Virus record (IMG/VR): IMGVR_UViG_3300037473_000044
Direction: 5' to 3' (one strand)
Source: a virus
DNA: 39,989 nt
The notes under the pieces were generated by a model, which was given only the letters and a program-made list of their open reading frames with translations, did not search any database and had not been told where the DNA came from. Shown one piece after another: positions 1 through 39,989 of this stretch; position 1 is the first letter of the stretch; the number at the start of each line of letters is the position of its first letter. The position numbers and the translations under genes are program-made.

Positions 1-127
1 TAAATGAAAAAGCCCCGGTTGGCGCCGGGGCTCAGAACAGGGAGCAAAGAAATGGACCGACACAGTGTAGCACTCCAGTGGGACCCCGATGGCAGCTTAA
101 CGAAGCTGTTTGACGAGCGCGCGGCGG
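1..127. repeat. Terminal overlap, copy 1 (identical to 39863-39989)
   Basis: Read directly: bases 1-127 (taaatgaaaaagccccgg...gagcgcgcggcgg) equal the last 127 bases of the window. Confidence 0.95.
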
Positions 128-495
128 CGGATCGGGCGCGGTTCGGCGTGGCGAGTGGCAAGCGCGGCCCGGCGTTCACGGCGCCCGAGCTGACGCCCTA
201 TCAGCGCAAGTTGGAATCGGCGCAGGCGGTGATCCGCAGCGGTTTCGAGTTGTTGCTGGAGGCGGAGAAGGGCCGGCCGTTGACGACGGGCGAGTTGGAT
301 CACTGCGTCACGCAAGCGGCGATTGCCATGCGGCGCGCGGACCCGGCCTGCTACGAGGACGACAAGTCCGATGCGGTGGGGGAGACGGTGGCGTACTTCC
401 GCGGCCGGCCGTCGCTGGGGCTGACCGAGCACGAGGTGCGCGAGGTGGCGCAAGAGGCCATTGCGATCTTCCGCACGGTGGAGGCGAAGCAGTGA
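52..495 (+). CDS. Hypothetical early protein
   Basis: Track ORF 4-495. The ATG at 52 follows GGAG (41-44) and lies downstream of the hairpin at 11-32, so 52 is preferred over 4. The stop overlaps the next start (GTGA, 492-495). Confidence 0.6.
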   Translation: MDRHSVALQWDPDGSLTKLFDERAAADRARFGVASGKRGPAFTAPELTPYQRKLESAQAVIRSGFELLLEAEKGRPLTTGELDHCVTQAAIAMRRADPACYEDDKSDAVGETVAYFRGRPSLGLTEHEVREVAQEAIAIFRTVEAKQ

Positions 496-929
496 AGGTC
501 GTCATCAATCGATGCTTCGGCGGATTCGGCCTGAGCGATGCCGCTTACGAACAGCTCATCGCTTGGGGCGTTCCGGTGCGCGCTTACGTCGAGCAAACCA
601 GAAACGCGGAGACAGGGCTCTATGAGCCTCAACCGCTGAATGACGGCGAGGTCATCTTTGACCGCGAGCTGACGCCTGAGGGCGCGTCCGATTACAACGA
701 CATCTACTGGAAATTCAAGGCCATCAGTGACCGTTACTGGGACTGCTGGACACGCGAAAACAGAACGCATCCGCTTCTCGTTCGGCTTGTCGAGGAGATG
801 GGGTCGGAAGCAGCCAGCGGCAGACACGGAGAGCTTGCGGTCGTTGAGGTTCCAGACGGCGTTGAGTTCACCATCGAGGACTACGACGGCCGCGAGCACA
901 TCGCTGAGACGCATAGGACGTGGGAATGA
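492..929 (+). CDS. Conserved hypothetical phage protein
   Basis: GTG start coupled to the upstream stop. The N-terminus (MKVVINRCFGGFGLS) and C-terminus (EVPDGVEFTIEDYDGREHIAETHRTW) look like a widespread uncharacterised phage/bacterial family. Function is unknown. Confidence 0.65.
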   Translation: MKVVINRCFGGFGLSDAAYEQLIAWGVPVRAYVEQTRNAETGLYEPQPLNDGEVIFDRELTPEGASDYNDIYWKFKAISDRYWDCWTRENRTHPLLVRLVEEMGSEAASGRHGELAVVEVPDGVEFTIEDYDGREHIAETHRTWE

Positions 930-1135
930 CCGCCCTGATCAACAACCGCGCCCACGACATCGACGTGGACGGCGAGGACACGTCAGACGGCACGCGCGCG
1001 GTCTACCAGTGGGCTGACGCGGTGCCGGAATGTCCCACCTGCGGGGACGATCTGCGCCCCACGCCCGAGACGCATCCGGTGCGACGGCCCGCCATTGTCT
1101 GCGACTGCGGGCAGCGATACGAGGTGATCCAGTGA
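926..1135 (+). CDS. Small zinc-ribbon protein
   Basis: ATG 926 forms an ATGA overlap with the upstream stop (track start 920 is a GTG). The Cys pattern is CPTCGDD...CDCG. Confidence 0.55.
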   Translation: MTALINNRAHDIDVDGEDTSDGTRAVYQWADAVPECPTCGDDLRPTPETHPVRRPAIVCDCGQRYEVIQ

Positions 1136-2043
1136 AGATTATTAAAGGCACAGAAGCCATTACCGTTGAACACCCGGTGTTTTGCTGGTTCGGCCAGCCC
1201 GGCATCGGCAAGTCCAGCCTCGGGTACTCGACGAGCGACCCGCTGTTGTTGGACTTCGACTCGGGCGCCCACCGCGCGGCGAATCGTCGCGACACGCTCG
1301 CCATTGGCTCATGGGCCGATGTCGTCGAGTTGATGGAGACGCGCGGCGCGCTCGATCCCTACCAGACCATCGTCGTCGACACCGTAGGGCGCTGCCTGGA
1401 CGTGATGACGGCCGACATTATCGCCGGCACGCCGAAGCTTGGCCCCAACGGCAACCTGTCACAGCAGGGGTGGGGCGTTCTCAAGACGCGCTTCCGCACG
1501 TGGATTGCGTCTCTCCGCACGCTCGGCAAAGACGTCGCGCTCATCGCGCACGACAAAGAGGACAAGGACGGCGACAGCCGCGTGATCCGGCCCGACATCG
1601 TAGGCGGTTCCTACGGCGAGGTAATGAAGGTCGCTGACTTCGTGGCCTACGTCTACATGGCGGGCAAAGAGCGCGTGATGGACTTCAACCCGACCGATCG
1701 ATGGGTCGGCAAGAACCCGGCAGGGTGGAAGCCGTTCCACGTGCCGCCAGTCGCCAAGGCGCAGTCCTTCATGGCGGACCTGTTCACGCAGGGACGTCAG
1801 GCGCTCGGGAGCATCAGTGAGGCCAGCGCCAAGGTCGCTCAGCAGATCGACGGCTGGCGCGAGGCTATCGACGCCTTCACGACGCCAGGGGAATGCACTG
1901 ACGCGATCCCTGAGATCAACACGCTCTCTCCGGTGGCGGCGCCGCAAGTCAAGAAGCTGCTGATGGACCGGGCCAAGGCGCTGCACTTCACGTTTGACAC
2001 GTCCGCGAAGGCGTTCGTGGCGCCAGAACTGGCGGCGCAGTAG
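1132..2043 (+). CDS. Sak4-like / AAA_24-type RecA-fold ATPase (recombination)
   Basis: GTG 1132 overlaps the upstream TGA. The N-terminus is VKIIKGTEAITVE. Walker A is GQPGIGKSS and a Walker-B-like motif is TIVVDTVG. The size and position upstream of a nuclease are typical of phage Sak4-type proteins. Confidence 0.6.
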   Translation: MKIIKGTEAITVEHPVFCWFGQPGIGKSSLGYSTSDPLLLDFDSGAHRAANRRDTLAIGSWADVVELMETRGALDPYQTIVVDTVGRCLDVMTADIIAGTPKLGPNGNLSQQGWGVLKTRFRTWIASLRTLGKDVALIAHDKEDKDGDSRVIRPDIVGGSYGEVMKVADFVAYVYMAGKERVMDFNPTDRWVGKNPAGWKPFHVPPVAKAQSFMADLFTQGRQALGSISEASAKVAQQIDGWREAIDAFTTPGECTDAIPEINTLSPVAAPQVKKLLMDRAKALHFTFDTSAKAFVAPELAAQ

Positions 2044-2045
2044 CC

Positions 2046-2681
2046 ATGCGTATCAGCACCACGACGCTGGAGTCCTTCCGGCTGTTCATGCAGCCGGATC
2101 AGGAATGGATGTCGGCCGACGAACTCGCCGCGACGATTCAAGGCCGGTTTGTCCCGACACCCAAGGTGCTGCTAGGCAAGGCGTTCGGGGAAGTGCTCGA
2201 GACGCCAGAGGCGTTCAAGGTGTCCGGCGGCTACCGGCACGGCGAATACACGTTTGACGACGCGGTGATGGAACCCGCCCTGGCGATCTTCGATCGTCGG
2301 GGCGTGTTCGAGGCCAAGGCTGTGAAGCAATACGGCCCCTACACCGTCGTGGCGAAGGCCGATCAGTTGCTCGGGTCGCAGCTCATCGAGAACAAGACGA
2401 CGCTCTCCACGTTCGACTTCGACAAGTACGCGGCGTCCTGTCAGTGGCGCTTCATGGCGGACATCTTTCAGCCGTCACACATCACCTACAACGTGTTCTG
2501 CCTGAACGAGGACTACAACGGCTACATCAGCCTGCGTGGCATCGAAACCTTCAACCTGTATCCCTACGACGGCCTACACGCGGACTGCTGTGCGCTGGTG
2601 AAGGAGTTCGCGGAGTACGCGGAAGTAATCGGCCTCGGGGACTTCCTGCGCGAACGTCAGCGCCTTGCGGAGGTCGCATGA
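2046..2681 (+). CDS. PD-(D/E)XK (Cas4/RecB-like) nuclease family protein
   Basis: The segment VVAKADQLLGSQLIENKTT fits a D...ExK core, and the gene is adjacent to the Sak4-like ATPase. The motif was read by eye only. Confidence 0.45.
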   Translation: MRISTTTLESFRLFMQPDQEWMSADELAATIQGRFVPTPKVLLGKAFGEVLETPEAFKVSGGYRHGEYTFDDAVMEPALAIFDRRGVFEAKAVKQYGPYTVVAKADQLLGSQLIENKTTLSTFDFDKYAASCQWRFMADIFQPSHITYNVFCLNEDYNGYISLRGIETFNLYPYDGLHADCCALVKEFAEYAEVIGLGDFLRERQRLAEVA

Positions 2682-2950
2682 CACCCCACTTGGAAGTCGT
2701 CTGGAGTGGCGCCAAAGAGCGCACAGGTGAAGCGCCGGGCTTGTCCTCGCCCTTCATCGGCAGTGTCGCGCGGCTCTGTATCGAGGCCGGCAGTAATCGG
2801 CTGAAAGAGGGCGTGCTGAAGGTCCGCTATCAGCGCAAGGGCTACATGACGTGTCAGGCGCCCAACTGCGGGGCGCGGTTCAAGCGAGTAGGTATGGAGC
2901 GGATGTGCTCGTCATGTTTCGTGACGCGCAATCGTCCGGTGTTCCGATGA
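2678..2950 (+). CDS. Small Cys4 zinc-finger protein
   Basis: ATG 2678 sits in an ATGA overlap with the upstream stop. The Cys pattern is CQAPNCG...CSSC. Confidence 0.55.
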   Translation: MTPHLEVVWSGAKERTGEAPGLSSPFIGSVARLCIEAGSNRLKEGVLKVRYQRKGYMTCQAPNCGARFKRVGMERMCSSCFVTRNRPVFR

Positions 2951-3378
2951 GCGACTGGCCGCTGATCATCCAAGCGCAGCTCGTCAACGGGCGCCTGAAG
3001 GTGAACCGCAACCGACTGCGGAAGCTCCTGGCGACTCGGCGCGATTGCGAGTTGGAGATCGTGATCGAGCGCAAGCATGCCACGCGCAGTCTTGCGGCAA
3101 ACGCATTTTACTGGGCCGGCGTCATCGGGACGATCTCGGAATACACCGGCTATACACCCGAAGAGGTCCATGAATTTTGCAAGGCCCGTTTTTTACCGAA
3201 GAAAGTCACGCTCGCGGACAAGAACGGTGAAGTCGCGGAAGAGATCGTGATCGGCACGTCGACCACGAAACTGAACAAGCTGCAATTCGGTGAGTACATC
3301 GAGGCGATCCGTCAGTGGGCCGCGGAAACGCTCGACCTGAACATTCCCAACCCGCTGCCGCTGGAGATGGCGTCGTGA
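2947..3378 (+). CDS. NinB/Orf-like recombination mediator
   Basis: ATGA overlap at 2947. ERKHATRSLAANAFYWAGVIG and GTSTTKLNKLQFGEYIEAIRQWAAE resemble the lambda NinB pattern (RSLDQN...W ... STS.....F.E.). The comparison was by eye. Confidence 0.45.
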   Translation: MSDWPLIIQAQLVNGRLKVNRNRLRKLLATRRDCELEIVIERKHATRSLAANAFYWAGVIGTISEYTGYTPEEVHEFCKARFLPKKVTLADKNGEVAEEIVIGTSTTKLNKLQFGEYIEAIRQWAAETLDLNIPNPLPLEMAS

Positions 3379-3836
3379 GCACTTGGCCTCCGACCAATCC
3401 CGTGGGCTTCATGCCGAAGCCGTCGCGGTTCCAGCGCGAGCTGGCGAAAGACGAGCGTCGCAAAGAGAAGGCGCGCACCAAGAAGCAGGCCGAGCGCGAG
3501 GCCGACGCGGTGTGGGCCAAAACGGCGTACGACGTGTATGTGCGCGACCACGGCTGTTCGCGTGCGTCTGGCCGTCCGCTCAAGTTCCGGTCTGGCCCCG
3601 TGGCGACGATTGCCGATCCGCATCACATCGCGTGGCGCTCAGCCGGTGGCGACGACTCGACAAAAAATCTCGTCACTCTGTCGCGGGACGAGCACGACAT
3701 GGTGCATATGCGCGGCAACTACAAGTTCCGGTTGGAAGTGGAAGGCGACGCGAACCAGACGTTGACCTTTCGGAAGTATTCGATGGAAACGGGCCGACTC
3801 GTGCGCGAGTGGGACTCGCCCAATCCAAGCGCGTAA
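3375..3836 (+). CDS. HNH endonuclease
   Basis: GTGA overlap at 3375. The HNH core is DPHHIAWRSAGGDDSTKNLVTLSRDEHDMVH. Confidence 0.6.
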   Translation: MSTWPPTNPVGFMPKPSRFQRELAKDERRKEKARTKKQAEREADAVWAKTAYDVYVRDHGCSRASGRPLKFRSGPVATIADPHHIAWRSAGGDDSTKNLVTLSRDEHDMVHMRGNYKFRLEVEGDANQTLTFRKYSMETGRLVREWDSPNPSA

Positions 3837-3864
3837 CGCGACATTCAGATACGGAGTCTCCCCC

Positions 3865-4071
3865 ATGACACAGCTTGCGGCTCGACCCGAGGACTACGAA
3901 CGCGCCCGCCGGCAGGCGCGGCTGCTGGCCTTTCCGCACGCATCGGACGCCTCGGTGGCGGAAGCGCGCATGGCGGAGGCGCGCACGGCGAAGCGGATTC
4001 GATCCGCCTTCTGGGGCGCGGTCGGCCTGGCCGTGATCGTCGGGGCGCTGGTTGTGTGGGGGATGCGATGA
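3865..4071 (+). CDS. Small membrane protein (C-terminal TM helix)
   Basis: ATG 3865 follows ACGGAG. The C-terminus FWGAVGLAVIVGALVVWGM is hydrophobic. Confidence 0.55.
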   Translation: MTQLAARPEDYERARRQARLLAFPHASDASVAEARMAEARTAKRIRSAFWGAVGLAVIVGALVVWGMR

Positions 4072-4295
4072 ATTGGCAACCGATTTCAACGGCGCCAGTG
4101 GTGCCCTTTGGACATCCGCCCGTGGATGTATTGCTCTACGGCGGTTCCATTGGCGTGTGCAGTGGTAGAGCGTGCAGCCATAACGACGGTTGGATCTTTG
4201 CGAGCGTGTCTCACGTCAATGGCAATCTGGCTGAAGACCGATTGGTCAGCCACTGGATGCCGTTACCTGATCCACCAGCGGAGCGTGCGAAGTGA
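4068..4295 (+). CDS. DUF551-like phage protein
   Basis: ATGA overlap at 4068. MNWQPISTAP...SHWMPLPDPP matches the W.PI......THWMPLPxPP signature of DUF551. Confidence 0.6.
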   Translation: MNWQPISTAPVVPFGHPPVDVLLYGGSIGVCSGRACSHNDGWIFASVSHVNGNLAEDRLVSHWMPLPDPPAERAK

Positions 4296-4504
4296 TCCGC
4301 CGCCTGTTCCGCGCCCTGTTCGGCTGTCGCCACGCGGATCTGATCCGCGAGCGTGACGCGAAAGGCCGCTACGCCTTCGTGTGTTCCTGCGGCTACCGAG
4401 AGTCCTTGGCGTTTGGGGAGCCCAAGAAGATCAAGAAGTTGCAGGCGCAGATGGCGAAGCCCAAAACGCCGGCCACGGTGACGCCGCTCAGGAGGGCAAA
4501 GTGA
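4292..4504 (+). CDS. Hypothetical small protein (Cys/His cluster)
   Basis: GTGA overlap at 4292. The Cys/His pattern is GCRH...CSCG. Confidence 0.5.
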   Translation: MIRRLFRALFGCRHADLIRERDAKGRYAFVCSCGYRESLAFGEPKKIKKLQAQMAKPKTPATVTPLRRAK

Positions 4505-4746
4505 GGACACCAGCGCATGACCCGCGATGTTACGACCTTGCCGAGTTCTTTCTGGAAGGCGCGGACATCAACGGCGCCACGTTATCGAGCGCTGAAGTTA
4601 AACGCTACGCGCCGGAACTGGCACAGCACATCCAAGACGCCGTTGAGGCGTGGCTCGGTTACGACTTGCTTGAGTCGGCTGCTATCGATCACCGCATCGC
4701 GGCGATTGTGGCGAACGCGAAAGCGAGCAGCGATGCCAAGTCCTAA
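4501..4746 (+). CDS. Hypothetical protein
   Basis: GTG 4501 overlaps the upstream TGA and is in frame with track ORF 4381-4746. Confidence 0.45.
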   Translation: MRTPAHDPRCYDLAEFFLEGADINGATLSSAEVKRYAPELAQHIQDAVEAWLGYDLLESAAIDHRIAAIVANAKASSDAKS

Positions 4747-4791
4747 GGTGCTCACGGTGGAAGACGCCGAAGTGTTGATCGCCTTGCGCCA

Positions 4792-4808
4792 GTTGCGGAC
4801 GGACGAGG
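4792..4808 (+). repeat. 17-bp direct repeat GTTGCGGACGGACGAGG, copy 1
   Basis: Exact copy of 5172-5188. It lies 31 nt upstream of the ATG at 4839. Confidence 0.9.
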
Positions 4809-4838
4809 CTCTAACTCTTTCAACGAAAACGAGGATAC

Positions 4839-5168
4839 ATGACTGCAAATAATCCCCAGCCGAACCCGGCGGATTCTGGACATTGGTGCGTGGTTGGACG
4901 GCGCGCGGTTGTCGCCAAGTATGGCGGGCGTCCATGGGAAGAGGTCAAGCGCGCTGCTGAGGCTGGCGAGGACGGCTTGCGACTGGTGCGTGAGGGTGCG
5001 CTCCGTTTGACCGCCGAACAGTTCGAGTCCGGCTTGCGGGGCTACTTCAACTACAACGTCCAACTCAACGAGTTCGCGCTCCGCGAAATTCGTCTCCTCG
5101 GGCAACAAGTGGCCGGCCTGTTCCTCCAGAACTGGGACAAGAACACGCCAGTGAAAGCGGTGGCCTGA
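4839..5168 (+). CDS. Hypothetical protein
   Basis: The ATG is preceded by GAGGA. The ORF is 109 aa and is bracketed by the 17-bp repeats. Confidence 0.6.
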   Translation: MTANNPQPNPADSGHWCVVGRRAVVAKYGGRPWEEVKRAAEAGEDGLRLVREGALRLTAEQFESGLRGYFNYNVQLNEFALREIRLLGQQVAGLFLQNWDKNTPVKAVA

Positions 5169-5171
5169 CGT

Positions 5172-5188
5172 GTTGCGGACGGACGAGG
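5172..5188 (+). repeat. 17-bp direct repeat GTTGCGGACGGACGAGG, copy 2
   Basis: Exact copy of 4792-4808. It lies 23 nt upstream of the GTG at 5211. Confidence 0.9.
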
Positions 5189-5210
5189 GAGACGAGAGGC
5201 GGAGGGCGAA

Positions 5211-6530
5211 GTGACAGCCGCCACGCTGTTTTCAGGCATCGGGGCTCCAGAAGTCGCCATGCCCGAGTGGGATTGGATCTGGCACGCCGAGATCGAGAAG
5301 TTCCCTGCGGCGGTCATGGCCGAGCGCCATCCGCTGTCGGTGAATCTGGGAGACGTAACCGCCGATGACTTCTGCGAACGCGCCCTCGCTATTGGACGGC
5401 CTGATGTCCTCGTCTTCGGATCGCCCTGTCAGGCGTTCTCCGTCGCCGGCCGACGCCTCGGACTGGATGATCCGCGCGGCAACTTGGCGCTCGTCGCCTT
5501 GGGAATTGTTGCGCGACTTGAGCCCACATGGTTCGTCTTCGAGAACGTTCCCGGTCTTCTGTCCTCCAGCGACGGACGAGACTTCGGGCTTTTCCTGCGA
5601 ACAGTGGATGACCTCAGGTATCACCTCGGGTGGACGCACCTGGACGCGCAGTACTTCGGAGTGGCGCAGCGGCGCCGCCGTCTGTTCGCTGTCGGCCACG
5701 CTCGAGACTGGCGCGGTCCCGCCGCCGTACTACTTGAGCCCGAAAGCCTGTGCGGGCATCCTCCGACGCGCGGCGAAGCGCGGGAAGACGTTACCGGCAC
5801 CCTTAGAGCGGGCTCTGGTGGCGGTTGCGGGCCTGGGCCAGACGAAGCCGCGCGAGGCATGTTAATCGCTCCGACGCTTCGCGCTGGAGGCAATAGGACT
5901 GGCGGTGATCGTCCTCCAGGCACAGACGTGGATACCGTCGAGAGTTTGGTGGTAGCGCGGGCGCTCACGACGTCAAATCAGCGGATTGACTACGAAACCG
6001 AGACGCTGATCGCGCACTCACTCCGCGCCGATGGCTTCGACGCATCAGAGGATGGCACAGGACGCGGCACGCCGCTCGTACCAGTGGCCTACGCAATCGG
6101 CTCACATGCTGGCGCGGCAGATGGCGATCAAACGAACCGATCGCACGCGAAGGGCGGTCCAGTCGGCCTGAACATCAGCGAAGAAGTCGGCTACGCGGTG
6201 CGCGCCGGTCGACCACCCGCAGTAGCGTTCGACGCGCGGCAATCTGACGTCATCCAATACGGCGACAAGACCGGTCCGCTCGACACGGATGGCCAGACCA
6301 TCGGCGTGCTCACGTCAGGCGTGCGGCGATTGACCCCGCGCGAGTGCGAAAGACTTCAGGGACTACCCGACGACTACACGCTGATCACCTACCGCGGCAA
6401 GCCTGCGGCTGACGGGCCGCGCTACAAGGCGATCGGCAACAGTATGGCCGTCCCAGTCGTGCGCTGGATTCTCTCGCGCCTGGCGTTCATGGATGCCTTC
6501 CAGCGGCAACAGGAAAGGCAGACTGCATGA
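5211..6530 (+). CDS. DNA (cytosine-5)-methyltransferase, orphan
   Basis: Motifs are I (LFSGIGAPE), IV (GSPCQAFS), VI (ENVPGLL), VIII (QRRRRLF), IX (RLTPRECERLQGLPDDY) and X (GNSMAVPV). The GTG start follows GGAGGG. No restriction endonuclease partner is nearby. Confidence 0.9.
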   Translation: MTAATLFSGIGAPEVAMPEWDWIWHAEIEKFPAAVMAERHPLSVNLGDVTADDFCERALAIGRPDVLVFGSPCQAFSVAGRRLGLDDPRGNLALVALGIVARLEPTWFVFENVPGLLSSSDGRDFGLFLRTVDDLRYHLGWTHLDAQYFGVAQRRRRLFAVGHARDWRGPAAVLLEPESLCGHPPTRGEAREDVTGTLRAGSGGGCGPGPDEAARGMLIAPTLRAGGNRTGGDRPPGTDVDTVESLVVARALTTSNQRIDYETETLIAHSLRADGFDASEDGTGRGTPLVPVAYAIGSHAGAADGDQTNRSHAKGGPVGLNISEEVGYAVRAGRPPAVAFDARQSDVIQYGDKTGPLDTDGQTIGVLTSGVRRLTPRECERLQGLPDDYTLITYRGKPAADGPRYKAIGNSMAVPVVRWILSRLAFMDAFQRQQERQTA

Positions 6531-6784
6531 CGCCCATGACCGAAGCCCAGCGCGACCTCTACGAAGAACGCGCCGCCATCCTGGAATTTGACGCGGGCCT
6601 CTCCCGATCCGAGGCGGAACGCGAGGCGCGGCGGCTGGTGCTCGGGGAGCGGACGCAAGGGGCGTTACGGCTCGAAAACGCCGAGAAAGTTGCTGATTTT
6701 GGTAGCGAAGTAAAAAGCGAAGGTGCTACAGTAGGCGGGACGAGGGCGGCGCTAGACACGCCATCCCACGTCCCTAACCGCTGA
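6527..6784 (+). CDS. Hypothetical protein
   Basis: ATGA overlap at 6527. The N-terminal ERAAILEFDAGLSRSEAE motif recurs in phage and plasmid replication-region proteins. The C-terminal third may be read-through into non-coding DNA. Confidence 0.5.
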   Translation: MTPMTEAQRDLYEERAAILEFDAGLSRSEAEREARRLVLGERTQGALRLENAEKVADFGSEVKSEGATVGGTRAALDTPSHVPNR

Positions 6785-6925
6785 CTGGTTGAAGCAGTCG
6801 AACGCGGCTGCCGTCATTCTACAAGACGGCTCCCACCTTCGCCCGTTTCATCCCGTCAGCCCGTCGAAATCGTTCGGTTCGGAGGTTGTCTCATGGCTAT
6901 TGCCCAGCAGCCGGAGGCGCAGTAA

Positions 6926-7747
6926 GTGGCGCGGCCTACGTTGTTTACGCACCCGAAGTTTGTTCGCCTGGTTCATATGCTCGGCTTACCACGGCCTCAT
7001 GTGCTCGGACATCTCGAGCTGATGTGGGCGGTTGGCTACGCCTCTGGCGAACCAGTGCTCGGTGACGAGTTGGATGTCGAACTGGCGGCAGAGTGGACTG
7101 GTGAGCGCGGCGATCTGGTGCGCGCGTTGTCCGACCCGGCCGTGCGGTTGCTTGATCGTTGCGACGATGGACGTTACGCCATCCACGATTTGCACGATCA
7201 CGCGCCACGATACGTGAAAGACCGCTGGCACAAAGAACAGCAGCGCAAAGACTTACAGCGACAGCAGACATGCGGCGGACATGCGGCGGACATGCGGCGG
7301 ACACGAGCCGAAAAATCGGCCACTCCTACACCCGCACCCGCACCCGCACCTACACCCAAAGAACAGCAAAGCGTAGGCGTTGAGCCTGACGGCTCTACGC
7401 CGCCTGACGTCGCGGGCCTTAAGGCGCTCTGGAACACGGGAACATCCGCTCCGATTCCCCAGTGTCGCGAGTTGACGGACAAACGCAAGCGCGCGGCGGC
7501 GGCGCGGCTGAAAGAACGGCCGCTCGAGGAGTGGGTGCCCATCATCGCGCGGATTAACGCCTCGAAGTTTTGCCGTGGAGAAACCGACCGCGGCTCGTGG
7601 GTGGCGACGTTCGACTGGCTGTTGAAGCCCGATACCGCCGTGATGGTCTTGGAGGGCAAGTACGACACGCGCGAACGCGCGCCGGCCCGCGTGCCTGACG
7701 CCGATCGGACACTGGCCTACATCTACGGCCATTCGGATACGCTGTGA
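6926..7747 (+). CDS. Replication initiator / replisome organizer
   Basis: GTG 6926 follows GGAGG. The gene sits directly upstream of, and is coupled to, the DnaB gene. The C-terminus FCRGETDRGSWVATFDWLLKPDTAVMVLEGKYD is typical of phage replication-organizer proteins. DNA-level iterons lie inside the gene. Confidence 0.55.
   Translation: MARPTLFTHPKFVRLVHMLGLPRPHVLGHLELMWAVGYASGEPVLGDELDVELAAEWTGERGDLVRALSDPAVRLLDRCDDGRYAIHDLHDHAPRYVKDRWHKEQQRKDLQRQQTCGGHAADMRRTRAEKSATPTPAPAPAPTPKEQQSVGVEPDGSTPPDVAGLKALWNTGTSAPIPQCRELTDKRKRAAAARLKERPLEEWVPIIARINASKFCRGETDRGSWVATFDWLLKPDTAVMVLEGKYDTRERAPARVPDADRTLAYIYGHSDTL
7267..7303 (+). repeat. 3.4 tandem copies of the 11-bp unit GACATGCGGCG (candidate origin iterons)
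   Basis: Read directly: gacatgcggcg gacatgcggcg gacatgcggcg gaca. The period is not a multiple of 3, so each copy is translated in a different frame. Confidence 0.9.
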
Positions 7748-9060
7748 GCGCCCCGCCGATTCAAGCCGACGACGCGGAACTGGCCGTGCTCGGCGCCGTG
7801 GTGATTCGGAACGAGGCGTTGGACGAAGTGCTCGACGTGCTCGAGCCGGAACACTTCCGGCGTGAGGCACACCGGCGCACGTTCGCGGCGATGCGGCTAT
7901 TACACCAGCAGCGGGAGCCGATTGACTACGTGCAGTTGCTGGCGGCGCTCGAAAAGTCCGGCGGGCTCGACCCCGAGATGCGCGCCTTTGTGAATCGGCT
8001 CGGGACCGGCGTGCCGCGGACGACGAACGTAATCGCCTACGCGAACCAGGTGCGCGAGAAGGCGCTGATTCGGGCGCTCGTGGCTGAGGCGCATCAGGTG
8101 ATTGCCGATGCGGAGTCCGCGCAGGTGAGCGGCGCCGAACTGCTCGAGCAGGCCGAGCAGGTGATTTACCGGCTGGGCTCGAAATCGGCGCGGACGGACT
8201 GGGTGTCTGGTGAGGAGTTGGCCGCTGAGTTGTATCCGCTTATCGAGCAGATGCAGCAACAGAAGGGCGTGGTGAGCGGCGTCCAAACGGGGATTCCAGA
8301 GTTAGACCGCATGACGCGCGGTTTCCAGCGCGGCGATCTCGTGCTGGTGGGCGCGCGTCCGAGCACGGGTAAGACCGCGATGGCGGAACAGTTCGCCATG
8401 CACGCGGCTGAGCGCGGGCAGCCGGTCGCGTTTTTCTCGCTCGAAATGGGGCGCGTGCCGCTCGGCTTGCGTGCCGTGACGGCGGCCGCCCAAGTGGACG
8501 GTTTTCGGCTGATGTCCGGGTATCTGTCGAATGTCGAGATGACGCGCGTGGGCGAAGGTCTGTCCCGGCTGGCGAACGCCCGGATCTGGTGGGACGACAC
8601 GCCGAGTGTTTCGCCGCTGCATGTGCGGTCGAAGTTGCGGCGGTTGCGCGCGAAGGCCGGGAACGTCGCGCTCGTGATTATCGACTACTTGCAGTTGATG
8701 CAGCCGTTGCCTGATGACCGGCGGCAGACGCCGACGTACCAGGTGGCCGGGATTTCGCGGGCGCTGAAGTTGCTCGCGCGTGAGTTCGACGCGCCGTTTG
8801 TCGTGCTCTCCCAGCTGAACCGTGGATCAGAACGGAGCGCGGAGAAGCGCCCCACGCTCTCAGATCTGCGCGACTCCGGGGCGCTCGAGCAGGACGCCGA
8901 CGTGGTGTTACTGCTGCACCGGCCGGAGATGTACGAACGCGACCGGCCGGAGTTGGTGGGCGTCGCGGAGTTGATTATCGGGAAGCAGCGTAACGGGCCG
9001 ACCGGCGTGCTGCATCTGCACTTTGAAAAGGCGCAAACCAAATTCCGGAGCGCATCGTGA
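7744..9060 (+). CDS. dnaB: Replicative DNA helicase DnaB
   Basis: Walker A is GARPSTGKT. Other conserved segments are IIDYLQLM, SQLNRGSE and LRDSGALEQDADVVLLLHRPE. The GTGA overlap is at 7744. Confidence 0.92.
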   Translation: MSAPPIQADDAELAVLGAVVIRNEALDEVLDVLEPEHFRREAHRRTFAAMRLLHQQREPIDYVQLLAALEKSGGLDPEMRAFVNRLGTGVPRTTNVIAYANQVREKALIRALVAEAHQVIADAESAQVSGAELLEQAEQVIYRLGSKSARTDWVSGEELAAELYPLIEQMQQQKGVVSGVQTGIPELDRMTRGFQRGDLVLVGARPSTGKTAMAEQFAMHAAERGQPVAFFSLEMGRVPLGLRAVTAAAQVDGFRLMSGYLSNVEMTRVGEGLSRLANARIWWDDTPSVSPLHVRSKLRRLRAKAGNVALVIIDYLQLMQPLPDDRRQTPTYQVAGISRALKLLAREFDAPFVVLSQLNRGSERSAEKRPTLSDLRDSGALEQDADVVLLLHRPEMYERDRPELVGVAELIIGKQRNGPTGVLHLHFEKAQTKFRSAS

Positions 9061-9117
9061 TGCGAAATCGAGTGGTGACGTTGATGCAGGCGGAGCGGGC
9101 GCTGCGGAGGAGCGCGG

Positions 9118-9372
9118 TTGCGAGCTAGGCGCACCGACGCCACGCAGAAGGCTATTGCCGCGGCCTTCCGGCAGTTGGGCTGGAAGGTGATCGACCTGAG
9201 CGCGGTGGGGAAAGGCTGCCCTGACCTGATGATTTCAAGAGCGGGCACCGTGCGGCTGATCGAGTGCAAGACAGACAAAGGCAAGTTGACGCCAGCCCAG
9301 CAAGAGCGGATCGCGGAAGGCTGGCCGGTGCAAATCGTCAGGCGCGTCGAGGACGCGGCCGAGGTGAGGTGA
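9118..9372 (+). CDS. VRR-NUC domain nuclease
   Basis: GCPDLMI...VRLIECKTDKGKLTPAQQ gives the D...ExK...Q signature. A TTG start is implied by the track and the exact start is uncertain. Confidence 0.6.
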   Translation: MRARRTDATQKAIAAAFRQLGWKVIDLSAVGKGCPDLMISRAGTVRLIECKTDKGKLTPAQQERIAEGWPVQIVRRVEDAAEVR

Positions 9373-9375
9373 GGG

Positions 9376-9606
9376 ATGGGACTGACGCAGGAAGAACTGA
9401 ACGCGGCGACGTTTATTCGCGGGTTGGTGGATCTCTGCTGCGTGAACATCAACCCGCAGTATGGCTACGGGCGCGAAACGATGGATTTGATTCGCCAGCA
9501 CGTGCGCGGTTGGGATTATCGCAACCGCCGAGAGTTGCGCGAAATCATGGAGCGCGTCATCGCGGAGTGCGAACTACCTGAACCAGCCACGTCCGAGGCT
9601 CAGTGA
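9376..9606 (+). CDS. Hypothetical protein
   Basis: ATG 9376 follows GAGG. The stop is coupled to the next gene. Confidence 0.55.
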   Translation: MGLTQEELNAATFIRGLVDLCCVNINPQYGYGRETMDLIRQHVRGWDYRNRRELREIMERVIAECELPEPATSEAQ

Positions 9607-9914
9607 TGACTCCCCTCACGGTGGCTCGGCTGGCGGAGGCGGAGCGGATCTTGGCCGTGACCAATTCCTGCAAGTCCGGCCATATCGACGGATGCGCGAT
9701 GTGCGCGAGCGATCGCTTGAAGCTATCCCGCACGCTGCTCCCCGATCTCCTGGCCCTCGTGCAGGGGTTGGTGGGGCTGCGACTGGAGATTCGGAAGCAA
9801 ATCGCAGAGTTGGAGCGACTACATGTGGTGTGGGGCTTTGAGGGCGCCCCGTTTGACGCAGAGTTGCGGTTGCTGCGTCAATTCGAGGCGTTGATCCCGA
9901 AGGGAGACGAGTAG
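9603..9914 (+). CDS. Hypothetical protein
   Basis: The start is the GTGA overlap at 9603, or the ATG at 9606. The ORF is 103 aa. Confidence 0.55.
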   Translation: MMTPLTVARLAEAERILAVTNSCKSGHIDGCAMCASDRLKLSRTLLPDLLALVQGLVGLRLEIRKQIAELERLHVVWGFEGAPFDAELRLLRQFEALIPKGDE

Positions 9915-9916
9915 CG

Positions 9917-10081
9917 ATGGCGAAGGAATGTATTTTCTGGTTGGTCTGGAACCCGAGCGGCGCCACGCCGACGGTCCGGCATCCGACGCTAGAGGCCGCG
10001 CAACGCGAGCCGGAAGAATGCGGCTATGTCTCTGAAGCCCTCCTAGCCGCTGGCCTCATCCGCGAGGACGATCCCGCATGA
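9917..10081 (+). CDS. Hypothetical small protein (54 aa, below the ORF-track cutoff)
   Basis: I translated it by hand as MAKECIFWLVWNPSGATPTVRHPTLEAAQREPEECGYVSEALLAAGLIREDDPA. It starts 3 nt after the upstream stop and ends in an ATGA overlap with the next gene. Confidence 0.45.
   Translation: MAKECIFWLVWNPSGATPTVRHPTLEAAQREPEECGYVSEALLAAGLIREDDPA
10061..10081 (+). repeat. 21-bp direct repeat CGCGAGGACGATCCCGCATGA, copy 1
   Basis: Exact copy of 10240-10260. It spans a stop/start ATGA junction. Confidence 0.9.
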
Positions 10082-10260
10082 AACGAGCGGTGCCAAGACG
10101 CCATCTCTGGCGGCGCAACGAGCGGGCCGCGTTCAAGGGCGAACGAGCGCGTGACCGTGAATGGTGGAAGCCGCTGGCGCTACTGCCGGAACGCATCAGG
10201 ATTCACGGGCGACGACTGTCGAGACTGCTGACTCGGACACGCGAGGACGATCCCGCATGA
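10078..10260 (+). CDS. Hypothetical basic protein (60 aa)
   Basis: ATGA overlaps at both ends. The gene is exactly bracketed by the 21-bp repeats. Confidence 0.45.
   Translation: MKRAVPRRHLWRRNERAAFKGERARDREWWKPLALLPERIRIHGRRLSRLLTRTREDDPA
10240..10260 (+). repeat. 21-bp direct repeat CGCGAGGACGATCCCGCATGA, copy 2
   Basis: Exact copy of 10061-10081. Confidence 0.9.
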
Positions 10261-10415
10261 GCGCCAGCGAGCAGGCCCGTCTCACGATCCGGCTGCTGAC
10301 GTCCGCCCGTCGCGTGTGGGATCGCGGTGGGCATCAGGGACTGGATCAGTGGCTGACTCGGCGGATCGCCCAAGCGCGGAAGCAGAAGCCGAGACGGAAA
10401 GCGAGGAGAGGATGA
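10257..10415 (+). CDS. Hypothetical small protein (52 aa)
   Basis: ATG 10257 sits in an ATGA overlap and is in frame with track ORF 10161-10415. Confidence 0.4.
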   Translation: MSASEQARLTIRLLTSARRVWDRGGHQGLDQWLTRRIAQARKQKPRRKARRG

Positions 10416-10630
10416 GCCGTCGCCGATTTTTTCGTGGCGTGCGCGTGCTGTTGGAGTGCGGACACGTCAAGACGCTGCCGTCTTCGTATTGGCGGCTGAC
10501 GCCCGATCTTGTGGCGACGCTCTTTCAACACGCATTCAGAGGCGGGACGTGGTGCCATCTGTGCCCGCACGGAGGCATGGCGATGCCAACTGAAATTCTC
10601 GGCACCTGCAGAATTGAGGAGGCCCGATGA
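10412..10630 (+). CDS. Hypothetical Cys/His-rich protein
   Basis: ATGA overlap at 10412. The Cys/His pattern is ECGH...WCHLCPHG. Confidence 0.45.
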   Translation: MSRRRFFRGVRVLLECGHVKTLPSSYWRLTPDLVATLFQHAFRGGTWCHLCPHGGMAMPTEILGTCRIEEAR

Positions 10631-10824
10631 CCGACACCCTGCGCGCGGAGCGGGGATGCCGTTGCGATTGCGTGAACTGCGTTACTGGCAATCACGACGG
10701 CTGCTATTACCGGCCAGGTGAATGCGCGCTCAAAGCCGAGGCGCCGCCGCTGACGTGCATTCATGGTGTGTTGCTGACGCGGCCATGTGTCGGCTGTGAC
10801 ACGCCATCCGAGGAGAAGGACTGA
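10627..10824 (+). CDS. Cys-rich small protein (10 Cys in 65 aa)
   Basis: ATGA overlap at 10627. The Cys pattern is CRCDCVNC...GC...EC...C...CVGC. Confidence 0.5.
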   Translation: MTDTLRAERGCRCDCVNCVTGNHDGCYYRPGECALKAEAPPLTCIHGVLLTRPCVGCDTPSEEKD

Positions 10825-10825
10825 T

Positions 10826-11524
10826 ATGCCGCATTTTATTCGACCAAACCCGAAGCTACTCAGGGACGACGAGCCCGTCACCCCTCCGGCGACGCCGCCC
10901 CCGCCGACAGGGGAGATGCTCGACATCGAACATGAACTCCGGTGCGAGTGGTGGCTCGGTCACGGCTGCGACATTGCCGCGCTCTACGCAGATGATGGTG
11001 AGATGCAGTGCAGCGCGTGCCGCAAGGACTTCCTCCGAGACGACCTTCTGACGCTCAGGTTGCATGTGCAGGACCGTCGATTGACGCGCGCAGCTGAGGC
11101 GCTGACCGACTCGGGGGAGGCGGCGCGGCCCGCACAGGGGACGACGCCTGAGCTTGACCATGTGCTCGATTGGGTCGGCCGGATGATCGCGCGCATGGGT
11201 GAAGTGGCTAAGACCGATTGGGACGCTGGATACATCACGGCGCTGCGAGCCGTGCAATCGGAGTCGTTTGTCGCGCGCCACAACTCGCACGTCACACAAA
11301 AGCAGTCGGCCCCGGTCCTCCCCCCGGCGCTCACGCGCGAGACGGCAGTAGATGCGCTAGAGAACGTGCGCCTCGCGGCTGCGCGCGGTCGTTGTTATGG
11401 ACACCAAGCGACACCGCAAACGCTGGAGCGAATGGTTGAGCAGAAAGACAAGGCGTTTGACGCGATCTTGAAATATTGCGCGGACGCTGGCGTGGTTGGC
11501 AGCATTCTCCGAGGAAAACCATGA
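10826..11524 (+). CDS. Hypothetical protein
   Basis: ATG 10826 follows AGGAGAAGGA and starts 2 nt after the upstream stop. It is in frame with track ORF 10787-11524. Confidence 0.6.
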   Translation: MPHFIRPNPKLLRDDEPVTPPATPPPPTGEMLDIEHELRCEWWLGHGCDIAALYADDGEMQCSACRKDFLRDDLLTLRLHVQDRRLTRAAEALTDSGEAARPAQGTTPELDHVLDWVGRMIARMGEVAKTDWDAGYITALRAVQSESFVARHNSHVTQKQSAPVLPPALTRETAVDALENVRLAAARGRCYGHQATPQTLERMVEQKDKAFDAILKYCADAGVVGSILRGKP

Positions 11525-12180
11525 CCCGCGAGTCTTTGGAGCAGGCGGTGCGGGAGGCGCTGACGAAGTGTCCGAACTGCGGTCACGAGCCGCACAAGCC
11601 CATGGAGTGCGACAACCTCGGTCGCGACACCATTTGCGACTGCGGGCTCCCGTTCTTTGGTTCAGAGCCCATCGAGGCGTCGCTCGTGGCGACCGTGCTG
11701 GACGTGACCGAACAGCAGATGAAGCGATACGACGAGTACCCGGAAGGGAGCGTGGAGCGTCGGCAGATGGCGTATGCGGTTGGCATCGTCCAGGCCATCC
11801 GCGAACAACTGAAATTGGCACGTCGCCCTAAGCTGGCCCCGGTCGTCGCGGCCCCAGCGGGACAGACGCCGACGCCGTTGCCATGCGCCTGGTGTGGAAC
11901 CGTCCCGCATCCGGCCAGCTACATCATCGAAGAAATGCTGGAGCGCGATTGGTCGAGCGGGGATGTTGCGCGCAGAATGCCCGGCGATTACGGCGTCAAC
12001 AAGCTGGCGCTCGACATGCTCCTCATGGTTGGCCCGCACGACCGCAACGCCTTGATCGGCGATGACATGGACGCTGGGCTCTGTGAAGCCTTCGGCGTGT
12101 CGAAAGGAATGTTCACCAGGCTTGAAAAGGCGTGGCGCGATTCGCTGCCTGCCGCCCCCGCTGGCGAGGAGAGAACGTAG
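11521..12180 (+). CDS. Zinc-ribbon protein with a C-terminal HTH-like (HigA/XRE-like) region
   Basis: ATGA overlap at 11521. The N-terminus carries CPNCGH...CDN...CDCG. The C-terminus IIEEMLERDWSSGDVARRM...CEAFGVSKGMFTRLEKAW loosely resembles antidote-type HTH domains. Confidence 0.5.
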   Translation: MTRESLEQAVREALTKCPNCGHEPHKPMECDNLGRDTICDCGLPFFGSEPIEASLVATVLDVTEQQMKRYDEYPEGSVERRQMAYAVGIVQAIREQLKLARRPKLAPVVAAPAGQTPTPLPCAWCGTVPHPASYIIEEMLERDWSSGDVARRMPGDYGVNKLALDMLLMVGPHDRNALIGDDMDAGLCEAFGVSKGMFTRLEKAWRDSLPAAPAGEERT

Positions 12181-12378
12181 ATGGACGTTCACGTGCCTGT
12201 GGCGTTAATTGCCTGCTTTGTCTCACTGATGCCGTTCGTCGGCTGGTGGCTGGGAAATCTGATCGATCCGCCGACAGGCTCATTTCTGCCGTTGCCGTCA
12301 TTTGCGGGTATCGCCATTTTCTTACTGCTGGCCGGCCTGTGCTGGGGCGGCTTGGTGGTGTGGTTGGTGATGCGATGA
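12181..12378 (+). CDS. Small two-TM membrane protein
   Basis: The ATG comes immediately after the upstream TAG and GAGGAG lies upstream. There are two hydrophobic stretches, VALIACFVSLMPFVGWW and FAGIAIFLLLAGLCWGGLVVWLV. Confidence 0.55.
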   Translation: MDVHVPVALIACFVSLMPFVGWWLGNLIDPPTGSFLPLPSFAGIAIFLLLAGLCWGGLVVWLVMR

Positions 12379-12398
12379 AGCTCGCGGAGCGGCCCTAG

Positions 12399-12575
12399 GT
12401 GGCCCGCAAACGCGCCCACCGCGTCCCGGAGGCCCAGCAGCGCCGCCGCGCGAAGGCGGAACAGGTGACGCACGCCCTGGACGATCTCGGCTACTTGGCA
12501 CCAGACGCTTATCGACCCCATGTGGCGAGAGCCATCCACGACGCCGTGTGGGGGAGAAAGAAGGGACGAGGATGA
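12399..12575 (+). CDS. Possible small basic protein (58 aa, GTG start)
   Basis: I translated it by hand as VARKRAHRVPEAQQRRRAKAEQVTHALDDLGYLAPDAYRPHVARAIHDAVWGRKKGRG. It ends in an ATGA overlap with the ATG at 12572 and is not in the ORF track. Confidence 0.3.
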   Translation: MARKRAHRVPEAQQRRRAKAEQVTHALDDLGYLAPDAYRPHVARAIHDAVWGRKKGRG

Positions 12576-12946
12576 AACCGCTGATCACGATGAGCGAGGT
12601 AGACAGGCTGGCCGCGCTTAGCTTCTGCGACTTCGTGCCGAAAACGGCCGAGACGAAGATGATCGGTAAGCTCGTGGATGAACTCGACGCCCAGCGGGCC
12701 GAGACACCACGGGAGCAGCCAGATGATCTCGTCAGCCTTCAGCTCAAGCTCGACGCCGCCACCACAGCAGTCGCACGCATGGGCGCTGAATTAGCCCGTG
12801 TGCGGCAGGAGGCGATCGACCAGTGCATCGCCGCCATTGACCACATCACGCCAGGCTACGGCTTGCTCATGGCAAGAGAGCGGCTGGAAGCCCTGCGCGA
12901 TCCCCCACCCCTCCCTCGACAAGACGGGGGACAGGGAGAGGGCTAG
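12572..12946 (+). CDS. Hypothetical protein (last gene of the + strand operon)
   Basis: ATG 12572 (MKPLITM) follows GGACGAGG and is in frame with track ORF 12548-12946. Confidence 0.55.
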   Translation: MKPLITMSEVDRLAALSFCDFVPKTAETKMIGKLVDELDAQRAETPREQPDDLVSLQLKLDAATTAVARMGAELARVRQEAIDQCIAAIDHITPGYGLLMARERLEALRDPPPLPRQDGGQGEG

Positions 12947-14412
12947 CGCGTCAGTTTCACGAAGCCGAGCCGCGGCTGTTCCGTGACACGCCATCCGTCT
13001 CGAGGTACGGCACTCCAGCCCGAAGACGGTCGTATCGCGATGGCGTGCTCGTAGGCGCCGACACGTTTGGCGAACGTCCGTAGGGCCATCGGCTCGACGC
13101 CTTCGCCCAAGTCCCGATGCTCCAGCGGCATGTCGCCCACGCCGGCCCCGCCACCGGCCCCGCCACGCTGATACGGCGCCAACTGGGCCTCTGGTGGCAC
13201 CCAGCGCGCGGCCCACGTCCACGCCTTCGCTGCGGCCTTCTGGACGGGCTGAAAGAGCCGTGAGGCCACGCCGTCGTCTGAGTGGAACGTGGACCCGGCC
13301 GCGAACATCTGCATCCCAGCGGCGAACCAAGCCGCGTCATTGGCATCCGTGGCACGCGAGCCCGGCCGAGCGACTTCCGCAAAGCCGATCGGCTCATTCG
13401 CCACCACGGGTACCTTCAGTGCGTCGACGATCTCGCCGTAGCCTCTGACGGTGCGCGGCCACTCCTCTTTCCGCTCGTGGTCGTGCGGCTCGAGATAGTC
13501 GAGAATCTTCCAGACCTTTGGAATGTCGCCATCGGGCAACTTCGTCCCGTAGGTGCGTGGCCCGAGCGCGGGGTCAATCGTGTAGCTCTCGGCGTCCTCA
13601 AAGTTTTTAAAGGCTTCGTTGCTCAAACTATGATTCACGCCCCAGGTGCCAAGCAACGCGGCCCGGATGGCGTCGATGTGCGCCTGCCTCGAGGTGCGGT
13701 CGGTCATCAAGCCGCCCGTGCCGTCTGAGCGGGCATCGGCGTCAGCGAAGTACACGAACTCGATCCGCAGGCCGCGCGATTGCGTCTCGTCTACGAACGC
13801 GCGCAGTTTCCGGTAGTAGTCGGGCGTGTTGGCCGGTGTGAACTCGCCCAAACCAGACGCTTGCGGCCCGCCGATCCCGAAGCGGTCGAACATCCCGAAC
13901 ACGCGCAGGAGGTTGAACCCGAGCATGATCCGCTCGTCCAGAATGGGGCCGATGTTCTCGCCTCTGGCGTAGCGGGCGAACAGCGCGAAGTCCGAGCAGC
14001 CGATCCACGGGAATATCGAGCCGTCCTCGCGTTTGAACAGCGTGTGGTCGACGTGCAGCGGGCCTTTCTCGCCGGCCGAGATCACCGCTGGCCGCGGGAG
14101 CGCCACCATCTCAAACGGCACGAGCACTGTGGGGTCCACAAAGTCGCTCACGGGACGCCACTGGGCCACGTAGCCGGGCACATTGACGACGACATTCAGC
14201 CCTTGCCCGAACAGGCCCGGTGTCACGGGATACGTCAGCCGGCCGTCGAAGCTGGCCGTTACCAGCCCGTTCAGCGTGATCTGCCCGGACAAGGGAGAGC
14301 CAGTCACGCTGTCACGCGCCGACATCGTGAGCTGCATTTGCGCCGGCCGCTTCGGCGGTGGCGACGGCCGACGCTTGGCAAAGAGCGCGGCGAGGGCGCC
14401 CCACAGGCTCAC
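12943..14412 (-). CDS. Glycoside hydrolase, clan GH-A (GH5-like TIM barrel) with an N-terminal beta-rich domain; candidate lysin or depolymerase
   Basis: GFNLLRVFGMF, LSNEAFKN and VVANEPIGFAE are NE(P)-type motifs typical of clan GH-A barrels. It is the last gene of the late operon, just after holin-like genes. Confidence 0.5.
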   Translation of the reverse strand: MSLWGALAALFAKRRPSPPPKRPAQMQLTMSARDSVTGSPLSGQITLNGLVTASFDGRLTYPVTPGLFGQGLNVVVNVPGYVAQWRPVSDFVDPTVLVPFEMVALPRPAVISAGEKGPLHVDHTLFKREDGSIFPWIGCSDFALFARYARGENIGPILDERIMLGFNLLRVFGMFDRFGIGGPQASGLGEFTPANTPDYYRKLRAFVDETQSRGLRIEFVYFADADARSDGTGGLMTDRTSRQAHIDAIRAALLGTWGVNHSLSNEAFKNFEDAESYTIDPALGPRTYGTKLPDGDIPKVWKILDYLEPHDHERKEEWPRTVRGYGEIVDALKVPVVANEPIGFAEVARPGSRATDANDAAWFAAGMQMFAAGSTFHSDDGVASRLFQPVQKAAAKAWTWAARWVPPEAQLAPYQRGGAGGGAGVGDMPLEHRDLGEGVEPMALRTFAKRVGAYEHAIAIRPSSGWSAVPRDGWRVTEQPRLGFVKLTR

Positions 14413-14414
14413 GC

Positions 14415-14741
14415 CTATGCCGCCTTCGCCATCGCGATAAACGCAGCGGCCTTCTCGTACGCCTCAACGGCTTTGGCTTCTGCGTTCTTCGCCGCCACGA
14501 TGGCATCGACCGCCGCCGAGTAGGCGGCACGCGCCTCATCCTGCTTGTCAGCCGGCAGCAAGGCGATTTCCGCTTCGAGGGCTTCCATCACCGCCGCCTT
14601 CTTGTCCGAGCCTGAGCCGCCGAGTTTTTCCGCCAGCGTGATCAGCGGGACGAACGGTCCGAAATGGACCGGATCGATCGCCGCCGCAATGCCGAGCCCT
14701 TTGAGGGCGCCTTTCCCGATCTTTTTCCAAGGGATACCCAT
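14415..14741 (-). CDS. Hypothetical lysis-cassette protein (Ala-rich helical, weakly hydrophobic N-terminus)
   Basis: TAATG overlap with the upstream gene at 14741. The ORF is 108 aa. Confidence 0.55.
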   Translation of the reverse strand: MGIPWKKIGKGALKGLGIAAAIDPVHFGPFVPLITLAEKLGGSGSDKKAAVMEALEAEIALLPADKQDEARAAYSAAVDAIVAAKNAEAKAVEAYEKAAAFIAMAKAA

Positions 14742-15136
14742 TAGACACTTCCTGTCAGGAGTGGGAACTTGCCTTCAAGTTTCCCGAAAATGGTCACGAG
14801 GTCTTTGAGAAAGCCGAAACCAGCCGCGCCGAGACTGAGGTCCGCGCACGTTTTAACGAGCGCGATGAAGTCATGCGCCGGCAACACCTCATTGCCGAGC
14901 GGCGTCATCGCGGCCCCGATGAGTCCCACGAGCGTCACCAGATACAGGTTGATGAAGCGCACGATGATCGCCATGACCGGCGTCACGATGGTCACCACGA
15001 GATTGGGCTGAGACGCGCTCGGCGTCGTGGCCGTGGTGCCGCTCACCAGGGGAGTGCCGCCGTCGCCTGTGCCGATGATGGCAACCTTCACCGGCTCCAT
15101 CGGCTCGGCCGATGTCATCTTCTGGCTGTCAGTCAT
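14741..15136 (-). CDS. Multi-TM membrane protein, holin candidate
   Basis: ATG 15136 (MTDSQKM) forms a TAATG overlap with the upstream 44-aa ORF. Hydrophobic segments are LVVTIVTPVMAIIVRFINLYLVTLVGLIGAAM and LSLGAAGFGFL. Confidence 0.55.
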   Translation of the reverse strand: MTDSQKMTSAEPMEPVKVAIIGTGDGGTPLVSGTTATTPSASQPNLVVTIVTPVMAIIVRFINLYLVTLVGLIGAAMTPLGNEVLPAHDFIALVKTCADLSLGAAGFGFLKDLVTIFGKLEGKFPLLTGSV

Positions 15137-15270
15137 TAACGGCCCCAAACCTGGATCAAGCAGATGACGCACAGGACGAACACGGCCGTCCACAGCGGCG
15201 CCTTGCCCGCCGCAGACGCCACCGTGAGCCCCGTGGCGAGAAGCGCGAGAAGCGGAATCAGTCCAATCAT
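15136..15270 (-). CDS. 44-aa two-TM membrane protein (below the ORF-track cutoff)
   Basis: I translated it by hand as MIGLIPLLALLATGLTVASAAGKAPLWTAVFVLCVICLIQVWGR. AGGAGA lies 7 nt upstream of the ATG at 15270. Confidence 0.5.
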   Translation of the reverse strand: MIGLIPLLALLATGLTVASAAGKAPLWTAVFVLCVICLIQVWGR

Positions 15271-15280
15271 GGTCAGTCTC

Positions 15281-15688
15281 CTAAGCCGCAGGGTTTTCGA
15301 TGGCGATCCATATCAGCCGGTCCGCCGCTTTCGCCAGTTCCATGTCCGCCTGCAATTGCTCCACGGCGGGACGTGACTGCACGAGGTTCACGCCAGACCG
15401 CTGCACGCCTAACAGCACGCAGCCGGCCGTGTCGTCCTTGGTATTGCCCGCGTGGATGCGGACGCCGGTAAAGCCCGGCACGTCGACCAGCTCAGGCAGA
15501 ACCCTGTTGAACTTGGGGCTCCACGTCAGGCGAATCTGATAACGCCCTTCGGGGATGCACGTCCGGCCCGGCACCTTGACATCGCTGATTTCGTCCTCGA
15601 GCGAGAACGCGCGGAAGCGGCCATCAACAAACAGCACGCCAAGCGTGGCCCCGAGCAGCGACGGTTCGCGGATGAGTCGGAGATTCAT
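15281..15688 (-). CDS. DUF5675-like protein (H-x-G-N ... G-C motif)
   Basis: GVLFVDGRFRAFSLED...IPEGRYQIRLTWSPKFNRVLPELVDVPGFTGVRIHAGNTKDDTAGCVLLG matches my recollection of the DUF5675 family pattern. The start is an ATGA overlap at 15688. Confidence 0.55.
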   Translation of the reverse strand: MNLRLIREPSLLGATLGVLFVDGRFRAFSLEDEISDVKVPGRTCIPEGRYQIRLTWSPKFNRVLPELVDVPGFTGVRIHAGNTKDDTAGCVLLGVQRSGVNLVQSRPAVEQLQADMELAKAADRLIWIAIENPAA

Positions 15689-15948
15689 GTGTGCCCGCCA
15701 AACCGGCCGACAATGACCTGTAACCCCGCCAGCAAGATCGACCCGCCGATGGTGTAGACCGCGAACTTGAGCACCGCAATCGCCACTTCAGCATTCCGCA
15801 CGCGGCCATTGGTCAGCAGCACCTGATTCGTCAACGTCGCCAGCGCCGTCTGGTTCTCGACGTGCATCCGCTGCTGTTTCTCATCCACCGAGGTGAACTT
15901 CGCCTCAATGAAGGTCTGGAGGGTGCGGATATCGTGTTCCATGAGCAT
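15685..15948 (-). CDS. XhlA-like coiled-coil protein with a C-terminal TM anchor
   Basis: ATG 15948 forms a TAATG overlap with the upstream stop (the track starts at 15987). The protein has a coiled N-terminus followed by FAVYTIGGSILLAGLQVIVG. Confidence 0.5.
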   Translation of the reverse strand: MLMEHDIRTLQTFIEAKFTSVDEKQQRMHVENQTALATLTNQVLLTNGRVRNAEVAIAVLKFAVYTIGGSILLAGLQVIVGRFGGHT

Positions 15949-16598
15949 TACGACAACGCGATCGCGTGACTGGAGGCGATGATCCAATTGGACACGCCAT
16001 CAGAGTTGAGGGTGATCGTCGGGAAATTCGGAGTCGACGACGTAGCCAGGGAGTAGTAGGACGCGACGCCATCGATCGTCTCGGCGCCGGACGGCGTGAC
16101 GCGCACCGTCGAGACCGATGACATGTTCTTGATAACCAGCGGTGTCCCACGGCTGGCACATGTCGGCAGTTGCAGCACGAAGGTGACATCCGCGCTGTTG
16201 ACCAGCACCGTGTTATCGGTGGTGGCGACGGTGTACGGCGAGGAAGTGGCCGTGCTGCCCTGCGACTGGATGACCGCCGACTGGGCCAGGAACGTCTGCC
16301 CGATGTCCTCTACGAACTCCTCGGAATACAGTTCGATGTCGTCGCTGTCCGTCACCACGACGCGGTAGCCGGTCGCCTGAATGAACACGGGAAACGGCGT
16401 GCGACCGTCCGCGTCCAGTTCAATCGGGTTCGTGTTGGCGTCGTCGCTGTTCTGGTCCTTATACGTCGACAGGGGCGTCTCTGGACTGCCGGTCTCGTAG
16501 AAGTAGACAAAGCCGCCCGCGTTGGGCACGAGCCCGTCGTCAGTGACCTTTAAGAAGCGGCGCTCCGTCCACGGGAGCATGGCAAGGGGGAGCGTCAT
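15948..16598 (-). CDS. Tail fibre / tail spike-like protein
   Basis: The N-terminus GGFVYFYETGSPETPLSTYKDQNSDDANTNPIELDADGR resembles conserved N-termini of phage receptor-binding proteins. The C-terminus is Thr/Ser-rich. Confidence 0.45.
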   Translation of the reverse strand: MTLPLAMLPWTERRFLKVTDDGLVPNAGGFVYFYETGSPETPLSTYKDQNSDDANTNPIELDADGRTPFPVFIQATGYRVVVTDSDDIELYSEEFVEDIGQTFLAQSAVIQSQGSTATSSPYTVATTDNTVLVNSADVTFVLQLPTCASRGTPLVIKNMSSVSTVRVTPSGAETIDGVASYYSLATSSTPNFPTITLNSDGVSNWIIASSHAIALS

Positions 16599-17926
16599 TC
16601 GGAGTCCTCGTCAGTCGATGAGGCCACGCCATGCACTAGCATGCGGAGCACGTTTTCAGGCACACGCGCCGCTTTCGACGCGCTGTTATAGAGGCCACGC
16701 GCGAGCATGGATTTCACGGCCGGCGACCGCTCCATAACGAACAGCAGCCCGGCGGTTGGATTTGCGGCCAGCCACGCCAGAGACAACGGGTCACGATTTC
16801 CGGCTTGGGCGATACGCTTCGCAATCGCCTCTTTAGCCGTGATGGCAGATCCTTCGCGCGCGTTGAGGGACGCGATGTCCTTACCGGCCTTTTTAGCTTC
16901 GGCCTCGATCTCTTCCTTCAGTCCACGGGCCAGTGCTTTCTGAGCTTCGATCTCTGGCCCCTTGAGTTCTCCGTACGCTTTTTCTTTCAGCGCGCGATAG
17001 GTGCCTGTTTTGAGATCCTGAGCTTCTGTCAGCGCCAACGGGCGCGAGACGCGCCCCATTACGGGCTCTGCCTTCGTGAGCATGCGGCCACTGGCGTCCA
17101 GCACGCCGGACGGGACTTGTTTAGTCCCGGTCTGAGCAAGCGTGGTGGTATTGCCTTGCCCGAGGAACCGCTTAGTGACGTTCTGGACCGCTGAGAGGTC
17201 AGCTTCGTTGTCTACCTGATTCGCTACGCGCGCGGCCACTGCCTGAGTGCGAGTCGCGACGTTCTCTGGCAAGACCGAGCCTGGAGTGTTCTCCAGAATG
17301 TCGCGGATCTCTTTGTTGGTGGCGCTCATGATCTTGTCGAGCTTGGCGATGCCGCCAGGCGTGACGTTGACCTTCTCTTTGAGGAGCGTCTTGACGATCG
17401 GCAAGTCTTCTGTAGGCACGCCCTTGGCGATGGCTGCGGCTGTGGCTTTCAGGCCAGGCTTAACCGCCGACTGCATGAGCGCCGAACCAACACGGCGCAT
17501 TGCTGGCGCCACGACGCCTCCGCCGACGAGCTCCATGCCGCCTTGAATGGCACCTTCCTTTGCCATTGAACCAAGCGCCTGACGCGCGCCCATCGGCTGG
17601 GCTGGGTCGTCCGTGAGCATGTTCTTCACGGCTTGGCCGGTCGCCCCACCGAGCGCCGCGCCAGCCGCCGCACCTGGGACAGCGCCGATACCGAGTCCGC
17701 CGGCTGCGCCGGCCAATCCGCCGATGATGCCGCCAGCAGCACCGGCCGCGGTCGGAATCCAGTCAATCGCGGTATCCATCCACGAGTGTTCTTTCGCCGG
17801 CTTAGGGTGGCCCGCGTTGGACTCCTGATAGAGCTTCGCCGCCGCCGCTTCAATCTCTTCCGGCTTCATCGTGTCTGGGAACGCGATGCGTCCGACGTTG
17901 GGGATTTCGATGATCTTGTCGGGCAT
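16595..17926 (-). CDS. Internal virion / ejection protein candidate
   Basis: The ORF is 443 aa and has a Gly/Ala-rich hydrophobic block (AAGAAGGIIGGLAGAAGGLGIGAVPGAAAGAALGG). It lies in a run of four large coupled genes where a podovirus encodes ejection proteins. Confidence 0.5.
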   Translation of the reverse strand: MPDKIIEIPNVGRIAFPDTMKPEEIEAAAAKLYQESNAGHPKPAKEHSWMDTAIDWIPTAAGAAGGIIGGLAGAAGGLGIGAVPGAAAGAALGGATGQAVKNMLTDDPAQPMGARQALGSMAKEGAIQGGMELVGGGVVAPAMRRVGSALMQSAVKPGLKATAAAIAKGVPTEDLPIVKTLLKEKVNVTPGGIAKLDKIMSATNKEIRDILENTPGSVLPENVATRTQAVAARVANQVDNEADLSAVQNVTKRFLGQGNTTTLAQTGTKQVPSGVLDASGRMLTKAEPVMGRVSRPLALTEAQDLKTGTYRALKEKAYGELKGPEIEAQKALARGLKEEIEAEAKKAGKDIASLNAREGSAITAKEAIAKRIAQAGNRDPLSLAWLAANPTAGLLFVMERSPAVKSMLARGLYNSASKAARVPENVLRMLVHGVASSTDEDSE

Positions 17927-19389
17927 TACTGCACCGGCTCGACTTTCCCCGTGGCCGGATTAAACCGCCCAGACGGAGGCGCTACCGTGCCGCCAGACTG
18001 CGACTGACCAGACTCTAGGTTGAAGTCCTCAAAGACGAGATCGCGCGGGATGTTGAAGTGGTCCGCACTGCGCCCGATACGCGCCTTGATGCTGTCGACG
18101 TAGCCGGTCGATTGCGCCTTGGCTGCTTCCTTTGCGAGTCGCGCGAACTTCTCGAGTTCCGCGAGCGGCACACCAGCGCCACCCTTAGCCAGTTGTTCCA
18201 TGTAGCCACGCACGCGGTTGTCGAGCGATTGACCAGCCGCCGAGCGCATGTACTCGGACTCACGAACCACCGAGGTTGGATCGAGAATCTTCTGGAATGT
18301 GACGAGAATCGCTTGCGCGCCCTGCGCCATGTCGCCGCGCCGCGCGGCCGCGAGGCCAGCATCCATGAGCTTGACTTGGCGGTTGAGCTCGACGGCAGGC
18401 TTAGAGGCGTTCTGCCACTGCGTATTCAGCCGATTCAGCACGTTAGACTCGGCATATGGCGTCATGCCGGCCGATCCGCCACTCGGCCGATCGTCGGCTT
18501 GGCCGAAGACTTTGCGCGCGGCTGTTTTTAGCCTCACGCGCTCAGGCGGCGACAGTTGCGCTGCGGTCTTGCCGATCTTGGCTGCTTCCGCTGCGAGGTA
18601 ATCCGCTTCAAAGCGGGCGTAATCAGATCCGCCGCTTCCCGCAGATGCTGCCGTCTGTCGCTCTTTTGGTGTCATCGACAGATCAGCCGCGCGTTGCGCT
18701 ACTTCCGGCTGGAACCGGTCCGCGAAGCCCATCTCGCGCAGTTTCGACGCCACGCCATGCACTTTGGCGAAGTCCAGCGCGTCCTCGTACTGCTGCTGAT
18801 CGTTGGCGAGCGAGATCAGGTTCAGCGCTTTCGTTTCGTCCTTCTCTTTGGATGCCAGGACGTCCTTGTATTTCGTGTTGTAGTCGGACCACGCCATGCC
18901 GGAACTCATCACGGCATCGACCTTGGCCGGGTCGTAGGTGGGGCCGAGCACTTCCGCCGCTTCCGGGTCAATCGTTCGGATACGCGAGAACGCCGCAGCG
19001 TAGGTGTCTGGCGTCACGCCCTGCAATGAGCGAGAGACAGCCGCAATCCGCTTCGTTTCCGCGTCCAGTTCCGAGGCCCGCGCGTCGGCGGCTTCCTTTT
19101 TCAACTTCGCGAAGCCTGATTGCACTTTCTGCGCGGCATCGGGCGCGATGCGGAACAGTTCATTGACGATGGCCGTCTGATCTGGGCCGTCCGGTCCCGT
19201 GTGTTTGGCGAAGACATCCTGAATCGCTTGGAGTTCCGTAGCCTCGCGCTGCTGCTTGTCCATCGCGAGCTTGCGCGAGTCGCGGATCATCTGCCGTTCT
19301 TCGCGTTGCGCGCGTGCTTCCGCGATCTCACCCAATGTGGCGAGCTTCGGCAGTTGCAGGTTCCCGTAGATCGAGGCGTCAATCGGCAT
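17926..19389 (-). CDS. Internal virion / ejection protein candidate
   Basis: The ORF is 487 aa, helical and charged, and coupled to its neighbours. Confidence 0.5.
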   Translation of the reverse strand: MPIDASIYGNLQLPKLATLGEIAEARAQREERQMIRDSRKLAMDKQQREATELQAIQDVFAKHTGPDGPDQTAIVNELFRIAPDAAQKVQSGFAKLKKEAADARASELDAETKRIAAVSRSLQGVTPDTYAAAFSRIRTIDPEAAEVLGPTYDPAKVDAVMSSGMAWSDYNTKYKDVLASKEKDETKALNLISLANDQQQYEDALDFAKVHGVASKLREMGFADRFQPEVAQRAADLSMTPKERQTAASAGSGGSDYARFEADYLAAEAAKIGKTAAQLSPPERVRLKTAARKVFGQADDRPSGGSAGMTPYAESNVLNRLNTQWQNASKPAVELNRQVKLMDAGLAAARRGDMAQGAQAILVTFQKILDPTSVVRESEYMRSAAGQSLDNRVRGYMEQLAKGGAGVPLAELEKFARLAKEAAKAQSTGYVDSIKARIGRSADHFNIPRDLVFEDFNLESGQSQSGGTVAPPSGRFNPATGKVEPVQ

Positions 19390-20487
19390 TTACAGGCTCT
19401 CGTCGTAGCCGACTGGGTTCTGGATGCCAGTCGTGCCACCGCTCGTGCGTCGCTTGAACAACCTGCTCCAGTCAATCTCACCAAGCGCATTCGCCAAGCC
19501 TCCGCCCGCGAGATTGGTGGCGTTGGCGCCGGCAATCGTGCCGGACGCGTTCGCGTTGGCCTGTCCGGTGTAGAGGTTGCCGACGTTGTTGGCGCCGGTC
19601 TGCGCGTTATTGGCGTAGCCCGACCCGAAGTTGCCCGTGGCTGTCGCCGCGTTCTGACCCATCTGCGCGAAGCCCGACAGCTTGTTGTAGGCGTTGTTCT
19701 GGTTGTTCCAGAACGAGTCGCGATTCATCTGGTATTCGTTGATGTCGCGGTTGTAGTACTTGTCGTTGTAGGTCGACGCGAGCCCTTGCGAGAAGATGTC
19801 GAGATCCTTCAACGCGCCGCCTGTCGCCACGGTCCCGCGTGCGGCCCTGTTCCGCTGAATCCCTTCGATCCCCTGCTGAAGCTGGAACTGATACGCCGGA
19901 TCGTTCTTGATCTCCTCTGGACTGCGCGCGTGAAACTGCTGCGTCCACGGTGCGGCGAGGCCAGGCGCGGAGAACGACGCGAGCGGCCCTGATCCATCAA
20001 GGCTGTAGCCCGCCGGCAGGCCACCCGTGGCGCCCGCGCCGCCGTCCGGACGCCAGCCGTCATCCGACCCATAGGCGAACCATGACGGGCTCGAGGAGTC
20101 CTCGCCGCCCATCACCTTGACCTTTTCGCCGTTGATGAGAAATTCGTTATTGCTCGGCGTGCCGTTGTAGTCGAACCGGTCTATTCCGAACTGCGTTTTC
20201 AGCGCGTTCGCCAGTTGCAAGTAGGAATCGCGCGTCGCCGGATGTGACGCCTGCCACTGGGCGATGAACGCGAGTGGATCGCCGCCCTGTGTCGTGCTGG
20301 TGGGGCTGGTCGTTCCCGTTGCGGTCGTCGGCGTCGCCGTGCCGCCACCGGCCGCGCCCCACGCACGGATAGCCCGTTCCTGCGCCGGCAGCAAGCCCAA
20401 CGAATTGTCAGACAGTTGCCCGTTCATGGGCGAGAGCGCCTGTTCCGGCGTCAGAATGAACTCGTACTGATCCCAGTAGTCGGCCAT
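19390..20487 (-). CDS. Internal virion / ejection protein candidate (Gly/Asn/Ala-rich C-terminus)
   Basis: The ORF is 365 aa and contiguous with its neighbours. Confidence 0.5.
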   Translation of the reverse strand: MADYWDQYEFILTPEQALSPMNGQLSDNSLGLLPAQERAIRAWGAAGGGTATPTTATGTTSPTSTTQGGDPLAFIAQWQASHPATRDSYLQLANALKTQFGIDRFDYNGTPSNNEFLINGEKVKVMGGEDSSSPSWFAYGSDDGWRPDGGAGATGGLPAGYSLDGSGPLASFSAPGLAAPWTQQFHARSPEEIKNDPAYQFQLQQGIEGIQRNRAARGTVATGGALKDLDIFSQGLASTYNDKYYNRDINEYQMNRDSFWNNQNNAYNKLSGFAQMGQNAATATGNFGSGYANNAQTGANNVGNLYTGQANANASGTIAGANATNLAGGGLANALGEIDWSRLFKRRTSGGTTGIQNPVGYDESL

Positions 20488-21107
20488 TAGGCCACCACCT
20501 GTCCGCCGTTTTGCACGGCTTCTTGCACCTTGTTGCTCGGGACGCGATAGAGCCGACCGTTGGGCGCTTTCACGCTGACGAGCGCGCCCTCACCGGCCAT
20601 CCCTGACGGTGCGCCATACGACGACTGTGTAATCGCCGCGCGCTGAGACACCGGATCGGGTTGACCAAACTGCGCGAGGGTGCGCGGTCCAGCCATGCCG
20701 CCAGTCATCACGCCCGTGGACGACGGATGGCGCTCAGTGGCTGGCGGCGCGGCATTGGCGGTGAGGCCAGACGGCACCGCACGGTTCACCGCCATCGGCG
20801 CGGCCGGCGCGGTGGGCGCAAACCCTAGCAAGCCGCCCAGCGTGGACGCCGCCTGTCCGCCCATGTCGCGGTAGGGCGCGAGGTCGTTGCGCTGCTGCTG
20901 ATACACGTCCGAGGCGATACCGGACGCCCGGCGCTGTTCCGCCATCGCGGCATCGGTGCCGGCCTGCTGCTGCGCGTTGGCTTTATCAACGGCTTCGTTG
21001 CTGCTGACACCCTGTGCGATGCCCTCGCCAATGGCAATCGATGCACCACCAGTCCATGGCGCCAGCGCATATCCAGCAATCCGAGGAACCCACGCTTTCC
21101 AGCTCAT
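20487..21107 (-). CDS. Internal virion protein candidate
   Basis: ATG 21107 (MSWKAWVPRIAGY) follows GAGG and lies 10 nt after the tail-fibre stop. It is in frame with track ORF 20487-21191. Confidence 0.5.
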   Translation of the reverse strand: MSWKAWVPRIAGYALAPWTGGASIAIGEGIAQGVSSNEAVDKANAQQQAGTDAAMAEQRRASGIASDVYQQQRNDLAPYRDMGGQAASTLGGLLGFAPTAPAAPMAVNRAVPSGLTANAAPPATERHPSSTGVMTGGMAGPRTLAQFGQPDPVSQRAAITQSSYGAPSGMAGEGALVSVKAPNGRLYRVPSNKVQEAVQNGGQVVA

Positions 21108-21117
21108 AGTCTGTGCC

Positions 21118-22314
21118 TCACTTCGCCACGCCGTAGACGCGGATCGTCCCGCTCGCGATGTTGCCGGTGGAGAACAAGAACTGAAACGCATTCACCGCCG
21201 TCGTGCTGTCGTAGACGCCCATCGGCATGTCTTCTTCCAACGCGCCGCTGCCGCCGCTTTGCATGAACGCCAGTTGCCCGTTCACCATCTTGCGAATGCT
21301 CGTGCTCCCAGGGCTATAGAGCGACAGCCGACCAATCACGCCCCACAGCCCGTTATTGCCGACGCTATCCGTCAGGATGATCTTCGTCGCGCCAGCGGAG
21401 GACACGACCGCGGTGCCGCTCGCGAGACGCCAATACCGATAGGTGTAGTTGCTACCGCTGTCGTACGTGGACCCGCCGTCCGTCGACACGCGCATCCACA
21501 AGAGCGCGTTATCGGTCGCCGGCACGATGTTGACGAACTCGATTAAGTAGTCGTCATACGACGACGTGATCGCCGTGGTGAAGTTCAAAGAGGCGGATGA
21601 CGACGCCGTGTGCTGCTCGAGCAAGGCCAGACCCGTCGTCGCGCCCGCCCCGTTCGACGCTGCCGTGACGCGGCCTTTCGCATCAACCGTGATGTTGGAG
21701 TTCGTGTAGCTGCCCGCCGACACGCCCGAGTTGGCAAGCGTCGTGGCCGTGCTGCCTGACGTGGTGACATCGCCGGACAGGTTGCCCACGCCGATGGCCG
21801 ATGAGCCTGCCCCTACGATGATCTGACCGCTGGTCAGCGTGACGCCCGTGGTCACGGTGCCAGACGAGGCGTTGAGCGTTGTCCCGCTCATGCTCAGTCC
21901 GGTCCCCAGCGTGATCTCGGCGTAGGGCGACCCTGAGCCCGCCGCGCCGCTGCCCAACAGCTTGGAGTTCGCGGAGGCGTTCGCAATTTTCGCCAGCGTC
22001 ACGGCGCTGTTGGCGATCGTCGTGGCGAGGGTGCCGGACGTCGTGACGTCACCCGACAGGTTGCCGTTGGTGATCGTGTTTGCGCCCGAAAACTTCGTCA
22101 GGTTGCCGTTGGCCGGCGATCCCGTCGTCGAGACGCCAGCCGCGTCCGCGATCTGGTGCCACGCCGTGTCATACAGGAACGTGTCGCCCGTGTCGGTCTC
22201 ATACCAGACGTAGATCGGCTGGATACCCGAGGCCGGCGACGGCGTGAACGCTAGACGCTCGGCGTTGGTGCCGTAGTGCTGAAATGTCTCGTATTGGATG
22301 TCGTTGGACATCAC
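21118..22314 (-). CDS. Tail fibre protein
   Basis: Repeated NLSGDVTTSG..ATT(I/L)ANS modules and ITVDAKGRVT are both characteristic of phage tail fibres. Confidence 0.75.
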   Translation of the reverse strand: MMSNDIQYETFQHYGTNAERLAFTPSPASGIQPIYVWYETDTGDTFLYDTAWHQIADAAGVSTTGSPANGNLTKFSGANTITNGNLSGDVTTSGTLATTIANSAVTLAKIANASANSKLLGSGAAGSGSPYAEITLGTGLSMSGTTLNASSGTVTTGVTLTSGQIIVGAGSSAIGVGNLSGDVTTSGSTATTLANSGVSAGSYTNSNITVDAKGRVTAASNGAGATTGLALLEQHTASSSASLNFTTAITSSYDDYLIEFVNIVPATDNALLWMRVSTDGGSTYDSGSNYTYRYWRLASGTAVVSSAGATKIILTDSVGNNGLWGVIGRLSLYSPGSTSIRKMVNGQLAFMQSGGSGALEEDMPMGVYDSTTAVNAFQFLFSTGNIASGTIRVYGVAK

Positions 22315-22754
22315 AGCACTCCCGTCTTGACGAGCATCACGGTCCCGCCGATGAACAGCACTTCACCGGGAATGGCGCCCGTGCTCATGGGCACGTACTG
22401 CTGCGCGAGCGTCGCCACTTGCGACCCGGTGCCCGGTCCAGCCAACACATCCCCCGTCAATTCGGTGATCCCAACATCGGTGATTGGCACGTCCTGCGCG
22501 AAGGTCAGCCGGCCTTTGGCGTCGACCGTGAACTGCGCGACGTTCTGCGCGTCGCCATACGTCCCGGTGGAGACGCCCGTGAGTGACAGCGTGGCGGTCT
22601 GCACGCCCGAGCCCGGTCCCGCTTCGACGTCCCCGATGAGCTGCGTAATCCCGAGCGCGGACAGCGCCTGCTGAAACAGCAAGAGCCACGGGCGCGTGAT
22701 CTTGCGCGTCGCGTCCACGAGGTCGTGCTGCTGAGGCGTGTACATGCTCGCCAT
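22311..22754 (-). CDS. Tail fibre-related protein (N-terminal adaptor-type module)
   Basis: ATG 22754 forms a TGATG overlap. It carries repeats IT(Q/E)L(I/T)GDV.AGPG(S/T)G...ATL and FTVDAKGRLT. Confidence 0.65.
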   Translation of the reverse strand: MASMYTPQQHDLVDATRKITRPWLLLFQQALSALGITQLIGDVEAGPGSGVQTATLSLTGVSTGTYGDAQNVAQFTVDAKGRLTFAQDVPITDVGITELTGDVLAGPGTGSQVATLAQQYVPMSTGAIPGEVLFIGGTVMLVKTGVL

Positions 22755-23239
22755 CAGTTGTTGCCGCCTTCGAGATCCAGGAAGCCCTGCACGATGACCC
22801 ACGCATTGGGCGAGTCACACACGAACTTGTAGGTGCGGTTGTAGGCCGACCCAAGCTGATACAGCCGCATCGGCGTGACGGTCTGCCCAATGGCGCCAGG
22901 CGACAGCTCGCGCGGCTGCTGTGTCCACGACACGCCGCCGTCGTCTGACGTGAACACGAGCATCGCGGGCGTGGCGCCGGGATCGGTCGCATTGCCGATG
23001 CCAGGCTGGCAGTCCAGTTGCAGCCGGCGATGAAACACGCGCTTGCCGTCCGAGAAAATCGTCGGCGTCACCCGTTCGCGCCGAATGCGGAACGTGGTCG
23101 TACTCGGCGTCACGGGTTCCGGTGGCGGCGGCACGTTCACATAGGCGAGGCGGATCGTCTGCTGAGCAATGCGCGCCGCCACGACCGGCGACACGCCGAC
23201 CCGGATCGTCTGCTGCGAAATGCGGCTGGTGTCGGCCAT
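22754..23239 (-). CDS. Hypothetical tail protein
   Basis: The ORF is 161 aa. It has an N-terminal internal repeat, ISQQTIRVG / IAQQTIRLA, and the DNA repeat CGGATCGTCTGCTG occurs at 23151 and 23202. Confidence 0.6.
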   Translation of the reverse strand: MADTSRISQQTIRVGVSPVVAARIAQQTIRLAYVNVPPPPEPVTPSTTTFRIRRERVTPTIFSDGKRVFHRRLQLDCQPGIGNATDPGATPAMLVFTSDDGGVSWTQQPRELSPGAIGQTVTPMRLYQLGSAYNRTYKFVCDSPNAWVIVQGFLDLEGGNN

Positions 23240-24346
23240 TTACGTGACCTTCTTTGGGCCGCACTGCCCGTTGTTGATTTCGGAGATCGTGAACGGGAGC
23301 CCCGTCGCCGGGTTGGTGTCGTACGGCTGAAACACGTAGCCGTAGCTCGTGCTGCTGATCGCCTGGGTAGGCCCCGTGTAGTTCGTCGACCCTTGACGCA
23401 GCGTGACCGCCATTGACGCGCCCTCGGCGCCCGTCTTTCGCACGTAGTTGCAGACCTGCACGAGCACGGGGTCGTTCGTGATGTCCTGATACGTGTAGAG
23501 GTCGAGATTGCCGGCCGTGCTGGTGGCGTTGTAGTCCGTGTCGCCGTTGGGCGGCACCTCATCGACACACTGCCAATTCGCGCCCGCGCTCGGCGTCCAC
23601 TGTGTCGAGTTGCCGGCGCCGTTCGGCAAGATGTAGCCAATAGACAGGTCGCCCAGATACGAGTTGTTAGGCGCGACGCCATCGAGGAAATACATGTCCG
23701 CCGCACGCACCGTCAGCAGCGGGGACGAATCGGACGACATGCCGAGAAACCGGATCGTGTTGTAGGCGGCCGGCGGTGGCTGGAACGGGAACATGTCCGA
23801 GCCAATGGGCGACGTGCGCCCGGTGAAGCTCAGGATCTGCGTGCCGTTGGCGAGAATAACGAACGTGCCGTCAGAGCCCTGACTGAGCGTCCAGATAAAG
23901 GCGAGTTCCACCCACTGACCGCTCACCACCGCAGCCAGACTGGTCTGCAAGGCACTGAGCACGCGATAGAACGTGAACGTCCCGTCTGAGTTAAGCGCCA
24001 CGCTGCAATTCGCCAGCGAGCCGTTCATGATCGTCAGAATCGTGCCTGTCGGCAGCAGGGAGTTCTGGATGGACCCTGCCGATGCGGTGATGTCGTCAAC
24101 CTTCAGTCGAATCACGAACACGCCAGACGCCTGTTGACTCCAGACGCCGGACTGGACATAGAGCGGCTGGAGCTGCAAGTACCCGCACGCCGCGTTCGCC
24201 TGCGTCGACACGCGCTTAATGCACGGCCCACCGCTCGGGCCATCCGTGGCCTCGATCGTGTACGTGCAATCGGTCGTATTGACGGTGTAGTTCTCGTCAA
24301 TCTCGGTCGTCGAGTAATCGTTGAAGCCGTCGACACGCAGAAGCAT
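23240..24346 (-). CDS. Hypothetical tail structural protein
   Basis: The ORF is 368 aa, looks beta-rich and lies in the tail gene block. Confidence 0.6.
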   Translation of the reverse strand: MLLRVDGFNDYSTTEIDENYTVNTTDCTYTIEATDGPSGGPCIKRVSTQANAACGYLQLQPLYVQSGVWSQQASGVFVIRLKVDDITASAGSIQNSLLPTGTILTIMNGSLANCSVALNSDGTFTFYRVLSALQTSLAAVVSGQWVELAFIWTLSQGSDGTFVILANGTQILSFTGRTSPIGSDMFPFQPPPAAYNTIRFLGMSSDSSPLLTVRAADMYFLDGVAPNNSYLGDLSIGYILPNGAGNSTQWTPSAGANWQCVDEVPPNGDTDYNATSTAGNLDLYTYQDITNDPVLVQVCNYVRKTGAEGASMAVTLRQGSTNYTGPTQAISSTSYGYVFQPYDTNPATGLPFTISEINNGQCGPKKVT

Positions 24347-24349
24347 GGG

Positions 24350-25471
24350 TTACGCCGCCACAATCAGCCGGTCATCTTCGAGGTTCAGCGACTGCTCATA
24401 GACCGCCCCGGATTGACGGTCTCCAACCAAATGCAGTCCCCACGTAAAACAGTGATTCACCGCGACGTGCGGGAAATAGCGCCCGTAGTTGACATCCCAG
24501 TGCGCCCGCTCATGCCACTGATCGCTCGTGATGTCATAGACCCACGTCGTCTCGAGGCCGGGCACATAGAGCACGTAGAACGTGTGCCCCTGTTCCTGAT
24601 AGCCCCAGGCGAGGGCGCCTTGATAGTTCTCGAGCTGCGTCAGCGCGTATTCGACGGCGTGCGTGGACACCCGCTGCGGGGTGTAGCCGTTCGCGCGCCA
24701 GACCACGCCAGAACCTTGTTCGTCCTGCCCGAGCCACCAGACGGTGTTGTCGAGTTCGACGGCGGTAAACGGCGCCCCGATGCCGTGCTCAATGAGCGCG
24801 CCTTGCACAGGGGTGAAGGGAAAGGAGGCGTCGCCGCTGTCGTACCACGGCGCCGTGTTGCGCGTGCCGAACAACCAGAGGTTGTCGTGCGTGCGCGTCA
24901 TCGCCACGATCTTGTCGGAGAACTGCGACTCCAAGCCGAAGTCGAGCCCGTTCCACGTCAGCCCGTCATACAGCTCGGAAATGACGAACTTGCCCGTGTC
25001 GCCATCAAGCGCGACAAAGTAGCCGTCGAAGAACAACCCTTGCACCACGTAGGTGGGGAAGTTCTCGTCGGTGATCTGCGTAAACGAACCGGACTCGAGG
25101 TCGTAGATGTAGCCACGCCCGCCCGTTGTCACGAACACCTGATGGCCGATGGCGCCGTTGCTGCACATCGTCGCGGGGAGTCCACTGACGGCGACGTAGC
25201 CGCGCACCACAGCCGTCCGAGACGGCAGAATCTCGTAGAAGGCCGCGCCCCCGACGCCAAACGCGCGCCCGTCCTGCGCGAACAGCCCTTTCACCGAGCC
25301 CGAGCCGAGAAACGCGAACATGCGAAGCCCCGGCGTGGGATAAAGCGCCCCCGACACTTTGGGCGTGCCCTGATTCGCCAGTTCCATGTACCAATTCACC
25401 GTGCGCTCGGCGTCGACCGCCTTTGAGCGCTGGCGATTGGAGGGTCCGGTCAGGCCAGGGAAGTTCGCCAT
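24350..25471 (-). CDS. Tail hub / packaged-DNA stabilisation (P22 gp10-like) protein
   Basis: The N-terminus QRSKAVDAERTVNWYMEL...ALYPTPGLRMF...VKGLF resembles the stabilisation-protein family. The position follows the adaptor gene. Confidence 0.45.
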   Translation of the reverse strand: MANFPGLTGPSNRQRSKAVDAERTVNWYMELANQGTPKVSGALYPTPGLRMFAFLGSGSVKGLFAQDGRAFGVGGAAFYEILPSRTAVVRGYVAVSGLPATMCSNGAIGHQVFVTTGGRGYIYDLESGSFTQITDENFPTYVVQGLFFDGYFVALDGDTGKFVISELYDGLTWNGLDFGLESQFSDKIVAMTRTHDNLWLFGTRNTAPWYDSGDASFPFTPVQGALIEHGIGAPFTAVELDNTVWWLGQDEQGSGVVWRANGYTPQRVSTHAVEYALTQLENYQGALAWGYQEQGHTFYVLYVPGLETTWVYDITSDQWHERAHWDVNYGRYFPHVAVNHCFTWGLHLVGDRQSGAVYEQSLNLEDDRLIVAA

Positions 25472-26226
25472 TAGCGCCCCTGCACCCCAGAGCTGCTATC
25501 GCTCAGAATGTTGTAGACGCCGGCTTGCGAGGTCAGCGCGGCATCGAGGCCGAGATCGGACATGACCGTGTTCGACCGCTGATAGATGGACAGGAACTGT
25601 CCGGCCATCTGGTCAAGCTGCTGGCTCCACGGCACGCCGTTACGGATCGCCATCCACTTCGCCAGCTCGTAGGTCAGCGCCGGCAGCGCACCAGGGGGAA
25701 AGTCGTACTGATCGTCGAGGCTCGTGAACTCGCGCAACTGCACGGGCCGGTAGAGCACGAGCGACGTGGAGTCGGTCGACGGCACCGGCCACAGTTGAAT
25801 CGTCGCGAGGCCACCCGCGAACGTCGCTTGGAAATAGACGCCCGTGAAATAGGTCGACGTCAGTTCCTTCTGCACGATCGAGGCGTAGGCGTCGTTCGTG
25901 TAGAGCGTGCGCGTGATCTCAAAGGGCTCGGACGTGCTCGTGTCGTACAGCCCGACATTCGTGATGGACGTGGGCCGCGACGTGTCGAAGTCGCCACCAG
26001 GACCAATCGTGTAGGGGTCGCTTGGACCGCCACGGCCGGCCGTGAGCGGGAACACCTCACGCGCGGTCGCCGGGATGGTCAGCGGCATCAACGACCACTG
26101 GCCGAGGATCTGATTGAGCGACCGCAGCCCCTGTTGCGCCTGCGCGGAGTCGAGCGTCTGCCCGACCTGATTGATGGCCGGAATCAGGTAGGCGTCCGTG
26201 ATGATCGACCGCGCCGTGGTGCTCAT
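25471..26226 (-). CDS. Head-tail adaptor candidate
   Basis: The N-terminus SIITDAYLIPAINQVGQTLDSAQAQQGLRSLNQILGQW is of the kind seen in podovirus adaptor proteins. Confidence 0.4.
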   Translation of the reverse strand: MSTTARSIITDAYLIPAINQVGQTLDSAQAQQGLRSLNQILGQWSLMPLTIPATAREVFPLTAGRGGPSDPYTIGPGGDFDTSRPTSITNVGLYDTSTSEPFEITRTLYTNDAYASIVQKELTSTYFTGVYFQATFAGGLATIQLWPVPSTDSTSLVLYRPVQLREFTSLDDQYDFPPGALPALTYELAKWMAIRNGVPWSQQLDQMAGQFLSIYQRSNTVMSDLGLDAALTSQAGVYNILSDSSSGVQGR

Positions 26227-26552
26227 CGGCGGGCCTCGGGAATCACCGGCACATGCGTGGAGACGGTCTTCTCGTACGCGGCGGCTTCTTCCTGCGCCAG
26301 CGCACTCATCTTCAAGTCCTGCGCGGCCCGCTCAGCGGCGAGATTGCCAATGGTCTCTTCGGCCCGCTCGAAGCGCTCTAGCGCCTCGGCCGGGTCATCG
26401 CACCAGCCCTGCCCAAGCGCCTTGTAGTACTCGTCGGAGTTGCGGACGATCTTCGTCGTCTCGCTGATCACGCGCGCATCGACGCACACGACCTTGCCGT
26501 TAGGCAGCTTCATGGCGCGAAACAGCGTCACGGGCGCATCACGCCAGCTCAT
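26223..26552 (-). CDS. Hypothetical protein
   Basis: ATG 26552 forms an ATGA overlap with the methyltransferase stop and is in frame with track ORF 26223-26600. Confidence 0.5.
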   Translation of the reverse strand: MSWRDAPVTLFRAMKLPNGKVVCVDARVISETTKIVRNSDEYYKALGQGWCDDPAEALERFERAEETIGNLAAERAAQDLKMSALAQEEAAAYEKTVSTHVPVIPEARR

Positions 26553-27112
26553 CGGTACCTCGTCAGCGCGAGCCCGCGCGGAGTCGGCAGGCGCAACCAC
26601 GGATGCACGAGCCCATCGACCACGACTTGCTCGAGATCCGCGAAAAACTCAGGGACGCCGGGATAGCTAGTCGGCACGGCCGAGTCGTGCGCGAGAATCA
26701 CGCACCGCGGCGACGCCCACTGCCGGAAGTGGCGGACTTCCACCATGCGATCGGTAAAGCCGCTGTCGACAAACAGCAGATCAATCGGCTGATCCGGTTC
26801 CACATGCGCCGCGCGGTTGGTGACGATGGTCACGGGCAGGCCCGCCGTGCGGGCGCGTGCCTGTTCGGACTTCGCGTGGACCAGTTCAATGGAAACGAGG
26901 CGCCCGCGGCCGAGATCGCGCAGCGCCAGGCCAATCTGTTCCGCCGTGTAGCCGACATACGAGCCGGTTTCGACGACGAAATCGGGCTTGAGCGCGCGCA
27001 CGAGGTCTGCCACGAAGCGCGAGACTTCAGTTTCAGTCGCCCATTCGTCCGGCGCCGACCAGCGGCCGGGCTCGGGACACTCGGGCCGAGAGGCGAGAGC
27101 TTCCGCGCGCAT
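26549..27112 (-). CDS. Class I SAM-dependent methyltransferase (O-methyltransferase / CmcI-like)
   Basis: VVETGSYVGYTAEQI is a G-x-G SAM loop. Other supporting segments are RLVSIEL and DLLFVDSG. Confidence 0.6.
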   Translation of the reverse strand: MRAEALASRPECPEPGRWSAPDEWATETEVSRFVADLVRALKPDFVVETGSYVGYTAEQIGLALRDLGRGRLVSIELVHAKSEQARARTAGLPVTIVTNRAAHVEPDQPIDLLFVDSGFTDRMVEVRHFRQWASPRCVILAHDSAVPTSYPGVPEFFADLEQVVVDGLVHPWLRLPTPRGLALTRYR

Positions 27113-27116
27113 TCGC

Positions 27117-27374
27117 CTACTGCTGGTAGAGGCCGACCATCAGCGTGGCCGTGGTCGTCGAACTCATCACGCGCTTGACCGTGACTGGCAAGACTGTTCC
27201 AGCGACACAGGTGAACTGGATGTCCTGGTTGTCTTCCATGATCGCGCGCACGATGCCCGCGCCGCCGACCCAGACAGACACCGGGTAGTGGTCGTTGACC
27301 TTTTCGCAGTCCACCGTGTCGCTCTTGGTAATCGCGCGGGCGGTGTTAAACGCTGGGAGAGTCACTTGCGGCAT
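27117..27374 (-). CDS. Head-spike base-like protein (RcGTA rcc01079-type pattern)
   Basis: ARAITKSDTVD...VWVGGAGIVRAIM...FTCVAGTVLPVTVKRVMSSTTTATLMVGLY fits the remembered a.aItPSDt...G.aG.l.v...f..v.aG.ilPirv.rV...gTtA pattern. The comparison is from memory only. Confidence 0.4.
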   Translation of the reverse strand: MPQVTLPAFNTARAITKSDTVDCEKVNDHYPVSVWVGGAGIVRAIMEDNQDIQFTCVAGTVLPVTVKRVMSSTTTATLMVGLYQQ

Positions 27375-28078
27375 TACGCCTCCACGAACTCAGGAACATC
27401 CGCGCCCCACGGCTGCATCAAGAACGGCACCGTGCCGCGGGCAAATACGACCGACCAGCCCGTTTCCGCGCTGTAGTGCGGCCAGACTTCGACGTCCGTC
27501 GTATGGCCGAATTGCACCGACGAATCGCCCCACAACTGCACGCCGGCCTCCGACAACTTGCGGCAGAAATACAAGTCGTCGTCCCACTGATCCGGCACGA
27601 ACTGCCCGAGCGCCACGTAGGGCTTCGGAATCGTGCGAAGGACCGCCGTGCGCATCAGCAAGCCGCCAAACGTCGCCGCGGTGAGCGGCACGAGCTCACC
27701 CGGTGGCGGCAGCGTGTCTTTCATGGCTTCGATCGACGGCTCCGTGCGGTCAAACCACAGCGCACGGAAGGGCGGTTGCCGGCGAAAGCTCAGCGGCACC
27801 ACCGCGTCAACCTTGGGATCTTCAAAGCGCTGCAACAGCCGAATGAGCGCATCCGGCCCAAACGTCAGGTCATCGTCAAGGAACCAGATCCACTCCGCCC
27901 CCAGCGCGAACGCCTCGTCAATGAGCCCGTTGCGGTTGGTGGCCGGGGAGCACCCCCGCCCCGTGCGGATCACCACACGAGGCGGGAGGTTGAGTTCACT
28001 GACACACGCCCAGAAGGATGACCACCGCCCCTGCACGGCGCAGGGGATGGCGATCATCACGTCGCAGGCACTAGCCAA
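27374..28078 (-). CDS. GT-A fold (family 2-like) glycosyltransferase
   Basis: EWIWFLDDDLTF is a DxD motif. Downstream are GGLLMRTAVL and DDDLYFCRKLSEAGVQLWGDSSVQFGH. Confidence 0.6.
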   Translation of the reverse strand: MASACDVMIAIPCAVQGRWSSFWACVSELNLPPRVVIRTGRGCSPATNRNGLIDEAFALGAEWIWFLDDDLTFGPDALIRLLQRFEDPKVDAVVPLSFRRQPPFRALWFDRTEPSIEAMKDTLPPPGELVPLTAATFGGLLMRTAVLRTIPKPYVALGQFVPDQWDDDLYFCRKLSEAGVQLWGDSSVQFGHTTDVEVWPHYSAETGWSVVFARGTVPFLMQPWGADVPEFVEA

Positions 28079-28670
28079 GCGTCACGCCGTAGGCGCACTT
28101 GACGCCCCAGAGTCCACGCGAGGACAGCAACGTGATGCTGTTGCCCTTGGTGGCCGCGAACGTCGCGACGTCGGACGTTGTGGTGTCGCCGTTGAAGCCC
28201 GGTGTGTACGTGACGGTGTGTGCCGCGGCGGTCGTGGAATAGATAGTCACTTCCACGCCATCGGGCGTCGCTGCGGTCGGACTCTCGAGCGTCATCGCCG
28301 CCGCTGTCGCCTTGTCCAAGAAGATCAAGGTGTCGTAGGTCGGCGGGACGATTGCCCCGCTGGCGCCATACGACACGATGTTTTTCTTGTAGAGGCTCGG
28401 GTTGTTGGTCCAGCCCGGCTGCGGAGACGGGAACTCCGTCGCCGTGCCGGCCGTGACCCCCGCCAGAATCGGATGGGCACGCTGTACGCCGCCCTGCTTG
28501 CCGCCACGCTGGACGGGGATGAGCCCGCCAGCCGTGGCGACGTCCGTCTGGACCATGTATTCGCCATCGACCAACCAGACCCAGCCCACGGCGTTGCCCG
28601 TGGTCGAGGTCGGATAGATCGTCTGGTCGTTGAAGCCGCATGCCGCGGCCAGCGTCGTGTTGAGCGCCAT
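28071..28670 (-). CDS. Thr/Ala-rich capsid-associated protein (decoration or head-fibre candidate)
   Basis: ATG 28670 forms a TAATG overlap with the coat-gene stop and is in frame with track ORF 28071-28697. Confidence 0.55.
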   Translation of the reverse strand: MALNTTLAAACGFNDQTIYPTSTTGNAVGWVWLVDGEYMVQTDVATAGGLIPVQRGGKQGGVQRAHPILAGVTAGTATEFPSPQPGWTNNPSLYKKNIVSYGASGAIVPPTYDTLIFLDKATAAAMTLESPTAATPDGVEVTIYSTTAAAHTVTYTPGFNGDTTTSDVATFAATKGNSITLLSSRGLWGVKCAYGVTLG

Positions 28671-29950
28671 TAGCTTGCACCTCCGGCGACGACGCACGCC
28701 CAGTCAGGCCGATACGCCAGCCAGCCATAGAAGCAGTCCAGACGCGAAATCTTCTGGTCCGACTGCGCGTTGTACTGCCGCACGTAGCGGGCGCTCCAGC
28801 CCGTCTCCGCGTCGCTCACCATCGCCACATCGGCGCCCGGCAGATCGCTATCCGCGTCCACCATGCCGAGCACGAAGGCTTCGCGGTTGTAGACGAGCCC
28901 CTGACGAGTCGCGGTCGCCGTCCAAGTGCCCGAGCCGGTCGTGATGGTCGAGCCGAGCGGGATGATCGGCGCGTTGTTGACCGGCAGCGCGTCCACGTTG
29001 GCAAGCGCATTCGGAATCGGTCCCGACCCGACCGCGATCAGCGGCGGCTGGAACTGAATCGTGGCGTCGACACCCGAAGACGTCGTGGCCTGCGTCACCG
29101 TCAACTGCATCAACTGGCCCGTGGACGTGTAGTTCTGGGGGTTGATTTCGTAGACGTTGGCAATCGTGAACTTGTCCCCGACCTGATAGGTCGTGGCCGA
29201 ACTCGCGTTGCCGTCCGTGACGATGCTCGTCATGCCATCCGAGAACGTCGTCTGGTTAACGAGCGGTGTGAACGTGGTCGATGAGCCCGTGGTCCGCTGC
29301 CAGGTGTTCTGGTCCATGTACCACTCGTCGATACCCAGCCCGTTCTCGCCACTCGAGAACTGACCCGTGCGCCAGTTCTTGCCGATGGACGAGGCCGGAT
29401 TGAAGATCGTGGCGTTGGAGCCCACGAGCGTCGCGCTCATGTTCGGGGAGATGACCGCCACGAGGTTGTCGTCTGGCACCGCGACGTTACGGAGCTTGGT
29501 GACGGCATCCAGATAAGTCTGGATGGACGTGGGGGTCGTGCCAGGTGTGCCGACCGAGTGCGCCACCAGCGGTGAACAGCGCGTCAGCCCATCAAAGTCG
29601 ATGGTGTTGGCGAGCTGGACCGACGCCGGCTTGATGTAGCGCGAGCGCACTTCCTCGACCGAGAACGTGGCGTCGAACGTCGACCACGAAATCCCGATGT
29701 TGGCCTGGTCGGTGATGTTGAACCGGACGGTGACGTCGTTGATACCCTGCTGTTGGAACGCCTGCCCCTTAGTGGTGGCATAGCGCTGGGGGAGTCGCAG
29801 CGAGAATCCCGATCCCACCTTCGCACCCCCGGCCTTGAAATCGGCCGAGTACTTGCGGGTGACGTTGGCGCCGAACTTCAGTGAGTTCTGCGCGATGCGG
29901 GAGACTTCCTTGACAACCCACGTCGGCGTGACGAAGGCGTTTGCGGCCAT
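28670..29950 (-). CDS. Major capsid protein (P22 coat-like)
   Basis: The ORF is 426 aa and directly follows the scaffold gene. The N-terminus FVTPTWVVKEVSRIAQNSLKFGANVTRKYSADF resembles the P22 coat-protein family pattern. Confidence 0.75.
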   Translation of the reverse strand: MAANAFVTPTWVVKEVSRIAQNSLKFGANVTRKYSADFKAGGAKVGSGFSLRLPQRYATTKGQAFQQQGINDVTVRFNITDQANIGISWSTFDATFSVEEVRSRYIKPASVQLANTIDFDGLTRCSPLVAHSVGTPGTTPTSIQTYLDAVTKLRNVAVPDDNLVAVISPNMSATLVGSNATIFNPASSIGKNWRTGQFSSGENGLGIDEWYMDQNTWQRTTGSSTTFTPLVNQTTFSDGMTSIVTDGNASSATTYQVGDKFTIANVYEINPQNYTSTGQLMQLTVTQATTSSGVDATIQFQPPLIAVGSGPIPNALANVDALPVNNAPIIPLGSTITTGSGTWTATATRQGLVYNREAFVLGMVDADSDLPGADVAMVSDAETGWSARYVRQYNAQSDQKISRLDCFYGWLAYRPDWACVVAGGAS

Positions 29951-29964
29951 GAGAGCCTACTTCT

Positions 29965-30999
29965 CTAGGCTCGCCGGGCCTCCCGCGCTTTTCGGTCACG
30001 CTCGTTCATGGCCGCAATGTACTTGGGGCCAAACGGCAGATCATCCGGCGGGGAGGACTCAGGAGCCATCACCGAAGGTCTCACCGGCTTAATGAGAGGC
30101 TTCGCAGTGGTGTGAGTCAGCACTGTCTCGGGGCCGGAAGAAGCCGATGACAGGCGTGCGGTCAAGCGTCCGATTTCACGAGCGGCAGCAATCGGCGTTG
30201 CCTGACGCGCCAACTGCGCCGCATCGTCAGGATGCGTCAACAGGTGGTGCAGCAACTCCGCGCTGAGATCAGGGTCGTTCTGGGCCTCGGCCGCGATCAG
30301 GTCGAGGACAGCCCGAGGGTAAATGGTCGTATCAGCGGCGAGATGTTCGAGAAAGCCGGGATGCTTCTGTTCCAGTAGCTCCTTCGCGGCCTGCGCATGT
30401 GAGGCGCGCTCAGTCTCGGCACGGCGGGCGGCGTCGCGCGCTTCCCGCTCCTCAAGCCGCTTGTCCGCAATGAACGCAGCCAGTGCGGCCTGATGCGCGC
30501 CGTAGGCATCATCGACCCCGGCCGCTACGAAGTCGTCAAACTTCGGCGCCTCGGGGTCGGACTGATACCGCTGGACCAGTTGCAGATAGGTGGGCGCTGT
30601 CGAGGTGTGCGCGGCCGGCACGGATGCCGGCGTTGGTTGCCTCAGCGCCTGGAGTTCGGCTTCGCGCTCGGCGGCTCGACGTTCGGCCTCTTCGGCGCGG
30701 CGTTCGGCGTCGCGTTGTTTCGCGATCGCTTGGTTGATCTTGGCTTGATGAGACTTGCGTGGGTCGCCATCGAGTTTCGCGGGCTCGTCGGCCGGCTTGG
30801 GCTCAGCGGCTTTCGCCTTGAACGTGCCGTCCGGGTTACGCTCACCGGCTGGCGCTGTAGGCGCTTCAGGCTCGGCCGCTTCCTCGGCCTTGGTGTCTGG
30901 CTCCGCGAAGCCCGCAGCCGCACGAATATTCTCTTCCGTGTCGTTGGCCGTGACCGTGACGCGGTTTTCCGTGACCGATGTGATGGGGGAGTTCATCAA
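29965..30999 (-). CDS. Scaffolding protein
   Basis: The ORF is 344 aa, Ala/Glu/Arg-rich and coiled-coil-like. It lies between the portal region and the coat gene. Confidence 0.65.
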   Translation of the reverse strand: MMNSPITSVTENRVTVTANDTEENIRAAAGFAEPDTKAEEAAEPEAPTAPAGERNPDGTFKAKAAEPKPADEPAKLDGDPRKSHQAKINQAIAKQRDAERRAEEAERRAAEREAELQALRQPTPASVPAAHTSTAPTYLQLVQRYQSDPEAPKFDDFVAAGVDDAYGAHQAALAAFIADKRLEEREARDAARRAETERASHAQAAKELLEQKHPGFLEHLAADTTIYPRAVLDLIAAEAQNDPDLSAELLHHLLTHPDDAAQLARQATPIAAAREIGRLTARLSSASSGPETVLTHTTAKPLIKPVRPSVMAPESSPPDDLPFGPKYIAAMNERDRKAREARRA

Positions 31000-31004
31000 G
31001 TCAG

Positions 31005-31280
31005 TTATTTGACGGATGCTGTCAAATTATCGACACCTTGCGCGATCTTGTCAAGGCGTCGCAAGCGAATGCCGTCCCAGCGATATAGATTTTTCAGGTC
31101 TGCGCTCGCATACGGGCCAGGTTTCGCGCTGTGATCGGAGAACACGAGCTTGCCGTTGGCGTCCCGCTCCACGCGGCGGTCAATCATCGCCAGCGTATGG
31201 CGTTGCAGCACGGGCGGCGGCTCAGGACGAATGCCTCGAGGTTCCAGATTGAGCGCCTTGCGGCGTTTCGCGTCACCCAT
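31005..31280 (-). CDS. Hypothetical protein
   Basis: The ORF is 91 aa and overlaps the portal stop by 8 nt. Confidence 0.5.
   Translation of the reverse strand: MGDAKRRKALNLEPRGIRPEPPPVLQRHTLAMIDRRVERDANGKLVFSDHSAKPGPYASADLKNLYRWDGIRLRRLDKIAQGVDNLTASVK
31026..31054 (-). promoter_or_regulatory. Sigma70-like promoter candidate upstream of the scaffold and coat genes
   Basis: On the minus strand, TTGACA (31054-31049), a 17-nt spacer and GATAAT (31031-26). It lies inside the 3' end of the 91-aa ORF, about 27 nt upstream of the scaffold ATG. Confidence 0.4.
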
Positions 31281-33573
31281 TGGCCACGTCTCTGTTCGGA
31301 TCGGGCGGCGGTGGCGTCGTGGCGAGCTCGTACGCGTGCTCGTGCGCCATGCTTTCCCGCTCTATCTGCCGCCTGTGTTCAGCGTCCGCGCCTTCGTCCT
31401 CGCGTTCGGCTCCATGCACGGTCTTTGCGGCGTCATAGGCGTTCTGCGCCATCAACTTCTGCTGCTCGTGCTTGATGCCAATAAGGTCGGCGATGAGCAT
31501 GACTTGAGTTTTCATCTCCTCCATGCCGGCTTTGATTTCCGCGACCGCAATCTGCGTCTCGGCCTGAATCCCCGCCACGCGGATCTTCGTGGCGTCGGCT
31601 GACTGCTGCGTCAGCGCCTTCACTTGGCCGTCCTGTTGCGCCTTGATGACCTGAACTTGGGCGTTGGTCTCCGCAATCTTCAGCTTGGCCTGGTTGTCGT
31701 CGGCCAACTGCTGAAGCTGCTGCATCGCCGCTTGCATCTCGGCCATCTTGGCCTGCACTTCGGGCGGCAGATCCGCGGCCTCATCGTCCACACCGGGCGG
31801 CTTGATGCGGTCTGCGATCTCGTCAGACTTCGGAATGCCCATCGACCGCACCCACAGGTCCGCGAACCGTGGCACCAGCTCAGGCGCGGCCTGCGCGAGC
31901 GCGTTCATGCCGGCGAAGGTCTCGGCTTGGAGCGTCTGGCGCGACTTCCCGACGTTCACAATCACGCCGTATTGGCCCTCAGCCAGCATGTGCGCCATCG
32001 GTTCTGGGCCACCCATACCGATCGCGGACTTGACGCGCTGCATCATGCCGGTTGGCGCCGGCTGCGGCTGGCCGTCCTTGTCCTTCACGAACGGCGCGTT
32101 CAGAATGGCCCAGTCTTCAGAACCATCTTTGCTGATGATGCGTTCTTTGCGGCCGGACCGGTCATACACTGGCGGAATGAGGTCCACCACCACAATGCCC
32201 GTATGCCGGATGGCTCGAGCATGATGCTGCAACCAACCACTCGTGCCTTGCTGTGATGCCGCTTTAAGTTCTTCGATGGCCTTCCCGCTGCGATCGTTCG
32301 GATTGACGTGGCCCAGCGCGGCGTCTGGTACTCCTGTTGTTGAACGTATGAAGTTCGTAAACAGGCCGATCATCTCGGCGTAGGACCGGATCTCAGGGTT
32401 GTCGTTATTGCGAGTCGGGGGCGGCAGAAGTTGCGGCCCCGTTCCCGGCGTCATGGCGTTATATTCGAGATACGGGAAGTTGCGCGTGTTGGCTTGGTTC
32501 CAGAAGCCCTCGTACCCTTGAAATTGTCCGGCGATACCGAGCCACGGGGACACCGACGCTAGGCCGATCTTTTCGGCTGCGCTACTCACCATGAAGTTCA
32601 GCATGCGGCCAGCTGAAATCGATGGCTGCACCATGCCTTCTATGATGACTTCGCCGCCGACGTTGTACTTGTTCCCGGAGTCTTCGATGATCGGAATGAA
32701 ATGGCCGTCCCATTCCTGAGGCTCGTCCAACCATTCGAGGCCGTTCATCTTGGCCCACATGATGGTCCGCTGATTCACGGTGCGACCATCAACCGTCACC
32801 GGCTTATAGACCGCATACCAGTACTCAGCCACCCGGTAGAACTTGCCGCCAGCGGTCCCGTCTGCGTTCTTCGTCTCGATAACCCAGTGCTTCTGCGCGT
32901 CTCCTAGGCCTTCAAGAATCTCACTGTCAGTCGCTTTCGCGAGCTTCGATGTCCCGAACTCACGCAAGTAGTCGGCTTCAAGTATCTCGGCGGTGATGAA
33001 GCCGTAATCTGGCTCCCAGAACCCGCCATTTGGCTGCCACTTCGGCAATGGGTCGAGGTAGACCGAGAAGCCGTTTTCGATGGGCTCGATGCGGATGACC
33101 TGATCCAGCCCTGCGCGCTCGTTGGCGTACGCCTTGTTCACGCGCCAGTAGCCGCGGCCACAGCCCACCATCCGCTGAAAGCCCCACGAATACACGTCGT
33201 CAGCGTGGCTGTCCGTCTGGATGGCCCGAATGAGGCCCGCGATGACTTCGGCGGTGTCTTTGTTGGCTTTGCCGTCCTTGGCCGTGATGGTGATCGCTAG
33301 ATCGGCGTCGTGTTCCTGGTTGACCACCTGTGCGATCGGCTGGTCCAGCGTCCGCATCGTGAGCATCGGACGGGCAGGGACAGCAGGAGAACCCGTTGAC
33401 GCGTTGGCCGGGAGGCCCGCCCGCGCCAACTTGGCGTCTTCGGTCCACTGGTCGCCGGCTTGGAAGCGGAGCGCTTCCAGTTCCCGCGCCCGCTGGTCGT
33501 GCTCGGTCTCCGCGATGAACTTAAATTGCGCGAGCGCCGTGGCGTGCAGCGAGGTCAGGTCGGAGGCGCCCAA
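31273..33573 (-). CDS. Portal protein (P22-like)
   Basis: The ORF is 766 aa and downstream of TerL. The N-terminus ELEALRFQAGDQWTEDAKLARAG...RPMLTMRTLDQPIAQVVN is typical of P22-type portals. The only available start is a TTG at 33573 with no visible SD. Confidence 0.8.
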   Translation of the reverse strand: MGASDLTSLHATALAQFKFIAETEHDQRARELEALRFQAGDQWTEDAKLARAGLPANASTGSPAVPARPMLTMRTLDQPIAQVVNQEHDADLAITITAKDGKANKDTAEVIAGLIRAIQTDSHADDVYSWGFQRMVGCGRGYWRVNKAYANERAGLDQVIRIEPIENGFSVYLDPLPKWQPNGGFWEPDYGFITAEILEADYLREFGTSKLAKATDSEILEGLGDAQKHWVIETKNADGTAGGKFYRVAEYWYAVYKPVTVDGRTVNQRTIMWAKMNGLEWLDEPQEWDGHFIPIIEDSGNKYNVGGEVIIEGMVQPSISAGRMLNFMVSSAAEKIGLASVSPWLGIAGQFQGYEGFWNQANTRNFPYLEYNAMTPGTGPQLLPPPTRNNDNPEIRSYAEMIGLFTNFIRSTTGVPDAALGHVNPNDRSGKAIEELKAASQQGTSGWLQHHARAIRHTGIVVVDLIPPVYDRSGRKERIISKDGSEDWAILNAPFVKDKDGQPQPAPTGMMQRVKSAIGMGGPEPMAHMLAEGQYGVIVNVGKSRQTLQAETFAGMNALAQAAPELVPRFADLWVRSMGIPKSDEIADRIKPPGVDDEAADLPPEVQAKMAEMQAAMQQLQQLADDNQAKLKIAETNAQVQVIKAQQDGQVKALTQQSADATKIRVAGIQAETQIAVAEIKAGMEEMKTQVMLIADLIGIKHEQQKLMAQNAYDAAKTVHGAEREDEGADAEHRRQIERESMAHEHAYELATTPPPPDPNRDVANG

Positions 33574-33643
33574 GGTCAGGTGAGCGCTAGGGTAACACGT
33601 TTCGTCAAAAACTTGACAGGCCTAGCTCAAATTATTGACAGGC

Positions 33644-35038
33644 TTACCACCACTGACCGGAGATAGGCGGCGGCGCGGCCACGACCTTGCGCGGAGGCTC
33701 GGGCACGGCAGACCCGAAGTTCAGCTCAAGGTACTCGGCGCAGTTCTGCCCGTGCTCATACCACCCGTCTTTCTTCGGCCGTCTCACTTGCTTGTTGCCG
33801 ACACTGACGAGGTTTTCGTCCCAGACGTAGCCGGCCTCAAATCCATCCGCTAGGAACTTATCAGGGACCGTCGCTTGGTCAGAAATGGTCAGCCACCGCT
33901 CTGGGTCGCTGTTGATAGCGAACGCCTCGGCACGGTCGGCGGCGCGTTTCCGCATCTGTGCGGCCATGCGCTCCACCATCGCCAGTCGCACGGCAGGACT
34001 ATTGGAGTCGCCAACATAGACCGGCTTGATGCCCTTCTCGCGCAAGGTCTTCACGGCGCCTGCTGTCCCGTGCGAGGTGTCGGCGGCTCCCGCCGGGTCG
34101 CAGCATTCGCGGATCTGGATGGGGTTCGGGAACCACTGGCCGCGATGCGTCAGCACGATGTCGAGAAAGTCATCCAGATACAGCGACTGCCCCAGAATCC
34201 CACCCAGAAACCTCACCTGACCGAGCGCGGAGACCTGACGGAAGATCGCGCAGGGATGGTGCTTGCCGAAGTCCAGCGCCATCTCGAGCGGGAGACGCGG
34301 GTCGTATTCCACTGGCACCTCATGCACGTTCCGCATGAAGGCGCCTTTGTAGACCGGCTCGCCAGTTACGTTCATGCCGCGCTTGCCGAGAATGACGCTG
34401 CGGTGTTTGGCGTGTTCAGGCGGGTAGGCCAACAGCGCGGCCCGCAATAGGTCTGGCGGCAGGTTGTGCTGGTTGTCGTAGATGCTGATCGAGTAGTAAA
34501 CGCGCCCCTTGATCCGGTTGTCCTCGGGAAACTGCTGGGCCAGCCAGTGCGTGACGTTCGGCGGGTTGGGGCTGAAGATGAGTTGATGCGGATAGCCGGG
34601 TTGCCGCAACCGCAACCGCAGTTCCAAGCTGAAGTCCTCGGGGAGTTCTTCGGTCTGGTCGTTATAGATGCCAGCCACGCCCATGCCGCGCATCTTGCTG
34701 TAGCGGCTCAGTGCGTCTGGCGACTTCAGTCCGTAGGCGTAGCACTTCGACCCGTTACTGAAGTCGTAGGCCAGCTCCTTCGCGTTCCACGACGGTGTGG
34801 CACCAGCGGCCCGACAGACTTCCTCAAAGGCTGGCCTGACTTTGGTCTGCGTCTCCCCGTCACCGTATCGGCCGATCCACCAATGAATGCCGTCGTGGGC
34901 GTGCAGGCTGTTAAAGACCTTCCACAGGCACGCGGTGGTCTTGCCGGATGAGAGCGCGCCTTCTAGGCAGATTTCGGGCGACTCGTCACGCATGAAGCGT
35001 GCGATAGGCCCGCTCCACACCATGCGGACTTCACTCAT
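33644..35038 (-). CDS. terL: Terminase large subunit
   Basis: Walker A is GALSSGKTT. The size (464 aa) and position between TerS-like and portal genes fit. The start is an ATGA overlap with the upstream gene. Confidence 0.85.
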   Translation of the reverse strand: MSEVRMVWSGPIARFMRDESPEICLEGALSSGKTTACLWKVFNSLHAHDGIHWWIGRYGDGETQTKVRPAFEEVCRAAGATPSWNAKELAYDFSNGSKCYAYGLKSPDALSRYSKMRGMGVAGIYNDQTEELPEDFSLELRLRLRQPGYPHQLIFSPNPPNVTHWLAQQFPEDNRIKGRVYYSISIYDNQHNLPPDLLRAALLAYPPEHAKHRSVILGKRGMNVTGEPVYKGAFMRNVHEVPVEYDPRLPLEMALDFGKHHPCAIFRQVSALGQVRFLGGILGQSLYLDDFLDIVLTHRGQWFPNPIQIRECCDPAGAADTSHGTAGAVKTLREKGIKPVYVGDSNSPAVRLAMVERMAAQMRKRAADRAEAFAINSDPERWLTISDQATVPDKFLADGFEAGYVWDENLVSVGNKQVRRPKKDGWYEHGQNCAEYLELNFGSAVPEPPRKVVAAPPPISGQWW

Positions 35039-35322
35039 TTCGTGGGTGGCGCGTCGTGGTACTCGTGGACAACTGTCGTGCGCGTGTCGACCTGTCCGCC
35101 CAGCGTGACGTCCTGCGGCGGCCGGCCAAAGCCGCGGTCCAGCAACAGGCCGATCGCCATCATGCGGATGCGCGGGTCGTCGGATGTGGTGCCGAGCGTA
35201 TGCAGCTCGTCCACGTAGGTCTTGCCGTCCTCGCCACCGAGCTTGCGGATGTATTCGGCAATCGACTGGCCGGTGCTTGGACGCCCCTTGGGATTGCCGG
35301 ACTGGCCCTTCTGAAACGGCAT
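35035..35322 (-). CDS. terS: Terminase small subunit-like protein
   Basis: MPFQKGQSGNPKGRP is an N-terminal motif common in small terminase / DUF5681-type proteins. The gene is coupled to terL. Confidence 0.6.
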   Translation of the reverse strand: MPFQKGQSGNPKGRPSTGQSIAEYIRKLGGEDGKTYVDELHTLGTTSDDPRIRMMAIGLLLDRGFGRPPQDVTLGGQVDTRTTVVHEYHDAPPTK

Positions 35323-35340
35323 TGTTTTACAGGGAGGCGC

Positions 35341-35649
35341 TTACTTGCGCTTCTCCAGCCGCTTGACGGCCTGCTCGAGCTTGCTTACGCGGGCCTTGAG
35401 GGCGCGGATGTTCCGAAGTGTGGCGTCGGTTGGATTGCGCTTCTTAGCCGCACGAATAGCCGCGTCCATATAGGCGTCCCTCGCTCGCGCCGCAGTAATA
35501 GCGGCCATACTCGGTGCCGCCCCGTTGATGGAGCACCATTCGATGAACCGCATGCCTGGCGCGATCTTGCCCTTGCGCTTATCCTCCAGAAAGGACTTCA
35601 CCGCAAACGCGTCTAACGTGTCGAGGCGGGTCCGCTTGCGCCTCTTCAT
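35341..35649 (-). CDS. Hypothetical basic protein
   Basis: ATG 35649 (MKRRKRTR) forms an ATGA overlap with the upstream stop and is in frame with track ORF 35341-35685. Confidence 0.5.
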   Translation of the reverse strand: MKRRKRTRLDTLDAFAVKSFLEDKRKGKIAPGMRFIEWCSINGAAPSMAAITAARARDAYMDAAIRAAKKRNPTDATLRNIRALKARVSKLEQAVKRLEKRK

Positions 35650-35906
35650 GGCTTCACCGCCTCTTGGGCGCGGACATAGAGACAATCGGCCTTATGCGGC
35701 ACGTCAGCGTGCTCCGCGCAGTCAACGCCGCAATAGTGGCAAGTTAAGCCGTCTCGATACGGGCCACTCGCTGCAATCTCGCGCAGCACCTCGCGTCGGC
35801 CTTGTTCAAGCCAGCGCTCTAACGTCTCAGCGTGACGCGGAGATTCCTCGCGCATCGCCGCCAGTAATCGCCGGTAGTCACGGTCGAAATCAGCGGCCTC
35901 GCTCAT
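35646..35906 (-). CDS. Hypothetical protein
   Basis: The ORF is 86 aa with a Cys/His cluster, CHYCGVDCAEH...HKADC. Confidence 0.5.
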   Translation of the reverse strand: MSEAADFDRDYRRLLAAMREESPRHAETLERWLEQGRREVLREIAASGPYRDGLTCHYCGVDCAEHADVPHKADCLYVRAQEAVKP

Positions 35907-35920
35907 GGTGTCCAGTCTAC

Positions 35921-36208
35921 TCAGGCGACGGCAGGGAACTCATGCTCAGCGGCGCACGTGGCGCACCATTGATTCTGGGGCTCAATACCAATCACGCCAG
36001 ACACCGGGACGCACGGCAGATGGTTCGCGGCGTTGTATTCCATTTGCACGCGATGCCGGAGTTCGCGCTCGACATCGTCTAGTTCTAGGCGGGCACGCTC
36101 GCCGGCCACGTACGAAAGCTCTATCGCTTGAACACACGTCGTCCTAAGCTCTCGCCAGCGCGCATCCAGCGTCTCACTGGACGCAGCCTTGATTTCAGTC
36201 CTGGTCAT
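35921..36208 (-). CDS. Hypothetical protein
   Basis: ATG 36208 (MTRTEIK) is in frame with track ORF 35921-36253. A possible 34-aa GTG ORF (36205-36309) ends in an ATGA overlap with it. Confidence 0.45.
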   Translation of the reverse strand: MTRTEIKAASSETLDARWRELRTTCVQAIELSYVAGERARLELDDVERELRHRVQMEYNAANHLPCVPVSGVIGIEPQNQWCATCAAEHEFPAVA

Positions 36209-36335
36209 GCGGCCACCCTGATTTGCCTGAACGCCAGCCAATCCGCGATGCACGCTTCTAACGCCTGCGTCGAACAGGCGCTCAGCACGGTCCCGTCAAT
36301 GACGAACACGTAGCGGTGCGGCGTCAACGCGAGCC

Positions 36336-36364
36336 ATTCTACGCTGGTGTCAAATTTTTGTCAC
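36336..36364 (-). promoter_or_regulatory. Sigma70-like promoter candidate at the head of the late-strand operon
   Basis: On the minus strand, GTGACA (36364-36359), a 17-nt spacer and TAGAAT (36341-36336). It sits in an AT-rich island between the attP arm repeats and the first late-strand ORFs. Confidence 0.4.
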
Positions 36365-36387
36365 GCAGAGGCTCAGGACTGATGCCG

Positions 36388-36411
36388 TGTCGTCCCAGTG
36401 CGTCGTCCCAG
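36388..36411 (+). repeat. Pair of direct GTCGTCCCAG repeats (candidate integrase arm-type sites)
   Basis: Copies are at 36389-36398 and 36402-36411, 13 bp apart start to start. Confidence 0.7.
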
Positions 36412-36423
36412 CCTGTAAGTGTT

Positions 36424-36495
36424 TGCGAAAAGGCGTGTTCCAGACACCGATACCGCTTAGAAGGCCGGTGCTCTATCCAACTGAGCTACGGGCGC
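36424..36495 (-). tRNA. Degenerate tRNA-Arg(TCT)-like element with an intact 5' half only; candidate attP core
   Basis: Minus strand from 36495 reads GCGCCCG TA GCTC AGTTGGATA GAGC A CCGGC CTTCTAA, then GCGGT ATC GGTGT CTGGAAC ACGCC TTTTCGC. The 3' anticodon stem, T-loop and 3' acceptor strand do not fit a functional tRNA. Confidence 0.55.
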
Positions 36496-37694
36496 GTGGT
36501 GGAATTATCTAAGGGAATACGCGCTTTTCGGCCTGTCCAGCCTTGTTTGACGCGTTCCGCGAACCGCTGCGACTTGCTCATGTTTTCTAACGTTTTCTCA
36601 TGCGGTGTCTGGGATGTCGTCCCAATATGTCGTCCCAACGCTTCCGCCTTCTGCTTGAGCACGCGCGCTGTCGCGTTCAGCCGATAGCGCTGACTCGTCT
36701 TGATGCCGGCGTGCTGTAACAGGGCCATCACGAGATAGTCGTCCCCCGTGAGGTCAAACGCAATCGTCGCGAACGAGTGCCGCAAGCTGTAGGGGCTCGC
36801 GCCCGTGACGCCCACCCGCTTGGCGGCGATATGAAACGTCCGCCACATCGACGAATTGGAGAATGAGCCCCAGCCATCGACGTCGCGCAAGTCTTCAAAC
36901 GCCTGCACGGCTTGGGGCAACAGCGGCAGGATGCTCGCGCCCGTCCCTAGTCCCTTCGCGCGGCCGCGCACGCGTAACGTCGCCGCGGCGAAGTCCACAT
37001 CGCCCGGCTCCACGCGCTTGAGCTGACTCGCCGGCAGGCCCGTGTAGGCCAGGATACGCAGCCGAATCTTCGTCACCGATCGCTCTTTGCGCGGATGGCC
37101 GGCGTTCTTGGTCTGCGTCGCGCCCCAGTCCAGAACCTCATCGAAGATGCGCTGAATCGTGGCGTAGTCCAGCTCGCGCGGCACGGCGGACGGCTCAGGC
37201 GCTTCTTCCACGTCACGAACCGGGTTGTGGGCTCGAGATCCGTCCAGTACTGTGTAGAGATTCGACAAGGCCCGAAGACGCAGGTTGACCGTATGCGGCG
37301 CCAGTGGTGGTTTGTCGCCACGCGGGGCCATCAGCCAGGCGTCCCGCTGCGTGCGAATGTCGGCTGACGTGATTCGGTCCCGTTGGCGTTTCTTGAACAC
37401 CGCCACCCACGCCTGAATCTGCCGTTCCCGATCCTTATACGAGGGCATCGCCCGTACGGCTTTGAGATACGTCTCCGCGTCCGCCTTGAACATGCCGCGG
37501 GTGGCCCGCTCACTGCGCTGGACGTGCGTCTTCGCTTGCGCGGCTTTCCGCCAGGCCACCATCACGGACAGCTTCGTGTCTTTCGGGAACTGGCGATACA
37601 GCTTCGGCCGATGCCGGCCTTGACTGACCGCCGCGCGGTAGCCGGCACCGTGCCGGTAGATGCCCGGCGGGAGCCTGCTTACGCCCATGCCCAC
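36486..37694 (-). CDS. int: Tyrosine integrase
   Basis: The C-terminal catalytic region carries SLRHSFAT (HxxR box) and LLQHAGIKTSQRY (catalytic Tyr). The start is GTG 37694 or ATG 37688. The stop TAG (36486-36488) lies inside the tRNA-like element. Confidence 0.85.
   Translation of the reverse strand: MGMGVSRLPPGIYRHGAGYRAAVSQGRHRPKLYRQFPKDTKLSVMVAWRKAAQAKTHVQRSERATRGMFKADAETYLKAVRAMPSYKDRERQIQAWVAVFKKRQRDRITSADIRTQRDAWLMAPRGDKPPLAPHTVNLRLRALSNLYTVLDGSRAHNPVRDVEEAPEPSAVPRELDYATIQRIFDEVLDWGATQTKNAGHPRKERSVTKIRLRILAYTGLPASQLKRVEPGDVDFAAATLRVRGRAKGLGTGASILPLLPQAVQAFEDLRDVDGWGSFSNSSMWRTFHIAAKRVGVTGASPYSLRHSFATIAFDLTGDDYLVMALLQHAGIKTSQRYRLNATARVLKQKAEALGRHIGTTSQTPHEKTLENMSKSQRFAERVKQGWTGRKARIPLDNSTTRP
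36614..36638 (+). repeat. Pair of direct ATGTCGTCCCAA repeats (candidate integrase arm-type sites)
   Basis: Copies are at 36614-36625 and 36627-36638, 13 bp apart. They have the same orientation and core (GTCGTCCCA) as the pair at 36389-36411, and lie inside the integrase 3' coding region. Confidence 0.7.
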
Positions 37695-37846
37695 TTCACA
37701 AAGCGGACGAGCCCGTAGAGAACGACGAGGCCGACGATAGCAGCCACGATCAGGGCGCCGATGTCGTCAGGCAACAGCGCCCAGAGAATCGTGAGCGCGA
37801 GGAGCCCAACTAGGCCGACAACGACCAGAAGCACCAAGGACACCAC
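37679..37846 (-). CDS. 55-aa two-TM membrane protein (GTG start, below the ORF-track cutoff)
   Basis: I translated it by hand as VVSLVLLVVVGLVGLLALTILWALLPDDIGALIVAAIVGLVVLYGLVRFVKWAWA. It starts immediately after the upstream TGA and its stop overlaps the integrase start. Confidence 0.4.
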   Translation of the reverse strand: MVSLVLLVVVGLVGLLALTILWALLPDDIGALIVAAIVGLVVLYGLVRFVKWAWA

Positions 37847-38218
37847 TCAGCGCAACACTTTCAGCTTCTTAATGAGTTCCTTAGCGCAGGCGTTCAATGC
37901 CCCCTTACCAGACATGCGGCCGGATCGCACGACAGAGGCCGCAACGTCTCCGGCTTTATCCATCGCAATCACGGCGGCTGCCGCTCCGCCCAGCGAGCTT
38001 TCTTGCGCGATGATGACGGTATAGTCCAGTGTCGCATCAGTGCGCGGTTTGATGTCGATTTGCACGCGTTCGCCGCTGGCGGATTCTCGCAAGCTTTCGA
38101 TGAACTTCGCCTTGAGATTGCTCTCGCCAACGACCGCAACGGTCAGGACTGGAACGCCCTGCGCGTGCACGGAAGCGCCCAGCAGAATGAGCGCCATGGT
38201 AATAACGACTCGATTCAT
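37847..38218 (-). CDS. Secreted protein with a signal peptide (prophage accessory gene / moron candidate)
   Basis: The N-terminus MNRVVITMALILLGASVHAQ-GV has an A-x-A-type cleavage site and no lipobox Cys. The gene lies between the repressor and integrase genes. Confidence 0.65.
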   Translation of the reverse strand: MNRVVITMALILLGASVHAQGVPVLTVAVVGESNLKAKFIESLRESASGERVQIDIKPRTDATLDYTVIIAQESSLGGAAAAVIAMDKAGDVAASVVRSGRMSGKGALNACAKELIKKLKVLR

Positions 38219-38280
38219 TCAGTTCCTACCTCGCTCCGCGACAGATCGCCGCAATAACAAGCTCTACGACTTGCATTTGT

Positions 38281-38751
38281 TCAGCGTCCAGACGTTTTAG
38301 GCCGAGGTGAATCCGCGCTTCGATCGCGGTCGCGGCTAAGCGCGCGGGCGAGGGCGGCAACTGCATCGGCAACATCCGCCCGCCATGTGCCTTCTTGGGC
38401 GTTGGCTTCGCTGATAACACGATCGAGAAGAGACGAGCCTTGCCCGATTTCTCTGTCATGTCCGGATTCACCTTCCGGACGGGTAAACAAGTCTTCGAGT
38501 TCAGCGCCACACGCGACGGCGAGACGCGCCAATGTGTTCACTTGCGGCTTCAAGTTACCGCCGCTGAGGATCTTTTGGAGTTGGCCGAGCTTCATGCCGG
38601 CAGATTTGGCTACTTCCGTGCGCCGCCCATGCTCTTTTCCGACCAACCGCCGAAGATTCACCAGCCATATCGGATCGTCGTTCGTATCCGCCACGCGCGG
38701 AGTATAGCGACTCGGCCAGACTTCAAAACGCGCTAAGTCCATACGCCACAC
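38281..38751 (-). CDS. CI-like repressor (XRE-family HTH, no S24 peptidase domain)
   Basis: The HTH is RRTEVAKSAGMKLGQLQKILSGGNLKPQVNTLARLAVACGAELEDLF. The gene is divergent from a Cro-like gene. The start may be the ATG at 38742. Confidence 0.7.
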   Translation of the reverse strand: MWRMDLARFEVWPSRYTPRVADTNDDPIWLVNLRRLVGKEHGRRTEVAKSAGMKLGQLQKILSGGNLKPQVNTLARLAVACGAELEDLFTRPEGESGHDREIGQGSSLLDRVISEANAQEGTWRADVADAVAALARALSRDRDRSADSPRPKTSGR

Positions 38752-38778
38752 ATAGATGCAGTGTATTTTCGTAGGAGT

Positions 38779-38801
38779 GGTGATTTCGGTTGCAAATCAC
38801 C
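38779..38801. promoter_or_regulatory. Operator candidate: perfect 8-bp inverted repeat GGTGATTT-N7-AAATCACC
   Basis: Read directly in the 56-bp divergent region between the CI-like and Cro-like genes. It overlaps a TTGCAA hexamer at 38790-38795. Confidence 0.55.
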
Positions 38802-38807
38802 ATTCAT

Positions 38808-39125
38808 ATGAGCACAATACAACTCATGAAAGCGCCTGACACCCTTAGAGAGTGGCGAAAGCGCCGCAAATGGACGCAAGACCAACTCTCCTCGTTGTCT
38901 GGTATCGACCAAACAACGATTTCGCGACTTGAAACCGACCCGTCTCCGAATCCGACTCCTGACACCCGCAAGCGACTGGCAAAGGCGCTGGGAATCGCCC
39001 CGTCCCGTCTTCGATTCACTGCCCCTGAGCCGGTAGCAAGTGTCGGCCGGGGCTCTGACAAACCGGGACACACCGCTCACCGCACCCTCGTGGGCGACCG
39101 TCGCTCCGATGAGGCGGTGCGCTGA
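38808..39125 (+). CDS. Cro-like XRE-family HTH regulator
   Basis: The HTH is LREWRKRRKWTQDQLSSLSGIDQTTISRLETD. The start is ambiguous between TTG 38790, ATG 38808 and ATG 38826, and no clear SD is present. Confidence 0.65.
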   Translation: MSTIQLMKAPDTLREWRKRRKWTQDQLSSLSGIDQTTISRLETDPSPNPTPDTRKRLAKALGIAPSRLRFTAPEPVASVGRGSDKPGHTAHRTLVGDRRSDEAVR

Positions 39126-39325
39126 TGGACTGCCAGCAGGGCGTCTTCAAGGGCCGCATGGGCGCGTCGCAGCCGCATGTTCAGCCGGCCCACCTGATTG
39201 ATGCGGTGGGTCAGCAGGCGAATGGCTTCGCGGTCGCTCATCGGCAGTTCAGCCTTGGCGTTCTCCGTCAGCAGTTGGCGGGCGAGGGTCAGTAAGCGCA
39301 TGGCGAACACGATGCCCTCCCGCAT
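39077..39325 (-). CDS. Hypothetical helical protein encoded antisense within the early-right operon
   Basis: The ORF is 82 aa with a strongly G/C-ending codon pattern when read by hand, unlike the opposite-strand frame. Its 3' end overlaps the Cro-like gene by 49 nt in convergent orientation. Confidence 0.5.
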   Translation of the reverse strand: MREGIVFAMRLLTLARQLLTENAKAELPMSDREAIRLLTHRINQVGRLNMRLRRAHAALEDALLAVHQRTASSERRSPTRVR

Positions 39326-39662
39326 GGTCGACGCGCCACGACAGATGCTTTCCGCTCGCTTAGGGAAAAGCGAAAGCCGCGAGGCGACCGGAAAAATTCT
39401 TTCCGATGACGAGATCGCCCGCGAATTTGGCCGGGATATTCAGCGGACGTTGGAAGCGGCTGGCTATACACCACAGGAAGCCGCGCACCTGCTGCGCTAC
39501 GCGAATCAGAGCCCGATCTCGAAGCTGATCAATCCGACCGAGCCGCCCGCGCTCGCCAAGCTTCTGAGCCTGCCAGGGATGCGCGCGGCCTGGATCGAAG
39601 TGCTGGCCGATCGATGCCCTGAATACCGGAAGGTGGTCACCCTCGAAAGGAAGCGCGCATGA
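39324..39662 (+). CDS. Small HTH-like regulator (CII/Ner-like position)
   Basis: The start is ATG 39324 or ATG 39345, and the upstream part of track ORF 39198-39662 looks non-coding. YTPQEAAHLLRYANQSPISKLIN is HTH-like. Confidence 0.5.
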   Translation: MVDAPRQMLSARLGKSESREATGKILSDDEIAREFGRDIQRTLEAAGYTPQEAAHLLRYANQSPISKLINPTEPPALAKLLSLPGMRAAWIEVLADRCPEYRKVVTLERKRA

Positions 39663-39865
39663 GCGACGCCCTGATGAACGCCGCCGACGTCGTGCGGATG
39701 CTCGGGATCAGTCGTGCCACATGGCAGCGCCATCTTCGTGAGTATGCGCGGCTGTTTGAAGTCGCCCGCCCGATTGGTCAGCGCCGGTATTCGCGCGCAC
39801 GGGTGGAGCAGTACGTGAGCGCCGAGACGATGGCGCGATTTGGGAAGACGCAGCGCACGGCCTAA
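39659..39865 (+). CDS. Excisionase-family / AlpA-like DNA-binding protein
   Basis: AADVVRMLGISRATWQRHL...RRYSRARVEQYV fits the HTH_17 excisionase pattern. The start is an ATGA overlap at 39659. Confidence 0.65.
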   Translation: MSDALMNAADVVRMLGISRATWQRHLREYARLFEVARPIGQRRYSRARVEQYVSAETMARFGKTQRTA

Positions 39866-39989
39866 ATGAAAAAGCCCCGGTTGGCGCCGGGGCTCAGAAC
39901 AGGGAGCAAAGAAATGGACCGACACAGTGTAGCACTCCAGTGGGACCCCGATGGCAGCTTAACGAAGCTGTTTGACGAGCGCGCGGCGG
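39863..39989. repeat. Terminal overlap, copy 2 (identical to 1-127)
   Basis: Exact match to 1-127. It starts at the TAA stop of the excisionase-like gene. Confidence 0.95.
39873..39894. terminator. GC-rich hairpin AGCCCCGG-TTGGCG-CCGGGGCT (also at 11-32)
   Basis: An 8-bp perfect stem lies 8 nt after the excisionase-like stop. There is an A5 run on the 5' side, which is a T5 tail when read on the minus strand, and no T tract on the + strand. Confidence 0.4.

Follow-up and report, generated by a model that had tools for sequence, protein, structure and literature searches.

What do a glycosyltransferase and a methyltransferase do when a temperate podophage with a P22-type coat encodes them in its head-morphogenesis operon? 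The question is raised by the window analysed here, a 39,989-nt stretch of viral DNA in which five minus-strand genes lie between the coat gene and the head-to-tail adaptor gene. The host of the phage is probably a proteobacterium (one database source labels the contig as a Rhizomicrobium MAG), and no isolated phage with DNA-level similarity to the window was found.

Gene order and coupling between coat and adaptor

The interval and its two boundary genes are organised as follows.

28670..29950, minus strand: major capsid (coat) protein of the P22 type, 426 aa (Pfam PF11651, E 3.4e-21, full length; phrog_283 major head protein, E 1.9e-46)
28071..28670, minus strand: p199, a 199-aa Thr/Ala-rich putative appendage protein, which follows the coat gene in relatives (AF2/Foldseek)
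27374..28057, minus strand: predicted GT-A glycosyltransferase (GT), 227 aa (PF00535, invariant LDDD, AF2 fold)
27117..27374, minus strand: p85, head-spike base protein of the RcGTA Rcc01079 family, 85 aa (NCBIfam NF048002)
26549..27112, minus strand: predicted SAM methyltransferase (MT) of the Methyltransf_24 type, 187 aa (PF13578)
26223..26552, minus strand: p125/109, small conserved head-module protein, 109 aa from the ATG (conserved in relatives)
25471..26226, minus strand: head-to-tail adaptor, 251 aa, the downstream boundary of the cassette (phrog_12985, E 8e-26)

The initial annotation had placed four genes after the coat gene. All four are present where it put them on the minus strand, and its identifications of them were borne out by the profile matches and the amino acid composition given below; a fifth small gene (26223-26552) also lies between MT and the adaptor gene. 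The latter had tblastn matches in two relatives, L006 (30% identity) and L007 (26%), and the genes at those positions carry Pfam SU10_adaptor. The small gene p125/109 is kept between MT (or p85) and the adaptor gene in relatives, whether or not these carry GT and MT.

Neighbouring genes in the interval are closely coupled. TAATG overlaps, read from the sequence, join the coat stop to the p199 start and GT to p85; p85 and MT are separated by 4 nt; and ATGA overlaps join the MT stop to the p125/109 ATG at 26552 and p125/109 to the adaptor gene. The position between coat and adaptor, together with these stop/start overlaps, supports the earlier proposal that the genes are embedded in a late head operon. 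No promoter-like or terminator-like sites were found at the cassette junctions. One terminator-like site within the MT gene (26796-26777) was dismissed, with 2 such sites found against 4.7 expected in shuffled sequence. The integrase gene (36486-37694) is 8 kb from the GT gene.

Predicted products of the cassette

Family placement by HMM search, which the initial annotation had left for later work, put both enzymes above the Pfam cutoff: GT matched PF00535 (E 2.6e-8, 34.4 bits, cutoff 23.3) and MT matched PF13578, Methyltransf_24 (E 3.3e-10, 41.2 bits, cutoff 26.3). The open frame of GT spans 27374-28078 from an alternative TTG start at 28078; the ATG at 28057, which gives 227 aa and matches the database copy P0001, is the more likely start. 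The catalytic motifs of GT are intact. The family motifs LDDD (with its DDD at 27869-27877), DD.YFC and GH are invariant in 28 homologues, with L60, D61, D62, D63, D161, F164, C165 and H185 invariant and D160 nearly so. The AF2 model of GT has a GT-A fold (pLDDT 91.4, pTM 0.90) and gave 127 PDB matches at E<=1e-3; nearly every one of the top 50 is a GT-A glycosyltransferase, alongside a few nucleotidyltransferases. The closest solved fold is that of STIV A197 (2c0n; E 4.4e-10, TM 0.71 normalised by target length). Next come Mimivirus R699 and three kinds of protein-glycosylating enzyme, namely the collagen galactosyltransferase GLT25D1, LH3 and GalNAc-Ts. No transmembrane segment was found in GT (maximum Kyte-Doolittle(19) of 1.50), and its pI is 4.7, with a family median of 5.2; GT and MT are both predicted to be soluble and are acidic. 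A PHROG match of GT to the T4-type beta-glucosyl-HMC-alpha-glucosyltransferase (E 0.0055) covers 30 residues around the DxD and was set aside as uninformative. From its sequence and model, GT is predicted to be a minimal soluble GT-A glycosyltransferase.

The family profile of MT matched O-methyltransferase family 3/COMT structures in the PDB (best 7cvu, at 9e-8), and MT homologues bear Pfam RMNT_CmcI matches. In the SAM-binding motif I, V46, E48, T49, G50 and G54 are invariant, and E76 in the acidic motif II is nearly invariant; D116, H142 and D143 are also invariant, and their comparison with the COMT/CCoAOMT metal triad is at the alignment level only. A tblastn search of phage genomes with MT gave no match. 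MT is predicted from these profiles and motifs to be a class I SAM methyltransferase resembling the cation-dependent O-methyltransferases.

p85 exceeded the cutoff of 28 for NCBIfam NF048002, 'spike base protein, RCAP_Rcc01079 family' (E 3e-13, 49.9 bits), as did its homologues in L012 and L099. It also matched phrog_12296 (E 4.6e-9), and its top PDB sequence match was 6tb9, Rcc01079 itself (E 0.012). In RcGTA, according to PMC7296036, a Rcc01079 base pentamer on the capsid pentons holds one Rcc01080 fibre that binds capsule polysaccharide. The window shares the Rcc01079 family with RcGTA; unlike the window genes, the RcGTA head-spike genes are not described with a GT or MT partner. A pattern scan of all six frames of the window gave no convincing match to an Rcc01080-like fibre with the N-terminal alternating (I/L)-x repeat by which such a fibre plugs the pentamer, and the partner of p85 may bind by another mode.

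p199 is rich in threonine (15.6%), alanine (13.1%) and glycine (11.6%), and had zero matches in Pfam, PHROGs, NCBIfam and PDB sequences. Its AF2 model (pLDDT 86.5) gave weak Foldseek matches in the PDB (best E 2.4e-3), the targets being tailspike proteins and the Pa223 capsid spike. At E<=1e-3, BFVD yielded a further 112 matches; those with names are tail fibre, tail, collagen-repeat and pectate-lyase proteins. As modelled, p199 resembles a two-domain virion appendage protein with an N-terminal beta-barrel like the anchor domains common to phage fibres and tailspikes; its predicted C-terminal beta-sandwich bears the conserved motif TAAAHTVTY...GDTT(S/T)SDVATF.

Linkage of the two enzymes in related phages

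The order coat-p199-GT-p85-MT was seen in L003/L010, L004/L005, L013-L015, L090 and L091. Among about 85 related contigs, the gene directly after coat is p199 in nearly every one that has both genes. GT directly follows p199 in most GT-plus loci, at coat identities of 32-93%; in L039/L104 the two are separated by a homing-endonuclease-like ORF on the opposite strand. p199 co-varies with GT independently of the coat: identities for coat, p199 and GT are 93%, 40% and 36% in L091, and 85%, 38% and 35% in L090. Neighbouring genes can co-vary by mosaic recombination alone, which weighs against reading this co-variation as function.

GT and MT are accessory genes that have been gained and lost within the clade. 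L012 (coat 97% identical), L011 and L016 are without both and retain p199, and the first two retain p85 as well. Homologues of p85 thus occur in relatives without the enzymes, and in other relatives p85 is placed elsewhere in the head module. The initial annotation had tied GT and MT to a head-spike gene; the presence of p85 and p199 without the enzymes in relatives as close as L012 and L011 leaves that tie unsupported, and only their position links the enzymes to the spike-base gene.

The claim that GT and MT belong together fared better. The two genes co-occur, and in L006 and L099 a different MT of the Methyltransf_24/RMNT_CmcI type occupies the slot directly after GT. Fusions of GT with Methyltransf_24 were found in six of the 20 long cluster representatives tested (at least six in the family). 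In L097 and in the Manatee Spring phages, GT is present without MT. IMG/VR scans with single GT-MT fusion proteins, aimed at their genomic context, found nothing. These comparisons of gene content and domain arrangement support a putative functional pair.

The GT family comprises 368 cluster representatives at E<=1e-30. Distant homologues of GT lie beside a phrog_9953 major head protein in L100, with an HK97-type portal and a collagen-like protein in L101, and with a phrog_752 major head protein and a GT4 in L114. In L112/L113 the order is scaffold, MCP, a 100-aa protein and GT, followed in L113 by tail tubular protein A. GT or its homologues lie in the head module or beside the major capsid gene in at least four unrelated capsid lineages; no p199-like genes were found upstream of the distant homologues (hhalign probabilities <1%). 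This recurrence next to capsid genes favours a particle-related role over seroconversion, which agrees with the earlier preference for a virion target.

Candidate targets of the enzymes

With roughly even confidence, we interpret GT and MT as an accessory late cassette for virion glycosylation, which adds an O-methylated sugar and resides in the head-morphogenesis operon of a temperate podophage. The soluble GT-A enzyme would be produced in the cytoplasm alongside the coat protein and would move a sugar from a nucleotide sugar to a hydroxyl of a particle-surface protein, after which the O-methyltransferase-like MT would methylate the transferred sugar. Released particles would then carry a short methylated glycan on the head surface, where it could change adsorption, stability or recognition. 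The likeliest acceptor would be p199, encoded immediately upstream of GT; p199 is the leading candidate, and the coat, a possible acceptor, and the spike base are alternatives. No p199 alignment column sorted GT-plus from GT-minus phages, which counts against p199 as the acceptor. The sequences show the families and catalytic motifs of the enzymes, the coupling of the genes, the link of GT with MT and the recurrence of GT near capsid genes; we infer a protein acceptor, and likewise the choice of that protein, the nature of the sugar and the placement of the methyl group on it. GT2/GT-A enzymes and family-3 O-methyltransferases act on many acceptor classes, including polysaccharide, lipid, small molecules, tRNA and DNA, which weighs against this interpretation, as do the dispensability of GT and MT in L012, L011 and L016, the phages that have GT without MT, and the lack of p199-like genes upstream of the distant GT homologues. 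A broader proposal, which we advance tentatively and consider somewhat doubtful, is that the A197-like minimal GT-A family may be a general capsid-surface glycosylation system of tailed phages far beyond Actinobacteria, frequently paired with or fused to a Methyltransf_24 sugar O-methyltransferase or additional GTs, p199 being its dedicated acceptor in the P22-coat clade.

The initial annotation had known of no description of a GT plus O-methyltransferase pair tied to a head-spike gene. The novelty was overstated: PMC4351075 describes Cluster O mycobacteriophages with an O-methyltransferase and glycosyltransferases inside the structural operon (Corndog gp35 with the GTs gp36-38), and the enzymes are proposed there to put methyl and glycan groups onto the capsid. 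Virion glycosylation of Che8 and Myrna is reportedly described by Freeman et al. 2023 (Cell Host Microbe 31:1216), and later papers cite Freeman et al. 2023 for glycans on the C-termini of mycobacteriophage capsid and tail tube subunits. Like these mycobacteriophages, the window has a small GT-A-type GT and a SAM O-methyltransferase within the structural operon, for late expression, and both Corndog gp35 (TylF plus Methyltransf_24) and the window MT are above the Pfam Methyltransf_24 threshold. In contrast to Corndog, the window has one GT rather than three, located between coat and adaptor rather than between portal and protease. By hhalign the window enzymes gave probabilities of 2.1% with gp37, 0.5% with gp38 and 0.2% with gp35. 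No homology was detected between the GTs, the MTs could not be aligned directly, and the Pfam family Methyltransf_24 is all that the two sets of enzymes have in common. The window phage is a podophage with a P22-type coat and probably a proteobacterial host, unlike the mycobacteriophages.

To our knowledge, glycosylated phage particles have been demonstrated for mycobacteriophages only, and Freeman and colleagues reportedly found little evidence of particle glycosylation in the wider phage population. If virion glycosylation by GT and MT is real, it would extend to a podophage probably of proteobacteria, through a GT family that recurs near the capsid genes of several unrelated lineages, and phage particle glycosylation would be far commoner than has been assumed. 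This would bear on how phages interact with receptors and defences, on the stability of their particles, on immunogenicity in phage therapy and on phage display. As GT and MT are small, soluble and acidic, the pair would be easy to reconstitute.

Two viral systems outside the tailed phages are also similar in part. STIV A197, discussed as the putative enzyme that glycosylates the STIV major capsid protein, is, like the window GT, minimal (~200 aa) and virus-encoded, and is its best structural match; it differs in having 15% sequence identity to GT, in belonging to an archaeal virus of another capsid lineage, and in having no MT partner. Chlorovirus PBCV-1 encodes a cytoplasmic capsid glycosylation system with O-methylated sugars, in which A064R joins GT and methyltransferase domains. 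The GT-Methyltransf_24 fusions of the window GT family likewise combine the two domains in one polypeptide, a parallel by domain arrangement; PBCV-1 differs from the window phage in being a giant eukaryotic virus whose atypical glycans are N-linked.

Modification of the host envelope is, in our judgement, unlikely. Here the pair would alter LPS, capsule or another surface glycan, whether for seroconversion or to mask receptors on lysing cells, and its acceptor would be a lipid-linked molecule or a polymer at the inner membrane face. GT is a member of GT2, in which polysaccharide enzymes predominate, and has a weak NCBIfam match to GlfT1; the phage is temperate, as its integrase indicates, and RMNT_CmcI-type MTs, going by the Pfam family name, methylate cell-wall glycolipid sugars. 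However, expression of GT and MT in a lysogen is not expected, because they are translationally coupled in a late operon, far from the integrase gene and without a promoter-like site at their junctions. GT also differs from Gtr-type seroconversion GTs in membrane anchor, flippase/GtrC and lysogeny-module position: it has no transmembrane segment, and no Gtr-like flippase or membrane partner was noticed among the window ORFs scanned, in scans not aimed at them. Moreover, when 185,579 species genomes were scanned for the pattern, a single locus came up, and the 9.7-kb MAG contig that bears it also has a phage capsid gene.

We consider it similarly improbable that the pair has another cytoplasmic target (for example a tRNA, a small molecule or some non-structural protein of host or phage) and that the genes are mobile cargo at a permissive junction of the head operon. 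The coat/p199/GT junction is an insertion hotspot, with homing-endonuclease-like ORFs there in L012, L039 and L097, and the gain and loss of GT and MT inside the clade fits such cargo. Family-3 O-methyltransferases include B. subtilis YrrM (PDB 5zw3), which we take to be the tRNA enzyme TrmR, and a homologue of MT (44% identity) lies in a non-structural context in L092. Yet cargo at a random permissive site fails to explain the matching position in at least four unrelated capsid lineages, or the tight translational coupling.

DNA hypermodification, in which GT would glycosylate a hydroxymethylated pyrimidine like the 5mYOX/TET- or ThyS-associated GT-As and MT would modify the glycan or the base, is very unlikely. 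Phage GT-A DNA glycosyltransferases with R...DDD...EDY/F motifs, in clusters of which some are near structural genes, are reported by Pyle et al. (bioRxiv 10.1101/2023.12.21.572611). The window GT family resembles these phage GT-As in its motifs (R, LDDD and (E/D)D(L/I)(Y/F)F, with the DDD and (E/D)D-aromatic elements in common), and the window encodes a C-5 cytosine DNA methylase (5211-6530). Against this, the methylase is 21 kb distant, and Pfam scans of ten window ORFs revealed neither a 5mYOX/TET dioxygenase nor a thymidylate-synthase-like enzyme. These ten include all four unannotated early ORFs of >=200 aa, which were without a Pfam match at E<=0.01. GT itself had no match to Pfam TAGT (PF20691) at E<=0.1, its fold neighbours are A197, R699 and collagen GTs rather than the TarP/JGT reported for DNA GT-As, and its family is acidic. 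The GT gene belongs to the head module, its position between capsid and adaptor genes is constant in several lineages, and the fusion partner of GT is an O-methyltransferase-type domain rather than a DNA methyltransferase.

Late operon and the genes between coat and adaptor

The window is a temperate-type phage genome of roughly 40 kb with no DNA similarity to isolated phages. Its coat protein shares 27–36% identity with the coats of podophages, among them Xanthomonas PBR31 and Vibrio VvAW1. A long minus-strand late operon runs from the terminase, P22-type portal, scaffold and P22-type coat genes to the adaptor, head-closure, tail and ejection genes. Other landmarks are as follows.

Early region (+): AAA_24, NinB and DnaB genes
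5211-6530 (+): C-5 cytosine DNA methylase (PF00145, E 4e-48), early region
26223-26552: fifth small gene, between the methyltransferase and adaptor genes
36486-37694: integrase

The initial annotation placed four coupled genes between coat and adaptor, encoding a 199-aa Thr/Ala-rich protein (p199), a glycosyltransferase (GT), an 85-aa spike-base protein (p85) and a 187-aa methyltransferase (MT). Compositions, profile matches, motifs and a GT-A model showed that these genes are real and were correctly read. Their coupling within the head operon was likewise borne out: stop and start codons overlap or almost touch along the whole run from coat to adaptor, and no promoter-like or terminator-like sites were found at these junctions. 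At 31054-31026 (-), a sequence resembling a sigma-70 promoter and close to the consensus (11/12; TTGACA and GATAAT, 17 nt apart) lies inside a 91-aa gene just upstream of the scaffold start (30999), with one chance match expected in the scanned region. The last large late-strand gene, at 12943-14412 (-), encodes a 489-aa protein with no PHROG match.

Probable particle-surface proteins p199 and p85

The p199 protein (28071-28670; Thr 15.6%, Ala 13.1%) was modelled as two beta domains (pLDDT 86.5). Structural searches aligned parts of it to the Pa223 capsid spike and to numerous tail-fibre and tailspike proteins of phages; its PDB matches were weak (best E 2.4e-3). Because the alignments are short and of low rmsd, we infer that the part in common is an N-terminal, anchor-like beta-barrel. 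The domains are modular, with the C domain standing alone in other phages and the N domain recurring in a second, longer protein of related loci. This modularity, together with the fibre and tailspike alignments, makes p199 look like a short particle-surface appendage. The p85 protein genuinely belongs to the RcGTA head-spike-base family, scoring 49.9 bits on NF048002 where the cutoff is 28, and its best PDB sequence match is Rcc01079 itself. Its RcGTA homologue assembles as a pentamer on the pentons of the capsid and holds a single fibre (PMC7296036); no RcGTA-type fibre signature was found anywhere in the window.

We scored about 100 related loci (L numbers) from metagenomes, IMG/VR and GenBank with the window proteins. 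The p199 gene stays with the P22-type coat gene: in loci holding both, it comes after coat, almost always as the very next gene, even where coat identity falls to 29%. GT and MT are accessory genes. Of the phages whose coats share at least 67% identity with that of the window, seven have both (L003/L010, L004/L005, L013, L014, L015, L090 and L091) and at least three have neither (L012, with a 97% identical coat, L011 and L016/L017). p199 is retained in the phages lacking them, as are p85 and the small protein in L011 and L012; the isolated relatives PBR31 and MW202483 have just two small genes from coat to adaptor or tail tubular protein. Three close relatives without GT and MT (L011, L012 and L019) have, in addition, a longer protein with a p199-like N terminus; no such paralogue was seen in GT-plus loci, and it may be an alternative decoration of the same docking site.

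Longer p199-like proteins and homing-endonuclease-like ORFs (the latter read from sequence)
L011 3105-3896: 263 aa, p199-like N terminus (BLAST)
L012 8515-9423: 302 aa, p199-like N terminus (BLAST)
L019 3517-4206: 229 aa, likeness judged by eye
L012 6561-7103 (-): homing-endonuclease-like ORF
L039 6589-7110 (-): homing-endonuclease-like ORF
L097 3585-4409 (+): homing-endonuclease-like ORF

Glycosyltransferase and methyltransferase families

GT is a GT2/GT-A glycosyltransferase (PF00535, above threshold) that probably starts at ATG 28057, giving 227 aa, with LDDD, DD.YFC and GH motifs invariant in 28 homologues and a confident GT-A model (pLDDT 91). Its closest solved structure is the minimal viral GT-A protein STIV A197 (E 4e-10, TM 0.71 by target length), followed by Mimivirus R699, human collagen hydroxylysine galactosyltransferase, LH3 and GalNAc-Ts; most of these have proteins as substrates. 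MT is a Methyltransf_24 enzyme. Across its family, SAM motif I, D116 and H142-D143 do not vary, and the family profile has matches among structures of cation-dependent O-methyltransferase family 3. Both enzymes are soluble (maximum 19-residue hydropathy 1.50 for GT and 0.83 for MT) and acidic (family median pI about 5.2). In one database source, identical proteins are attributed to a 41,952-bp contig of a 'Rhizomicrobium sp.' MAG.

The two enzymes are linked. They occur together in every complete locus of the window phage's clade, and in L006 and L099 a different Methyltransf_24/RMNT_CmcI-type MT directly follows GT. When 1.84 billion cluster representatives were searched with a profile, 368 belonged to the GT family at E<=1e-30. 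Among 20 long representatives tested, six were GT–Methyltransf_24 fusions (the MT domain of one also exceeding the Pfam rhamnosyl-O-methyltransferase/CmcI threshold), four others carried a second GT domain (GT_PLOD, GT2 or GT17), one had repeated GT domains and two were joined to a radical-SAM domain. An extra GT4-type (GT-B) glycosyltransferase lies in the structural region of L090 (10424-11524) and L114 (1574-2617); this enzyme and the second-GT and radical-SAM fusions suggest that the glycans of those phages are longer or more complex.

GT homologues at least 44% identical lie just downstream of p199, directly in most loci, at coat identities of 32–93%; in L039/L104 an opposite-strand homing-endonuclease-like ORF intervenes. 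p199 and GT diverge together, at 40% and 36% identity to the window in L091 (coat 93%) and 38% and 35% in L090 (coat 85%). More distant homologues (21–38% identity) occupy the head modules of unrelated phages.

L100: two genes after a phrog_9953 major head protein
L101: downstream of an HK97-type portal and a collagen-like protein
Two Manatee Spring phages: order scaffold, MCP, 100-aa protein, GT, with tail tubular protein A next in L113
L114: near a phrog_752 major head protein, with GT4

Probable target of the proposed modification

The best reading, whose chances we put at about even, is that GT glycosylates a particle-surface protein and MT methylates the sugar. It rests on late synthesis with coat, the fixed place of GT in head modules, the O-methyltransferase type and frequent fusion of MT, and the protein-acting or viral fold neighbours. 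Both enzymes would be made late, in the cytoplasm, along with coat; GT would attach a sugar to the surface protein, which MT would then methylate. The interpretation offered in the initial annotation is partly supported: the gene identifications and the GT–MT pairing hold. The acceptor is a matter of inference. The first candidate would be p199, because GT adjoins and co-varies with it; against this, close relatives manage without the enzymes, and adjacent genes co-vary through recombination anyway. No p199 alignment columns track GT presence. In some phages the acceptor could be a collagen-like fibre, given the collagen-like repeat protein between portal and GT homologue in L101 (1929-2549), the collagen-galactosyltransferase fold neighbours and one PLOD-type GT fusion.

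Modification of the host envelope would be in keeping with a GT2 enzyme in a temperate phage. It is unlikely, since late-operon coupling, the absence of membrane segments and near-absence from cellular genomes do not fit (only the L114 MAG contig came back when 185,579 species genomes were scanned for the pattern). The coat/p199/next-gene junction seems to be an insertion hotspot: a GIY-YIG-like ORF separates coat from p199, and the two other homing-endonuclease-like ORFs are related to each other (173-180 aa, opposite strand). The enzymes could be mere cargo there, or have an unrelated cytoplasmic target, but we consider this improbable, as cargo would not be kept in the same place in unrelated lineages. 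DNA hypermodification is very doubtful: despite the encoded C5-cytosine methylase and the similar generic motifs of GT-A DNA glycosyltransferases (Pyle et al., bioRxiv 10.1101/2023.12.21.572611), the larger early ORFs yielded neither a ThyS-like gene nor a TET/5mYOX partner, GT has no Pfam TAGT match, its fold neighbours differ, it is acidic and its gene position is tied to capsid genes.

The initial annotation's view that a GT and O-methyltransferase pair in a head operon was undescribed is too strong, because Cluster O mycobacteriophages carry such a cluster in their structural operon (PMC4351075), the closest known system. Corndog gp35, the Cluster O O-methyltransferase, and MT both belong to Methyltransf_24; however, the MTs are not alignable beyond this common family, and the GTs are not alignable. 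According to papers citing Freeman et al. 2023, mycobacteriophage capsid and tail tube subunits carry glycans. The novelty lies in the setting, a P22-coat podophage whose host is probably a proteobacterium, and in the enzyme family, minimal GTs of A197-like type that recur widely beside capsid genes. A 44%-identical MT homologue (L092 6001-6558) has non-structural surroundings, with a glucosaminidase-domain gene next to it and ThyX and dCMP deaminase genes close by, so the MT family also occurs outside head modules.

Follow-up and report, generated by a model that had tools for sequence, protein, structure and literature searches.

Why would a temperate phage carry the 5' half of a host tRNA gene at the end of its integrase gene, when phages that integrate into tRNA genes typically carry the 3' half, and how could such a site rebuild the gene that it interrupts? 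The question arises on the minus strand of IMGVR_UViG_3300037473_000044, where 36495→36424 reads as a 72-nt tRNA-Arg(TCT)-like sequence (GCGCCCGTAGCTCAGTTGGATAGAGCACCGGCCTTCTAAGCGGTATCGGTGTCTGGAACACGCCTTTTCGCA). An initial annotation of this DNA had described it as a tRNA-Arg(TCT) mimic with a perfect 5' half and a degenerate 3' half, and every detail that it listed is present in the sequence. In what follows, the window means the whole stretch of DNA analysed (39,989 nt), over which all positions are numbered. Our answer is that the phage most likely inserts “backwards” into a host tRNA-Arg gene.

The phage genome and its attP region

The window is a complete circular genome of a P22-like temperate phage. 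Its first 127 bases exactly repeat its last 127 (repeat D1, 100% identity), from which it follows that the genome is a circle of 39,862 bp and that the site is seen in its unintegrated, attP configuration. The G+C content is about 63%, and Pfam searches identified a portal (31273-33573) and a coat protein (28670-29950), both of P22 type, along with a large terminase (33644-35038). Other phage genes encode a DnaB-like helicase, a cytosine methylase, a CI-like HTH protein and a small HTH_17 protein, the last two of which form the lysogeny module together with the integrase. Judged solely by its family name, the HTH_17/MerR-type protein is a candidate excisionase or regulator of this module. No deposited phage in INPHARED gave a megablast match to 30000-39989.

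Two sets of repeats were observed elsewhere in the genome. Four tandem 11-nt units (GCGGACATGCG; 7264-7307, plus strand) lie within the ORF 6926-7747, upstream of the DnaB-like helicase gene (7744-9060), and resemble iterons, as if an initiator gene contained a replication origin. An exact 21-nt direct repeat (CGCGAGGACGATCCCGCATGA) occurs at 10061-10081 and 10240-10260, with a spacing of 179 nt.

The att region itself recurs in independent data: it is identical in a separate 41,952-nt JGI contig (L001) and agrees with five Logan contigs from three runs, the assemblies that hold it being L001-L004, L007 and L008. Because the same integrase and att region are found in independent assemblies, the feature is real. 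Its components are collected in Table 1.

Table 1. Features of the attP region and of the remaining genome, by window position
Feature	Position	Strand	Details
127-nt terminal repeat	1..127	.	assembly overlap, exact copy of 39863-39989
Sigma-70-like promoter match GTGACA-17-TAGAAT	36336..36364	-	promoter scan, 10/12 matches; consensus match only
P' arm	36389..36421	-	block CACTTACAGGC (36421-36411), then two TGGGACGAC (36410-36402, 36397-36389); +47/+60 from the anticodon loop
Degenerate tRNA 3' half (positions 42-72)	36424..36454	-	GG, TATC, GGTGT-CTGGAAC-ACGCC, TTTTCGC, A
attP core identity block	36455..36499	-	tRNA positions 1-41 (36495-36455) and CCAC (36499-36496)
Anticodon loop CTTCTAA	36457..36463	-	putative 7-nt overlap (crossover) region; flanks CCGGC and GC-GG
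Tyrosine integrase (int)	36486..37694	-	402 codons from GTG; database version P0001, 400 aa; Pfam PF00589, 4.3e-09
-10-like hexamer GATAAT	36504..36509	-	overlaps the D-N codons at the end of int; tRNA position 1 lies 8 nt downstream
P arm	36616..36637	-	two tandem TGGGACGAC (36637-36629, 36624-36616), in the int 3' coding region; -174/-161 from the anticodon loop
68-aa HTH_17/MerR-type protein	39659..39865	+	Pfam PF12728, 5.1e-06

An alignment of the integrase with 8-9 relatives identified the invariant catalytic-type residues (R, K, LRHS and Y337). Past the catalytic tyrosine, a tail of about 65 residues encodes both the P-arm repeats and a short overlap with the tRNA: the last 10 nt of int, stop codon included, are tRNA positions 1-10, and the TAG at 36488-36486 is made of positions 8-10, as had been noted at the outset. 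Exact copies of TGGGACGAC number six in the genome, and four of them flank the core, all on the same (minus) strand, in two pairs whose members are 13 nt apart. These two pairs are placed like arm-type sites and are candidate Int-binding sites. Around the anticodon loop, CCGGC and GC-GG form imperfect inverted core-type sites. The initial annotation had called the element an attP candidate; with an integrase beside it, a 41-nt block of identity with host genes and arm-type repeats on both sides, its assignment as an attP core of the anticodon-loop type adjoining a tyrosine integrase is well supported at the level of sequence.

Within the element, the 5' acceptor strand, the D-arm, the 5' anticodon stem CCGGC and the loop CTTCTAA are those of a textbook tRNA, and the departures begin where they had been described. 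The 3' anticodon stem is poor (GC-GG, one base fewer than the host GCCGG), the T-arm position is occupied by GGTGT-CTGGAAC-ACGCC, and the 3' acceptor strand TTTTCGC retains three terminal Watson-Crick pairs and one G-U pair. The Rfam tRNA model aligns over exactly 36424-36495 on the minus strand with mismatches confined to the 3' half, at 21.4 bits (E = 0.23) against a gathering score of 29; in the scan of the whole window nothing reaches that score. ARAGORN finds zero tRNAs in the whole window, and the minimum-free-energy fold of the element is not a cloverleaf (z = +0.23). We therefore reject a functional phage tRNA, the outcome that the initial annotation had named as contrary to its reading.

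The 3' half is nevertheless tRNA-shaped beyond chance, degenerate as it is. A 5-bp stem in T-arm register together with at least 3 terminal acceptor pairs occurs in 30 of 79,916 31-mers of the window, and 14 of 31 positions equal those of the host 3' half (p ~0.03). Most likely, this half is the decayed relic of a full tRNA copy.

Identity with host genes and orientation of the core

The 5' half (positions 1-41) is found exactly in at least 119 genome stretches of a species-representative genome collection, and 117 of these at least 119 matches run on as intact tRNA-Arg(TCT) genes. Judged by this comparison, the 41-nt identity is no chance match. Among the matches listed, its carriers are mostly MAGs of Acidobacteriota (Vicinamibacterales) and Steroidobacteraceae; soil Acidobacteriota of the Vicinamibacterales type are the likely hosts of the phage. 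Beyond position 41 the hosts continue with CGG(G/T)GGTC... and the phage with GGTATC, and identity ends two bases after the anticodon loop. Searching the host genes, as the initial annotation had advised, thus places the identity over the 5' half (41/41) and its end at position 41, in agreement with its view that the conserved part is the 5' portion up to the anticodon loop. The opposite outcome, host identity over the 3' half, did not occur, since that half agrees at 14/31 positions only, and no host tRNA 3' half occurs anywhere else in the window. Upstream of position 1, the phage CCAC also precedes the tRNA in 9 host loci, 8 of them labelled Acidobacteriota, among the matches listed.

Contig ends in the Logan assemblies, which were built with k = 31, agree independently with these limits. 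In all three runs, the int-side contigs terminate at tRNA position 26 and those of the P' side begin at position 12. Such ends are what a 45-nt repeat (-3..41) would give if another molecule in the samples also carried it. The break points fit the presence of attB in those samples; attP and attB alone explain them equally well, so they are no proof of integration.

How the site came to hold the 5' half is best seen from its relatives. A scan of IMG/VR with the integrase alone retrieved zero relatives, and a scan with an alignment query retrieved 14, of which L140 only carries the 5' part. Among the homologues of the integrase that were looked up in their contigs, most show, after the int stop, the reverse complement of the tRNA 3' part, which spans the CCA end through the 5' strand of the anticodon stem. 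The tRNA is Arg-TCT in L129 and L135, Arg-CCT in L130-133, L136 and L147, Arg-CCG in L144/145 and another tRNA in L141-143, and in L137, L148, L154 and L157 the 3' part is co-oriented with int. The premise that the 3' portion is the usual arrangement accordingly holds for relatives of the same integrase as well as in the literature, which calls it typical.

The arms of these relatives are homologous to those of the window. In L129, CACTTACAGGCAGGGACCAC..TGGGACAAC stands in place of the window's CACTTACAGGCTGGGACGAC..TGGGACGAC, and homologous P' arms are also present in L130 and L136. Between the loop and the first P' repeat lie 46 nt in the window, L129 and L136 and 47 nt in L130, and the arm-to-loop distances of L136 (-174/-161 and +47/+60) equal those of the window. 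On the int strand, L129 reads TCGGC-TTAGAAG-GCCGA where the window reads CCGGC-CTTCTAA-GC-GG. The loop thus holds the same position between the same arms in opposite orientation, which is good evidence that it is the overlap region. Because the arm-to-loop spacing is conserved even though the relatives carry the 3' part, the core was flipped in place in the lineage of the window. With its core inverted relative to int and the arms, the phage would enter the tRNA gene in the opposite sense and so have to carry the 5' part.

The closest relative, L128 (integrase P0002, 78% identity), comes from another run and has the same layout, with int ending ...ACA ACG CGC CCG TAG and its stop within the tRNA. 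[quoted passage not shown] L129, a conventional relative, likewise retains a degenerate 5' part of the right length; we read the 3' half of the window and the 5' part of L129 as relics, only the half that rebuilds the gene being kept under selection.

As a separate observation, L005 (Acidobacteriota MAG JBDTNQ010000060.1) has an extra ORF rich in Cys/His motifs between int and tRNA-Arg(TCT) (11228-11667), and its int-to-tRNA distance is about 540 nt, compared with about 10 nt in the free-phage relatives.

Integration and expression of the rebuilt tRNA

We consider it highly probable that 36389-36637 (minus strand) is the attP of a temperate P22-like phage whose integrase recombines with a host tRNA-Arg(UCU) gene, with crossover in or near the anticodon loop, and that its core is inverted relative to its relatives, hence the carriage of positions 1-41 and an attR tRNA that is transcribed from phage DNA. 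Integration by this phage and the exact position of the crossover are what we infer from this arrangement. The integrase would recombine attP with the host gene within or beside the 7-nt anticodon loop. The predicted attL would then join the host promoter and host 5' half to the degenerate phage 3' half and the packaging/late genes, leaving a dead tRNA (host upstream, positions 1-41, then GGTATCGG...). The predicted attR would run from int into the phage-borne 5' half and the host 3' half, giving an intact tRNA sequence (int tail, positions 1-41, then CGGGGGTC...). That the rebuilt tRNA would lie directly downstream of int, behind phage DNA, had been anticipated and follows from the geometry.

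Searches of genomes, JGI metagenomes and IMG/VR returned no attL or attR of this phage, and these collections may lack its lysogens. The attR-specific pattern (int tail, core and host-type CGG) had 0 matches in JGI metagenome contigs, where the phage-type core was matched only by the ambiguous contig L134. By tblastn, this integrase lies upstream of the tRNA in none of the 119 host loci listed, and the only integrases detected in those loci were two distant ones in the usual orientation. The expected order of a 5' fragment with native upstream sequence, an element and an intact tRNA was seen for an insert in another contig, CAVUZL010000014.1, and not for this phage. An ordinary attP elsewhere in the genome was rejected, as the genome is without any 3' tRNA fragment.

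If the rebuilt tRNA stands behind phage DNA, its transcription has to be accounted for. It would be transcribed either through the int transcript or from the -10-like hexamer GATAAT in the last int codons, which may be a candidate promoter element supplied by the phage. In host tRNA-Arg genes, TAnnnT boxes, often TGnTAcAcT, peak 8-10 nt before position 1 (38/115 loci), and L128 has GAGAAT at the equal distance of 8 nt, a conservation that could instead reflect protein coding. GATAAT begins with G rather than T, and neither a TGn extension nor a correctly spaced -35 accompanies it; with neither of these in place, the hexamer and int read-through both stand as options. TGGACA was rejected as its -35, being 24 nt away and too far for sigma-70. 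Downstream of attP, the sigma-70-like match of Table 1 lies just past the P' arm and is directed into the operon of small ORFs and terminase.

The degenerate 3' half may have a role of its own. The initial annotation proposed that its hairpin and T-run act as a terminator, and in a fuller form this would mean that the 3' half is kept as an intrinsic terminator of int transcripts and, at attL, of host-promoter transcripts before the late operon. A 5-bp stem (GGTGT/ACGCC) followed by TTTT is indeed present, and in L139, a phage with an unrelated integrase, the corresponding position is occupied by an 18-bp hairpin of high stability, so some block there may be useful. The proposal nonetheless fared poorly: the terminator scan makes no call at the 3' half, 16 of 200 shuffled sequences fold at least as stably as the hairpin (-9.7 kcal/mol, z = -1.45), the stem is followed by just four U, and a T-run is missing from the corresponding spacers of L129, L130 and L136. 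We regard termination as an improbable function of this half.

A further reading, which we judge a little less probable still, accepts the attP and supposes that the attR tRNA is silent, the phage tolerating or exploiting the loss of tRNA-Arg(UCU) or relying on a second host copy. Two points speak for silence: high-GC hosts use few AGA codons, and in the promoter scan the sequence ahead of the tRNA start yielded no convincing full sigma-70 promoter. Phages that integrate without rebuilding the tRNA are moreover known, through tRNA-dependent lysogeny (PMC10865867). Those phages, however, share about 10 bp with attB and bring their own tRNA, of which this genome has none, and a perfect 5' half of 41-45 nt would be needless if the gene need not be rebuilt. 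In the window as in L128, a -10-like hexamer also stands in the register of host promoters, the CAVUZL010000014.1 insert supplies a TAGACT box that resembles the native TACACT, and archaeal 5'-half integrases are reported (PMC8371274) to express the rebuilt tRNA from the integrase promoter. Transcription of the attR tRNA from phage DNA is the reading we prefer.

It is very improbable that the element is a decaying phage-encoded tRNA-Arg pseudogene with no part in integration and that the real attP lies elsewhere. Such a pseudogene would account for the tRNA architecture that the 3' half retains beyond chance and for the end-to-end alignment of all 72 nt with the Rfam model. Decay that sets in exactly past the anticodon stem after 41/41 identity is, however, the signature of an att identity block; arm-type repeats flank the element, in the relatives, tRNA fragments occupy the corresponding site and keep the spacing, and the genome holds no second tRNA fragment. 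We give almost no credence to a tRNA 5' half that is host DNA from aberrant excision or an assembly chimera peculiar to this contig, because, even if tRNA repeats are frequent sites of contig breaks and false joins, and the Logan contigs are broken at this site, separate assemblies (L001 and the five Logan contigs) agree, the layout recurs in L128 from another run, and the int reading frame and stop codon depend on the tRNA 5' half; an assembly artefact was rejected on the independent assemblies and L128.

Other 5'-half sites and known systems

The 5'-half arrangement is found at the same tRNA in other elements. In L140, an IMG/VR phage with 38% integrase identity, int is followed by 45 nt, tRNA-Arg(TCT) positions 1-43 and then unrelated DNA. 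A neighbour-joining tree places the window and L128 as sisters (200/200 bootstraps), nested among conventional members, and groups them with L140 in 0/200 bootstraps. L139 (IMGVR_UViG_3300010362_000049) encodes a 471-aa integrase with no detectable similarity and shows the same 5'-half arrangement, with arm repeats of its own (AAATCGATCAC, two per side). On this sequence evidence the flip is recurrent, with the window and L128, L140, and L139 as separate cases.

L139 also presents a structure of its own at 2270-2349 (minus strand), where the anticodon arm is repeated in inverted orientation (GCACCGGCCTTCTAAGC-CTGAC-TTTAGAAGGCTGGTGC) directly after the tRNA 5' half. The resulting 18-bp hairpin has an energy of -38.3 kcal/mol (z = -3.9), and the inverted copy means that the overlap sequence is present in both orientations. 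The hairpin might serve to block transcription, or it might record the way in which cores are inverted.

An integrated counterpart may exist in CAVUZL010000014.1, a 1.35-Mb contig of an Acidobacteriota MAG (loci L089, 1576-1616, and L019, 5557-5633, both on the minus strand). At 33616→33576, native-looking upstream sequence with a TACACT box leads into tRNA positions 1-42 and then non-tRNA DNA. About 20 kb on, on the same strand, an intact tRNA-Arg(TCT) (13633→13557) follows different DNA with a TAGACT box. The ~20-kb insert looks like the predicted attL...attR structure of a 5'-half element, and it would supply a promoter look-alike (TAGACT) resembling the native TACACT. No integrase was visible in the ~4 kb examined of the ~20 kb. 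An FG-GAP/DUF11 surface-type protein is encoded at the attL end of the insert.

The JGI metagenome scan with the phage-type core AAGCGG had a sole match, L134 (Ga0306920_100597538, 1633 nt), which has the AAGC|GGT junction of the phage. There, the remnant of a LuxR-like gene and a promoter-like region precede tRNA positions 1-41 (976-1009, minus strand). Past position 41 come GGTGAACG..., tandem GTGGCAAAC repeats and small ORFs in unrelated DNA. L134 is either the attL of another 5'-half element or another attP, between which a 1.6-kb contig is ambiguous.

Integration with the 5' half of a tRNA gene is rare but already described, both in bacteria and for the archaeal pTN3-like integrases. The bacterial example is an integrative element with reversed target-gene orientation (Zhao & Williams 2002, J Bacteriol 184:859); as its title and the works citing it present the case, recombination with the tRNA 5' region is considerably less frequent. 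Like the window, that element uses a tyrosine integrase and the tRNA 5' rather than 3' part, so that the rebuilt gene comes to lie behind element DNA and an element-supplied promoter is needed. Unlike the element as its title and citations describe it, the window is a complete tailed-phage genome, its int stop lies inside the tRNA, and its relatives with the 3' layout reveal a flip in place.

According to PMC8371274, which cites Cossu et al. 2017 and Krupovic & Bamford 2008, the attB of pTN3-like integrases of Thermococcales is the tRNA 5' half; an uninterrupted tRNA is restored and expressed from the int promoter, and the arrangement is “seldomly encountered in bacteria.” As in the window, the site is the tRNA 5' half and int lies directly upstream of it. 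Those integrases are archaeal and “suicidal,” with att inside int and the gene split on integration, whereas in the window only the last 10 nt of int overlap the tRNA and there is no sequence relationship to them. Because this overlap lies upstream of the proposed crossover, int would stay whole.

Conventional tRNA att sites have a common core of 30-45 bp that includes the tRNA 3' half (PMC10865867), the rebuilt gene usually remains on its own promoter (PMC10865867, PMC8371274), and the anticodon stem-loop corresponds to the lambda-type core (PMC8371274). The window shares with these sites a layout of the heterobivalent type, with arm repeats on both sides and int adjacent, and an identity block of 41-45 nt whose boundary is at the anticodon stem-loop. 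Its block, however, covers the gene between the loop and the 5' end, whereas the conventional block covers it between the loop and the 3' end, as it does in L129, L136, L147 and others, which are ordinary conventional members.

The tRNA-dependent lysogeny of mycobacteriophages (Guerrero-Bustamante & Hatfull 2024, PMC10865867) likewise involves integration into tRNA genes that departs from the 3'-half rule; in those phages, about 10 bp are shared with attB, the tRNA is not rebuilt and a complementing tRNA gene is carried. The window differs in its 41-45 nt block, in the tRNA sequence that would be rebuilt and in having no phage tRNA gene; with such a core and no tRNA gene in the genome, tRNA-dependent lysogeny was rejected.

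Of added interest, as far as sequences can tell, is that a comparison of related integrases shows the core to have flipped in place on more than one occasion. We tentatively extend this to the possibility that inversion of the core between fixed arms is a recurrent move, made at least twice in this family and a third time in an unrelated integrase, always at the tRNA-Arg(UCU) of soil Acidobacteriota. Such a move would switch the half that is carried and might place an AGA-decoding tRNA under a promoter in the int codons, and so under prophage control. Integrases that are related, share the same arm geometry and in some cases the same tRNA-Arg(TCT), with either the 3' or the 5' part, form a natural series. 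This series addresses how the att site of a tyrosine recombinase changes orientation, whether directionality is set by the overlap sequence or by the arms, and how a host tRNA severed from its promoter stays expressed.

Practical consequences concern annotation. Tools for finding prophages and islands would overlook the ends of such elements or set them wrongly if displaced 3' tRNA fragments are all they seek, and tRNA detectors can be misled by tRNAs that are half real. In L129, ARAGORN calls a 93-nt “tRNA-Ala(agc)” over the conventional attP (3613-3705, minus strand), a spurious call made up of a real Arg-TCT 3' part and a degenerate 5' part.
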